In this document: piece by piece, positions 1 to 64,000 of the stretch
How the letters are laid out: the number at the start of each line of letters is the position of its first letter
Numbering within the stretch: the first letter of the stretch is position 1
NCBI RefSeq assembly: GCF_000143415.4
Contig: NW_003314305.1
Coordinates: 1,522,834 to 1,586,833, forward strand
Origin: Selaginella moellendorffii
Taxonomy: Eukaryota > Plantae > Lycopodiophyta
Length of the DNA: 64,000 bases
Direction: 5' to 3'
Position numbers and translations under genes: made by a program
The notes under the pieces: model-generated
Seen by the model: the letters and a program-made list of their open reading frames with translations, nothing else
The model's database searches: none
Told to the model about the DNA's origin: nothing

Positions 1-355
1 GGCCCAAGCGCATCTGGAGCGATAATGCTCCAAAGCACAATGAGGTTGAGAGGGATATGGTCTGCTGTTGGGGTCCTACAACTAAGAGCTTCATATGTGG
101 GACATCAACACGTAACCAGATACTCACAACGTTAGAGTGTTTCCAAATAAGGACTAAATCAAACTTGTTTTGCAGCGCATAAAACATTTGTGGAGAGAGC
201 TCTTTGAGTGTGTGGTGTGGTTTTATAAACATCTTTTTGAGTTCATGGAAAATATAGGAATTCTTGATATATTTAATCCATATCACAACCAAAGTCTACG
301 TTGTGTCTTTGCTCCATACCTCAAGAAGGATATTTTATATTGGGTTGCAACCTAA
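1..355 (+). mobile_element. Degenerate IS3EU-like DDE transposase/integrase-core fragment
   Basis: From nt 3 the frame reads PKRIWSDNAPKHNEVERDMVCCWGPTTKSFICGTSTRNQ. After a ~55-bp intron-like gap ending TTTTGCAG it reads RIKHLWRELFECVVWFYKHLFEFMENIGILDIFNPYH..LRCVFAP. This fits the P.R.R.D.G.EN...G.S..NQRIERLWRD....F...F..LE..G.LD pattern. Stops and a lost donor site follow. Confidence 0.6.
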
Positions 356-3300
356 AACCTCCACGAGGTCCGTCCATATCAATGTGGTGATTACTTTAGA
401 TCATTTCATGTTCCTACAACCTTATTTCAACCAATGGAACGAGAGCTTGGGTAAGAATTTTGGTAATGTTACAGAATTCTTTATAAATTGTGTTTTTGTA
501 GGATTATGACGGCTGTTGGTGGAAAAAATATTGAAGACCTTTCTAGACCATTTCTCTCTAATGTTGAAGGTGTAACTCTGTCAAAAGTAATCTTTAGAGC
601 AAGAATAGAATAATTTCTTTAAATCTATTTCGTTGTGTTTGGCTACCTTATAGGCTCTTGGCACTATTTGAAACCAGGCATTTTTTATGCATCGGGAGGG
701 ACTCAACTTGGATAAGCAATATCTATTTCATTTAAATTTAACAATGGAGTGTGCAATGGTTAATATTGTGGGTGTAAATCTACCACTTTACATCAAAAGT
801 GTCTTGCCTACAATAACACCAGTGAAGCAACAAGCTTTGGAAAAATTATACTTGGCCATACTCAGAGAAAATTAAGTGTTCTTTAGTGTACATTTCAAAT
901 TTAAATTCAATTCTTGATTTCTTCAATTTTAGGGTTCCCACGTCTGGAATTAGGGTTTACCCCAAGTCCCCCATATTAATTGTGCCTTGGATATAGAGCG
1001 ATTTTATTTTATGACATGATTTTATCAATGGTTCATTCATTCTTCGCATCATTTAACCAGAGGCAAGGCTTCTAGTGCACACTCCCCCGATTGCAAGACC
1101 ACTACCCAAGCAAGAGTGCCACAACTGTGATGGTGGGTAACTTCTCCTTGATTAAGTTTGCATAACCAATCCCTTGTAGTTTCTAGGCTTGAAGCAAGAA
1201 TATTACACGCCTCAACAACAATAGACATTATGCAAGAAACACTTTGCAAGCATGCAACCAAGCACTTGATGTTTCGCAATCGGTATTACTAACAGTCCCA
1301 TGAGACACATGCCAGCCACTTGATTTTCCAAGCTCTACAGCAGGGACATCAACTCCAACAACATCCCATCCGTAGTTCTTGACAACATTTGAGCAAGCAA
1401 AGCGTTGCCTAACATTGCATACACTGCAACATATGCAAAACCTCCAACATGTTTCATTCTCCTCACCTTCCTTGGAAAGTAGTAGCCCAAACGTCCGAAA
1501 TAAGCAAGTCTGGATGCCTCATACCCACAGTGTTGTCCAATTTGGAATGCTACTACCAACACCAACTACAGGACGTGCTCACGAAACTCTATATAGTGCC
1601 ACTGCTACCAACCCTGCAACTCCACTAGCTGCTACAACTCTCGCAACTCCATCTACCGGTACAAGTGCCAATACTTGGCTATCTACCTCCCGAAGCAACA
1701 AGTGGTCTAGCTTGGTAAGTTTTTCATTTATACCTATCTTTTTTCCATGTGTTTTTCTGTGTAGGGTGAGTTGACAATGCCGCCACACTAGCGAGCTTAT
1801 AGTTCCCCATCAGCATTCCACAACTACTCCCAATGATCGACATCATCATCTAGTGGAGCTTCGACATCCAGATATGTTCAAGCTAACCCTCAAGGTGGGC
1901 TGCCATGTGAGCCACAAGTATAACATGACCTCATGCATTCTTCATTTTTTTTTTTTGGATTTGTTTAATTCATTTTCATTTCACTGTGCCAGACTCTCTC
2001 ACCACTTGTGGCTGCAGTGCACACCTATGCTAATAACAATCGGCAGTCCTTATCTTGTCATTATGGACGTCGTGGCAATCGATCCAAAGTCATTAGTGGG
2101 ATGTCGTCTATGACACCTTTGGTCCCCCGGCCATTCACCACAGTTCTTGTCACCAAGTGGATTGCAATCCCGAAGACTTAGCATGTACACTTGTATGGGT
2201 AGAAAAGAGAGCCATTTATGAAGATGATAGAACTTAACAAGCTGGTAGTGGACCTCCTAGAGTGTCTCATATGGGGTGGTTTATACTCCAATTTTCCTTT
2301 TCAGCCCGGCATGGCCCAACATGTGATTCTACTATCACTCCAAGCCTCAGGAATCCAACCTTCATCCACAACCAACCCAGCAGCATTTGTCCGGCATGCA
2401 AGGCAGTCCAATGGTGGTGAGGCCCATGCCGAGTTTGCAAAATTTGGCCTCAGCTCTATTCGGCCTTGTTACTAGCCTCCTCAAACATCATGGGGAGCTA
2501 TAGCAAACAAGGCCACTGGCAACTGGGCAACAGTAATATACCTATACAATGTTATGAAGTATCTTATTGACAAATATTGGCTAAGTTATCAAAAGTAGGC
2601 CCAAGCACTCAAGGAGAAGGATGTTCGTGAATGTAAGTCATTTTTTTTTTTAAGTTCCCTCTTCATAAATATATGTTGTGGTCTTTGCAATTATAGTTGC
2701 TACAAATACCTTGACTACAAATGATGATCCCTTGGTGATAAAGCCATTTCTCCGAAGGCTAGCCACACTGGAACCAAACCAAGACAAGAATAATGAAGAA
2801 AAAGGTTCTGTGGATGAAGAAGACATTTTTCCATTACTGGAAGAAACTCTCCCCACACAAGACAACATGAACATCACCGGAGTTGAAGAACAAAGTGATG
2901 GTGGGGATGAACCGCACCAAGGATCTCCGAAGACATCCTTGTCACCAAAGATAGTGGCTCTAGGCCATGTGGCCAGTAAGAAGCATTAACATAAATGATA
3001 ATTTTCTTCATTTTCTAATTTCTGAGTGTAGATAGGCCAATAATAGTGTATGACAGTGATGGTAGAGGCTTTGAAGACTATGGTGTGCCTTCACCCCCTC
3101 TTTCTAGAGGGAAGTAGCTCCACTCCACTTACTCTTATAGAGTTGCTTGACAGCTTTTTTACAGTAGAGTAAGATAATTGAAAATTGTGCCATTCAAAAT
3201 TGAACTAACGTTTGCATGTAGATTGTTGGAGCATTAATAACGATGGATTGATGCCACCAATGCATTTAATGAAGCTATTCAGTGAACCACTCAGGATAGT

Positions 3301-4019
3301 GCCAACTTCATCATGCTACAGTATGAGGAGGTTTTTGCCTTACAAGATGCCACCACAGCCCTTGAGATGAGGGCACAAGGGGATGCTGAAGTTCTCTCAT
3401 AGATGTAGTGGCTGAAACACAAGTTTCTTGGTTGCTTTGGCATGGAGAGCACAAATGACGAGGAAATGCTAGACATTGTTGCTAAACACCCTGAGTTCCA
3501 TTGAGCTGGTGGTGAAATATTTCTTCGACACATGCTTTTCAGCCAAACCATGCCTCATTGGCAGGATTAGGAGAGTGTTCTCCTTAAGCTTGGCCTTTTA
3601 GAAACACAATACGAGGATGCGTTTTGTGACAACACAATCCAATAGCTCTTTGCTGAAATAAGTATTAATATGCCTCCTTCAATTGTTGAGTCCACAATAG
3701 CATAGTTCATTGAGAAGAAGTACGTATATCTATTTTTTAGCACTTAGTACCATCTTATTGTTTTGTGTAGGGACCTACATAGAAATTGGGCGGCTGCACA
3801 ACAATTGAGAGAATTATTTAACACTACTGAAACACTGTATTATAAGTTCTATCATTTTTGTATCGAGAAGGCCATGCTTCAGCCATACAAACTTGCTCAT
3901 ACACATTTTATGCCATCTTGCATTCTGGTAAGTAAGGGATTGCCTATGAATTGGAGTTCCCTCACTTGTCCTTCTAGATTGCACCAAACAATGAATTTAG
4001 TTGTTTCCAATTCGCTTTT

Positions 4020-4800
4020 AATACTAATCTCCACACACTGAATTACAAAGTGGTCTATGCATCTGAGATTGGAGGAGCTTTGGTGTGGGAGGAATCCACA
4101 ATAGATGCAGGTGGGCCATATGCAAAATCCATTAAGGAGGCTATTCGCCAAATTCTAAGATCAGTAAGTCTAATTTTCACTTGGCTCACTAGAGTAATTT
4201 TGTGTTATAGACGCATGGACTGTTTGTGCTTAAGGAAGGAGCCACGTATTGGCATCCCAGGATGCCAGTGCATTCTAGGACGTTGCGACAAGAAAAGTGG
4301 GATGTGGTAAGTTAAGTTTAAAGCTCAAGTTTTATATGCTCCTCATTTTTATATGCATAGGCTATTTTTGTGGGATGGTTGCTATTCCAAGCGTTCGAAT
4401 GTAATGCATAGGTATCTTGCCGGTGTACAATTGCAACATTGGCAATTGTAGCTGGAGAGGTTCTAGACGAGAATGATCGACAACTTGCCCGAAGAGGACT
4501 ATATGAGATGGACCTCAAGGCAAGCACGCCGCATATTTGGAATGCACTCAACCAATTGCGAGGTGCATCAAACTTAAAGAAGGAGGGCAATCGGCGCAAC
4601 TCTATGGATTCCATCATAGAGAACCCTGCAATTACCAACTATAATGCAGTGCTTAAGTGTAGACTCACCAAACTTGGTAAAGGTTATGAGCAGGCTATGG
4701 AGGCATGCGTGGCTGTGGTGGTCTGGCATTACCTATTCATCAAGCCAAATATAGTGGGAGACTTACTCTAAGATGGCCTCCAACACTCAATGTGCATGGA
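4020..4800 (+). pseudogene. Degenerate HECT-like E3 ligase domain
   Basis: EESTIDAGGPYAKSIKEAIRQIL resembles the HECT N-lobe GE..iDaGGp.rE motif. It is followed by IFVGWLLFQA and VAVVVWHYLFIKPNIVGDLL*DGL, with in-frame stops. Confidence 0.4.
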
Positions 4801-5799
4801 AGCTTGTTAAAGGTTTTACAAGAATCTAGTATTGTTAGGTGGGCTTCCACTCATTGGGACAGATGCTTTGTTATAAGTCTTTCGGGTAAGGACAATCATT
4901 CCTCCCATAGAGTTCATCAACTGCCTGATCTTTGATTAGGACTTTGGAGAGAACTTCCGCAGCTGGATTGTGGACATCATTCAAGGTAACTATTTATTTT
5001 CACAAACAACTAAAACTCTTGTATGTTTGAACATTTTATAGATATGAGCCTGAAAGAGTTATCCAAATTCCTTCACTTTGTGGTTGATTCTCCAGAGTTC
5101 CGACCGAGAGAGCCTATTTGGATCCAAGTTAAGAGATAGAGTACATCATCTACTCGATTTCCCAAGTTCTCCACATGCACACGAAAAGTTTTCTTCCCTT
5201 TAACATACCCGTCAATGGAGTGGACCAAATACAAGATCCACCAAGCACTCCAAAATCCAGAGAGCTTGTATGGATTGGGCTGATGTTGTGGAAGTAATCT
5301 AAACACTTTCACAATAAAAATAAATAATTGTCTTGAAATATGTTTCACACTTTCTTTCTAATTCATTAGCAAAGTTAAAGGTAAGAATATTCAAAATATT
5401 CCACAAATGCCCATTATAGGCATTTACGGCCCTTGGTACCTTTTGGCTTATGTTTGCCTCACCAAGGGTAATCACTATAGCTTCCAAAGTAGCTCCCAAT
5501 TTAGGATCTAGGTTAAAACTATCTAGCTTGGGTGCTACATGATGCCCATCCTCGCTTAAGGAACTCTCAACCTGTTTCATAGTAGAACCAAAATCACCCT
5601 CTAGGTCTTTGAAGTCATTCTTGCTTGCATCTCGAGCAGTAACATATCCCTCACTATTTCTTTCTTCAGCAAGACATTTCCCCTCGGTGATTGGCACAAC
5701 ATTAGAAGTAGTCTTGGGCTGTGTAAGGAACCAACTCACCGAGATGTCATAGGCTAAAGAAACCCCGAAAGCATGACCAAAATGACAAAGAGTTCATCG

Positions 5800-6010
5800 G
5801 ATGGGACTAAGTCGAAGATCGAGTCCAAGACCGACTCGGAGACCGAGTTCGAGATAGAGTCCGGAATCGAGTCCAAGGCCGACTCGGGGACCGAGTTTGA
5901 GACCGAGTTCGAGACGGAGTCCGAGATCCGAAATCGGGTCCGAGACCGAGTCTGAGGTCGAGTCCGAGGTTGAGTCCGAGATCGGGTCCGAGATCGAGTC
6001 TGAGATAGCT
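5800..6010. repeat. Degenerate 6/12-bp tandem repeat (GAGTCCGAGACC-like)
   Basis: Repeated gagtcc/gagacc/gagttc units, the same style as 56695-57210. Confidence 0.75.
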
Positions 6011-6565
6011 GCTTGTGCTTGCGGGGAGTGTAGCCGAACCTTAAGTCCAGTCTAACCCGAGGAGGGGGATTGGGAGTGATTTGGGAATCCGTGGATGGAT
6101 AGCTAACACTCCGTTGCTCATGCAGTGAGTAGCTGAAACCAAGTAGGAGCTGGTACCATAGGCGAGAACCTTGGCAAGGGAACTTAGCAAAAGCCAAGGC
6201 AGTGTTAGACGGATAGTCGGGGTAAGCTGGCAAATTGGAAAGGAAAAATTTGTGGCTTATAGACTGCCTTGTCAAAGGGATTGACGAGCCTTGAGAGGAG
6301 GAGGCATCATATAGAATCCTCGATCCTATCCCCTATTGGATCCATTATTGTGCCTCAAAGAAGTCATAGAATCCTCTCCAATTTGCCATGCTAGAAGGAA
6401 ATCTCAAACATTGCAAAAGGGTTAGAGCATATAGGAAACTGTCACAAATTTACTCTTACCAAAGTGAGCACGAGCTTTCAATTCCTGAAAACTCTAATTC
6501 TTCAGCTGCAGCGCACAGCATACATTGAATAGTTTTGCCTGGAAACCCTTTTTACAAATTTCAAA

Positions 6566-6830
6566 ATTTGAAATGGTTATAATTGAAAAATATTGTAAGT
6601 GTCCATTATTATTGCTTTTCTCACCTGAATATTATTGTATGCAATTGCAACTTTTATATTCTCAAATCTCCTTTAGCATGCTCCTTTTGAGAGAACTCCA
6701 GATCCAATTTGAAACAATTATAATTGGAAAATGTTGAAAGTGTTTATTGTTATCTTGAATGTTACTACATGCAATTGCAACTTTCACATTCTCAAATCTC
6801 CTTTAGCATGCTCCTGTTGAGAGAACTCTA
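6566..6830. repeat. Two diverged tandem copies of a ~135-bp unit
   Basis: ATGCAATTGCAACTTT...TTCTCAAATCTCCTTTAGCATGCTCCT.TTGAGAGAACTC occurs at ~6639 and ~6769. Confidence 0.7.
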
Positions 6831-8549
6831 GGTCTAAACATCAACACTATGCACTTTTGCGTAATACACCATTGAAGTATAAGCCCCACTAATTCATTGA
6901 ATTGGTTAGGCTTCAACCTACTTTTGAGTCATATGCAAATCTTCTAAGCATCATGGTATAAAACTAAAGTATTGAGAAAGTTACATTGGAAATCAATGGC
7001 AATGAAAAATAAACTCAATGGGATGCATTAGAGACATGACTCCAGACAGTATATATCCATGGCTTTGCAATGGAGCTAGATGGAATTCACTTATGCTTAC
7101 TATGAACACTATGTTAAAAGAGATGTGCCAAAAAAGGATAATTTAGTTCTTTTGCCATGAGTGCCAAGAGCAAGATGTGAGAACATAGTGCTCTAAATAA
7201 AGTAGTATGGTATGCAATTTAGTTGATTGTCCATTTGGTTTGCAACATTAACAACTTACTAGAATGCATGGGATGAATGAGTCTATGGGCCATGAATGGC
7301 TCCATTCCATACATAGCATGGGTCATTGCTATGGGCATGATGCCCCATCCAGGGCATAAGGATTGGATATTCGTAAAATATTCTATGCCTGTGTTTTTTT
7401 CACACTCATAATACATGTGGACCAATAGCAAGCATACACGTGGTGTAAGTGAAATCCACTGTTGTAAAATCCATCCTTTTACGAATTGCATGCCATAACT
7501 ATAACAATCAACTAACAAAAAAGCACTACATTATGCTGCAGACAGATGCAATGAACTTTATTACTTTATATTATCTTATTGTCTTTTATACTATGAGTGA
7601 TTATGCCTATTCAAGTTTTTCTATCCTATTCTTGAAGAGGTGGAATATTTTCTAACAAAGGATACTGTATTTGGCCTCATTCGTGATGGCTTCAACACCC
7701 TTACTCACTAGTTCTTTAACAATTTTACAGATGGCATCAGACAAGTACATGCATTTCCAACCTTCAAGTCACAACAAGTTTTAGGAAAATGATAAAAATG
7801 AAAATGTACAGGACGCTATGGATCTTGTTGCAGGCCACTACAGCAAGCCATCACCATTCAAGCTGAAGGGACTGGAGGCGTTGGCTGTAAGTCATTGTTC
7901 AATGCTGATGCAACATGTCACGCTTGCAGTATCTTCCGTTTGCAAGCCCTGCTGTGAAGCTCACCAGTATAACCATGACCACCCTATTGTTGCATCAAGG
8001 TAAGCGAACCAAAACTCGACCACAATGCCAAAATGCTCTAACTTGGTTTACATTGCAGTCAGTCACGACATATCCCAGTTCTTCTACTCTGTGGTGTGGG
8101 CTGGGATTAATATTACAGCAGGAACAATGGCCCTCATCAAAGCAAATGGGCGCAACAGACCTCGGGTCTGTGGGTTGCTCTGACTACCTCTCACCATTGT
8201 CAAAAAATTTCATGAATGTTTTGAAAGTAGGTCAAATTTTTTGAAAATTTGGGTTCCCGCGTAAACATAATCAGCTGTCTCTCACCGGCTACTGAAGGTG
8301 CTCAGTTGGCAAATGCAAGTAGTCGTGGTGGCTTATCGTACATCTGACTTGCACATGTAACATTTTGTGAATAAGCCGACTTCCCCAGCTTGTCGGGAGT
8401 AGGCTGCTATGCTGGCCATAGTCCGAGTCCGCTCATCGCTGCCATCCAGATTATGATCCTCAGGTTGACGCTGAAGGTTGTTTCCCAGCTCAACTTTGGA
8501 AAGGCAGGTTGGAGCACCTGGAGTAAGAATGAGAAATTGTGCCGCAGGA

Positions 8550-9987
8550 AGTAGTCTTAACTTACACCACTCAAAGCTTTCTCCCAGAATATCACAATGT
8601 AGGCAGTGCAAGGAATGACAAATATGCCGAAAATGGCAGTAGCCGCTGCAACTTGAAGGAACGGGAATGCAAGAGCGGCTAGCCAGATTGCTAGAAACAC
8701 AGGTACTCTCACCAAAGTTCTCCTTTGAGTTGTGGACCCGGAAGAACTTTTCGCAGAACAAGTAGAGTGGCGAGCTCAGAATCCCAAACACGATGAACTG
8801 CAAACAACAGCTTGTCAGGTCCATATCGAGACGGAAATTTTACTATAAAAGCTTGCCTGGTGCAAAAGCATCAAAACTATTGCAATGTCCCGAAACTTTG
8901 ATTTTGGAAACAACATCAAAGCAGACGGATGTACCAACGTCTTGGCGCCAAAAATCCCATAGACAGTCATGCTTGCTGGCATAGTCACCATACAAACATA
9001 AATCGTACCATAAAACCAGGGAATTTTGAAGTCTTCCGGTTTCCACATTGCGTCCATGAGTTCCCTGGAAAATCGAAGTTTAAAGTTCTATAAATCGCTT
9101 CAAAAATACTTACACAGGTATTATCTCTGTTCCAACTGCCAAAAAATTGCTGAGAGCACTAAAATATCCTGTATAGCCACGGGGAGCAAGAGACTGAACA
9201 TCTGAGACCTGCACGACGAAGGTGATGATACTAGCTAGTACTGAATGAGAATATAGAAACACTTGCCTTTCCATGGAATAGTGCTCCCATACTTCATGTT
9301 ACCTGGTAACATGAAGTATAGACAGTCGCAATGATGCCCACAAAAGACCAAGCTCTGTAGTTTTGAGCGGATGGCATAATAATGGACAGGGAGAAGAGGG
9401 CGCCAAATATCACAGTCCATGTTCTTTTCGGAAATTGATCATTTATTTCGAAGACAATGCTGCCATATTGACATACTGCAAGTTATAAGCAGAATAAGGC
9501 AAAGACAAAAATAAATCACTTACTTGCTACAGCCAGTAACACACACAACAAACAAAAATGGCACCATCACGACAAGAGTTGCCACACTCCACCATTTGCC
9601 TAGAAGCCCACCCAACACCTCATGCAGCTGCAAAAGAAGAAAACATATCACCAATTTAGTACTAGAAGTAGAATCTACCTGAGTATTGCACTTTTGGTTG
9701 TGTGCGAGCGGAAGGTTGTGCTTCTCTCGATACGTCAAGTAGAGAATGTTAATTATGTAGCCTCCCCACCAGACCTGAAATGCTATTGAGGAGGGCAGGC
9801 CTGCTTGTGCGTAAGAAAAGGGAATTGTGAGCAGAATTTGAGCAATCTGCAAAAAATTTAACAACATGGAATGAATCGGATGATCTGAACTGGAGAATGA
9901 CAAACCTTTGTTGAGCCAATGTTGAGCCAAGCGTCCATCCCATAAAGCCGTATTGAGAAACTGCTAACAGTCAAGTGCGTTCCCCAT
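8550..9987 (-). pseudogene. Divergent AUX1/LAX-family permease pseudogene
   Basis: Exonic blocks IAQILLTIPFSYAQAG, LHEVLGGLLGKWW, MDAMWKPEDFK...RDIAIVLMLLHQ and FIVFGILSSPLYLFCEK are colinear with the AUX1/LAX gene at 50-53 kb. There is an early TAG in exon 1, plus deletions and frameshifts. Confidence 0.8.
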
Positions 9988-10634
9988 TGTCAAACAAATT
10001 CATTGACAGAGAGCTGGAAAGAACCACAATTCGCCACTGTGAAGTCGACAACTACTTTTTTGAGAAGTTACGTTGACAGAAAGACATGTTAAAAGACATG
10101 GTTTTCCATAATCTACCAGTTTGAAACTTTTTGTCATTAAATACTAAAAGTGTATTTCCGTTTTATAATTTGGTCATGTTCTTGGGATCAATTCTAAGAC
10201 ATACTTGTGAACCTCCTTATGAGATGATGATTTGAGTGAGATGATTTTATTGTTCCAAATTTAAGTTCAAGTGGATACCAACAGTTGTCATTTAGGTCAT
10301 TTTTTACAAGATTTTGTTTGAAACTTGAGATAGATATTATTCTATTTTATTTTAAATTTATAAATTATGTGAATGAGAGTACATTTATAATATTGAAATG
10401 TTTTAAAAGGCTATTTTTAATTTTAGAACTTCAAAGGGATTTTTTAAATCAGCATATGTTTTATATTATATTCATTAAATATATTATTTAACAGATATTT
10501 TAATTTGTCATTTTTTCAAGATGCTAATTATTTGTATTCTGCCTAAAGCTTTTAACAATTATATACATTATTCCATATAAATCATAAATGTTTTAAAGGG
10601 AAATATTTAATGGTAAAAATAACATTTTGGACTG
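9599..10634 (-). repeat. Left arm of ~1.05-kb inverted repeat (partner 16411-17470)
   Basis: Its reverse complement matches 16411-17470 along the whole length (e.g. CAGTCCAAAATGTTATTTTT and GCAGCTGCATGAGGTGTTGGGTGGGCTTCTAGG). Confidence 0.9.
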
Positions 10635-10849
10635 CAAAACTTCTTAGTGTCAATAGCTATTACGTTAGAGTGATCCGTAAGTCTAACATAACTCGAACTG
10701 AGAGTGATCTCCTTGTTCTTACTTGTCTAGTGTATATATATGTATGGAAGTTCACTCTTGCTTAAATCTAGAGAATGATGGACTTTGCTTTGGGCTGGTG
10801 CTGTCGGAGCTATAAAGACACAAGAGTTCTTCTGTGATTTCTCCAGTTC

Positions 10850-11450
10850 CCAGAGACTTGGAGGATCTTTCTTACCTTAACGTTGGCCATGGACAGCAGC
10901 TTGCGTGAGGCTGTGAATTGAAAGTTGGGGTGTGATTGCTTGTCGGTGTAGAAGATCACTTCGGCGATTCCTGCCTGAAAAGAGAAACGAGAAGTTTAAT
11001 CGAAGGGTGATAAGATTTCAGTACCTGGATTATGACTTTGGCACACTCGTTGCACGGGAACATGGTCACGTAGAGCCTCTAAATGGAGATCTGGGTGAAG
11101 GGAGAGCTTTCAACGTGGCATGAATTTGACGAGTACCTGACCGGATGCTGAGGCGTGATTCCTGTTCAGGATGGCGTTCACTTCCGCATGGCATACGTAT
11201 CTGCAAAGAGATAACAACAACAACGCTGTCAAATCAGGAAAAATACAAAGAAAGACGAAGGAAATCGGAACAAACAAATGAGAAAACAACTTATGGGTAT
11301 TTGGTCTTGAGCAAGTCACTGTCCCGTGATTTCTGCAAAGAGGGTCCAAGTGAATCTCAAGAGTAAAATACATGGAATGGAGCTTACTTTGGCCCAGGGA
11401 AGCTTATCGTCGGAGCAACCTCGAGGAAAGCAGTTGTAGCCAATGCCTGG
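10850..11450 (-). pseudogene. dCMP deaminase, 5'-truncated fragment
   Basis: Exons encode GIGYNCFPRGCSDDKLPWAK, YVCHAEVNAILNRNHASA and RLYVTMFPCNECAKVIIQ (HAE and PCxxC Zn motifs). No N-terminal exons were found. Confidence 0.8.
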
Positions 11451-11610
11451 AGAGTCCAGCATTAGTGGGAAAAACTTGAGAAAACGGGAAGAGAAATGTT
11501 TCATACCCAAGATGACATAGTCTTGGCTAACAAAACAAGCTCCAATTTGTCAGATGGGACTTTTGGACCTTTGAGCTAAGAGAAATGTAATGGACATGAA
11601 GTAATTGTCC

Positions 11611-11742
11611 TCAATTAGCCCAAAAAACCCTAGTTTATATACAAGAATGAGTGGTCCGGATTGAAACCAATTTGACAGCTACCAAAATCCCATTACATTA
11701 ATATTAGTATATAACATCATAACTGTACATTTGGCCCTCACA
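11611..11742 (-). mobile_element. Partial solo LTR of the Gypsy family at 55.3-62.0 kb
   Basis: Reverse complement of the LTR; it ends ...TTGGCCCTCACA, which equals the LTR start TGTGAGGGCCAA. Confidence 0.85.
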
Positions 11743-12029
11743 ATACCAATAGTCCTATTTAATAATTTAATTAATAAAGATTAGCAATAAATGTTTTGGT
11801 AGACTTAAAATTCCTTCCTTTATCCCACTCAATTTTGAAGGCGAGTCCTTCTCACTCAACGTAATGCAAATTCAAAATATAATCTCCTACTGGAAATAAA
11901 ATTTTAACACTCATAATTATTATAATTGATACTCTCATTTCCAGGGCCTAAAAAAAATCATTTATCCTATATAGAGATTATGAAGTAATACGGAAAATAT
12001 ATTACACTTTTTTTCTCTTCTAACTATAA

Positions 12030-12288
12030 TTTTATTTTAAATTGAAAAATAATTTTAGAATAATAAGATCAAAATCCAAAATCACTGCTTTATTTATAAA
12101 AACACCGGCTGAAAAAAAACTTGGTGAAAGTATAAACATAAAACATAACTGTAGCAGCATTTAATATAGAGGGTCATGAATTGTTAAACCACTACTAAAT
12201 TTCTTGAGGTTTCGATCCACTCTTCTTTTGATAATAATCGAATGATTCTTCTTAGTTTGCTTCAAAGATCTCAGCCAAGAGAACGTAG
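12030..12288 (-). repeat. Duplicate of the PPR gene 3' end and 3' UTR (17640-17907)
   Basis: Near-identical direct copy, including the codons for YVLLAEIFEAN*. Confidence 0.9.
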
Positions 12289-12289
12289 A

Positions 12290-13960
12290 ATACAGTACGC
12301 TTCCCATATCTATACAGCAATAGATAAAATCACAGCTCACAACCAGGTAACTTAGAGCCACACCCTACAAAATCTCCTTTTAATGCATATTGCATGCTTA
12401 TTTCATCCCCGTGGTCTGCCCATACTGATCAACAAACTTTTGATCAGTTCTTTTCATCCAACTGGAAGCCAGATGGTGGACTTATAGTTTTTAAACTGCT
12501 TATCAAAAGCTGAATTGCTCCGGATTGTTTCCGACGATTTAAAGACACCTAACTGCTGAAGTTGACTTTCCAATGCTTTTCTTCCAAACGGACTCTGCGA
12601 AGAAAACGCGTACTGGTTCCTGACTGGTTCCAGCTATAGTTTCAAAAATACTTTGATGTCAATACACACCTGAGTAACATTTGTTCGATCTAACCAGCCG
12701 ACACAATTTGTTCTAATAATGCCTTGCTGCACTTGTATAACCTCTCCAACTGGATTAGTCAAAAAGAACCTGTAAGAAGAATAAGGATATGAGCATCAGA
12801 TTTGCCTTCTCTTACACATACTGTTGTTGTGAGAAATCTTCTTTTGATGCGTCGTAAAGAATTGACAGTCGCTCGAAGTGTATGTGACCACATATACGGT
12901 GAAAATCATATTGCACATACCTGCAGAAAAAAGATTAAGTTTGCAAAAATGAAGATGAATACATTAGTACCGGAGCTTATCAGTTACCAGACTTTGCATA
13001 GCATTCCGAGTAGGCAAGACTTAGAATTCCTTTGCTACCTTGCTGGTTAAAATCAGATGTCGTAAAAACTTAAACGCCACTGTTTAGCAACAATGAGTTC
13101 ATTAGACACACCGAGGACATTGACAACCTGAAAACCACATTAAGCAGCAGGTTTGAATAGACGTTACAACATACATACATGATCCAGGTACTTGACAGTG
13201 CAGCTAAACAATTGCTGTTGCACGATACTCGATAAATTTGACACAGCTACCTTCTCGACTTTCTCGCCCAAGTCGGAGAAATATGACTTGTAGCGCTTCA
13301 AATCTGCTGTTGGCAGACAGAAGCACCAACCTGTAAAACGGAAATTTGAAACTGCAGTTCCAAGAGCTATTTGACAGTAGCCTACCGTATGTTCTTGTTC
13401 CTGAACATCAGGAGCTTCACGCAGCAGAGTACCATGTCCGACTCAACGGATTGCTCATGCACTTCATCCAGTATAAGGACGTTGTACCGAGAGGCTACGG
13501 CAATCCCTCTAGCTTTAAGCTGTTCTGGGAAAACACCAGCCGTCTGGAAGACGATTTTGGACCTGCAACATGCATTTCCTTCATTCGCCAATCAAATGAA
13601 GAACCAGACAGTACCTAGCACTTGATTTGTTCAACTGTCCAATATGAAATCCAACTTCATCCCCTAGATCACATCCTCGCTCCTCCGCCACCATCTTGGC
13701 AACAGACACCACGGCAAGGCGTCGTGGCTGCGTACAGAGAATCGGAGAGAACTCATCCTCGAGCAACATTTGAGGAGCTTTTCGCTGCAGAAATCCAAGC
13801 AGTTGAGCAACAAGGGGCTGCGATGAAGAAAAATGCCCACGAAACCTGATTCAGTCTCAGCCAGAATCAGTGTCACCCTGTTCGAGCTCACTTTATCAAC
13901 GATCGTCTGCCGGTGCAGCCGCACAGGGAGCCTCCGCGATCGGGCAACCTCTGACATCAA
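12290..13960 (-). pseudogene. DExH-box RNA helicase (plant DExH8/CCCH type), truncated pseudogene
   Basis: Motifs [46 protein letters not shown] and LILDEVHEQSVESD are present. The P-loop is degenerate (AETES) with an apparent frameshift, and the C-terminal part is missing. Confidence 0.8.
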
Positions 13961-14310
13961 ATGCGAAGATTTAGGGTTTTAAGCTTCCAAAATAATTGAC
14001 CTAATTTTAAGTTTTTGTTGACGATTGTGAGGGGTTAAAAGAGAGGTATGGGTTGGGTCTTTGGTCATGACTTTGTGACATGTCATAATTAAGTTTGTGC
14101 AATGCAATTTTTTCTCTTTACGTTGTAATACTCTTTCATCTATTTTTCCGATTTCTTTCAAGATAAATGCAACATACAAGGGTTTACAATTCTTGAAAAA
14201 TGAAACTGCAGTTTCTAAAAGATATATATTTAAAAAGCTATTATCTCTTTTATGTACTTAAGCATTTTTATATAAATTAATATGTAATTCATAAGTTTAT
14301 AATGTATGAT

Positions 14311-15588
14311 TTATGTTCTCTTATATATGTTTTTAAATGTTTTTGTTGATATTTTTTTAGATTGAAATCTGTATTCTGGTGGTGAGATGATTGATGGATG
14401 TCTTGCTCCTAGGGGACCACGAGCCTTGCCAAGTACTTTGGAGGATTTTCCCCTTGAAGCTCCAAGGGTTCCCAGTGCTGCAGCTGGAGTTGGGTCCAGT
14501 ATAGTGGCATCTGGCAGCATCCGGACGACACCGTGGTACTGTTTGGGTGGTGACCAGTTTCTACCATGGTAGCGTTCCGTACTCCACGTCCAGTGCATGT
14601 TCCCCACCATATGAGCCCCCAGAGTGTCCAAGTAAGGGGTGAGCTGGAGCTCCTTGACCTCGGGCCACTCACTTATCTCGCTGTAGAGCTCCATGAACTC
14701 GTCATTCATGGCTGAAATCATGTCGCATGCTTCGAACATTGCTTCCTAGAAAGAACACCCTCTGTTCACGCAGATCACCCATGGCAGGCTGTGCTCGTAG
14801 CTCCCTTGCATGTATTCCATCCGGAACGATCCAATGTCGTTCGTCCAGCCCCCGAAGTCCATCGCACACATCTGCAGGTGCTGGAACTTGGGATTATTGA
14901 GCAGGCTGTCTGGAAGCTCCATGTTGAGGGCGTATTCGAGCAGCACCACCAGAGACGAAGCGGCAACCGAGGCCCTCCTTTGCTGAATTTATTCTTTCAA
15001 ACTTTGTACCGGTCTTTCTTTGTTCTTACCTCTACGTTGAAGTTGCTTCATGTTGGCCGCACACATCTGCTTTACTGTGTCCGCAAATCGTTCCTGCTGC
15101 TTCACCGTCATTCCCCTACGGAAACTCTTCCACAATTCTGCGAAGAAGAAACTGAACCTGGTTGCGTGGGAGTTAAGCAGCAAATCGTTCTCCTCAGAGG
15201 CCAAACTAGAGCAGCTGTTGCTGCTGGTCATGATTTTCATCAGCTTCGTGAAGAAGTCATGAGCCTGTTGGATCCTGCTGGATTCCATGCTGAACTGTGT
15301 GTTTGATGCGTCGTCGAGGCAGTTGTCAACAATTGAGTACCACGCCACGAAGTTACCAATGTCTGAGACGCGTTCCTTGAGTCCATATGGATTCATCACA
15401 CATGCCAGGAGAGCGTACTTCTCATTTACCAGCATCTGCTTCTGGAGCTTCGACTCTGGACGAGCACATTGAAGAGCCCAAGCCTTCACTGATTCTGCGA
15501 TTTTGTCGTAGGCCGGGTGGTTTTTGAGAGGAAAGGAACAACGCACCTTCGGAAGATAAAACTCCCTGATGGGCTGCCGATGAGCCAT
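14311..15588 (-). pseudogene. Microbial terpene synthase-like (MTPSL) gene with two nonsense codons
   Basis: One intronless frame from ATG 15588. It has DNCLDD (DDxxD-like), NDIGSFRME (NSE motif) and WTWSTERY (WxxxxxRY). In-frame stops: TAA at 14989-14991 and TAG at 14746-14748. Confidence 0.88.
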
Positions 15589-16410
15589 TTTGCAAAACAC
15601 AAATGTAAGAGAGAACAGAAGTGAAGAATGATAATTTCTAAGGACCTCTGCCTCCAACTTATATCCAATGTTAATCAGCAATGAGAATACTAACAAGTCG
15701 TTAGTATCCAAGATAATCAGACTTATTAATAACAACCATTCCAAGCATATGCAATTTCGACAAGAGACTGGAAGTCTTTGCCAACCTAACAGCAACAGAT
15801 GACTAGTTATCTTCCAAGCATATGTATCTCAAACAATACGTGAAAAACACGTTGCGACTGTTGACTCAACAACGCTCCATCCAGCCCGTCATGACCTCAA
15901 AGGACTCGTAACAAAATCTTCTCAAAGGATGACCTTGACTGCCGTTCGGTTTATGGACAAGCCAGCTCGGCAGTCCGGGCCATGAGTTTTCTTCAATCAT
16001 CGTTGCACGACGACAGACTGAGATCAATCCATGGGGTTCGAGAGTCATTATATTGGTTTCCTGGTAGATTCATGTCATGCTCACTCTAGAACATTATTTC
16101 TAAGTTATGTCCTTGTAGTCATAAAGTCTCAAAACGATGATTACTTATCTGGCTTTTGAGTTGTGCTCAAGTTTGTGTTAATTTAAGTTCTTGGGCTAGA
16201 TACAAGGTTAACTATGTTGCTTCTTTGGTTTTAACCAGAATTTATTTGAGTATCCAGGTCTGAAAGTGAAAGTAAGGCTAAACGTGAAACTCAATTTGTC
16301 CACCAGCATTTAAAACTCCCCAAACATGGTAAGAGGTTATGTTAACATATGATCAATCATTGGGGAATTTAAGTAGAGTAATTTGATACAAGTTCTAAGT
16401 TGATCTTCAT

Positions 16411-17470
16411 CAGTCCAAAATGTTATTTTTTACCATTAAATATTTCCCTTTAAAACATTTATGATTCATATGGAATAATGTATATAATTGTTAAACGCTT
16501 TAGGCAGAATAAAAATAATTAGCATCTTAATATGTGAATAAGGAAAAATGACAAATTAAGTTATCTGTTAAAATAATATATTTAATAAATATAAAAAGTC
16601 CCTTTGAAGTTCTAAAATTAAAAATAGTCTTTTAAAACATTTCAATTCATTCATATAATTTAAACTTAATTTTAAAATAAAATTGAATAATATCTATCTC
16701 AAGTTTTAAACAAAATCTTGTAAAAAATGACCTAGATGACAACTGTTGATATCCACTTGAATTTAAATTTGGAACAATAAAATCATCTCACTTAGATCAT
16801 CATCTCATAAGGAGGTTCACAAGTATGTCTTAGAATTGATCCCAAGAACATGACCAAATTATAAAACGGAAATACACTTTTATTATTTTATGACAAAATG
16901 TTTCAAACTGGTAAATTATGGAAAACCATGTCTTTTAACATGTCTTTCTATCAATGTAACTTCTCAAAAAAGTAGTTGTCAACTTCACAATGGCAAATTG
17001 TGGTTCTTTCCATTCAGTATAAGCTACTCTTTGTCAATGAATTTGTTTGACAATGGGGAACACATTTGATTGTTAGCAGTTTCTTAATACGGCTTTATGG
17101 GATGGAGGCTCAAGCTTTGATGCTCGCTCAACATTAGCTCAACAAAGGTTTGTCATTCTTTAGTTCAGATCATCCAATTCATTCCATGTTGTTAAAATTT
17201 TTGCAAATTGCTCAAATTCTGCTCACAATTCCCTTTTCTTACACACAAGCAGGCCTACCCTCCTCAATAGTATTTCAGGTGCTCCACTTACTAATGGATT
17301 GGTGGGGAGGCTACATAATTAATGTTCTCTACTTGACATATCAAGAGAAGCACAACCTTCTGTTCACACAACTGAAAGTGCAATACTTAGGTAGATTCTA
17401 CTTTTAGTACTAAATTGGTGATTTGTTTTCTTCTTTTGCAGCTGCATGAGGTGTTGGGTGGGCTTCTAGG
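16411..17470 (+). pseudogene. Inverted partial copy of the divergent AUX/LAX gene (upstream region plus exons 1-3)
   Basis: Encodes LWDGGSSFDA and IAQILLTIPFSYTQAGLPSSIVFQV. It ends abruptly at a solo LTR. Confidence 0.85.
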
Positions 17471-17620
17471 GAATATAGAAAATGTGCATATCAATTAACG
17501 CAAAAACTTTAGATTATATATAAGAGCAAGTGGTCTGGATTGAACTAATTTGATGGCTATTAAATTTCTACTATGTTAATATTAGTATATAGCATCATAG
17601 CTATACACTTGAACCTCATA
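17468..17620 (-). mobile_element. Diverged solo LTR, same Gypsy family
   Basis: GAATATAGAAAATGTGCATATCAATTAA...AGTGGTCTGGATTGAA...CACTTGAACCTCATA is a reverse-complement match to the LTR. Confidence 0.8.
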
Positions 17621-17870
17621 CTTCTAACTTATAAAAATATAATTATATTTTAAATTGAAAAATAATTTTAGAATAATAAGATGAAGATCAAAATCCAAAA
17701 TCACTACTTTATTTGTGAAAAACTTTGGTGAAAGTATAAACATAAAACATATAAACCCTTCTTCTTTCTTTTACATCATTTAATATAGAGGGTCATGAAT
17801 TGTTAAACCACTACTAAATTTCTTGAGGTTTCGATCCACGCTTCTTTTGATAATAATCAAATGATTCTTC

Positions 17871-19997
17871 TTAGTTTGCTTCGAAGATCTCAGCCAAGAG
17901 AACGTAGGCCGCCGTGTGATGCTCTTTCTCGCGATCCAGCCTCATCACTGCATCAAACGCCCTCTTCCCAATCTCCGAGTTCTTCCACTTCTGGCACGCA
18001 CCCAGCACTGTCATCCAAGTCACCGCCGTGGCCTTCACCGGCATGCTCTCCACCACCTCCACCGCCTTGTCGATCTGGTTGGCGCGCCCCAGCAAATCGA
18101 TCAAGCAGTTGTAGTGCTCAATCCCTGGCCGGATCCCAAACTTTGAGCTCTGCATCTCCAAGAAAATCTCTCGGGCCTTGTCCACCAGCCCGGCTCGGCT
18201 GCAAGCGATTTGCAGCGACAGGAAAGTGATGGCGTTTGGACGAACTCCTGCTCGCACCATCCCCTTGAAGAGCTCGAAAACTCTTGAATGATCTCCCTGC
18301 CGGCTGTGTCCTGCCATGACTGCACTCCACATCTCGATCCCTCTCGACGAAGCCGAGTCGAAAACCACCTGAGAGCCGACTGTGCTGCCACACTTCCCGT
18401 AGAGATCCACCAGGCTGCTTTGTATGTGAGCTTCCAGCTCCAGTCCCAGCCTACAAACGTCACCGTGGATTCTTTTTCCAGCTGCCAAGGCTGCCATGTC
18501 CGCTGCTGCCTGGATCACTGCTACGAAAGCCTGGGAGCTTGGAATCCATTCTTCGAAGTACCGCATTTGCGAGAAGAGCTCCAAGACCATCTTGGCCCTG
18601 TCGTTCTGCGCATAACCAAACATTAGAACTGTCCAAGAGACCAGATTGCGGTGCTTCATACCGTCGAAGACTCTTTGAGCGTCAGTCATGCTGCCACACT
18701 TCGCATAGACGTCGATCAGCGTGTTGGCCACCATGATATCCACGCCATGTTTTGCTGCCTCGGCGTCTACTCGAGAGTGTATAGCCATAGCCGTTTCCAG
18801 AGAGACCACCTTCGCCACCTTTCCATTGACGAACTGGCACTCTTCTTCCTCGGAGAAAGCACTGCATGCTTCGAGTGCCGCTAGGAAGCTCGAGCGAACG
18901 GGCACGCAGCCTTCCGCGAGCATCGTCTCGAATAGTTTCAGCGCCGTCTTACCGTCTCCATTCTGTGCATACCCGAGAATGAGCGAATTCCACGACACAG
19001 TGTCGTGGATCTTCATCCTGTCAAACACCCTTCTCGCATCGCCCAGGCTCCGGCACTTGCAGTACATGTCGACTAGAGAGCTTGCGACGCAAAGGTCCAG
19101 CTCAAGCCTGCTTCTCCAAGCCTGTACGTGGATAGCCATCCCAATCTCGAGCGAAGCCACTTTCCTGACCTTGCCACCGAGAATGCCTTCAGCTTCTTTG
19201 TCAGCAAGAACGGTGCAGGCCTTGAGTACCGCGAGGAATGTAGATCGAACAGGTAAGCAATCCTTAGACGACAACATGTAGCAAAATAACTCGAGAGCCA
19301 GCCTACCTTGACCGTTCTGTGCATATCCAAGTATCAGCGTGTTGTATAGCACCGAGCTCTTCTTTGGACTCCTGTCAAACACCTCACGAGCATTGTCCAT
19401 CGTCCCACACTTCGAGTACATATCTGCCAGAGTCGTGATCACGAATATATCTGAGTCGAAGCCGAGCCTGGCAGCCTGAGAGTGAAGAGCGATTCCCTTC
19501 TCCAGAGATACCATCTTCACAGGCCTCCCATCAGCTTGCTTTGCTTCTTCGTTTGCTGCGAGGCTTGTGCAGGCTTTGAGCGCAGCTACGAAGGCTTGAG
19601 CATTAGCAGCACAGCCTGTTAACTGCATCGCCTCGAACAGCTCGAGAGCTACTTTCCCCTGTCCATTCTGAGCGTAGCCGAGTATTAGCGCAGTCCACGA
19701 GACAACATCGTGCCGAACCATCTTATCGAAAATACTCCGAGCAGTCTCCATGCTCCCACACTTCGCGTACATATTCACCAGGCTGCTAGCTACGTAAATA
19801 TGTGTGTCGGCGCCGCTCTCGGCAGCCTCAGCATGAAGCCTCCTTCCCATCTTCAAGTCCCCGGAGCTGCTCGCGGACTTCAGTTCCGCCAGCAACGTAC
19901 TTATCCTCCTTGGCAGTCTTGACAGGCTTGTGCCTTGAAAGCTAGCAGCGTCTTTTGCTGGAGTAGCACGCACTCGGCTAGATTCCATGCCTATCAT
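17871..19997 (-). CDS. PLS-class pentatricopeptide repeat protein with E-type C-terminus (organellar RNA-editing factor type)
   Basis: 708-aa intronless ORF with repeated LV.MY.KCG....A..VFD.M...DVVSW.ALI.GYAQNG motifs. It ends in an E-like region with no DYW domain. Confidence 0.95.
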   Translation of the reverse strand: MIGMESSRVRATPAKDAASFQGTSLSRLPRRISTLLAELKSASSSGDLKMGRRLHAEAAESGADTHIYVASSLVNMYAKCGSMETARSIFDKMVRHDVVSWTALILGYAQNGQGKVALELFEAMQLTGCAANAQAFVAALKACTSLAANEEAKQADGRPVKMVSLEKGIALHSQAARLGFDSDIFVITTLADMYSKCGTMDNAREVFDRSPKKSSVLYNTLILGYAQNGQGRLALELFCYMLSSKDCLPVRSTFLAVLKACTVLADKEAEGILGGKVRKVASLEIGMAIHVQAWRSRLELDLCVASSLVDMYCKCRSLGDARRVFDRMKIHDTVSWNSLILGYAQNGDGKTALKLFETMLAEGCVPVRSSFLAALEACSAFSEEEECQFVNGKVAKVVSLETAMAIHSRVDAEAAKHGVDIMVANTLIDVYAKCGSMTDAQRVFDGMKHRNLVSWTVLMFGYAQNDRAKMVLELFSQMRYFEEWIPSSQAFVAVIQAAADMAALAAGKRIHGDVCRLGLELEAHIQSSLVDLYGKCGSTVGSQVVFDSASSRGIEMWSAVMAGHSRQGDHSRVFELFKGMVRAGVRPNAITFLSLQIACSRAGLVDKAREIFLEMQSSKFGIRPGIEHYNCLIDLLGRANQIDKAVEVVESMPVKATAVTWMTVLGACQKWKNSEIGKRAFDAVMRLDREKEHHTAAYVLLAEIFEAN

Positions 19998-21423
19998 AGG
20001 CTCAATGAGAGGAAATCCTCTGCCAGAACAACGCTGTCCCTTCCAAACGCACGCTTGGCCGGATCAAGATAAGCCGTCGCAGGAAGTTTTGAAGTCCCCT
20101 AGAAGCGGATGCAAAAATAAGTTTCAGACAATATACAGAAGAGGCAATCGGGAAGACTCACAGCGTTTCGGTTCAAATGTGTTAGAACCAGCACCTTGGC
20201 ATTCATAGATTTCGCAAAACTTCCGGCCATTTCTGCAAGGAAACGTTTGTTCACCTCCACAAACACAGTGAAAGAACTACCTGGAGTCGAGTGAGTTTCC
20301 TTGTTACAATTACCAAGTGTTGCCTCGTGCACCACAACATCGGCATCTCTGCCTGCTGTGGTGAGAGCTTTTGAGTTGGCTGTGTCACCAAGAATCACTG
20401 CAAAAGAATTTAACTTCGTATAGTTCGTGTATAACACGAACTTACCAACTTTTCGGCTTCCTCTGGTAGTTTCGCCAGCGCTTTCTTTTTCCGCCTCGCT
20501 GACAGAAGAAAGAACGTCACTTGGAGAATGTAAGAAGACTCATCTACCTCTTGACTTCTGTTAGCACATATCCCCAACAGGGAACATTGTGGGTCAACAA
20601 ACCAGCTTTGATGTCAAGCGTTTCGTCTTGAAGTCTGCATCATCAAAAGAAAATAAAAACCGACAGAGAGTTGAAAAGGTTGCATACACATGCCAAACAC
20701 CGTCTCCAGAGCAGCTTATATCATTTCCCGGTAATTCATCGTCGTGAGGATTAGCTGGGACATGCAAGGACGCAACTCGTTCCAAGCTCTTTTCCTTAAG
20801 AAAAAAAAGAAAAAAAGGCTTGAATCACAACAAAATCTGGAGATCTCGTGCACACCTGAGTAAGGATGAGCTCATGGACTTTGTACTTGGATGGAACTTT
20901 CGCACGGCACGACTTTAAGCTCATGCGCAGCCAGTCGCGAATTCCTTGGGGTCCATAAATCTCCGCATTGACTCTAAACTTGGCAGCACACAGCAATGCT
21001 ACAAAGAAAACAAAAAACAAAATGCTGTAAAGAATCGCAAAACGAATCGCCAAGAACAACGTACCTGGAAGTCCCCAGACCTACACGACAGAGAAAGGAA
21101 GGAAAAAAGAGTCACAGTGAGCTGCTCGAATCGAATCGCGCAAAATCCTTACGTGATCCCCGTGCATATGCGTGATGAAGATCCTGTCAATCGCGCTGCC
21201 GGAATGCCGCGATTCCTGCAGCTGCCGGAACGATCCCTCGGCGCAGTCGAATAGCTGCATAATCTTCCCTGAGAAACCAAAATCTCACACAAAGAATGCT
21301 CGCGCTCGAAATCTCACCTATTTTGAGCAGCACACACGAAGAATTCCTCCGCGGGGATGGATTCGCCGCAGTGCCGAGAAACACGAGCTCCATTGCGCGG
21401 CGCCTCCCCGCCATTCTCCCCAC
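19994..21423 (-). CDS. tRNase Z (short-form RNase Z, metallo-beta-lactamase fold), multi-exon
   Basis: Motifs MELVFLGTAA, LFDCAEG, IFITHMHGDH, IYGPQG, ILGDT, DVVVHEAT, HSTP and VLVLTH. The last exon reads AFGRDSVVLAEDFLSLSL* with TGA at 19994-19996. Confidence 0.88.
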
Positions 21424-21973
21424 CCTGCTCTAGGGTTTAGGGCTTATCGAAGAGTTGACCTAAGGGCTTATGGTCAATGGAGAGTTGACCAATCCATGGT
21501 TCGAATCCTACCTAGCAACCCGTCAAACGAAACGAGTTTTTGCCATATCTTCACGTGGCGCTCAACACTACACGCGGAAATTCGCCGCTCTCCGTTGACT
21601 AGTCAGCAATTTGGTCCTGGACCGTCGGATCTAATCGCCACGCGCGCTGGGCCGTCGGATCAAGAACAATTCCATTAGCCCTAGGAAGCTTTCCTCTTCC
21701 CTCTCTCTTTGTCGCGTCAGTCCTGGATTGCTGATCGATCCTTAGCTTAGGTATCGGGAGAATGAGAAATCTGTGACGGATTCTCTCGCGAGGAGTCAGG
21801 TCTGCGAGGGATTTGATTGAGCGAGCATCGCATCGAGAAAATGCGGAGATCCAGCTGGGGAATCGCTGGCCTCTTTCGTGAGTGGAGATTCTCGCTGTTC
21901 TAAGGTGGGCAAGGTTTCTTGTTCCAGAGGGGAAGTTTCGGGCGAGGAGCTCCTCTGGGATTTCTTTCTAGCC

Positions 21974-23795
21974 ATGGGCGGAGGAGAGAAATTGGAGTTT
22001 TGGCGATCTTTCTTCAGGGATTTGGAGCACGATCTCTGGACGGTGATCGACCGGGGCATCGCGATCGCGGCGGCGGACTTCCCCGACAAGCTTAGGGAGA
22101 GGCGCGATGGGATCGCCGAGAAGCTATTTCAGCAAATCGCTTGCCGGGCGGGGCCGATCGAGGAGGAGGAGGAGGAGGCCGCGGTGCTACGGGGATCGGT
22201 GAGCCGCCACAGCGAAATCTCTCCAGCCATCACGGCGTGCGATCACGAGTATGGGAATTCCGTGATGGACATGGGCAGTGGGAATCGCGAGGGCGATGTC
22301 AAGGAAGTTTTCAAGATTAAAAAGGAGCTGGTAGATCTTGATAAGGTATGCAAGGATTTCTTCTTCTCCCTCTTCTCTCCATTTTTTTTCATTCTTTCCT
22401 CTCCTTTCTCTCTCTCTCTCTCTTCATTCTTCTTGCTCTTTCTTTTTGCCTTTGTCCTCACGCGTTGTCTCCCTTGTGACAGAACGATGACGACATTTTA
22501 GAACTTCTTGTGCGATTGACAGATTTAAATCTCTCGATCGAGACTCTGAAGGTAAACAAGAGAATTCGTTACTAGGGGGATTTTTTTTCTTTCTTTCTTT
22601 CACTCGAGAAGCTCTTGGGATTCACGCGGTTGTTTTATTCTTTGATATGTTTTCCAGGCGACTGAGATTGGCAAGCCTGTGAACAATCTGCGGAGACACG
22701 GCTGCGATCAAATAAAGTCGGCCGCCAGGAAACTTATCCGGTAAAAAGAAGACAAGCAAAGAGTTGAGGATGATGGATCAAAGTTTCTTTCACTGCAGAT
22801 CGTGGAAGGCTGTAGCCGACGAATGGGCCAAAAGTCTAGACGACGTGCAAGGTCTGCTAGTTGCTCTTGCAAGTTTTTGTTTTTCCTCGTGTTCTAGAGT
22901 TTGATTTGGAAACGAATTGTGGTTTTCTCACAGGAAACGATGAACAATGCACACCGGCACCACCACCCATTGACGAAGACGAGCTCTTCGCGACCACTTT
23001 CGAGATGACAAAGGTTTGCAAAGAATTTTTCTATTCCATTTTCTGAGCGCTCTTGTTTGGATATGATCGCAGCTCATAGATCTCATGGATAATAGCATGG
23101 ATAACAACATGGGTGAGTTTCATATCCTTGTCACACGAGATTCTTGCCGCCTCATGCGTTACGTTAATGGAGTGACTCATCGCTTTTTCGTTTTTGTCTT
23201 TCTTTTTTTATCGTTTCCTCAGCGACGGGGTGCTCGATCTCGGCGGACGAATCGCCACTCAACTCATCGAGCCGCGCCTCGCACTCACCGATGCCAGTGT
23301 CCCCATTTTACAATAATTCTGGGGACCACTTCCGGCCGAGCGGACTTAAACATGCCAGGAAAGATGAAAGGAAGCCACCGATGCTGGATGCCTCCTTCCA
23401 CAGAAAAAAAGAGAGGCCACAGCAACAATCGGTACAGTTTGGTCGCTAAAGACTAGAATTCCTTGGTCTTCTCACACTCTCCTTTGTTTTTTCTTCGTTT
23501 TTTCTCCAGAGACGAGAAAGTGATCATCCTGAGAATGACAAGCTCGCGGCCGCAAAACGTAAACTGCAAGAAGGCTACCAACGAGCAGAAACTGGTAATT
23601 TCTTTTGCTTTTTCTAGTTCCCAACTTTTTACGTTTTGTTTCTCTTTTTCAGCTAAGAAGAACCGGACTGTTCAAGTCATGGATTTGATGGATCTTCCCA
23701 AAGGAACGGGAGGGCCAAAGGCAGTAAAACGGGCTCCCGGTGGAACGAATAACAGTAATAACAAGCCTCCTCACGGTTTGCCACACCGAAGGTGA
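21974..23795 (+). CDS. Mediator subunit 26-like / TFIIS N-terminal domain protein, multi-exon
   Basis: FWRSFF...WTVIDRGIAIAAADFPDKLRERRDGIAEKLF; LKATEIGKPVNNLRRH...AARKLIRSWK; AKRKLQEGYQRAE..KKNRTVQVMDL. Confidence 0.85.
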
Positions 23796-24056
23796 AATTC
23801 TGGCAAATTTTTCTACGTGTAGCAGGATGAGAGACAATCTGTACAATAGTAAAAGAAAAAAGATTAAATATACAATCTATGCTCTAGACCAAAGCTCTAG
23901 AAGCTAGAAGTTTTAATAAACTTCCTAGACTCGTGGAGCTTCTCAAACCTCAGAAAGAAGAAAGGATTTGATTGGAAGGGTGATCTTCCCAAAGAACTGC
24001 GTGAAACTTTAACCAACTTTATCCCTTGGAAAGAACAAAGGCCTACCTTTTGATTT

Positions 24057-27000
24057 TCATTGCTTCCGCCGGTAGACTCCCTCTCTAAATTCCAGCTTTT
24101 CGTCGGCGATCAAACTTCCAAGGAATCCCTGTAGCTGCTGGAGTGTCTTGTCGTAGGGAGGATCCGAGACAAACATCTGCTCGACATCATATATCAAACA
24201 CTTTAATCTATGACATAGAACTTGAGGAGGAGGAGTACCTTCAGCATATTGTGGATCCGATCCAGCGGGAGAGATTCCAAGTTTGTAAGCATTCCAACGA
24301 TGTAAGACTGGATCAAAAATGTTAGACACCGATTATATGGATGAAGAGAACAAGCTCTACAAACCTCGTAGACGTTCATCTCTTGCTGCCATTGATCTTC
24401 CATGGGTGTTACGGCACTCTGCCCGTCCTCCTCCTCGAGCAGCGGTACAGCCGCTTCTGTTGGAGCAGACGCCCCTCTCTGGCCGCCATCGCCAATAGTC
24501 TCCACTACCTGATAGAAAACCTCACCATCTTTGTCTCCGTGCGATTCTACAAGAACACCCTGTGTCCCAGCTTAACAAAAGTTACTATTTTGATGGAAGA
24601 GTAAGCTCACCTGATTGATCCACAATACAATCCGCCGTCTAAGCGTTGTGACGGGGATTCCAGACGCTGCAGCTAGCTCCGAGGCTGACCATCTGCGAAC
24701 CATGCATCAGAAGCATTGAAGAAATGGCTAAGACGCACCTGGAGCAGCTCTCAAACTTCAAAATAATAGACGCTTGCATTGGTGAAACCACAAACTGAGC
24801 CGAACGGTCCTCAAATTGGAGCTCCAGCTGCATTTGTTATCCTTCAGTATTTGCAGAAGGAAAGCGGAAATACTTTTCTCACCTTGACAGTGCCTAAATG
24901 TTTCTTCCACTGCAGCTTCCGAGGAGCTTTTACAGTGTGGTATTGCTGAGCATAGTCGTCTAGCAGCTTATCAACGAAGTCGGGAACTTGGAGAGTCTCC
25001 GTCTGTTACGATCCATGCAAAACATATCAGTACCAGATGAGAGTGAGAGCAAACGCTTACTTGGAAAGGAGGCCAGAACAGCGAGGAAATAACAGTGGCA
25101 TCAACGTTGTGCAAAGTTAACTCCTCGCCTTTCTGAAACGTTTCCTGCGGTTTTCCTTTTGCTTTTATGTTCGAGTTTATGCGCTTAGAGTCCGCCAGAT
25201 CCTTCAACATGATCTCGCAGCTGTGCATGTTGTTCTCTCCGAATCTCAGCTGTGGCACATATGTCAGACAGGTACAAAGGATAGCGCAAGAAATACTACC
25301 TTCAAAAGCTCGAGCGTTCGAATTTCCCTGTCAGTGTCGTAATCTGACTTGTTCAACAGTTTCTCCGCCAACATCACCCTGTATTCGTTGACAAAAAGCT
25401 CCTTCGAGCCATATATTCCCACCAACATACTGATAATATCCATCGATCTTCGACTCTTGCTAGTTCGTGATAAGTCGGCTTCCACAGGATCCGGCTCCCA
25501 CCTATAACATGACAGTTTTTAGATGCGTCGGTATGGTATGATGTGTAGTTTAGTTACCTTTGTGCAGCAGCCCAAGCCTCTTCACCATCGAGTTCTCCCT
25601 CTTCATCGCTGTCCGCATTTTCTACAGTCGTAGTTCCCCGACTGAGTTCCTCAAGGAGGCCTTCTCCGCCACCTGCGACGGTCGTGCCACTTGTTGTTGC
25701 TGTGTCGTCGGTCAGCATAGTGACTATACAGCGAATTGTATCTTTCCTTCCCCGTAAGTACTCTCTGATAGGTTCGCCGACGGCCTCGAGAATTACTCCA
25801 GTCGGATCCATGGTTCTAAGCGCTTTGATAGTCGAGACATACTGTGTCAATATGTCCGTGGTGGCCGCTCCAGCCGTAAGAAGTCGTTGTTTCAATGCCA
25901 AACGAAAGGACTTTACGAGCTTGGAGTGTTCCCCGGTATTTGCAAGGCACTGCCGCAAGTCTTCAATAGCTGGAAGGCTGAGATGGACTCAAAACATTAG
26001 ACAAAATAGCGTGTGACTTGCCTGTCAGGGTAGTCCACAATAACGTCAAAAAGTTCGCTGATTCGCAAATCACCTAGTGTTTCGTATGTAAAGAACTGAA
26101 GCCTTAGTCGCCATCTTATAATTCGCTCTTTGGAAAGATCTGAGAGTGTGGAGGACGAAGCCAGCGGCGAAGGAGTAGCGGGCAAAGGCGACAAGCTTGA
26201 ACTCCCCGCGGAAGATTCCAGAATGGCACTTAAGAACCGCATAGGCACAGCCTACGCAAGTAAAAGTTTCAGAAAAAGAAAAACCAAAATGTAATTTTTT
26301 ATATGCTACCTCAATCCAATGACGAATAGGTCCCAGGACAGGCTTCTCATAGCGCTTATCAGCTATGGAGTAGATTTTTTTCTGCAACCAAAGCAGGAGT
26401 TGAGTTCTCTAAATCGAGCTGCAAGAACTTACCTTTAACAGAGACAAAATCGCTGATGCATAAGCTTCCTCACATAAAGCAGCAAAACCAAGGTCTCTGA
26501 GACGCTTCACAACGTTTCTGACTGAAACCGAGTCCTCACTGACTTCTGTAGCTTCGGCTTCACCTTTGCAGGGACTTTCCACCCCAAGCACGTCCATATC
26601 TTCGACATCCGTAGAGGCCTCACAATCTTCGTCGTCAGAGTTGCAAGGCCGCTTCCGAAAGGATCCACTAAACTCTTCCAAGCGAGCGGTGAAATAAAGC
26701 TTTAGCAAATCTGCAACAAGAGAAAAGCAAAACTTTTTCTCAGTCCAAATGACAATGCTTAACAAACCTGAGAAGTACGAAGGTGAAGTCGTGAGAAGCA
26801 ACGCAGTGACCGTTGTCTGGTGCGACGTAAGAATTTGAGAGCCATTTACGCTCGCGTTGGTTTCCAAAGCTTTGATCAACGCATTCAGACCATCCTCTTG
26901 AGAAACTTTCTTCGAGCATAGTTTCTCGAGTGCCACAGGTAGTGAAGAATGTATCCACTCGTTCAGCTGCAACGCAAAGAGGAAAGAAAAACAAAAAGAA

Positions 27001-27387
27001 ATTTTCAAGCGTCAGCAATCCACGAACCACGAACCTGTTTGGTATCAGAATTTTCCTTGACGCTCAAAAAATCGGTGAAATGTGACCAAAACTCTGGAAT
27101 GTAATTCTCTTTGAGTGATCTCTAGAGAAGCAAAACCTGAGGCAAGCTCACAAAATGCCGCTAGAAATTCCATCAAGTACCTCAAGCTCGTCCATGAAGT
27201 GCTGCATTACGACCTCACCGAGGCCACGCTCACACAGGAATCGAAGACTCCTCGAGACATCCTGCCCCTTGAAACCCGCCGATCCCTTACGCCGCCCCGG
27301 CCGCTGCTGCTGGATTGGAGAATCGAGAGCCGACGCGCAGTAGATCTTCCATGCCTGCGCGATCTCGCGAAGCTGGGCCATTCTCAC
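24057..27387 (-). CDS. APC2: Anaphase-promoting complex subunit 2 (cullin homology), multi-exon
   Basis: LRISELFDVIVDYP; RLLTAGAATTDILTQY; IREYLRGRKDTIRCIV; GIYGSKELFVNEYR; RFGENNMHSCEIMLKD; SLFWP; IVGMLTNLESLPLDRIHNMLK. Confidence 0.95.
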
Positions 27388-27732
27388 TAAACCCTAGGTT
27401 AAAATGCCATCTAAACCCTAAAAAATTGTTATTAGGGTTTTAGTATAACAAATTAGTGACTAAGATGGAATATTTTACACAAGTTGTACTAGACACCTTA
27501 GCACGCCACCTTTGAGACCCGTCAGATTTGTATGCAGTGCGGCTGTGGGAGAATTATTGGATGCATTCTTCAAGGCGCTAAGATTTAAGGTGTGGAACTC
27601 TACGTGAAGAAGCGAAGGATATGGGTAAGAGCTGTGCTTTGAGGGCTACCTGTTCGTCCGAAAGCCACCAGCGAGGATCGTCTGTTTGTGGAGCGTGCGT
27701 GATTTATTGGATGATCCGGCGGGCAAGCTCAA

Positions 27733-27916
27733 GGATGCACTGAGTTTCACGTACTGCTGCGACGATCTTGTGCTCAAGGAGATTGAGACTCTGGAATCGG
27801 TCAACGAGATAGAGGAGAGCGTGGAAGAGTTTGTTTTTCTCTTTGACGGGGCCGAGTAAGAAAGCCTTCTCATGGTCACCAAAAAGGTTGTCCGCAGGTC
27901 TGCGTTTATGGTGTTT
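27733..27916 (+). repeat. Dispersed repeat or paralogous gene fragment, also at 33372-33580
   Basis: Shared blocks GATGCACTGAGTTTCACGTACTGCTGCGAC, GTGGAAGAGTT.GTTTTTCTCTT and GGTCACCAAAAAGGTT. Confidence 0.7.
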
Positions 27917-28239
27917 TGTACAGGTCATGGACATGGACTACAAACTTCAAGCTATCCAACAACAATTTGACGTGAAGTTAGTGGAGGTTCTTAATATCTT
28001 GCACTAGGATCTTAAAGTGGATATTTATATACACCAAACAAGCCTTACTATTGCCGAATTACAGTGCAACTAAGAAAAGAGGTGACGAGTCTCTTTCAAG
28101 TTTATGAGCTCCACTTACCTGTGATATGTATGTCTGTGCAGTTGGATATTGCAAAACAAATGCGAGAGTTTATCGTGTTGATGGTACTGAATGTCTGAGA
28201 TCTTTGCTAAGCTTATCACCTGTGGACGAGCAAGCAACC

Positions 28240-29001
28240 GATCTATCCTACTGCAAATTCCAATGGCATCGGATCTAGCTGACGGAACTCATATCGGGTG
28301 AAGAAATCTCTAGGCAATTTCTACCTGTGTAAACAGGTGCTGTTAAGTCACAATACGCTCCGGACCCGTTTGATGCTGGAAGAATTTTGCGAGTGGATAT
28401 TACTCTACCAGATGGAGCGAAAGAATTTTTATTTACAACTGGCCCTGATGATCCAGGTTCATAGCTTATTCCCATTCAAGGATAACACATCTCTTTCTTT
28501 TCCAGCCCTTGGGTTAGCAAAGAAGGGCGGTACAGAGTTTAATGTTAGTGATGAGAAGATCGTTTTTTTATGAAGGAACGAAGCTTTTCGTTTTTTCAGG
28601 TAGTCATTGTACAGCAGAATGGCGAGTACGCGTATGAAGCTCCGTAAAGGACTGACAACGAAGATCAAAGAGAAATACGCTGCCGGCAAGCAGGTAAGCT
28701 TTTCGAACTCTTTGAGCGAAAACAAGGATATTGATCGAAAGCTCATTTTGCAGCTTTGTGGAGCAAGAGGTGGCGGACAGATCGCTCCTTTCGCCATGTT
28801 TTGGCTTGTGAAGCGAGGCCTGACTTACATGCTTGGATTTGAGTCCGAGCGCGAGCGAAACGCTGCGATCATGCTGGCACGAAGATTTGCGTTTGATTGC
28901 ACTGTAAGAATTCTCTTCCTGTTGGTTTGCTCCTAAAGTTTTCTTCTCATTCGCAGGTGATGCTAGCCGGCCCAGGCGATCGATCACCTATAGGCACATA
29001 A
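28240..29001 (+). pseudogene. SCAB (stomatal closure-related actin-binding) family, C-terminal Ig and PH domains only
   Basis: CKFQWHRI*..ELISG; YAPDPFDAGRILRVDI; RMKLRKG; FESERERNAAIMLARRFAFDC..MLAGPGDR. The N-terminus is absent and there is an in-frame stop. Confidence 0.7.
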
Positions 29002-29284
29002 ACGAAGTGAAAAGAGAGAGAGAGAGAAAAATTCTCGCTTGAGCTGTACAGGATCATCAGATAGAGATTATCTTCGTGGGATTCACGACACCCATCGCAA
29101 ACAGTATATATAGAATGATCGATCAAAGCTTGAATTTTCCTTGGATTGGTAGGAAGGACAGATGTATCTTTCTCCCATCGTAAATGAGATTCTCTCGAGA
29201 TTCCGGGTACGCTTTCATTCGAAAACGTGACCAACCGACTTCTCGTCCACTCAAGGTTGATTCTCTGCTTTGTTTTTTGTCCTA

Positions 29285-30090
29285 GCAAACGTGAAGATAG
29301 AGCCCGGAACCGAGACGACAGGCAGGCTAGAAGTCGATTACTCGGCTCCAAAGGCGGGGACTCGCAAAGACAACGAACTGGAGGTCACGACGGGCATCCC
29401 TCCGGAAGTCGAAAGCGACGATGAAATCGTTCGTTTCTCGGATGTTGAGACCATGGTAATCTAGAACACTCACAAATTCTTCGTTATCCTGTTCTGCAGA
29501 TACTAGACATAGGTGACAATGAACACTCCGCAATCCATGGCTTGTGTGTGTATTACATAGAATCAAAGCGTTTCTATGGACAACATCAAATGACCATTCT
29601 AAGGTTGGAGCAGAGTGTAAACGCCGTGATGCAACGGTACCTCACTCGTAAAGGCGCCATTGCCATGCTCTACGGATACCACTTGAAGTATCTCATGGTG
29701 GCCAACGAGGTTTGCAAGAATGGCTGCTTTTCAGCTTCACGCTTGGCTAACACTTTGCACCCAAGGTTTCGATCGGTAGACGGACGCAAGGAAACGTCAT
29801 TGATGTCGATCTCGCACAGGAGGGCCCGGCAAACAGAGTTTCCAGAAAGCAGGTTTGTAGTTTCCAAGTTTCTGTCGCAGCTCTCATGGCTTTTGCAGGC
29901 GAGCATCAAGATAGACGAAGATGGGATTTTCCATCTAAAAAACCTGGGAAAGGTTTTGTACGTAGTTTTCACTGACGCGCGATCCTGAGCTCTAGCTGCC
30001 TAATCGAGGTCCTGAAATTTACCATCTGCGTGGAATGTTTTTACCTTTGGTTTTTCACAGGTGGGGGTTTTCGAGATGAACGGCTAACTG
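29285..30090 (+). pseudogene. Microspherule protein 1 (MCRS1)-like FHA-domain fragment
   Basis: ESDDEIVRFSDVETM; LEQSVNAVMQRYL..KGAIAMLYGYHLKYLM; IGRRTQGNVIDVDLAQEGPANRVSRKQASIKIDEDGIFHLKNLGK. Appears partial. Confidence 0.65.
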
Positions 30091-30306
30091 CGAAGAAAGC
30101 TCGTAAGAAAAGTAAATTCGTTGGTAACTTGAAGTCCTAACTCATTACCTAAAGGTGTATTTTTTTCCACAAAAAAAATAAAATCGTGGAAAAAACTTTC
30201 AGTTTTACCTTTTTTCCTTGAAAAAGGTAAGAAATTTTTTCCTATTTTTCCTTTCGGCATTAGCATAAGTAGGGCTGTGAAGAGCGAAAGGATAGAAAGG
30301 TGTGTA

Positions 30307-31650
30307 ATGGAGTCCTTTGGCGCTTACACCGTAGGAGCCGAGCTAGAGCGCGAGGCGTATTGGCCGCAAGCCAAGCTCCGGATTTCCATCTCCGGCGCTG
30401 GAGGATTCATCGCCTCACACATAGCGCGGCGGCTCAAGGCGGAGGGACACTACGTGATCGCGTCCGACTGGAAGAAGAACGAGCACATGAGCGAGGACAT
30501 GTTTTGCCACGAATTCCATCTCGTGGATCTGCGCGTCATGGAGAATTGCCTGGCGGTGACAAGGGGCGTGGATCACGTCTTCGATCTCGCGGCCGACATG
30601 GGCGGAATGGGATTCATCCAGTCCAATCACTCTGTGATTCTCTTCAACAACACCATGATCAGTTTCAACATGCTCGAGGCCTCCCGGATCAACGGAGTCA
30701 AAAGGTAGCCTGTGATGTTTCTAAGTTGTTCTTCCCAAGGATTTGGAGCTCACTCTCTTTCTTGGCTTCCAGATTTTTTTATGCGTCCAGTGCATGCATT
30801 TACCCCGAGTTTAAGCAGCTGGAGACTAACGTGAGTTTGAAGGAGTCAGATGCATGGCCGGCAGAGGTATGAAAAAGAAAAAAAAAAAAAAAAAAGGTTC
30901 TTTTCTTTTGTGGGGAATCTAAAAACAAATTGCACTTTGCAGCCCCAAGATGCCTATGGACTGGAGAAGCTGTGCACTGAAGAGCTGTGCAAGCACTACA
31001 CCAAGGATTTTGGGATCGAGTGCCGCATTGGACGATTCCACAACATCTATGGACCCTTTGGGACCTGGAAAGGTGACTTCATAGATTGAGATCTTCTTCT
31101 TTCTTCTTTAGCTTGAGTGGGAGTAACTGAGATTGTTTCAATACCAGGTGGACGAGAGAAGGCTCCGGCTGCGTTTTGTCGAAAGGCCCTGACTTCCACC
31201 GATTCGTTTGAGATGTGGGGCGATGGAATGCAGACGCGATCGTTCACCTTCATCGACGAGTGCGTGGAGGGCGTCTTGCGACTCACAAAGTCCGATTTCC
31301 GGGAACCGCTCAACATTGGAAGCGACGAGATGGTGAGCATGAACGAGATGGCAGAGATCATACTAGGATTTGAGAACAAGCAAATCCCGATCCGTCATAT
31401 ACCTGGGCCGGAGGGAGTCCGCGGGAGAAACTCGGAGAACAGTTTGATCAAGGAGAAGCTCGGATGGGCTCCCTCGATGCGATTGAAAGATGGGCTGCGT
31501 ATCACTTACTTGTGGATTAAGGAGCAGCTTGACAAGGAGATTGGCGAGGGATCTCAAGACTTACTTACGGGTTACAGCTCCTCCAAGGTTGTGGGAACTC
31601 AAGCTCCAGTCCAACTTGGGTCTCTCAGGAAGGCCGATGGAAAGGAGTAA
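30307..31650 (+). CDS. GME: GDP-mannose 3,5-epimerase (4 exons)
   Basis: ISISGAGGFIASHIARRLK; AADMGGMGFIQSNHSVI; FFYASSACIYPEFKQL; PQDAYGLEK; GGREKAPAAFCRK; GTQAPVQLGSLRKADGKE*. Confidence 0.97.
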
Positions 31651-31742
31651 ATTCATAACATTTTTGGAGCTATGCTCCGAGTATCAAAAATTTCAATATA
31701 GTTTCGTTTTTTAAATTGGAAGAATATTCTTACCCTAAAGGT

Positions 31743-32690
31743 ATGTTTGAGGGAGAAGTAACTTGCGAGAGGTTGCGTCTCCAGGACGATCGATCGGGAC
31801 ATGGAGCTGTTGGCGTAAGTGAAATCTCTGCTTTTCTTGGCTTTGGCCCTCATTCCAGCTCTGGAGCTCTGTGTAGCATCCCGCGACATGATCGGGGATC
31901 AATCCGTGGCCGATTATCTCCGAGACGTGAGGAGCCGATTGAGCGAGCACCAAGCTTCGTCCGTGTATAACCTCAAGCAATGAAGCAAAAGTAAGCGATT
32001 GTTTTTCTTTCTTTCTTTCTTCCTGCCTTTATTCTTGTTTGATCTCAAAGGCTCTCTCGTTTGATCTTGTATAGTTGTCTTGGACGATTCAGAGAGCTGG
32101 AACCACGTTAGAATCGCTATGGAAGCTGGTAAAATCATCGAATTCCAAAGCGATAAATTGCCAGATTCTAGACTTTGTTCTAGAAGCAGACACGAAGATT
32201 CTTTCGAGTTCTAGATTGAGAACCTTTTTGTGCAGGAGGAGCTCAAGAACAAAACGAGAGTATTTGAAAGCCGAGGTAGCAAAACAAGAGAGTCGTTCAA
32301 GAAAAGAACCAATGCGAGGAGGAGCTTATTCGCAAAGTAAGATCCCCTGTAAACTTTGGCTTGTGTGTTTGACGAGCACATCTCTCCAGTTTGTGGCCTT
32401 GCTCAATTCACAAAAAGCCAAGCTTCGCGAGCTCCAATTGGCCGTTCCAACACCGTCTAGACGATCAAGTAGCAGAGACGATGACGAAGAAGAAGAGGCT
32501 ACCGACAGAGAAGACAGTGGTGACGAAGAGGATGATGATCAATCCTCCATTAGAATGGCGGCATCTCCCTCTCTCAACAAAGTATCTCCCCCAAACTCAA
32601 GCAACGAGAGATCGTTCCCGAGAGTCCCATTGCTCTGGAGAGTTCATCCACAGCAACGAGCTTGAAGCAAACTCCTCGAGACGATATTGA
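31743..32690 (+). CDS. XRCC4: DNA repair protein XRCC4 homolog (exon boundaries uncertain)
   Basis: TCERLRL; DQSVADYL; LSWTIQRAGTTLESLWK...ILDFVLEAD; FVALLNSQKAKLREL; acidic tail. Confidence 0.75.
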
Positions 32691-33371
32691 TGCTACGGAA
32701 TTATACCAGCATGAAAAAGGAAGCTTTTATAGTTCTAATACTATAAACTCTGTAAATATGTCTCAAATTTGTTATATATTAATTGATCGAACCCTTATAT
32801 ATCTTTCCTTTCCAATATGAAGTTGATCTGGTTATCAATGTGGCATTGAGTTCAAGAGTTTCGCATAAGAAACCTTTGAAAGTTGGCGGCCTGGCTTTGA
32901 ATCTTGCTCATTGCGGCTGCCCTGGTGGGTTCCCTGAACAATCTGTGGCTGCTATGTTGCATTTGTGTGCACATTGTCTTATTGGCTACAAAAGATGGCG
33001 TCTTAATATGTTTCCATGATACAACCCTTGATAACACTACAGATGCTGAAAATCATATGGAGTTTGCAGATAAAAAATCCACTTACGAATTTGAATAACT
33101 GGACACTTTGTCGGTAAGTCAACACCTTTGACTTTGGTTTACTACATGTGTTTTTATATTTCCCTTGGGACACTCGACTTTACATTGAAGGAGCTTAAAA
33201 CACTTCGACCCAAGTAGAGGTACCAGGATTATAATGGTAGTAGTGTCAGAATTATATTATATGTTTGTCATGATATAACCAGATAATCACATTTGAAGAA
33301 TTTTTATCCATTGCACTAAACGCCCCGCAGACTGTTGGCATCTATCCTGAATCAATCGCTAGGACTTTATC

Positions 33372-34445
33372 GATGCACTGAGTTTCACGTACTGCTGCGA
33401 CCCTCTCCTGCTTCCTCTTTTGCAGAAGACACGCAGATTCCAGAGTTTCAATCCCCTTGACACAAGATCGTGGAAGAGTTTTGTTTTTCTCTTCAAATGA
33501 TGGGAGCGAGTGGGAAAGCCTGGTCACCAAAAAGGTTTCGCCTTTGATCAGCGAAGCGCAGGTCTGTGTTTATGGTGTTTCAGAACTTACTCGCAAACGA
33601 CATTATGAGGCGTAATCCCAGATTGCAGCCAAGCCTGGATTACGATACTGGTTCTCACCGCCTCTCGCTGTCCATCTTCGACAGATGCTGCAGACATTAT
33701 GAAGAAGAACAACGTGAACAATCTGAAGAATACTCGGAGGAGCCAAGATGGAGCTTCAAAGTTACTGATGATGATACGGTTTATCTAGGAGAAGACGAAG
33801 ACTGTGAAGATGTGTTGAAGATTTTTGTAGCTGCCGCAGAGGTCAAGAACATCAAGCCACTTATTGTGGACAACCTAACCAAGATCGACTTTACGTCACC
33901 ATGTCATGCATGGTCAAGCGGAGTACGTGACCGAGTACATCGGCAGGCTTTACATTGAGGCGGTCAGGGATGCGGAGAAAATAACGGTTTACAAGTGTGG
34001 TAGTGCATGGGAGTCTTACTGCCGATACTTACTGGGGATTCAAGTTTGTGTCAACTGGAGGACCTGGTTGCAGAAATCATCAACATGAAGGGGCATGTCA
34101 CAAAAGCCCGCATAGATACGTTCGGCCCTCAATCAGATTGATCAATGAAGTAGTAAACAGTGGTGCGATCTTGTTTATCCCGCAAGTGTACTAGTATAGC
34201 ATGGTGGAGGGGTGATCTGGATGACATGCATCCCATATGCTGAAATGTATGAGTGCAGTTCAAGCGATTTCATGAACTTGGTGTTTGTGAAGGAATGGAT
34301 TCCCGAGCCCGAACTCATGCATTGGAAGCTACACTCTGTTGCAAAGACTCACCTCCATTGGACGTGCCCGAGAACTTCCTACCGAAGAATTTCGTTCAAG
34401 ACAAATATTAACAGTTTAAACCAACAAAAGGGTTTAAGATTATAA
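33372..34445 (+). pseudogene. Fragmented gene of unknown function; 5' part repeated at 27733-27916
   Basis: Successive short coding-like ORFs in shifting frames; no recognisable domain. Confidence 0.35.
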
Positions 34446-34758
34446 TGTTTATAAACACCATAAAATCCTAGGTTATAAGATTTAATCTCAACCATCAAAA
34501 GGTACTAATACAATGGTGTTTAAATTTTTCTCAAAAAATACTTTTTTAATTATACTTTTTTTTGTTTGTCTCCGCGTCGTCTTTCTTGAGCGTCAAAAAC
34601 ACGTTTACCCCTAGCGAGGAGACGAAAGGATCTGTGAACATAGCTTGTATTGTATTAAACCAAAATAAATTTGACTTTTTGGTTTGCTTCCTAGAATACT
34701 TGAGGATATTCCTCAATCCAACGGTCCTAATTTGTTTGCATTGTTATGCTAGGGCAAG

Positions 34759-35723
34759 ATGGAACGAGCTGTGAAAGTGTACACGGTCTGCGATGAATCC
34801 AGGTGAGTGAAATAGCCATCTTGTGAGGCTCTTGTTTGGATGAATTTTTGAGACACCAGATACATGCTTGTCAAGAACGTCCCGGCGCTGGGTTGTTCCA
34901 GCGAGCTTCTACAATTGCTTGGAAGTTTTGGCCACATTGAAGAGTAGAGTCTCTCGTTCTTTCTTTTTTCCTCGAAACCTTACGCGCCGTCCAGGTACTT
35001 GCTCCTGGATGACGAAGAATGCGAGCCTTACACCGACGTATACTGGATCAAGTTCGCTGATATCGCCCACGCACGGTAGCCTCGCTCTTTCCATTTCTCC
35101 ATTCCTTCCCTTGCGAGTAACATCCTCAAACGCAGAGCTGCGAAGAGAAACCTGGATGATTTCCAGTTCTTTGGCAACCTGTTGCAAGTGAGCTACGCCC
35201 CAAAGTACGAGAGCTTGGCGGACACCAAGCACAAACTAGAAGCGCGCAGACTGGACGTCGTGGAGAGAAAAGCTGGTAAAGAAAGAAGAAAGAGATGAGT
35301 TTCGAAGAGAATGGAACATTCTTGACTCACCGCCTCCCAGTTCTCAAGGACGTGGATGTGAATAAACGATTGCGCCTCCAAACAGGACTGCTCGATCCTC
35401 TCGACGTTACACCGCTAGAAAGTTTCCAACCGGAGCCACACTTTCCTCTCTCAGTGGCCTGTGAAGCACCAATCCCAAAGGTAAGACAAGAGTTTCAAGC
35501 AACAATCGAAAACTTGTTGGTACCTTCGCTATCAGCACTTCTCCGAGCCATCGATGAATGCTACTGCGAAGAACGTCCGCGAGAAGCTGGATAAGGTGAG
35601 AAGTTCGTCTCAAATCACTCTGAGCGATTGCTATTGCCTGCCTTGCAGCTTTCCCAAGCTCCAGCCAAAGGCCATGAAGATCTCGTCAAGCCAGCCCCGA
35701 AGAAACCACGACGACGGATATGA
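34759..35723 (+). CDS. RBM48: RNA-binding protein 48 (minor-spliceosome factor), multi-exon
   Basis: AVKVYTVCDESRYMLVKNVPALG; EPYTDVYWIKF; AAKRNLDDFQFFGNLLQVSYAPKYES; ends PRRRI* (TGA 35721-35723). Confidence 0.88.
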
Positions 35724-35742
35724 AAACTGCGTGTCACCATAG

Positions 35743-38532
35743 CTAGCGTCTGGAGCGCATGGAGATCGCAAGAACCTGTCTCAATGCCAATGCCACTTCC
35801 ACCATTGTTGGCCTCTCCTTGGCCTCCTTTGTCATGCACCACGCTCCAACTTCTGCCAGCTTTAGCACTGCTCTCTTGTCCGTGGCGTCGTTGCTACCAC
35901 ACCTCCTGTCAAGAACAAGGCCCAACATTTCCTCCTTTCCAGATTCAATCACCTCGCATGCCTGTCTTGCCTTGCTGCTCGATCTGTCCCCTATGACTAG
36001 CTCCATCACCAAGCCTCCGAATCTGTAAACTTCGTCCGCCTTGAGGCCGAAGTTGTGAGAGCCGACCCTCTTCACACAGCTCCTCCGCGAGCTTCCAAAG
36101 CCGGCAAGCTTTGCGTTCCAGGACTTGTCCAAGAGAATGTTCTCTGAGCTCACGTTGCCGTGGATGATGCTCGGCTCCACGTATGAATGGAGGAACTCGA
36201 GAGCGCTGGAAACCTGTACCGCGATTCTCAGTCTCGAGCTCCAAGCCAGTGTGCTAGCGTTAGAGAAGAGATGATCCGCTAGTGAACCGTTTGGGACATA
36301 TTCGAGAACGAGGAAGTTTTCCTTGCGATTGAAGCAGTAGCCCGTGACGCCAACGATGTTGAAATGGCTGGCGCTGGAGATCACTAGGAGCTCGTCGCGT
36401 GCCAGTTTCGTCTTCTTCACCACTACTTGCTGTTCATCAGGTAGTTTAGCTCTGTAAACACACGCTCTGCGTCCCCTGGATATCAAGTTGCTGGAGCTAA
36501 ACTTGTCGGTGGCTTCTCGCAAAACTTGTGGAGAGAAGACTTTAATGTTCTTTGGCAGCAACAATGGACGTTCCATCTCACGATCGTTGTCGTCGAAGAG
36601 CAAGAGCACACGCCGCATATACGTAAGAACGATCAATCCTGCAACGAGCATGCCTCCCAGTCCTCCACACACGGCTGCTATGATCACTGCTGGATCTTCC
36701 GGTGGCGAGAGTCCACCAGCAGGCTTTATCGTGTACTTCAGAGCCCAGCCCCGTCCATTCCCAGTTTTAGTTCGAAACTCGAGCAGCACTGGACCAGGAA
36801 AAGTTTCTCGAGGCAGCGAAGAGTATCTTCCGGTGTAGGCTCTCACTATGTTCGCTACGTCAGACTTGTCACCTCTGTAAACCAGAAGCTCGTCTTGGTT
36901 TTGAACTGTATCGAAACGGACGAAGTCGAGTTCCACGTTTGGGCCGTCAAGAAACCAAGCGCAAGTATGCTGTTCGAGATAAGTCGCGTTCTCGGGAGTT
37001 CCATCAGTTAAAACACCACTTTTTTCTGTCACTCTTGTTGTGCCGAAGCAAAATCCTGAAAGGAACAAAGTAAGTGAGCACTTCGGTGTAAGCAAGAAAG
37101 TCAGCTTACCAGCTTGATACGCGATGTCCCAGCCCATCTCGGTCAAGGTTGGGTTGTTTCCAGTTTTGAACTCGAGCAGAAACTCCGAAGTGTAGAGTTC
37201 CAGCTGGTGAGGTGAGCCAAGCCCGCTATACATTTTCTCCAAGCATGCATCCAAACGGTAGATATATATTGGCGCAAAGCACGAGTGCAAGTAGACATAG
37301 TCGACGTTTTTCACAATGGCCATGTAGTTTATCTTGACGCGTACCACAGCAGCCCCTGGCATGGTGACTCGCCATTCGCAATGCAAGCCGTGGCTGTAAG
37401 GTTGGAGTCCCACACTGTGGTTGACAATCAGCCCTTCACTTATAATCCCATGATAGTCATTTCTCTCGCTCAATCCCTTGCAATGTTCTGTCAAAGGTCC
37501 AAATGTTTAGAAGAAAGGCGAGAACGAGAGAGGCATACCGTATGAGTGAAGTGCACAAAGTTTCGTCTTGTCGCTCCAAATCTGTTGTACCATGTACCGG
37601 TAGCCATTTATCCCGCTTAAGTTCCAGCTGATTTTCCCGTCGTCAATCACCGGCTTTGCAGAAATTGATAAACCGGTGGGAGACGGACACAAGGTCGTGA
37701 CTGTGGAAGATAGACTGCTGTGCCAGCCATCGAAGTCAGTGTTTGTTGCCATGGACACAGTTTGTGCGAGCACAGAGCTGATCAGGGAATCCAACTGGCC
37801 TTTATCCTTCGCATTTGGTGGTGAAAGAAACTCGTGATAATAACTCCAGAGGTTGCAGTATTCCGCCCCCCCTGGCTCCCGGGACCATGCCAGGCTTAAC
37901 TCGGGACCAACTTCTTCAGCCTTGAAAAGTCTAAACCGCCTGCTGCAAAGAGATGTGCCGAAGTCTTCTGAAAAGGACACCTTCTCGCTAAAGAGAAGAT
38001 GGTACACCGCAGTCTCATCTTGAGGGAGCACTGAACTGCACAACGGAGGCGTTTGAGACGGCGAAGAAGAGACGTTGAAAGCCTGGAGCATAAGTGAAGT
38101 GAGAGCTTCTCTGCTTAAGTTTGACGCCGTAGAACTCGAGCACTCCACCGTGCCAAGCGACACATTACTGGAAACTGGCTGACCGTTCCCATCTGTGTAC
38201 TGCGTAGCAACCTTCCACCAGTTGAAAAGATCCGGCAGTCCATCACCACTTTCAACCGAGAGCGAGCGAACCGCATTTCGAAGAGCTTCCTTGGACTTGT
38301 CCTCCCACGGACCAAGCCAGATGAGATAGACCACTATAGGTTCCACGAGCAGTCTGCCTCCATGGTAATGGACTGCCGTTACATCTATGAGACTGAATGG
38401 TGGACTCGAACTCTTCGGAGTATCATCCGGCCCGTCGACGAGGAAACTCGTGCTAGAAAACTCTACCTTGCTAGAGCAGAGAGAAAGCAGCACCATGAAG
38501 CCGAGAAACAGACCAAGCCTGAGCAGCAGCAT
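35743..38532 (-). CDS. Receptor-like pseudokinase copy A: SP - EXORDIUM/Phi-1 - CUB - CUB - TM - dead kinase
   Basis: Exons 38532-37539, 37487-37110 and 37055-35743, with phase-1 GT-AG introns of 51 and 54 bp. Phi-1: YHGGRLLVEPIVVYLIW, WWKVATQY, PPN, NLSGINGYRYMVQQIW. CUB: C..GVLTDG..Y...CAWFL..VELDFVRFDT..QDELLVY.G..YTG..VLLEF..GWALKY. Kinase has HGN and GFG. Confidence 0.85.
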
Positions 38533-38734
38533 GACCCTGCTTCCGGAACTCGAGCAGAGAAAAGTGATCCAGTGATGTCCTGTACGCACTGTTGTTTTAT
38601 AAGCGCGGCATCGGGGACTCAGAAGAAAGCTCCAAGTGGAGAGATACCGGTACAAGAGGACAAACCGAAAGGAACGCCGCTTCAGGAGGCCCGACGACAG
38701 CTTCCCATTGTAGCTTGAGGTTGCTTTGCTGCTT

Positions 38735-41572
38735 CTAGTCTCTGCTTTTCCCAGGTGGCGGACGCTGTTTCTTCGATGCCGAGCGTAGAACCATTGCGGT
38801 AACTTGGCTTAACGTGGAAGAAACTTCAACCATGCTTGGTTGTCTCCTACTGTCGCTCATGCACCAGGCAGCGATCTCTCCCATCTTCGCAATCTGGCTT
38901 TCATTCTCGAGCCGCTTGTCCATGATAGTGTGTCCCATGCCTGTCTCTATCGCGGCCAAGGCTTCTCTCTTGTGTTTTCGATCGCTCGAAGCCTTTCCCG
39001 TCACCAGCTCGAGCACCAGGCTGCCAAAGCTGTACACGTCTTGTAGCTTCAGAGACGGTTTGATGGCAACGCTGCTGCTTTGAGCTCTGCCGAATCCACT
39101 CAGCTTTGCATTCCAGGAGCCATCGAGGAGAACGTTCTCGGCGCTGATGTTGAGGTGAACGACGTGGGGCTCGGCGTATGTGTGCAGGTACTCGACTGCT
39201 CTGGATATCTGGCAAGCGATTCTAAGCCTGTTCCCCCAGCTGATCGGAGGCAGTGTATCGTCGAAAAGTCGTCGAGACAAGCGGCCGAGATGCATGTAGT
39301 CAAAGACAAGGCACTTCTGCTCTGCGTCGGACGAGAAGCCGACCAGGTCGACGATGTTTGCACTGCGAATGCGCAACAAGATGTCAAGCTCAAGCTCGGA
39401 GACCTTCTTCTTTATGACAACAACACAACCGTCTTGCAGGGTACCACGGAAAACGTTTCCATCTGAGTCTGACACCACATTCGCCGGATAGAAATCCATG
39501 GTCGCCTCTCGGAGCTCTTCCAGCGAAAACTTTCTTCTTGTGTGGAGTCGCGGCTTTTCTTCACTTGGCTGGATCTTTGAGCGTCTGACCGGAAGGACCG
39601 AAAAGTTGCAGCAAAGAACCACAGCTCCAAGGAAGATCACACCCGGTACGAACACACCACATACAGCCCCCAGTGCAGTCACTGCCGCAGATCTAGCTGT
39701 ATATGACAAGTGCGTAGTAGTTTGTGGAGAATCCATCACGTAGTTTAGAGCCCAACCGTCGCCGTCTCCTGTTTGACTGGAGAATTCCAGTGTTATTGGA
39801 CCTTTGAATGCCTGACGTGGGAGCTCGCCTTTTCCGGAATACTCTGCAAGGACCTTGTGATGGTCACGGTGGTAGACTCGAATGACGTCGCTGCTTGCAA
39901 TGGTTTCCAGTCTGGTGAAGTAAAGCCGGACCTTACTGTTTTGCAGTGCATGGAAGTGCCACGAACAGTTTGAGCCCTTCATATACTTGACGCCTTTTGG
40001 AGAGCCATCGTTGATCGATCCTCTTGCCTGGCGTACATCAACACTGCGTTTACAAAAGCCTGCAAAATGGAAGTATTTGAATCGCTAAAAAGTTTAAACC
40101 ACGCTGACAAATCACCTGCTTTGTAGCTGATCATCCAACCCATTCTGTTGGGAGAAGCTTGTGATCCGCTGGTAAACTTGATGTGAAAACTTGCACCCTT
40201 TGCATCGACTAGCTTCTTTCCAGGTGAATAGCCTTTTAGCACGATCCTCTTGCAAATTCTGTGTCTGCACTCGTAAGAAATTTCCACTGTATCACCCGGG
40301 CCGAGGGCCAAATAGTTCAGGTGGATGCGTATGTGAACTGCGTTGGAGACACTCACGGTCCACTGACAATGAAGGTTCGAATTGTAAGGCTGCAAGCCAA
40401 CCTTCGCGCCAGGAGTTGAATCCACAATAAGACTAACCATAATAGTTCCCGTGACTGTCGTTAGCTTCCGTTTGCCTTGGCATGATCCTGCAAAAAAGAA
40501 AGAAAAAGGGAGAAAATTAAACGACAGCTTGTAGGGGTTACGTACTGAGAGGTTTGAGAGCACAGTTCCGTTGATCCTGGTTCCAAAGCTGCTGAACGAG
40601 GTAGCGCGTTCCATTCCTTCCATAGACATTCCAGCTTATCATCTTCTCGCGGTCATGAATTACGGGCATGACGGAGTCCTCCGAGCCGGTTGGAGAAGGA
40701 CATTGTTGAGCCACCGAAGTTTGTGAGTTGCTTGACGCCACCCATCCTTTGAAGTCCCAGTTGGTAGCCATGTCGGCAGTTTGTGCCAGAACTTTGCTGA
40801 TTAGTGAGTCGAGACCGCCACTCTTTCCATTCGGAGGCGTGTAAGACTCTCCAAACCTTGTCACCAGGTTGCAGTATTCCTTGTGAAAAGGCACTCTCAC
40901 CCAAGCCAAGCTGATCTTTGGCCCGGATTCGTCGACTCGGAACAAACTGGCGCGGCCGGCACAGTTCGTGAAAGGGAGAAAATCTTTACCGGTACGCAGA
41001 AATGTAACGTGCTTGCTGAAGAGGACGTGATATACTGCAGTGTTTTCTGCCCGAAACACCTTAGTGCAGTTTGCCTGAATTGGAGAGGAGCGGTTGAACG
41101 CCTGTGCAAAAGTTCCCAGCAGCTTTGGCATTTCGAGCTCCCGTAAACTGAGTGAGCATTCGCTGCCGAGCGAAATACTGCTCGAGACAGGCCGAGAGGT
41201 AGCGTCAGTGTACTGAGTGGCAACCTTCCACCATTTCGAGAGTGTCGGATACCCTGTATTGTTTCTGTCAAGCTTGCCGGGTGACTCGTCATTAAGCGAA
41301 AGAATTGCATAACGAACTGCTTGCTTGGCGTGCTTAGTCCAGTTACCGATAAAGAAGAAGTAGACAGTGATGGGCTCTACAAGTAAACGACCACCCTTGT
41401 ATTCAAAGGAAGACGTCTCTGCCGGGGACTGGACATGTCGGGCAAGAATGCGGAAAGCATAAGTCTCGTTGTAGATATTCCTGTCAGCCGCTGGGAAATC
41501 CTCATAAAAACCCCAAGCCGATCTTGTAATGACTGGTAATAACAGCCACAGAACATGAAAAGCAGTGCCCAT
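38735..41572 (-). CDS. Receptor-like pseudokinase copy B (same architecture)
   Basis: Exons 41572-40546, 40487-40116 and 40059-38735 splice in frame. Phi-1: YKGGRLLVEPITVYFF..WWKVATQY..PPNG. Two CUB-like units and a TM. Kinase has HLNISAENVLLD and AKLSGFG. Confidence 0.85.
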
Positions 41573-41777
41573 AGTCCTGGAGAAACAAAACACCAAGAAC
41601 TCACATGAGAATTCAGAACAAAAGAAACTTTAAACAGTGCAAGCTACCTCGTAATAATTTGCTCGACCGGTGGAAGCACCAAGGCCGAAAAGCATAATCG
41701 ACAGACTGGCAGCGACTTTGCAAGATCGTCCAAAACAATAGCTTTAATCCTTGAGTGAGCTTTGTCCTCGAGTAGAT

Positions 41778-44469
41778 TCAGCCTGGACGCTTACTATGCC
41801 GCTTGGATTGACCAAAGAAAATAGTTTCCACCTGTGCCAACACCGCGGCCACCTCCATCATGTTCGGTCTGTCCTCCGGCTTGTCCTTCATACACCAGGC
41901 ACCTATCTCCGCCATTTTCAGCAAAGCTCGCGCACTTCTTTCTCGTTCGCATGGCACCTCCAACCTCCTGTCCAAAATTTCGTAGCCGGACCCTGTGTCG
42001 ATAACATGAACAGCCCAGCGGGCAACGACTGTTGGCTGGTCCTCTTCTGCGTTCAAAGCACTCTGTCCCATGAGCAGCTCCAAGATAAAAACTCCCACCC
42101 TGTAAACGTCTTCGGCTTTCAGCTTGAGTTCCTGGCTCCTGGAACGTACACTCAAAGCGCTGCCGAATCCCGCGAGCTTGGCATTCCAGGAACCGTCCAG
42201 GTAGACGTTGATGGAGCTCACTGACCGGTGAACCACGCAAGGCTCCGCAAACGTATGCAAGTATCCCAGAGCTCTCGCGACTTGCGTAGCAACTTTCACC
42301 CTGCGTTCCCACGAAAGAGCCGAGCACTTGTCGTCGTCAAAGAGATGGCTGAAGACGGAGCTGTGGCACATGTCTTTGAAAATGAGGAAGCTTTCGCTGA
42401 TGTCGTAGCAGACACCCAAGACGGAGGCCACGTTGGAATGCTTGATCCTTGACAAAAGCTCGAATTCCTTCTCGCACGAACGCATGGACCGTTGTATCAG
42501 AACGAGCTGCTGGTTGGGCAAAACTCCTCTGAACATATCCGGTGCAACCAGCTTTTCTTTGCAGAAGTTGCTGGTCGCAGCATCCAGCTCTGCTCTTGAA
42601 AACTGTCTGCTAGTCAGGCTGAAAACAGTGTTGTACTTGCACGAGCGCAATATCAACCAGACCCCGCCAATCAAACACAGCATTCCCGAGAGCGCTCCAA
42701 GTATTACGGCCAGTAAGTTTTTCCTGGAAGATGGACCGTGTGAACCTGAATCCGGGTGCTCCATCTGGAAGTTTGCAGCCCAGCCATCACCGTCGTCAGT
42801 TTCCGTTGAAAACACCAACAGTAGAGGTCCAACGTAAGTCCGGTTTGGAAGAACGGAATAACGTCCCGAAAAGACCTCCAAAATAGAGTCGCTGCGCTTA
42901 GCGTCTCCTTGGTAAACAGTAAGCAAGTCTTTCCCTTGCACTGTATCGAAACGAGTAAACTGAAGATGGACATTGCTGCCTGGTTTTGCCTTGAAGAGCC
43001 AACTACACTCACGCATACCCAGGTACTGCGCTCCATCAGGACTTCCATCTGATAAGAAACCAAAACGATCGGTAGTGGTAATGGTCTCGAAGCAGAATCC
43101 TGAACAAATCGTATTGATGAGTTTCTGAAGAAATAGCAAGAAATAAGCTTACCAGCTCTATACTCTAATTCCCAGCCCATGGAGAGAGGTGTTTGCTTGA
43201 CACTCGTCTTAAACTCAAGCTGCAGATTCGAGTGAACAACATCCGGAAGGCTTACTTGAGTACTAGTCCCAGCCATAGATTTTATCATGTCACAATCAAC
43301 CTCTCTGCCGAGTATCAAGCTCGATATAGGACACACGTATAAGTTCAGCTTGTCGTTAACGCCTAAAGCCATGAAGTTGACAGTCATACGAATGACTTTA
43401 GAGTGCGGAATAGAGAGGAACCACATACAATCAAGACCTGGTGGATATGGCTGCAAACCAACGTTATGGTTTATAATCAAGCCCTGGCTTATCAGGCCTC
43501 TTGGCTTGTTCAGGACTGCCGGCTCATGACAATAATCTGCAAAGAAAGATTAGTTATACAAGATCAGTTCTAACACCTAAACAAGACAGTACCTATGATC
43601 TGAAGAGCACAATTGTTGTTTTTCTGGCTCCACAGTTGCTGCACGATATACCGCGAGCCGTTTATGCCTCGCAAGTTCCAGCTGACGCCGTCTTCCTCTA
43701 TCACGGGACCATTTTTATCAGCCCACCCCGTTGGCGATGGACATTTGGAGCTGACCGTATCCCCAGAATCGTCGTTCCAGCCATCGGACTCTGTGTTTGT
43801 AGCCCTCTCAGCGCTGCTGGCTAAAACTGCGCTAATTAGCGAGTCCAAGCTCGTGTCTCCATTTGGGGGCCCAGCATACCCTCCAAAACGGCGCCAGAAG
43901 TTGCAATACTCGTCCGGTCGAGGCTCTCTTGTGTATAGATAAGTTCTGTTTCCACCAGCATCTATATACCGTCCTGAACACTCGTAGACACCTGTGCTGT
44001 CCAGCTCCTTGCTAATGACTGCGTGATAGATCCCATTTGCGTCTTCCGGAAACACGGAGAAGCAGTCCTTGGAGACGGCAGATTTCATCAACTGTATGGA
44101 GGCGTTGCCGACACTAACAGAACACTCGATTCTCGACAAGGAAATGTTACCGGAAACTGGCCTCTGACTGGAGTCGTTGTACTGTGTCACAATTCTCCAC
44201 CACTTCGACAGTGTTGGGAATTCAGAAGGCCCGTCGTCGGACAGAGATATGACGGCGCTGCGAACGGCTTCTTTGGAGTGCTCCGACCAGGGGCCAACCC
44301 AAGCAACATAGATCGTGATAGGATCAACCATAAGCCTTCCCCCTTGGTATGCAAAACCGTTGCTACCAATAACAGATCGAATGGTGCTGCCAGAAGCCAT
44401 CGATAAATTAGCAAGTCCCACCCATAGCACTGAAAGCACAAGAGCTTCAAGCGGCATCTTAGCCATCAT
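41778..44469 (-). CDS. Receptor-like pseudokinase copy C (same architecture)
   Basis: Exons 44469-43593, 43536-43153 and 43099-41778. Phi-1: YQGGRLMVDPITIYVAW..PPNGDTSLDSLI. Two CUB-like units and a TM. Kinase has LVLIQR (no beta-3 Lys), HRSVSSINVYLD and AKLAGFG. Confidence 0.85.
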
Positions 44470-44760
44470 ACCTCTTCGAGTTTCAAAAGCCTCCCTTCCT
44501 AGTCCTCATGTAAAAGCCATGCCGTGTTACGATCAACACGATGGGCTCGCAGCAGTGTCCGAGCTCACCAATGTATAAATGTTTGTCACTGCAGCTTCAT
44601 CTGCAAAATCTAGGTGTTAACAAGGTAGAAGACAAGTTATGACGGGACAAACAGCCACGCAGAAAACAGAATGCAAACTTGTCGCATGCACAGAACGTCG
44701 ATGAAACAAACCTTCAGACCTTTCAAGCATGTGATTTCCTTAGGACACAAGCAAGGCAAA

Positions 44761-46016
44761 TTATCCAGTCAAAACGTTGGCCATACCAGTAAGAGAAATA
44801 AGTAAAGGATAGTTGTGGTCTGCATCATAATTTAACCATTGCGTATTTTCGGCTTGCAAAAACTCCTTGTGCAGCTTGTAAATATCAGCATCATATACTT
44901 CCTTGACGGCAACAGCCAGACCAGCAGATTTTGCAATCTCAATAAATTTGAAAAGGCTTCCACCTCTGCAAGGACAGAAAAGTAGAGCCTCGGAAGTCAT
45001 TGTACGTGTCAAAATCGATTTGATAGTATGCACCAGATCGAGATGAAAATCTTTGAAGTAAGTGCTAAGCCACAGAAAAAAAGCATCCATCAAATCCCAT
45101 CTGTCATGAGGAACGTCTCTTACCAGTCAGCAGCAATAATAAAATCAAATTCAGAGTCCAGAGGTACTGGCTCTTTGCACCAGTACAAAACCTCTGAGCT
45201 GACTTTAGTCTTCCCAAACAGCTCCGCATTCAGTCTGCAATTTTTCTGGATATCTGCCAGGACGGAAGTCAAGGAGCCAAAAGAGAGGCGGCAAAAATAT
45301 TATAGGATACAATTCACAACCTTCGGGTTGCCATCCGTGATTAAAACTTCGGCAGCATCGGTACAAGCTGCCAATGCTAGTCCCGCTAATCCATATCCAG
45401 CACCAAGTTCTATAATCCTCTTGTTCCTGTCAATCCAAACGCTACCCACAGATTGGAATTGGATGGAAAAAGAAATGGAAGAGCGAGATATCACGTACCT
45501 AAACATTTCCGGTCGTGAAACGCAATAGGAAGCAAGAATCTCTTCAGCTGGCCACAAACCTATGAAAAGCTTGTGATCTTCACTTAAGAAAAAGAATAGA
45601 AATCTCCACTTACAAATAACACCAGTGTTGTCAATGCCGAGCTCTCTACAGCTCGAATGATCGCTAAGCTTAAACTGGCCGCTGCGTGATTGCCTACAGG
45701 AAGAAAATTCACCAATGATAACAAAGAAAGCGATAAACCTCATCAGCAATGCAGTCGTCCGCTCATCCGGGAGCGTGTACTCCCACAGAATACCATCGAT
45801 CTCCTCGTTATCTTCCACGCAGCGGCTCGCGATCAGGCCAAAGCTCCCGGACGGGACTCTGGATACTCTCGCAGCCTCCTCGTCAATCTCATCTGCGGCA
45901 TTGCAAGTCTGGACAATGTGGGAGCCGATCCAGCTCAAGAACATACCAGATTTCGAGCGGAGCAGCGATCGCTTGAGAAGGCGCCATCGCAGAGCCGCGG
46001 GAGACGAAGCTGCCAT
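44761..46016 (-). CDS. CAMKMT: Calmodulin-lysine N-methyltransferase, multi-exon
   Basis: AALRWRLLKRSLL; IDNTGVIC-LWPAEEILA; KRIIELGAGYGLAGLALA; VLITDGN; FDFIIAAD; NYDADHNYPLLI. Confidence 0.9.
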
Positions 46017-46039
46017 TGTAAAACCCTAACGCTATTTGG

Positions 46040-47951
46040 TCAAATTAGAATGACATTACATGGATTTCTAGTAGTAGTTTCACTAGCAGTGGTTTTACTA
46101 TAAGAGCGCCGGATCAAGCACGCTCCACAGAGCAAACACGAGAGTCCCATCAAGCACGACGCTCCAGAGATAATTGCGACCACGTTTCTCCTGGAAGATC
46201 GACGCTGCGACTCCGATTCTGGATGATCCATCTCAAAGTTCGCGGCCCAGCCATCGCCATCACCGGTTTGGGTCGTGAAAACCAGCAACACTGGCCCGCT
46301 ATACGTCCGGTTTGGAAGAATGGAGTAGCGTCCCGAGAAGCTTTCCAAGATGGAGCCCCGGAGCTTGTCGTTTCCTTGATAGACAGTGAGGACGTCTCGG
46401 CCTTGGATCGTGTCGAAACGAGTGACCTTTAGCCGGACTTCGGTGCCTTTTTTCGCGTTTAAGACCCACCTACACTCGCGCAAGCCCAAGTACTTCGATC
46501 CCTCGGGACTTCCATCCGATATAGAGCCCGATCGGGCGGAGGCCACAGTGGTTCCATTGCAGAATCCTGGAGGACGAAAAAAACAGAGCCTTTTTTCTTC
46601 TTCCAGAAGCAAAACTAGAAGATGATGTTCTTACCAGCTTTGTATTCGATCTCCCATCCCAGAGAACCAGCCGCTTGTTCGTCCGCGCTTGTTTTAAACT
46701 CGAGTATCAAGTTTGTGGGAACGAAGTCCGGAAGGACGATCCGAGAGCTAGCACCAGTCATGGATCTTAGCACCTCGCAACTATCAACTCGGCCGGAAGC
46801 ACGCGGCAATATGGGACACTCGTAGAAGTTGAGCTTGTCTGTGATGCTTAGAACCATGAAGTTCACGGTCACACGGAAGATCTTCGCTGTTGGAACGTCG
46901 AGGAGCCACAGGCAATTCCTTGCAGGAGGATATGGTTGCAAGCCAACGCTGTGGTTGACGATCAAGCCCTCGCTTATCAGGCCTCTTGGCTTGTCAACCG
47001 GTTTGATGGAGTGGCATTTTGCTGTACGAACAAGCAAACAACGTGAAATCATTCATGCATGCACACTCATGGTCACGACTTACCAATGATCTGGAGAGCA
47101 CAATTGCTGTTCTCTAGGCTCCAAAGTTGCTGGATGAGGAACCGTGAGCCATTTATCCCGACCAAGTTCCAGCTCACGCCATTCTCCTCGATCACGGGAC
47201 TGTTTCCATCGCTGAGTCCCGTTGGAGACGGACACAAGGAGCTGATAGTTCCTCCGGAATCGTCCTTCCAGCCGATCGTGTCGATGTTTGTAGCTCTCTC
47301 GGCGCTGCTGGCTAGAACTCTGCTGATCAACGAGTCCAAACCTGTGTCACCATTCGGTGCCTCCGCAAGTCCTCCAAACCGACGCCATAAGTTACAGTAC
47401 TCGTCTTCTCTCGGCTGCCGAGCAAAGAGATAAGTTCTTCCGCCACCATTCCCTTCAAATCTCCCAAAGCATTTGTAGACTCCCGTGCTGTCCAGATCGC
47501 TGCCGACGACCGCGTGATATATCCCATTTGGGTCTTCCGGAAGAACATCGCTGCATTGCTTCGAGACGGTGGATTCTATCAGCTCGACTGAAGCGTTGGC
47601 GATACTGACATAGCACTCGGTTGTCGACAAGGAGATCTTGCTAGAAACTGGCCTTTGGTTGGAGTCATTGTACTGCGTCGCGATTTTCCACCACCCGGAC
47701 AAGGTCGGGAGCTCTGAAGGTCTGTGATCATCCGAGGAAGAAAGAGATCGGATGGCGTTGCGAAGAGCTTCCTTGGAGTTCTCCGACCAGGGGCCAACCC
47801 AAGTAACGTAGATCGTGATCGGATCAACCATGAGCCTTCCTCCATGATATGTTAGATTAGCATTGTCAGATCGAATTGAGCTGCCAAAAGCAATGGTATC
47901 AGTCGATAGAAGCACGAGTTCAAGTGTAAGGAATAGGGACTGGAGCAACAT
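46040..47951 (-). CDS. Copy D: SP - EXORDIUM/Phi-1 - CUB - CUB - TM with no kinase (receptor-like protein or truncated duplicate)
   Basis: Exons 47951-47084, 47021-46635 and 46566-46040. Closest to copy C. Homology stops just after the TM, followed by a ~20-aa unrelated tail. Confidence 0.8.
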
Positions 47952-48479
47952 CTTACATCGAGTGGATCACTAGCCTCTTATAAAACCGATCTATCCCATT
48001 GTCACGCAACTCTGTCCGAGCTCGCCGATGTTAAATCTTTTGGCACACTATGGAAATGTTAGTTCATGATAAAGCTACAGCAATGAAAGAAACAAACTAC
48101 AAACATAAAATCTTTACGTGCCATATGTAAGCCGGCCACAATAACGAAAACATGTGAAGTTCTGAATTTTCGAAATCATCCAAGGTAAAAGCTCCAAACC
48201 TCTTTGTTTTTACATGGATGCTGTAGCACCTCAGTTATTGACACAACCAATTTGTCCATAAGAGATCTTTGCAAGAGATCGTCGCGATATGCTTGACGAA
48301 GGTTTCCATATTCTACAAAGGAGATTAGTGGTTGTTGATTCTACCTACATTAATCAGCTCTTCTCAAGGTATAAGCTAAGTTCCGTGTGGATTAACTTCC
48401 CTATTCCAAGCCAAGGTTCTTATTCTCTGTGTGTATTGCAAGCTAGATCTCTAACGACAAGCAATTCTCTCCACCACTA

Positions 48480-50200
48480 GACAAGCAATTCTTTGCCATC
48501 TCAGGAGGCACTCGATTCGCATGCGGGCTTGCGTATGGTTCTCACTTCGCAATATGCTGAGTTCCAGATCTTTTAAAGAATGTAGGCTATGTAAGCTTGA
48601 GCTCCGGTGCCTATCATGTCTGTGCGATTAGTAAAAACGACAATGGGGTTGAGTGCTGGGGGGCGATTGACGAGTTTCCAAGCTCTGAGCTAGAGTTTTT
48701 CTCGGTTTCATCCGGCCTCTTGTGTCTCTCAGGCAGGAGAGGTACATTGCTGGGGTGCTGTAGATCAAGCAACCATTCAATCAACCTCACAAGTTCGCGT
48801 CGGTGTCTGTGGGATCTCGTACGATATGCGGGTTGCCAAGCTTTGATTCGGCTTCTTCCATTGCTCCTCCAGGTTACAGGTTTTCTTACGTGACTGTACC
48901 ATGTGTTGGTATTCGAGCGGACAATTACGGGGTGGTATGCTGGGGTCAGGATGGTCTAGCGCTCCTTCCGAAACTCAGTTTTCAGTGATTTCAGCAGGGC
49001 TGTTTGCTGGGGGAACTCGGCTGACTAGTGAACCATTGCTAGACTTTGGTAGTGCTAGAATGTGCACAAGCGAGTGTGGGAAGAACCAGTTTAAGCTGAA
49101 TTCTACGTTGAAGGTGTTGTCTCCATCGTTTTCAGACAAAGTTTGCTTGGAGTGTTCCACATGTGGGACTGGAAGTGTTCTAGACTCCAAGTGCGCAGGC
49201 TCGCCTCTTTTCCTAAAATATAAGAACTCCCAGGAGGAAGTTGTGAGGAAGAAGAAAACAATCACCAAGGTGGCAGTATATGTAACTGTTGCTATGTTCG
49301 TCTTTGGTGTCGTTCTCTTAGAAATTTGGTCTATGTTTGGCAAAGAAAGCCCAGCAGTGCAATGGAGATTAAAGCTGAAGTTAGTAGCAAGCATTTCAAT
49401 GTCTTCAAACCAGCTCGAAGCAGCCACCAATAACTATAGCGAAGAGGTTCCTTTGGGACAGGATTCCTTGAAAATGGGCAGGAAGTTTCTATTTCTAAAA
49501 GGTAATTCACTATTCCTGTTTTTCCTCTTAAGATACTTGTAAACTCTTTGAAGAAACGTTTGTTTCCAGAAATCACCACTCTTGTCTAGTATAATTGGTG
49601 GAATTTTGCATTGAGGAAGTCTTTGAGGACGCTTTGTGACAATATGCTCATGTCCAACTGTCCGGCACCTTTCCAGTTATGGGACCAGGATGATAGCTGC
49701 ACAGGTTGCGTGAGGCCTGCACAAGTAAGCATGGCCCAAGATCATTCATATGGACGTGAAATCAGCCTACATCTTCCTTAATAACGAATGGAATGCTCAT
49801 GTGTCAAACTTTGGACTATCGTTAGACGAACCTCAAGGCAAATCGGGTTACTTGGATCCCGAGTGCAATGGCTACTCCGTCAAACTGAGCATAAAGAGCG
49901 ACGCGACAGCTTTGGAGTGGTTCTTCTGGAGCTACTTTCTGGCAAGGCAATAGAAAGTTTTATGCTGATCTTCAAAGATGGGCGATTGAGCTGGTCGAAC
50001 AAGACGAGTGGAACTCGGTGCTGGATCCAAGACTTTCACTTCCTTTGGAACCGGAGCCTTTGTATCGGGCAGTAAAGTTGGCACTGGAGTGCGCGAAGAT
50101 CAATGGAAAGGAGAGGCCATGCATGACAAGAGAGTGCAAAGTCTCTCGAGGATATCTTAGAATCCATGGTAATCACCACTGAGGTTCCACGCTCTAGAAC
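48480..50200 (+). pseudogene. CRINKLY4-related receptor kinase pseudogene
   Basis: Crinkly/RCC1-like repeats (AISGGTRFACGL, LSSGAYHVCAI..VECWG, SVGSRTICGL, CVGIRADNYGVVCWG), a Cys-rich segment and a TM. Kinase remnants IIHMDVKS, AHVSNFGLS and GKSGYLDPE. Many frameshifts and stops. Confidence 0.8.
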
Positions 50201-50325
50201 CATTTTTTATAAAAAAAAAGTATATAATGCGATCACCAACCATCTTGTAAAAATCCCTCTTTTTTTCCCAGTTTGTACACTTCATTGTCGTGGATGTTTT
50301 GCTTGACAAGAGATCTTATATATGA

Positions 50326-52942
50326 TCAGTGGCGATGACTGTTGTTGGGGCACTGGTAGCACTTGGCAAAGATTCCAAAAGTTTTGATCTGGTGGACGAA
50401 GTTCACGGTGCTGGCCCAGCCCCCAAAACCGACGCCCACAACGAACACCCACACCACCACGAAAAAGTTGAAAACGTAGACTGCTGCCCAGCTCGGCATT
50501 ATAAAAGGAGGCTTCTCCACGGCATTCTGTTTGACAAACAAAAAAAACCAAGGATCGATCCATCAGTCCTGATGTGAACACTAGAACACACGAAAAGGAT
50601 GAACAGTAGCTAGCTACAAGTTCGTAGATTCGTCCACGAGAGAAAGTGGAAAAGCATTTAAGTACGTACCTCTCGTGCAAAGGCAGTCCTGAAAGTGAGC
50701 ATATGTGCGAGGCAAGGAATGATGTAGACTGTGAAGGTGACGAGTAGAGAGCCCACGGCGGAGTTTATAGGCCCGAAGAATGGGAATATGACTGCCATGA
50801 ACCATATCGGGATCACCACAGGGATCCGGGCAGCTGCTCGAAGTAGGAACCTTGGACTTCTATGGACGCCAATTATCTTCTCCCACACGAAGTACAAGGG
50901 CGTGCAAGCAAATCCAAACGTAATAAACTGCGAGACAATGGGAAGTTTAGCTCCAGGAACGAAGATCATAGATCATCGATGATCTTTCTTACCTGGTGGA
51001 GTAGCATGAGAACCACGGCGAGGTCTCGGAAGACGTTCTTTGGAAGCAATGCCAGAGCGTTGCCGTTGTGGAGAAGCTCGTCGCCAAAAGCCCAATACAC
51101 GGCTGTAGCAGATGGTATTGTCAAGGTGAGCACATACAAGGTTGAGAAGAGGTAAACTGACTTAAACTTTGAAGGCTTCCACATAGCATGCATGATTTCT
51201 CTGCAAGAAAACCACAAACAACTTAGTTATATCATCTGGTCTTGCAAAAAGAAGTAAGAAAAAACTTGATTTGATCCGGAGGGGTATGATTTGATCTGAG
51301 CAGGAAGAACAGGAAAGAAAAAGGAGGGAATCGATGGAATGATATCGTAGGATCAAGCAAAGTGGTGCCGTGAGAATCATGATCGACTTACACAGTGACG
51401 GCATGGCCACCAAAGGTGTACAAGATGTTGGTGGCTCCAGTGAAATATTGGACGAGATTATTTGGGGCCGAATGCTTTACACCTGGGTCCTGCAAAAGTG
51501 AAGAAGTGTGAGAATTATTCATGTTAGACCACGCCTATACAAGAAGTTTAAAATCTATCCTCTATCATCTCATGATGTAGCAAAGCAGCAAAAGAAAATG
51601 AAAGATAATTCTAGTTCTACAGCAAACTTTGACGAGACAAGCTTATCATCCAGTGGAGCTTTTTTAGATGCTTCTCTCACCTTGCCATGGACGAGAGCAG
51701 TAATTGTCATGTACCAAGCCGTGTAAGTTGTCATCCCAAGCCCCAGGAAGGACCAAATTCTATAGTTGTGGAACGATGGAACCAACACCGTTGTCATGCA
51801 ACAAGCTCCAAAGATAATCGTCCATGTCCGCTTGTCAAATCTATCGCTTATGTAGTATATGTTGCTGTAACGAAAGGGAGAAGATGTTAGTGCCAATGAA
51901 GAACCAACTTACTTCTCTCTTTTTTTCTTTTCCTTTTCTCGAGAACTTGAACTTGAGCTTACCTTCCACACGCAATGAGCTGAATCACCGAGCCAAAGAG
52001 AAGAAATGTACAGTTAAAAGTGAATCCAGCGGCCTTCCAGTATGGTCCCAAGAGACCATCGAGAACTTCGAACCACTGTCAAGAAAAAATATCACTCTTT
52101 TAGCAGCGAGAACAAACTCTCGAAGTTCTAGCTACAGGAACTTTGGAAGAAGTCTTGGAGCTCTCAAAGTTCTACAGCTAAACTCTCCAAGCCTTCTCAC
52201 AAACAGCCAGAAGAGAAGAAAAGAAAGAAGAAAAAAGTTTTAAACTTTAGCATAACTCTACCTGGATGACATGGTTCTTGAAGTTGACATTCTCTTTTTC
52301 CTTGCGAGCCCGATACTCGACATAGAGGCAGCTGATAAGATAGGCAGTCCAGGAGCCCAAAAGCCCGTAAAACACTTGGAAGGTGACCCCCCACACAATG
52401 CCCAGCTGCGAGAAAGAGTATGGCAGCGTCAAAAGCACCTGTGCGACCTGTGGAGAAGAAAAGAGAAAAACAAGTAAGTTCCGACAAACAACGAAGGAAG
52501 AAGAAGAACGAAGGTTTCTTTTTGACAGAAAGTGGAGGAATCGAAGCAAAGGCGAGGAAGCTATAGAAGAACAACAAGAAAGGAGTGATCTTTGGTTTTT
52601 GCTATACGGAAGCAAAGGCGGGGAAGCTATGGAAGAACAACAAGAAAGGAGTGATCTTTGGTTTTTATACTGCGAGTGGAAGGAATCGAAGCAAAGGCGG
52701 GGAAGCTATGCAAGAAGAGCAAGAAAGGAGTGGTCTTTTGAGCTCTCACTACTCACCTGGTTGGAGGCGCAGCTAAACCAAGCATCGTAGACGGATCCAC
52801 CGTGCCAGAGGAGCTTCTTGGCGAGAGCTCGCATGGAGTTATCCACAAGCCCATCTTGTTCTTGCCGGTCCTTCTCCACCTCGGTGTAGCTATTGTTCTC
52901 GCCGGTGTGCGTCGCCAGAGCCACCAGCGATTGGAGACCCAT
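50326..52942 (-). CDS. AUX1/LAX: AUX1/LAX auxin influx carrier, multi-exon, apparently intact
   Basis: LLWHGGSVYDAWFSCASNQVAQVLLTLPYSFSQLG; FDKRTWT; PSFHNYRIWSFLGLGMTTYTAWY; EIMHAMWKP; FITFGFACTPLYFVWEK; GFGGWAS..FGIFAKCYQCP. Confidence 0.97.
52531..52740. repeat. Three tandem ~66-79-bp units in AUX1/LAX intron 1
   Basis: GAAGCAAAGGCG.GGAAGCTAT..AAGAA...CAAGAAAGGAGTG.TCTTT occurs three times. Confidence 0.85.
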
Positions 52943-55054
52943 GTCTAGAAATCTATGACGACTGCTGCAAATCTCTACGAGCTAGAACAAGTGTACTCTA
53001 GGAGCAAAGAAGAGACCTTCCCACATTGTGATCCTCGGTGTCGAGCGAGGATGCTCTATTGGGCTGTTCGATCGAGCGAAGAGGGAAAGCAAAAACTCAT
53101 CTTTGTGGCTTTCCGGGGTGTTGAGAGAAGCATAGGAGCGAGCTCCGAGCGATGGAGCTCCTCGAGGAGATAATGAGAGATGAGGAGCTATAGTTTGATC
53201 TCGATCGATTGATTCTTGGGAGGACGAGAAAAGAGGGATGGATCGGCTAGATGGGAAGAGTGAAAGAATGTATTTTCTATGGAAGTAGCATAGGATAGCT
53301 ATAGCCTATAACCCCGTTCTCTCCATCTCTCTCCATAGCTCTTCTCTCTCTTTTCTTCTTCCCTGAGAATAAAAGACAAAGACGAGGCAGATGAGAAACG
53401 CCATGACGAGGTCTCTTTCCATCTCGCTCAACTCGGATTGGACCAGGAAAAGAGAGAGAGAGAGAAAAAAAAAACCACTGTCAAAACGAGGAGCTTTTGT
53501 TCTCTTTTTCCTCTGGAAAAAGCTGATAAGAAATATGCGTATTTCTCCACAATTTCTTCCTCGTTGGATTTGGATATGATACACAGCTTGGTCGTCCAAG
53601 CTTGTTCTTTTGCTTGTGATGATAGGTACTTTTATACAGCTCCAGCAATACCCACCTACTGTCTACTATCGATCAATCAATACGAGAAACAGCAACACTT
53701 CACCAAACTAAGCATAGAGTTCTCCAAAACTTTTGATCTTTCCATTCCCTCCATCTCATGCTTAGCGATTTGCACGACCACTGTCCTTTTTCCTCCAATA
53801 AAAACCATGCCAGTGGCTACATTTACTACAGTCCTCTCTTCTTTTGGCTTTCATTGAGATACGAAATAAACTCCCGAGTCGGACGGGGCGATCAAGCTCA
53901 TAAGATCGCCCAAAACCATAGCTTAAGTGGTCTCGTCCGTACAGTCTAGAAATTTCTATGACCACGTTGTCTCGAGAGAGGTGCCAAAAGCTGATGCTTG
54001 CTTTGCTTTGCTTGTCTCTTACGAATGATCCCACTGATTCATCCCAGCTCGCATGGAACGTAACCCCATGGCTGTACGGAAAGACGAATTTTCTCTCCAG
54101 GAGGGAGGGGGTGGGGCCTCACTCACAAGTGAACGAGAATTCTTTTTTTTTTCCTGTACCAACATTGGAATCGCAACGTATAGTCGGGAAAGTTTCTCGG
54201 CCAGCGGTGGAAAACAACATAAAACAATGGAGAGGTTCTCCTTTCTATCTTCCGGAATCTCTGCCGTACAGGGGCTTGTTGTTGGCCATTCATTCTCTTC
54301 CTCGTGGCCCCGATTGATTGTACTGCGGGCGGTATGGACCATGTGGCCCATATGCTCATGATTGTGAGCATGGCCGCATGCACCATTGTCACATTCCTTC
54401 TCGAGATTTTTGTGACAATTTCTAACTATATAAAAGGTCCTTTCCTTATTAACAAAAGTTTGACTAAAATTAAAAGTTCAAAGTATTCAGATTACAATAT
54501 CTAAAATATAAATTGTCTTCAATTTAGATGAGTAATATTATTTACTATGATGCATGGTAGTATGGTGATTATGATAGTTGTAATGGAATGTGAAAGAGTG
54601 AAATAAATTGATAGAAATTTAAAAATATAAAAATATAATAATGATGGAAAAGTTATATTCTATCATGAAAAAAATACCAAATATGAAAATTTTATTTAAT
54701 TAAAATATGATAAATAAAAATAATTTTAACTCAACTAAAAAAAGAGTATATTAAAGGTGGGGCATGATCTTTCATATAAAGCTCTACATTCTTTGAATCA
54801 CCAAGTATTCCTCCAAGTACCTTCCCACCTAAAATTAAAAATAATACTTTGAGAGTTTTAATAGTTGAAATTTCAAGTATTTATTTTATAAATTAAAATT
54901 TGTTTCCATTATTATTATTGTTACTAATAAAATTGAACTTGATTTTGATTAAAAGCTTAAAGGAATATGTAATTAGCATATACATATAATTTTATAATTT
55001 TATTGTTTTAGTATAATAAATTTTACAAATACTAATATTTTAAAACATTAATTG

Positions 55055-55157
<103 letters not shown>

Positions 55158-55303
55158 ATAGTAAAAATAAAATATTTATTCACTTTCAAATAAGATATTT
55201 CCCCAAATCGACAATCTATATGCTTTAGTACTATAATTGTGTATTACGTAGGCAATATACATATATGTATTTACAAACTTTATAGTATTTATTTATATAT
55301 ATA

Positions 55304-55479
55304 TGTGAGGGCCAAGTGTACGGCTACGATACCGTATATTAATATTAGCGTAGTGGGATTTTGGTAGCTGTCGGATTGGTTTCAATCTGGACCACTCACT
55401 CTTGTATATAAACTAGGGTTTTTGGGTTAATTGATATGCACATTTTCTGTATTCCCCTTCCATATTCCAAGCACTCACA
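55304..55479 (+). repeat. 5' LTR (176 bp)
   Basis: TGTGAGGGCC...GCACTCACA; 12 substitutions versus the 3' LTR by manual count. Confidence 0.95.
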
Positions 55480-55480
55480 T

Positions 55481-55496
55481 TGGTGGAGATGAGGGG
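55481..55496 (+). promoter_or_regulatory. Primer-binding site, tRNA-Ala-like
   Basis: TGGTGGAGATGAGGGG follows the LTR and is complementary, with about one mismatch, to a tRNA-Ala 3' end (..CCCCGCATCTCCACCA). Confidence 0.75.
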
Positions 55497-55707
55497 CACC
55501 TTTGATTATCCCTAAGGAGTGCTTGAATTTGGGATTTTAGTTTAGATTTAGCTTTTGCATTGTCTAGATCTAGCTTTTTCCATTTCCTTTCTTTTTCTTC
55601 CCTTTCAGGATGTTGGTTTAGATTTAGCTTTTTGCATTGTCTAGATCTCTCATTTCCTTTTTGTTTTTTGTCGTTTCTCTTCGTTTGCTCTTTCTTCGTT
55701 TATCTTC

Positions 55708-56501
55708 ATGGCAGATCAGCAATCTCCTCCTTTGACTCTAGAGCAGCAGTTGGTCCAATTGCTTGATGCTATGCGCTTGCAATTGAACAACCAAACTCAA
55801 TTGATAGCGGCATTCACGGCACGTGGTTCAACTCCTCTTGCTCTTGGTGCCAATCTTCGTGTTCGGCCGGAGTTCTTTCGTGGGAATCCTGGGGATGATG
55901 TGTACCATTGGTTCGATCACTTCACGGTGATTGCCACATATCATTCTTGGGATGATGCTCGACATTTGCGTGAGTTTCCCACGTGTCTCCAAGGGACGGC
56001 GTTGCAGTGGTACAATGGATTGAGTGCGGCCACTCGTGGGGATTGGAGTCTTCTTCCGGACGTCTTCAAACGCGCCTTCGGACATGCCGACGATTGTGAC
56101 GATTCCTTCCAACAATTGCATCGTCTTAGCCAAGGGCCATCTGAGTCAGTGATGCAATTTGGCGTTCGTTTCCGAAGTCTTTTGCTTCATGCAGAGCCTA
56201 ATATGTTGGAGTGGATCAAGCTAGGAATGTTGTGGCCAGCACTTCGTCAAGATCTTGTCGGCCTTGTGCATGCACTTGCTCCTGCCACCCTTGACGATGC
56301 TCTTCGCTTGGCACAACGTTATGAAACATTGCCTCTTCCACTTCTTGCTGCACGTCCTTCCGCTCCACTTCCTATGAGTGATGGTCCTGTTCCAATGGAG
56401 GTTGATGCTGCTGCTACTCGAGTCCAAGGACAAGGGAGAGGACGTGGTCGTGGCCGTGATGTTTGTTGCTGGGCGTGTGATGAAGTTGGTCATACTTATC
56501 G
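55708..56501 (+). CDS. Gypsy gag, truncated in the zinc knuckle
   Basis: PEFFRG..W..HF, ALQWY, LSQGPSESVMQF, GPVPMEVD; CWACDEVGH knuckle lacks its final Cys. Confidence 0.88.
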
Positions 56502-57068
56502 TGTGAGACACAAAATCCCTAGGCCCCAAAGTGGAGCCGGAAGGGCGCCACGTGGTAGTGGCCGAAGCGAGAGCCAAACGAGCGTAACACGTTTGGACCA
56601 AAAGCTCCGACTTGAAAAGTCAAGAGCGGGAGTGGAACTCCCAACGAAGTGCTCGAGGAACGAGCACGAAGCGAGCAAAAAGCGAGGCTCCAAAAAGGGA
56701 CCCGAGATGGACCCGAGATGGAGTCCGAGATGGAGTCTGAGATGGAGTCCGAGGTGGACCCGAGATGGAGTCCGAGATGGAGTCCGAGATGGAGTCTGAG
56801 ATGGAGTCCGAGATGGAGTCCGAGGTGGACCCGAGATGGACCCGAAATGGAGTCCGAGATGGAGTCCGAGGTGGACCCGAGATGGACCCGAGATGGAGTC
56901 CGAGATGGAGTCCGAGATGGAGTCCGAGGTGGACCCGAGATGGACCCGAAATGGAGTCCGAGATGGAGTCCGAGGTGGACCTGAGATGGACCTGAAATGG
57001 AGTCCGAGATGGAGTCCGAGATGGACCCGAGATGGAGTCCGAGATGGACCCGAGATGGAGTCTGAAGT

Positions 57069-57103
<35 letters not shown>

Positions 57104-58601
57104 TCGGGACCGAGAACGAGACCGAGCCCGAGCCCGAGACCGAGCCCGAGCCCGAGTTTGAGTCTGAGTCCGAGTCCGAGTCCGAGGCCGAGTCCGAGTT
57201 CGAGTCTGAGAGGGTGAAAGCCCAAAGTGTTCGTCTCCCAGACCCTGGGGGGTTTGGTGAGCTCCAAAAGTATAGTAGGGGGAGGACTGCAGTGGAGCCA
57301 GTTTGGCCAGGAAAGGCCAGTTTGGCCCAGGAAGGCTGGACCCAGTGTTGGGTTATGAGCTGCCCACTGGGAAGTCCAAGACTAGAGTGAACACAAACCG
57401 ACAAACGGGGTAGCTTGGTGAAGTGTTCAAGAGTCGGCTCTAGTTCCCCCGAGAGATCGACTGGCCGATGCTCCCAGTCCAAGTGTGGGTGGCACTACCT
57501 ACTTGGATACCTGTCGTGGCTCAACGGAACCTCGCTCTAAGCCCATGGCTAGAGCACCTAAAGGCAGAAGGCGGGGAGAATACCCATGAGGCCCACGTAG
57601 GGCCACAGTGTTCCGAAATGGTGTCCCAAAGTCCCAGACTGTGGAAAGGAAGAGGGGTAGCCCTCTGGTGGGGTGACCAAGGACACAGTCACACAATGAG
57701 GAAGTCCTAGAGGATAGTGGGACTTAGTGGTCGGGCCGGTGGGCCTTGATCCAGTGGCAGTGTTGGCGAACATAGCCAAGGACAGAAAGGGACTTGGTGG
57801 GGACCGGAACAGAGATATTGGGGAAGGCTATTCCCCATGTCTGTAGGCATCCTAAGGATGTTAAGGAGTGGATCTGGGATGATCCCTCATGGACGGATGA
57901 CCCAGTCTTTGAGAGACGGGATGGGAATGTAGGTGGCGTTGGACCACCAGTGTAACCAAGGTAATTGGGCATGGCCTTAGCGTAACGGGCCGATACGTCG
58001 GTGGTACCTTGGGGTGTCGATAATGGGATCGGACACATGGAGCACTTGGACCAAGTGCTAAGGTTGAGTGGCATGGATGCCATTCTCGGGGCTAGCAAGC
58101 CCTAAGTCCTGAGTTGGACTTATGGAGGTTGCGAATGAGACTCCTCCAAGTGGTTAGAGGTGTGGTTAAGTGACTAAAGTAGAATGGAAAAATTAGTCGC
58201 TTACATCGGTGTTGTCGGCGCTTTCCGGATTGGCGACCTCCATTTCCTGGGTGGAGACCTTGGCCTCAGCAACGTCCCGTTGGTGCTGCTGCGGTGGAAG
58301 GTTTGGACACCGAGGTGCATCTAAGAAACAAGGAGTCGCACGAGTAATGGAGGGACCTTGCGCGAATAAGTTAGTGACCCCTCCATCTTTCTTTCGGGAG
58401 TATTATCAAGGGGTTCACTCGGCACTAGTTCATCCAGTGTTTACTTTCCAAGCTCGTTTTATAACAAGAGGTCTCCTATTATTCTCTCCGTGTTGGTTGA
58501 TACAGGTTCGAGTTTATCTTCTATTGCTTGACCTATTGTCGTCTACACTTGCGTCGTACGGCGGATCCAGTTTTCATTCTTTATGGCAACGGCCATACAC
58601 A
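56502..58601. mobile_element. Nested ~2.1-kb insert (TGTG...CACA ends, possibly a foreign solo LTR) replacing the gag end and protease start
   Basis: Gag breaks at TGTGAGACAC and protease homology resumes after GGCCATACACA. No TSD is visible. Confidence 0.6.
56695..57210. repeat. 11/12-bp minisatellite (GGACCCGAGAT / GGAGTCCGAGAT) grading into hexamers
   Basis: Directly visible; it generates low-complexity ORFs on both strands. Confidence 0.95.
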
Positions 58602-61600
58602 TGTATGTGCACGAGATGAGGCAGACCTAGTTGTGCGTGTGGGCGATCTCGAGCTTGAGTTGCAGTCGTTGTGGGTGGTGCCGAGTCAAGCTTTTGACCT
58701 CATTCTTGGTATGGATTGGTTGCAGCACAATCATGCCAAGTGTGACTTTGAGGCTTCTCCCCCTTGTCTCATACTTCCTTATGTTTCATCCATACCTCTC
58801 ACTTCTATCCCTCTTCGTCCCTCTACTTCTACCTCTATTTCAATTACTTTTGTTTCCCCACTATTTCCTCCTATGTTTCCATCTTGTTTTGCTCTTCCCT
58901 TTTTCGATCCCTCCGACGATCTTTGTGTTGTAGCGGTTGACTAGCTTATGAAGGAGTATTCTGATCTCTTTGAATTTGACCTATCGTCTAGGGCCAAGAT
59001 TGCCACACGTCATTCGATTCCAACTGGGGATGCTCGTCCAATCAAAGTTCCTGTTCGTCGTCGGTCACCCAAGGAGATCAAGATTTTACGTGCAAACGTC
59101 AAGGAGATGTTGGAGAAGGGTGTTATTCGGAAGTCGCGGAGTCCTTGGGCATGTGAACCTCATCTTGTGATGAAGCCTGATGGGAGTATTTGTTTCTGCA
59201 TTGACTATCGTCCGTTAAATGAAGTGACGATCCCGGATGTGTACCCTCTTCCTCACACTACTGATCTCTTGGATCGTCTCGGGCGAAGTCGTTGGTTCAC
59301 CAAGCTAGATCTTGCTTCTGGGTACTGGCAAGTACCAATGGCCGCAAAAAATATTCCTAAGACTGCTTTTCATACACCGTTTGGTTTGTACGAGTTCTTG
59401 GTGATGCCGTTTGGTTTGAACAACGCTGCAGCAACTTTCCAGCGGATGATGGACGAGGTTCTTTGTGATATGCCAGAAATGACTACCGACTTCATTGATG
59501 ATGTCTTGATTCACTCGGAGGGGACGTGGGAGGAGCACGTTCATGATGTTTGTAAAGTGTTGGATCGGCTACGCGATGTTGGTTTAAGGCTGAAGCGGTC
59601 GAAGTGTGTGTTTAGGTCCAAGGATACAACTTATCTTGGGTACTGTATTTCTCGTGAGGGTTTGCAAGTTGATTCTGACAAGCTTGTGGCTGTTCTAAAG
59701 TTCCCTACTCCGAAATGTGTGAATGATGTGCAGCGCTTCTTGGGCAAGGTGCAGTATCTCGGTCGTTTTGTGGATCATCTTTCTGATCGCACTGCACCAT
59801 TGCGAGCGTTGCTGAAGTCATCAACATCATCTTTCATCTGGTCTCCGGATTGTGAGCGGGCATTCGGGGATCTCAAAGAGCTATTAACGACTCCTCCGGT
59901 TTTGGCATATCCTGACTACACTCGACCTTTTATTTTGCGCGTGGATGCTTCTGACATTGGTCTTGGAGGTGTGTTGATGCAAGAGAGTTCGAGTGTGCCT
60001 GGTCAACGCCATCCTATTGCGTATATAAGCCGTACATTACAACCAGTGGAGATGAATTACTCCACAACGGAGAAGGAGTGTTTAGCAGCAATTTGGGGTT
60101 TCGAGAAACTTCATGCATATCTACATGGTTCTCGAACGTTACTTGAAGGTGACCATGCTGCTGTTACTTCATTATTGAAGCGGAAGAACCTGGTTGGTCG
60201 TACTGCTCGGTGGGCTTTGAAGCTTCAGATATATGATTTTGATGTTGTTCATCGCCCAGGGAGTTCTATGGCTGATATTGATGCCCTTTCTCGAGCTCCT
60301 CTTCCTTCTTCACTCACTTCTCATGTTTCTGACGAACCTGTTGTTCCAGCATCTGTGGATTTTCTAGACGAGGATTCTGTGCCGTCAGCGGTTGCTGTCC
60401 TTGATGTTCAGTGTCCACAAGGCGCAGAGTAAAATCTACCTTCTCTTGATGATGTTTGTGAGGCTCAAAAGATTGAGCCGTCGATTCAAAGGCTTCGAGA
60501 TGGGTTTGAGAATCCTGCATCACTTGCTGATGACTTGCCTTTCCGGCATTTACATTCTCAATATCGCCTTGAAGATGGCCTTCTTTATTTTGTGGGGACG
60601 GATCCTGAGGATCATTTACAGCAGTTGTGCCTTTTGTCTTTATTTCGCGGTTTCTCCATGCCTACCATGATTCTTTTGTTCTAGGTGGGCATATGGGACA
60701 CCGTCGTGTTCTAGGTGGGCATATGGGACACCATCGTGTAACCGAGAAGTTGCGGAGGTCTTTTTACTGGCCGGAGATGCAACGTGATGTTATCCAGTAT
60801 GTGCGTAGCTGCGTTTGGTGCTAAGCTCGTAATACTCCCCCTCGTGCTACGGAAGGACGGTTGGAGTCAATTGTGGTTTCCCGTCCATTTGAGTTGGTGA
60901 TGTTTGATCTTATGGGACCTTTTCCATGGTCAACTGCTGGCAATGAATATGTTATTATTGCTTCTGACTACTTGACTCGTTGGGTGGAAGTTGGTGCTCT
61001 TGCTAGCGCCTCTGCAACTGTTGTTAGCTATTTCCTCCTCAATCGAGTGGTGTTCCAGCAATCTTGTCCAGAGTGGATTCTTTCTGATAATGGTCCCGCA
61101 TTTATGGCTGAGGTATTTCATGTTTTGACATCTCGGTTGGGGATACGCCACACTTTCACGAGTGCTTATCATCCACAATCAAACGGTCTGGTGGAGCGGC
61201 TCGTTCGGACATTTAAAGGGATGATTGCGAAGTATGTGAACTTTCAGCATTCAGATTGGGATGGTTATTTGCCGTCTCTTCGGTATGCATATGTCACAGG
61301 GGTGTAAAGTTCTGTTGGTGGTTCACCATATAAACTCTTATATGGTCATGATCCAATATTACCAACGGAGCTGGGTTTACCTTCGCGATTGCTGTGAGCT
61401 GCCGATGCTAGGTCGTGGGATCAGTATTTGACGAGCATTCTTCCATTTGTCTAAGCAAAGTCTGTCGAACACTTAGGCCGCGTACAAGTAAAACAACAAT
61501 GGCGCTACAACTCTCATCATTGTCCACCTGCGGAGTACAAAGTGGATGATTTGGTGTTAGTCCGTTTTCCCCATCTTACGGTACGTGGTTTATCTAAGGG

Positions 61601-61829
61601 ACTTCTTGCACAGTGGAAAGGACCGTATCAGGTGTTGCGGCAAGTTGAACCACAAGTTTATGAGGTTCAGCATAACATTCAGCAGGCCGATCCTCTAGAG
61701 ATTGTGCATGTGCAGCGGCTGAAACGCTTCGTACAAAGGGATCAGGAGCAGTTAATGCCACCTACAGATCCACTAATGCCTCCTCTTGATGTTCCTCCGG
61801 ATCCCGGCCCATCTACAAGAGAACCCTGA
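58602..61829 (+). pseudogene. Gypsy pol (partial protease, RT, RNase H, integrase), disrupted
   Basis: FDLILGMDWL; KLDLASGYWQV; MPFGL; FIDD; VDASDIGLGGVL; NYSTTEKE; GGHMG; SDNGPAF; YHPQSNGLVER; WKGPY. Confidence 0.95.
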
Positions 61830-61861
61830 TGGTCTTCCATTATTCCAAGAGAAGGGGATGA

Positions 61862-62036
61862 TGTGAGGGCCAAGTGTACGGCTACGATTCCATATACTAA
61901 TATTAGCGTAATGGGATTTTGGTAACCGTCGGATTGGTTTCAATCTAGACCACTCGCTCCTGTATATAAGCTAGGGTTTTTGGGCTAATTGATATGCACA
62001 TTTTTTGTATTCCCCTTCCATATTCCAAGCACTCAC

Positions 62037-62037
<1 letters not shown>
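61862..62037 (+). repeat. 3' LTR (176 bp)
   Basis: Follows the polypurine tract; TG..CA ends. Confidence 0.95.

Positions 62038-62038
<1 letters not shown>

Positions 62039-62094
<56 letters not shown>
62039..62094. repeat. (TA)n microsatellite abutting the 3' LTR
   Basis: Perfect TA run. Confidence 0.97.
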
Positions 62095-62100
<6 letters not shown>

Positions 62101-62745
62101 TACAAAGGGATAAATTATTTTAAAAATATTATTTAAGCTTCAAATGTTTGAATGTTGTTATTTTTATTTATTTTAAAGCACACTGATATTTATTTCATAT
62201 ATAATTTTTCAATATTTTGGATGTTGTTATTTGCTTATTGTTTTTAACTTTGTTATTAACATATGACCAAGTATATAAAATAAAATTCTTATAAATATCT
62301 TTATAATTTAAATTAGTTATGTTTTATTGGTAAATTACTTTTTTATTAATTTCAAAAAAAGTTGTACTTTTTTAAAAATAAATAACTCCAAATAACACTC
62401 AAATAATGCTCAAGTAGTAATATTGTTTTAATTAGGAGCACTATTGGTTTAAGTTTAAAGATGATTAAAAATAAAAAATCAACATTTATCACCCCTCTAA
62501 ACATTAGTGCTATCTATTAATTATTAATATCACAAAGAATATATTAAGGATCACAAAAGGAAATAATTTCTAAATTGTTTATTAAATATATATAACTGAT
62601 GCAATCTTCTTTGAGAGCGTAAAATTTATACTATGAGTTGAAGCACTTGGTTGATCTCTCTCACCACTCAGTTTTGGCACATTTCCAATCACTTGACATA
62701 AGAGGTTTTGCTTTTAAGTGGGAAAAATGAAATGGCCCTCTACTT

Positions 62746-63382
62746 CTAGAAGCTCGAAGCCTTCTGCTGCCAAAGGTTGATGATATCGGTGGCCTGGTTG
62801 AGAAGGATAATTGTACGCCTTCGTGAGATCCACGGCTTGCTCTCGAGCTTGGCCTTGAGCTCCTCCCACGCATCCTTCTTGGGCCAGAAGTAAAACGGCG
62901 ACAGTGGAATTGTACCATGGCCCGGCACAACTTGATCCAAGGCAATTCCAATGTTCTTCTCCATCCAAAGAAATCGTAGCGACAATATCTGCTTGCCTGC
63001 GGACCTTATAGCCAGCTTGTCTTTCTGGCCAAAACAAAAAAAAGAAGATCAAAGTTGGATAGACAAACATTCCTCGTACCTTGGATAGATTGTCCGAGTA
63101 AACGCTGCTCGTGGGCTCAGGAGTCTCTTCTTGGGCATCCTTCGAGTCTTCTTCATCTCCCACAGCCTTGGGAGTTTCAGCGTTTTCTTCCAAGGGAGCA
63201 GCGTCGTCCGAGGCTGAAGCTCTCAAGGAAAGCATCCTCCGTTGCCTTCTTGATAGCACTAAGCTTCCTCTCTGAGTAGAAAAGCAACCCAAATTCACCT
63301 GAGAAGGTCCGCACGGCTGAATGCCCACTCCCGGCCAAGCCATCGCCATAGTCATCGCAAGCGATAGCCCTCGCACCCTCAC
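62746..63382 (-). CDS. PSRP3: Plastid-specific ribosomal protein 3 (PSRP3/Ycf65), 2 exons
   Basis: Transit-peptide-like N-terminus; [40 protein letters not shown]...[14 protein letters not shown]. Confidence 0.93.
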
Positions 63383-63450
63383 GATTCGAACTCCAGACCT
63401 GCTTTGGAAGATAAGTGAGAGAAAGACAAAACTCGCTTGCGAAAAAAATT

Positions 63451-64000
63451 CTACACTGTACCAAGATCAAACCACAGAAGCTTTCTTCGAGGTCGACCAA
63501 GAAGGTGTGATTCCGCTGGAGTCTCCTCGGCTTCGAAAACAAAGCCAGACTTCGTGTAAAGTTTGAAAGCCGGCTCGTTGGATGTCACAACGTGAACGTA
63601 AAGATCACTCACACCTGTAGCAGCCAAGGCGTCAAAGGTCTGGAAAAACGAGAAGCTCTTCAGTACCCCATTCTCTGGCAGTCCGTTTTGCTTCGCGAAC
63701 TAGAGCCGTGCCTACACCCTTTCGACGTGCTTCTTGAGCGACGCAGAAGTTTGAAATGTAGGCACGCTTGTATGCTGGATCAGAGTCCTAGAAAAAACAG
63801 TAGAAAACGTGATACACGATGGAAAGAAGAAAGGTTCTTACCTTTGGTCGAGAGCCAGATATCTCACCGGGTATTAGTCGACCTCGATTCACATCAAGTG
63901 TACCAACAACAAGGAGATCTTGGCCAGCAACAGTCACCTATATCATCACTCAATCATCCTAGAGCTATCAGCCACCCAAGGAAAAAAAAGATTATAGATA
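63451..64000 (-). CDS. GNAT-family acetyltransferase (plastid GNAT-like), 3' part
   Basis: Manually spliced: VVGTLDVNRG; RAYISNFCVAQEARRKGVGTALV (acetyl-CoA motif A); WGVSDLYVHVVTSNEPAFKLYTKSGF; stop at 63451-63453. Confidence 0.85.

Follow-up and report, generated by a model that had tools for sequence, protein, structure and literature searches.

Four minus-strand genes (A-D) in a 64-kb stretch of Selaginella moellendorffii DNA, referred to here as the window, very probably represent an old, vertically inherited family of vascular-plant receptors that has been duplicated in tandem on the Selaginella branch and that couples an extracellular region, through a transmembrane (TM) helix, to a pseudokinase with a putative scaffold role. 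The underlying architecture, in which an EXORDIUM-like Phi_1 domain precedes two CUBs, a TM helix and a pseudokinase, had been proposed in an earlier note on this DNA and is real, with Pfam, AlphaFold2 (AF2) and Foldseek in agreement; in genes A and B it is spliced into a single mRNA.

All four genes consist of three exons and contain two phase 1 GT-AG introns of 51-68 nt at domain boundaries, an organization that the earlier note had described with exact coordinates for the first introns. Gene A (38532-35743 (-), 894 aa) comprises exon 1 at 38532-37539, exon 2 at 37487-37110 and exon 3 at 37055-35743, separated by introns at 37488-37538 and 37056-37109. The other genes are B (41572-38735 (-), 907 aa; introns 40488-40545 and 40060-40115), C (44469-41778 (-), 860 aa; introns 43537-43592 and 43100-43152) and D (47951-46040 (-), 593 aa; Phi_1-CUB-CUB-TM; introns 47022-47083 and 46567-46634). 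The reading frame is kept at every junction in each of the four copies, and A, B and C splice into open frames as had been anticipated. The product of A is 98% identical to that of RefSeq LOC9661189, located on the other haplotype scaffold, the product of B is 100% identical to that of LOC112349981, and residues 47-860 of C are 100% identical to LOC9648196; the RefSeq models for B and C are named "uncharacterized protein". The paralogues have diverged to 37-42% identity (62% for C and D), and the spacers between the cluster genes are about 200 nt long.

The description of the locus as a tandem array of four full receptors stands as far as the number of genes is concerned but not for gene D, which ends 18 residues beyond the TM helix and lacks the kinase. 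Nor is the array uninterrupted: the first exon of a Methyltransf_16-like gene that is unrelated to the receptor family (46016-45300 (-)) lies between D and C, starts 24 nt past the stop codon of D and marks the site of the missing kinase part. A tblastn search of the region downstream of D (44470-46040) detected no kinase remnant, and Rfam and tRNA scans of the 64-kb window returned nothing.

Stranded RNA-seq reads from two raw RNA runs, together with two contig sets, span both introns of A and both introns of B, including the first introns at 37488-37538 and 40488-40545, where the earlier note had suggested looking for junction reads. The first mates map to the plus strand and thus report RNA of the minus strand. 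The gaps in individual raw reads lie at GT-AG sites and measure exactly 51 and 54 nt in A, and 58 and 56 nt in B, each run contributing 3-5 independent starts, and the splice joints of A in reads and contigs are 37487/37539 and 37054/37109. Gene B additionally carries a 71-nt GT-AG intron in its 5' leader (41576-41646 (-)), the joint of which, 41575/41647, was recovered in RNA sets X18, X19, X1 and X2; this intron ends 3 nt ahead of the ATG, and the upstream leader exon adjoins the 3' end of C. Reads that span the introns between the coding exons of A and B show that the fusion is transcribed. The junction-read evidence concerns these two genes. The possibility that the fusion is an artefact of gene modelling, in which a stand-alone secreted EXO gene and its neighbour, a distinct CUB-kinase gene, never share an mRNA, deserves attention given that stand-alone EXO proteins are the norm and that, with spacers of about 200 nt and RNA coverage unbroken through them, assembled contigs alone could mislead. 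However, single raw reads that skip the exact introns refute this explanation for A and B, and with the frame kept at all junctions in the four copies and identical junctions in Pistacia, its overall probability is close to nil.

The products of all four first exons match the Phi_1 profile (PF04674) with scores of 79.5-89.1 bits against a cutoff of 25, and profile positions 2-274 of 276 are covered in one stretch by A, B and C, and in two stretches by D. In A, the domain (81 bits) extends from 38370 to 37539 (-), approximately residues 55-333, and is preceded by a signal-peptide-like hydrophobic leader at 38532-38476 (-), signal peptides having been judged by hydropathy only. The AF2 model of the domain (pLDDT 77.5, pTM 0.85) superimposes on the EXORDIUM-like 3 cluster of the Atlas with a TM score of 0.81 and an rmsd of 3.2 over 274 residues, a comparison between predictions on both sides. 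Thus, the assignment of exon 1 to a signal peptide and a Phi_1/EXORDIUM-like domain is borne out by Pfam and by the structure model, with the leader resting on hydropathy. The cluster proteins share with EXORDIUM, EXORDIUM-like and PHI-1 proteins the full Phi_1 profile, the predicted fold and an extracellular location after the signal-peptide-like leader. In contrast to the EXO/EXL proteins, which stand alone as secreted proteins of about 300 aa, they carry the domain fused to two CUBs, a TM helix and a (pseudo)kinase. Separately, the predicted Phi_1 structure appears to resemble metzincin protease domains weakly. The zinc-binding motif of metzincins, HExxHxxGxxH, was sought in 24 Phi_1 domains and in gene models A-D, none of which contains HExxH, and an hhalign comparison of the Phi_1 profile with a bacterial M43 domain and with a reprolysin domain gave a probability of 0.3%, which is not significant.

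Exon 2 of A (37487-37110 (-)), a symmetric phase 1-1 exon, encodes CUB1, and CUB2 occupies the start of exon 3 (37055-36731 (-)). With the third exons of A, B and C submitted to Pfam, CUB2 scored 37.9, 22.0 and 34.2 bits, respectively, against the CUB cutoff (PF00431) of 21.4; CUB1 exceeded this cutoff in B (22.9 bits) and remained below it in A, C and D. The AF2 model of the CUB1-CUB2 pair (pLDDT 84) retrieved 190 PDB matches at E<=1e-3 in Foldseek, the best of which are tandem-CUB proteins aligned over about 250 columns, namely PCPE-1 (E 2e-14), neuropilin and cubilin, so the proposed CUB assignments are confirmed in part by Pfam and, for the pair, by the match of the model to solved tandem CUBs. 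A sequence search of the PDB with the ectodomain produced no match. Neuropilin a1a2, PCPE-1 CUB1CUB2, cubilin and CDCP1 likewise present a tandem pair of CUB beta-sandwiches in an extracellular ligand-binding region, and such animal receptors and enhancers are the best structural matches of the plant pair (Foldseek E 2e-14 to 3e-12), whereas sequence identity to the animal CUB proteins is only 16-18% and the partner domains differ. Furthermore, the plant CUB2 keeps one of the two usual disulfides, and the acidic Ca2+ triad (Glu/Asp/Asp) looks incomplete in an alignment judged by eye only, with an invariant central Asp, a frequent last Asp and a seemingly replaced Glu.

The nearest sequence relatives of the CUB pair are multi-CUB secreted proteases of the Bacteroidota type that are sorted by T9SS, with about 30% identity over both CUBs; phmmer with both CUBs matched bacterial CUB arrays over query residues 24-240, and the signatures 'DGS...Y...C.W' and 'GW.A.Y' are shared. 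Several of these relatives join a metzincin domain (M43, reprolysin) to the CUBs, but they are secreted enzymes in which numerous CUB repeats are combined with a Por_Secre_tail, and lack Phi_1, a TM helix and a kinase. It is conceivable, albeit improbable, that the ectodomain is a domesticated protease module, with Phi_1 as a dead metzincin-like domain and a Bacteroidota-type CUB pair, derived from a secreted 'metzincin + CUB' ancestor that may have entered by horizontal transfer ahead of the divergence of vascular plants. If this were the case, EXO proteins would be pseudoproteases that bind wall peptides or glycoproteins, which would hint at the EXO ligand.

The topology comprises one hydrophobic N-terminal leader and one internal TM segment, which in A is a single helix at 36690-36610 (-) followed by RR. 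The kinase-like domain of A (36507-35773 (-)) is related to receptor-like kinases (RLKs) and carries HGN in the catalytic loop and GFG at the DFG position (36162-36094). Pfam recognizes Pkinase/PK_Tyr_Ser-Thr in exon 3 of A, B and C, with only the N-terminal half of the profile matched; hence, the reading of exon 3 as CUB2, TM and an RLK/Pelle-type kinase holds for these three genes and fails for D, which has no kinase. None of the 21 family members compared retains HRD, which reads HGN, HLN or HRS, or DFG, which reads GFG; all of them lack the catalytic Asp, the Lys of the catalytic loop and the Mg-binding Asp. Only a short stretch separates GFG from subdomain IX, and the APE region is shortened too; the motif 'H-G/x-N ... 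N-A-K-L-x-G-F-G' is kept in all 21 sequences. By its sequence, the intracellular domain is a pseudokinase: having lost the HRD and DFG aspartates and part of the activation segment, it should be unable to phosphorylate. The best kinase matches outside the family are of plant RLK/RLCK types (PBL7-like, Extensin-family, WAK, SD-2b and LRR, a few of which include a U-box); a single Phytophthora kinase appears at a much lower rank. Kinases classed as dead have in some cases later proved active, and the angiosperm members retain the beta3 lysine (VAVK) and part of the Gly-rich loop (G-E-G-P-S-A), so that nucleotide binding is conceivable; nevertheless, an unconventional catalytic activity is very unlikely in view of the replacement of all three residues in 21 of 21 sequences, the shortened activation segment and APE region, and the restriction of the Pfam match to the N-terminal half of the profile.

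Exhaustive phmmer and profile searches identified full-length proteins with the same domain order and the same HGN/GFG lesions, at 30-32% identity, in at least 20 angiosperms, including Amborella, Asimina and Dioscorea; all of them carry Phi_1, CUB and Pkinase. In Pistacia vera, the positions and phases of both introns are identical to those of the Selaginella genes. In the phylogenetic tree, Selaginella forms one side of a split supported by 100/100, and the branching among angiosperms is similar to that of the species tree. Conservation is about equal over the four folded domains (56-65% among angiosperms, 28-34% between Selaginella and angiosperms). The family age derived from this sampling of Selaginella and angiosperms is a lower bound. 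These results overturn the description of the family in the earlier note as lineage-specific. A recently exon-shuffled receptor limited to Selaginella or lycophytes might be suspected from the two phase 1 introns at domain borders, a classic exon-shuffling signature, and from word-based searches seeded solely with Selaginella sequences, which for the ectodomain returned only Selaginella proteins. Such a restricted origin is nonetheless extremely unlikely, considering the spread of the architecture across angiosperms, the shared kinase lesions, the intron positions and phases common to Pistacia, the congruence of the tree with vertical descent and the fact that the domain combination was counted in a 528-species survey. 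Because Pistacia shares both introns in position and phase, exon shuffling, if it occurred, must be older than the split between lycophytes and euphyllophytes.

In the ESM Atlas, an angiosperm protein used as the query led to a family cluster of 66 members; the Selaginella protein, submitted to the feature search, yielded no usable match. Most of the matches come from woody angiosperms, and no protein from Arabidopsis, grasses, legumes or Solanaceae was among the protein matches found, which does not prove absence. Colocasia and Paspalum proteins, considered as monocot members because they scored above generic RLKs, were rejected, their similarity being confined to the kinase with no ectodomain match. 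As for selection on the Selaginella copies, which had been suggested earlier, purifying selection is evident for the C-D pair (dN/dS 0.15-0.20), but comparisons among A, B and C are unusable, with dS saturated or undefined. The conservation of D without a kinase shows that the ectodomain can be useful alone.

According to the model that we favor, an ancestral gene was duplicated in tandem in Selaginella, giving rise to four diverged paralogues, of which D lost the kinase. The products are type-I membrane proteins; we infer that their EXO and CUB domains recognize a ligand from the apoplast or the cell wall, and the pseudokinase might signal through an active co-receptor kinase, for which it would be a scaffold or an allosteric partner, by analogy with STRUBBELIG, CORYNE and BIR2. 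Like these RLK/Pelle pseudokinases, the cluster proteins are single-pass and have lost catalytic residues with conservation of the fold; unlike them, they have an ectodomain of Phi_1 and two CUBs, rather than LRRs or none, and a shortened activation segment. The kinase-less D could function as a receptor-like protein, in the role of either a decoy or a co-receptor. Alternatively, the proteins could be membrane-tethered, EXO-like apoplastic or cell-wall factors in which the dead kinase merely provides for anchoring, trafficking or turnover. This would fit the apparent catalytic death of the kinase, the retention of an intact, selected ectodomain and TM helix in D, and the reported action of stand-alone EXO in the apoplast on cell expansion (PMC2661892). 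The pseudokinase, however, has been conserved as much as the ectodomain for more than 400 My and contains invariant non-catalytic motifs, which argues for a specific cytoplasmic interaction and not for a passive anchor, and makes the tethered factor an unlikely alternative to the scaffold receptor.

The claim that the receptor family is new does not hold: RefSeq models exist, and 'CUB/Phi_1' is listed among frequent ectodomain combinations in a survey of RLKs from 528 plant species (bioRxiv 10.1101/2023.12.21.572927, a 2023 preprint). This multi-ECD class corresponds to the plant RLK domain combination described here, but the survey only counts it and covers neither gene structure and pseudokinase status nor phylogeny, expression and the Selaginella cluster. 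No functional description of a Phi_1/EXORDIUM-CUB kinase was found in the literature, where only the survey preprint surfaced, and a 2026 paper on EXO/EXL (PMC13103426) does not mention the fusion. Given that the architecture is already present in public annotation and in one survey, the value of the finding is moderate.

Cell expansion that depends on brassinosteroid and carbon requires EXORDIUM proteins. The family described here is a conserved natural fusion of the EXO domain to a putative membrane-anchored signalling scaffold, an arrangement that speaks for EXO domains binding ligands or partners at the cell surface. The apparent lack of matches in Arabidopsis, grasses, legumes and Solanaceae, together with the prevalence of woody species, may be the reason why genetic studies have not come across the family. 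It opens a way into EXO function through pull-downs, chimeric receptors and screens for partner kinases.

Four neighbouring minus-strand genes of the Phi_1/EXORDIUM-CUB-CUB-TM family, designated here A (38532-35743), B (41572-38735), C (44469-41778) and D (47951-46040), each comprise three exons that splice into open reading frames of 894, 907, 860 and 593 aa, respectively. Both introns of each gene, identified by direct reading of the junctions and by script, are GT-AG, phase-1 and 51-68 nt long. The three-exon layout with two phase-1 introns that an earlier note proposed for these four same-strand genes is thus borne out by the junctions and spliced reading frames, and its first-intron intervals (37488-37538, 40488-40545, 43537-43592 and 47022-47083) match exactly in every gene. 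The best database match of the exon 2-3 reading frame of A is the RefSeq "uncharacterized protein LOC9661189" of Selaginella moellendorffii (P0001, 894 aa; Pfam annotation precomputed as Phi_1, CUB and Pkinase), which is 98% identical to A, is located on another scaffold and presumably represents the second haplotype of A. Identity is 100% between B and LOC112349981 (P0122) and between residues 47-860 of C and LOC9648196 (P0121).

Evidence of transcription over A and B (35743-41700) comes from three studies, which supplied two contig sets and two stranded runs of raw RNA-seq reads. Single reads skip 51 and 54 nt in A and 58 and 56 nt in B, precisely at the predicted sites of both introns, with at most five independent read starts per run for each joint, and first mates map to the plus strand, in agreement with minus-strand RNA. 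In A and B, therefore, the Phi_1-encoding exon 1 is not transcribed separately, being joined to the CUB and kinase exons. The 5' leader of B contains a further GT-AG intron of 71 nt (41576-41646) that ends 3 nt short of the ATG; the leader exon upstream of it adjoins the 3' end of C, and an RNA contig of 5101 nt extends from B into C. Coverage is unbroken over the ~200-nt spacers between A and B (38533-38734) and between B and C (41573-41777), which could reflect either C-to-B-to-A read-through or overlapping UTRs. At the 3' end of A (35743-36339), oppositely oriented reads, whose first mate lies on the minus strand, point to an antisense or convergent plus-strand transcript. Compared with the window sequence, the RNA reads and contigs carry many single-position differences between 35789 and 41433 and a TTC insertion after 41433, which would fit a second haplotype or a different accession.

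Each of the four exon 1 products matches the entire Phi_1 profile, with 79-89 bits against a Pfam cutoff of 25, and the Phi_1 model (pLDDT 77.5, pTM 0.85) aligns with the Atlas cluster "EXORDIUM-like 3" at a TM score of 0.81. The Pfam CUB profile hits the exon 3 products of A, B and C; among the exon 2 products, that of B has a match. Because CUB1, the exon 2 product, falls under the Pfam threshold in A, C and D, the CUB1-CUB2 region was modelled from a 21-sequence family alignment (pLDDT 84). This predicted model has 190 PDB matches in Foldseek at E<=1e-3, the best being the tandem-CUB structures of PCPE-1 CUB1CUB2 (2e-14), neuropilin a1a2, cubilin and MASP/C1r/C1s. Hydropathy places one internal TM segment after CUB2 in every copy, preceding the kinase where one is present. 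A and C carry a 19-residue hydrophobic N-terminal leader exceeding the cutoff; the leaders of B and D are below it and were judged by eye.

In A, B and C, only the N-terminal half of the Pfam kinase profiles is matched. The catalytic loop reads HGN (A), HLN (B) or HRS (C) instead of HRD, Ser replaces the catalytic-loop Lys and GFG replaces DFG, and only ~25 residues, lacking an APE motif, separate GFG from subdomain IX; the label "pseudokinase" used in the earlier note is therefore correct. The array of four kinase receptors that it described holds for A-C and fails for D, which has no kinase. The D stop codon lies 18 residues past the TM helix, tblastn found no kinase remnant in 44470-46040, and a Methyltransf_16-like (lysine methyltransferase) gene on the same strand (45300-46016, minus) starts at 46016, 24 nt past that stop. 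This gene interrupts the array between D and C and occupies the place where the kinase part of the D exon is expected. The locus suggests that a rearrangement removed the D kinase. Since its ectodomain is 62% identical to that of C, with a C-D dN/dS of 0.15-0.20 at dS 1.1-1.6 (dS is saturated in the A/B/C pairs), D appears to be a receptor-like protein that is maintained without a kinase, not a decaying copy. Another receptor-like gene (48597-49950, plus) shows reading frames with a "C.AI...G.V.CWG"-type repeat and a TM-like segment; tblastn detects a kinase-like stretch at 49675-49949, and the two ORF pieces compared with Pfam have no match. The window also contains a Terpene_syn_C_2 (microbial-type terpene synthase-like) fragment (14989-15795, minus), a 708-aa PPR protein (17871-19997, minus) and a retrotransposon piece with Retrotrans_gag, RVT_1 and RT_RNaseH (55708-60432, plus).

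A word-based search from the Selaginella sequences returned only Selaginella proteins; exhaustive phmmer with the CUB pair reached a Liquidambar formosana protein of 871 aa, aligned at the equivalent position, that has Phi_1, two CUBs and Pkinase. A profile built from this protein and three Selaginella proteins recovered full-length members with all three Pfam families in the early-branching angiosperm Amborella, Asimina (magnoliid), Dioscorea (monocot) and the eudicots Nyssa, Xanthoceras, Prunus, Acer, Tetracentron, Dipteronia, Camellia and Ziziphus, further eudicot members in Trema, Ilex, Pistacia, Hevea, Rhamnella, Actinidia, Quillaja and Punica, and fragments in additional species. The ESM Atlas holds a Streptophyta cluster of 66 members, 100% with Phi_1 and Pkinase. 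The 21 aligned sequences all retain the HGN-type loop, "NAKLxGFG" and a short activation segment, and conservation is about even across all four folded domains. The Pistacia vera gene has the same three exons, with both introns in phase 1 and at residues homologous to those in Selaginella ("CALKPS|E.C" and "AG|.C"). The maximum-likelihood tree separates the five Selaginella sequences from the others by a 100/100 branch, and its angiosperm portion is similar to the species tree. Given this angiosperm range, the shared introns and the tree, the family is no younger than the vascular plants and has been inherited vertically, and the proposal of a lineage-specific receptor was wrong: the same architecture and lesions occur in angiosperms, and the same intron sites in Pistacia. 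In the angiosperms seen it mostly occurs as a single copy, and in Selaginella it has expanded in tandem; exon shuffling, if it built the gene, predates the lycophyte/euphyllophyte split.

The family is neither lineage-specific nor unrecorded, its members being named in databases "hypothetical protein", "Phosphate-induced protein", "Wall-associated receptor kinase-like" or "receptor-like protein kinase 7"; the new-receptor interpretation is partly supported, in that the receptor pseudokinase family is real, expressed and conserved, and functionally unstudied, the literature searched containing no functional study of it. Its members combine an extracellular Phi_1-CUB-CUB region, one TM helix and a conserved, catalytically disabled kinase fold. 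Analogy with plant receptor pseudokinases, and with ligand binding by CUB domains in animals, suggests that the ectodomain would bind an apoplastic or wall-derived ligand and that the pseudokinase would pass the signal on as a scaffold or allosteric regulator of an active partner kinase; D, having no kinase, may be a co-receptor or a decoy. The main alternative, an EXO-like wall factor tethered to the membrane with the kinase as a mere anchor, is disfavoured by the conservation of the pseudokinase, which is as strong as that of the ectodomain.

By sequence, the nearest relatives of the plant CUB pair (A, 36731-37487; proteins P0123-P0270) are bacterial multi-CUB proteins, not animal CUB proteins. 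Among 61 scanned proteins, none has a typical animal partner domain, 31 have a T9SS sorting domain, and further ones carry C10, M43, M4, S8 or reprolysin protease domains; "DGS" and "GW.A.Y" signatures are common to the plant and bacterial CUBs. This proximity to T9SS-sorted multi-CUB proteases of Bacteroidota type is a possible hint on the origin of the plant CUB domains.
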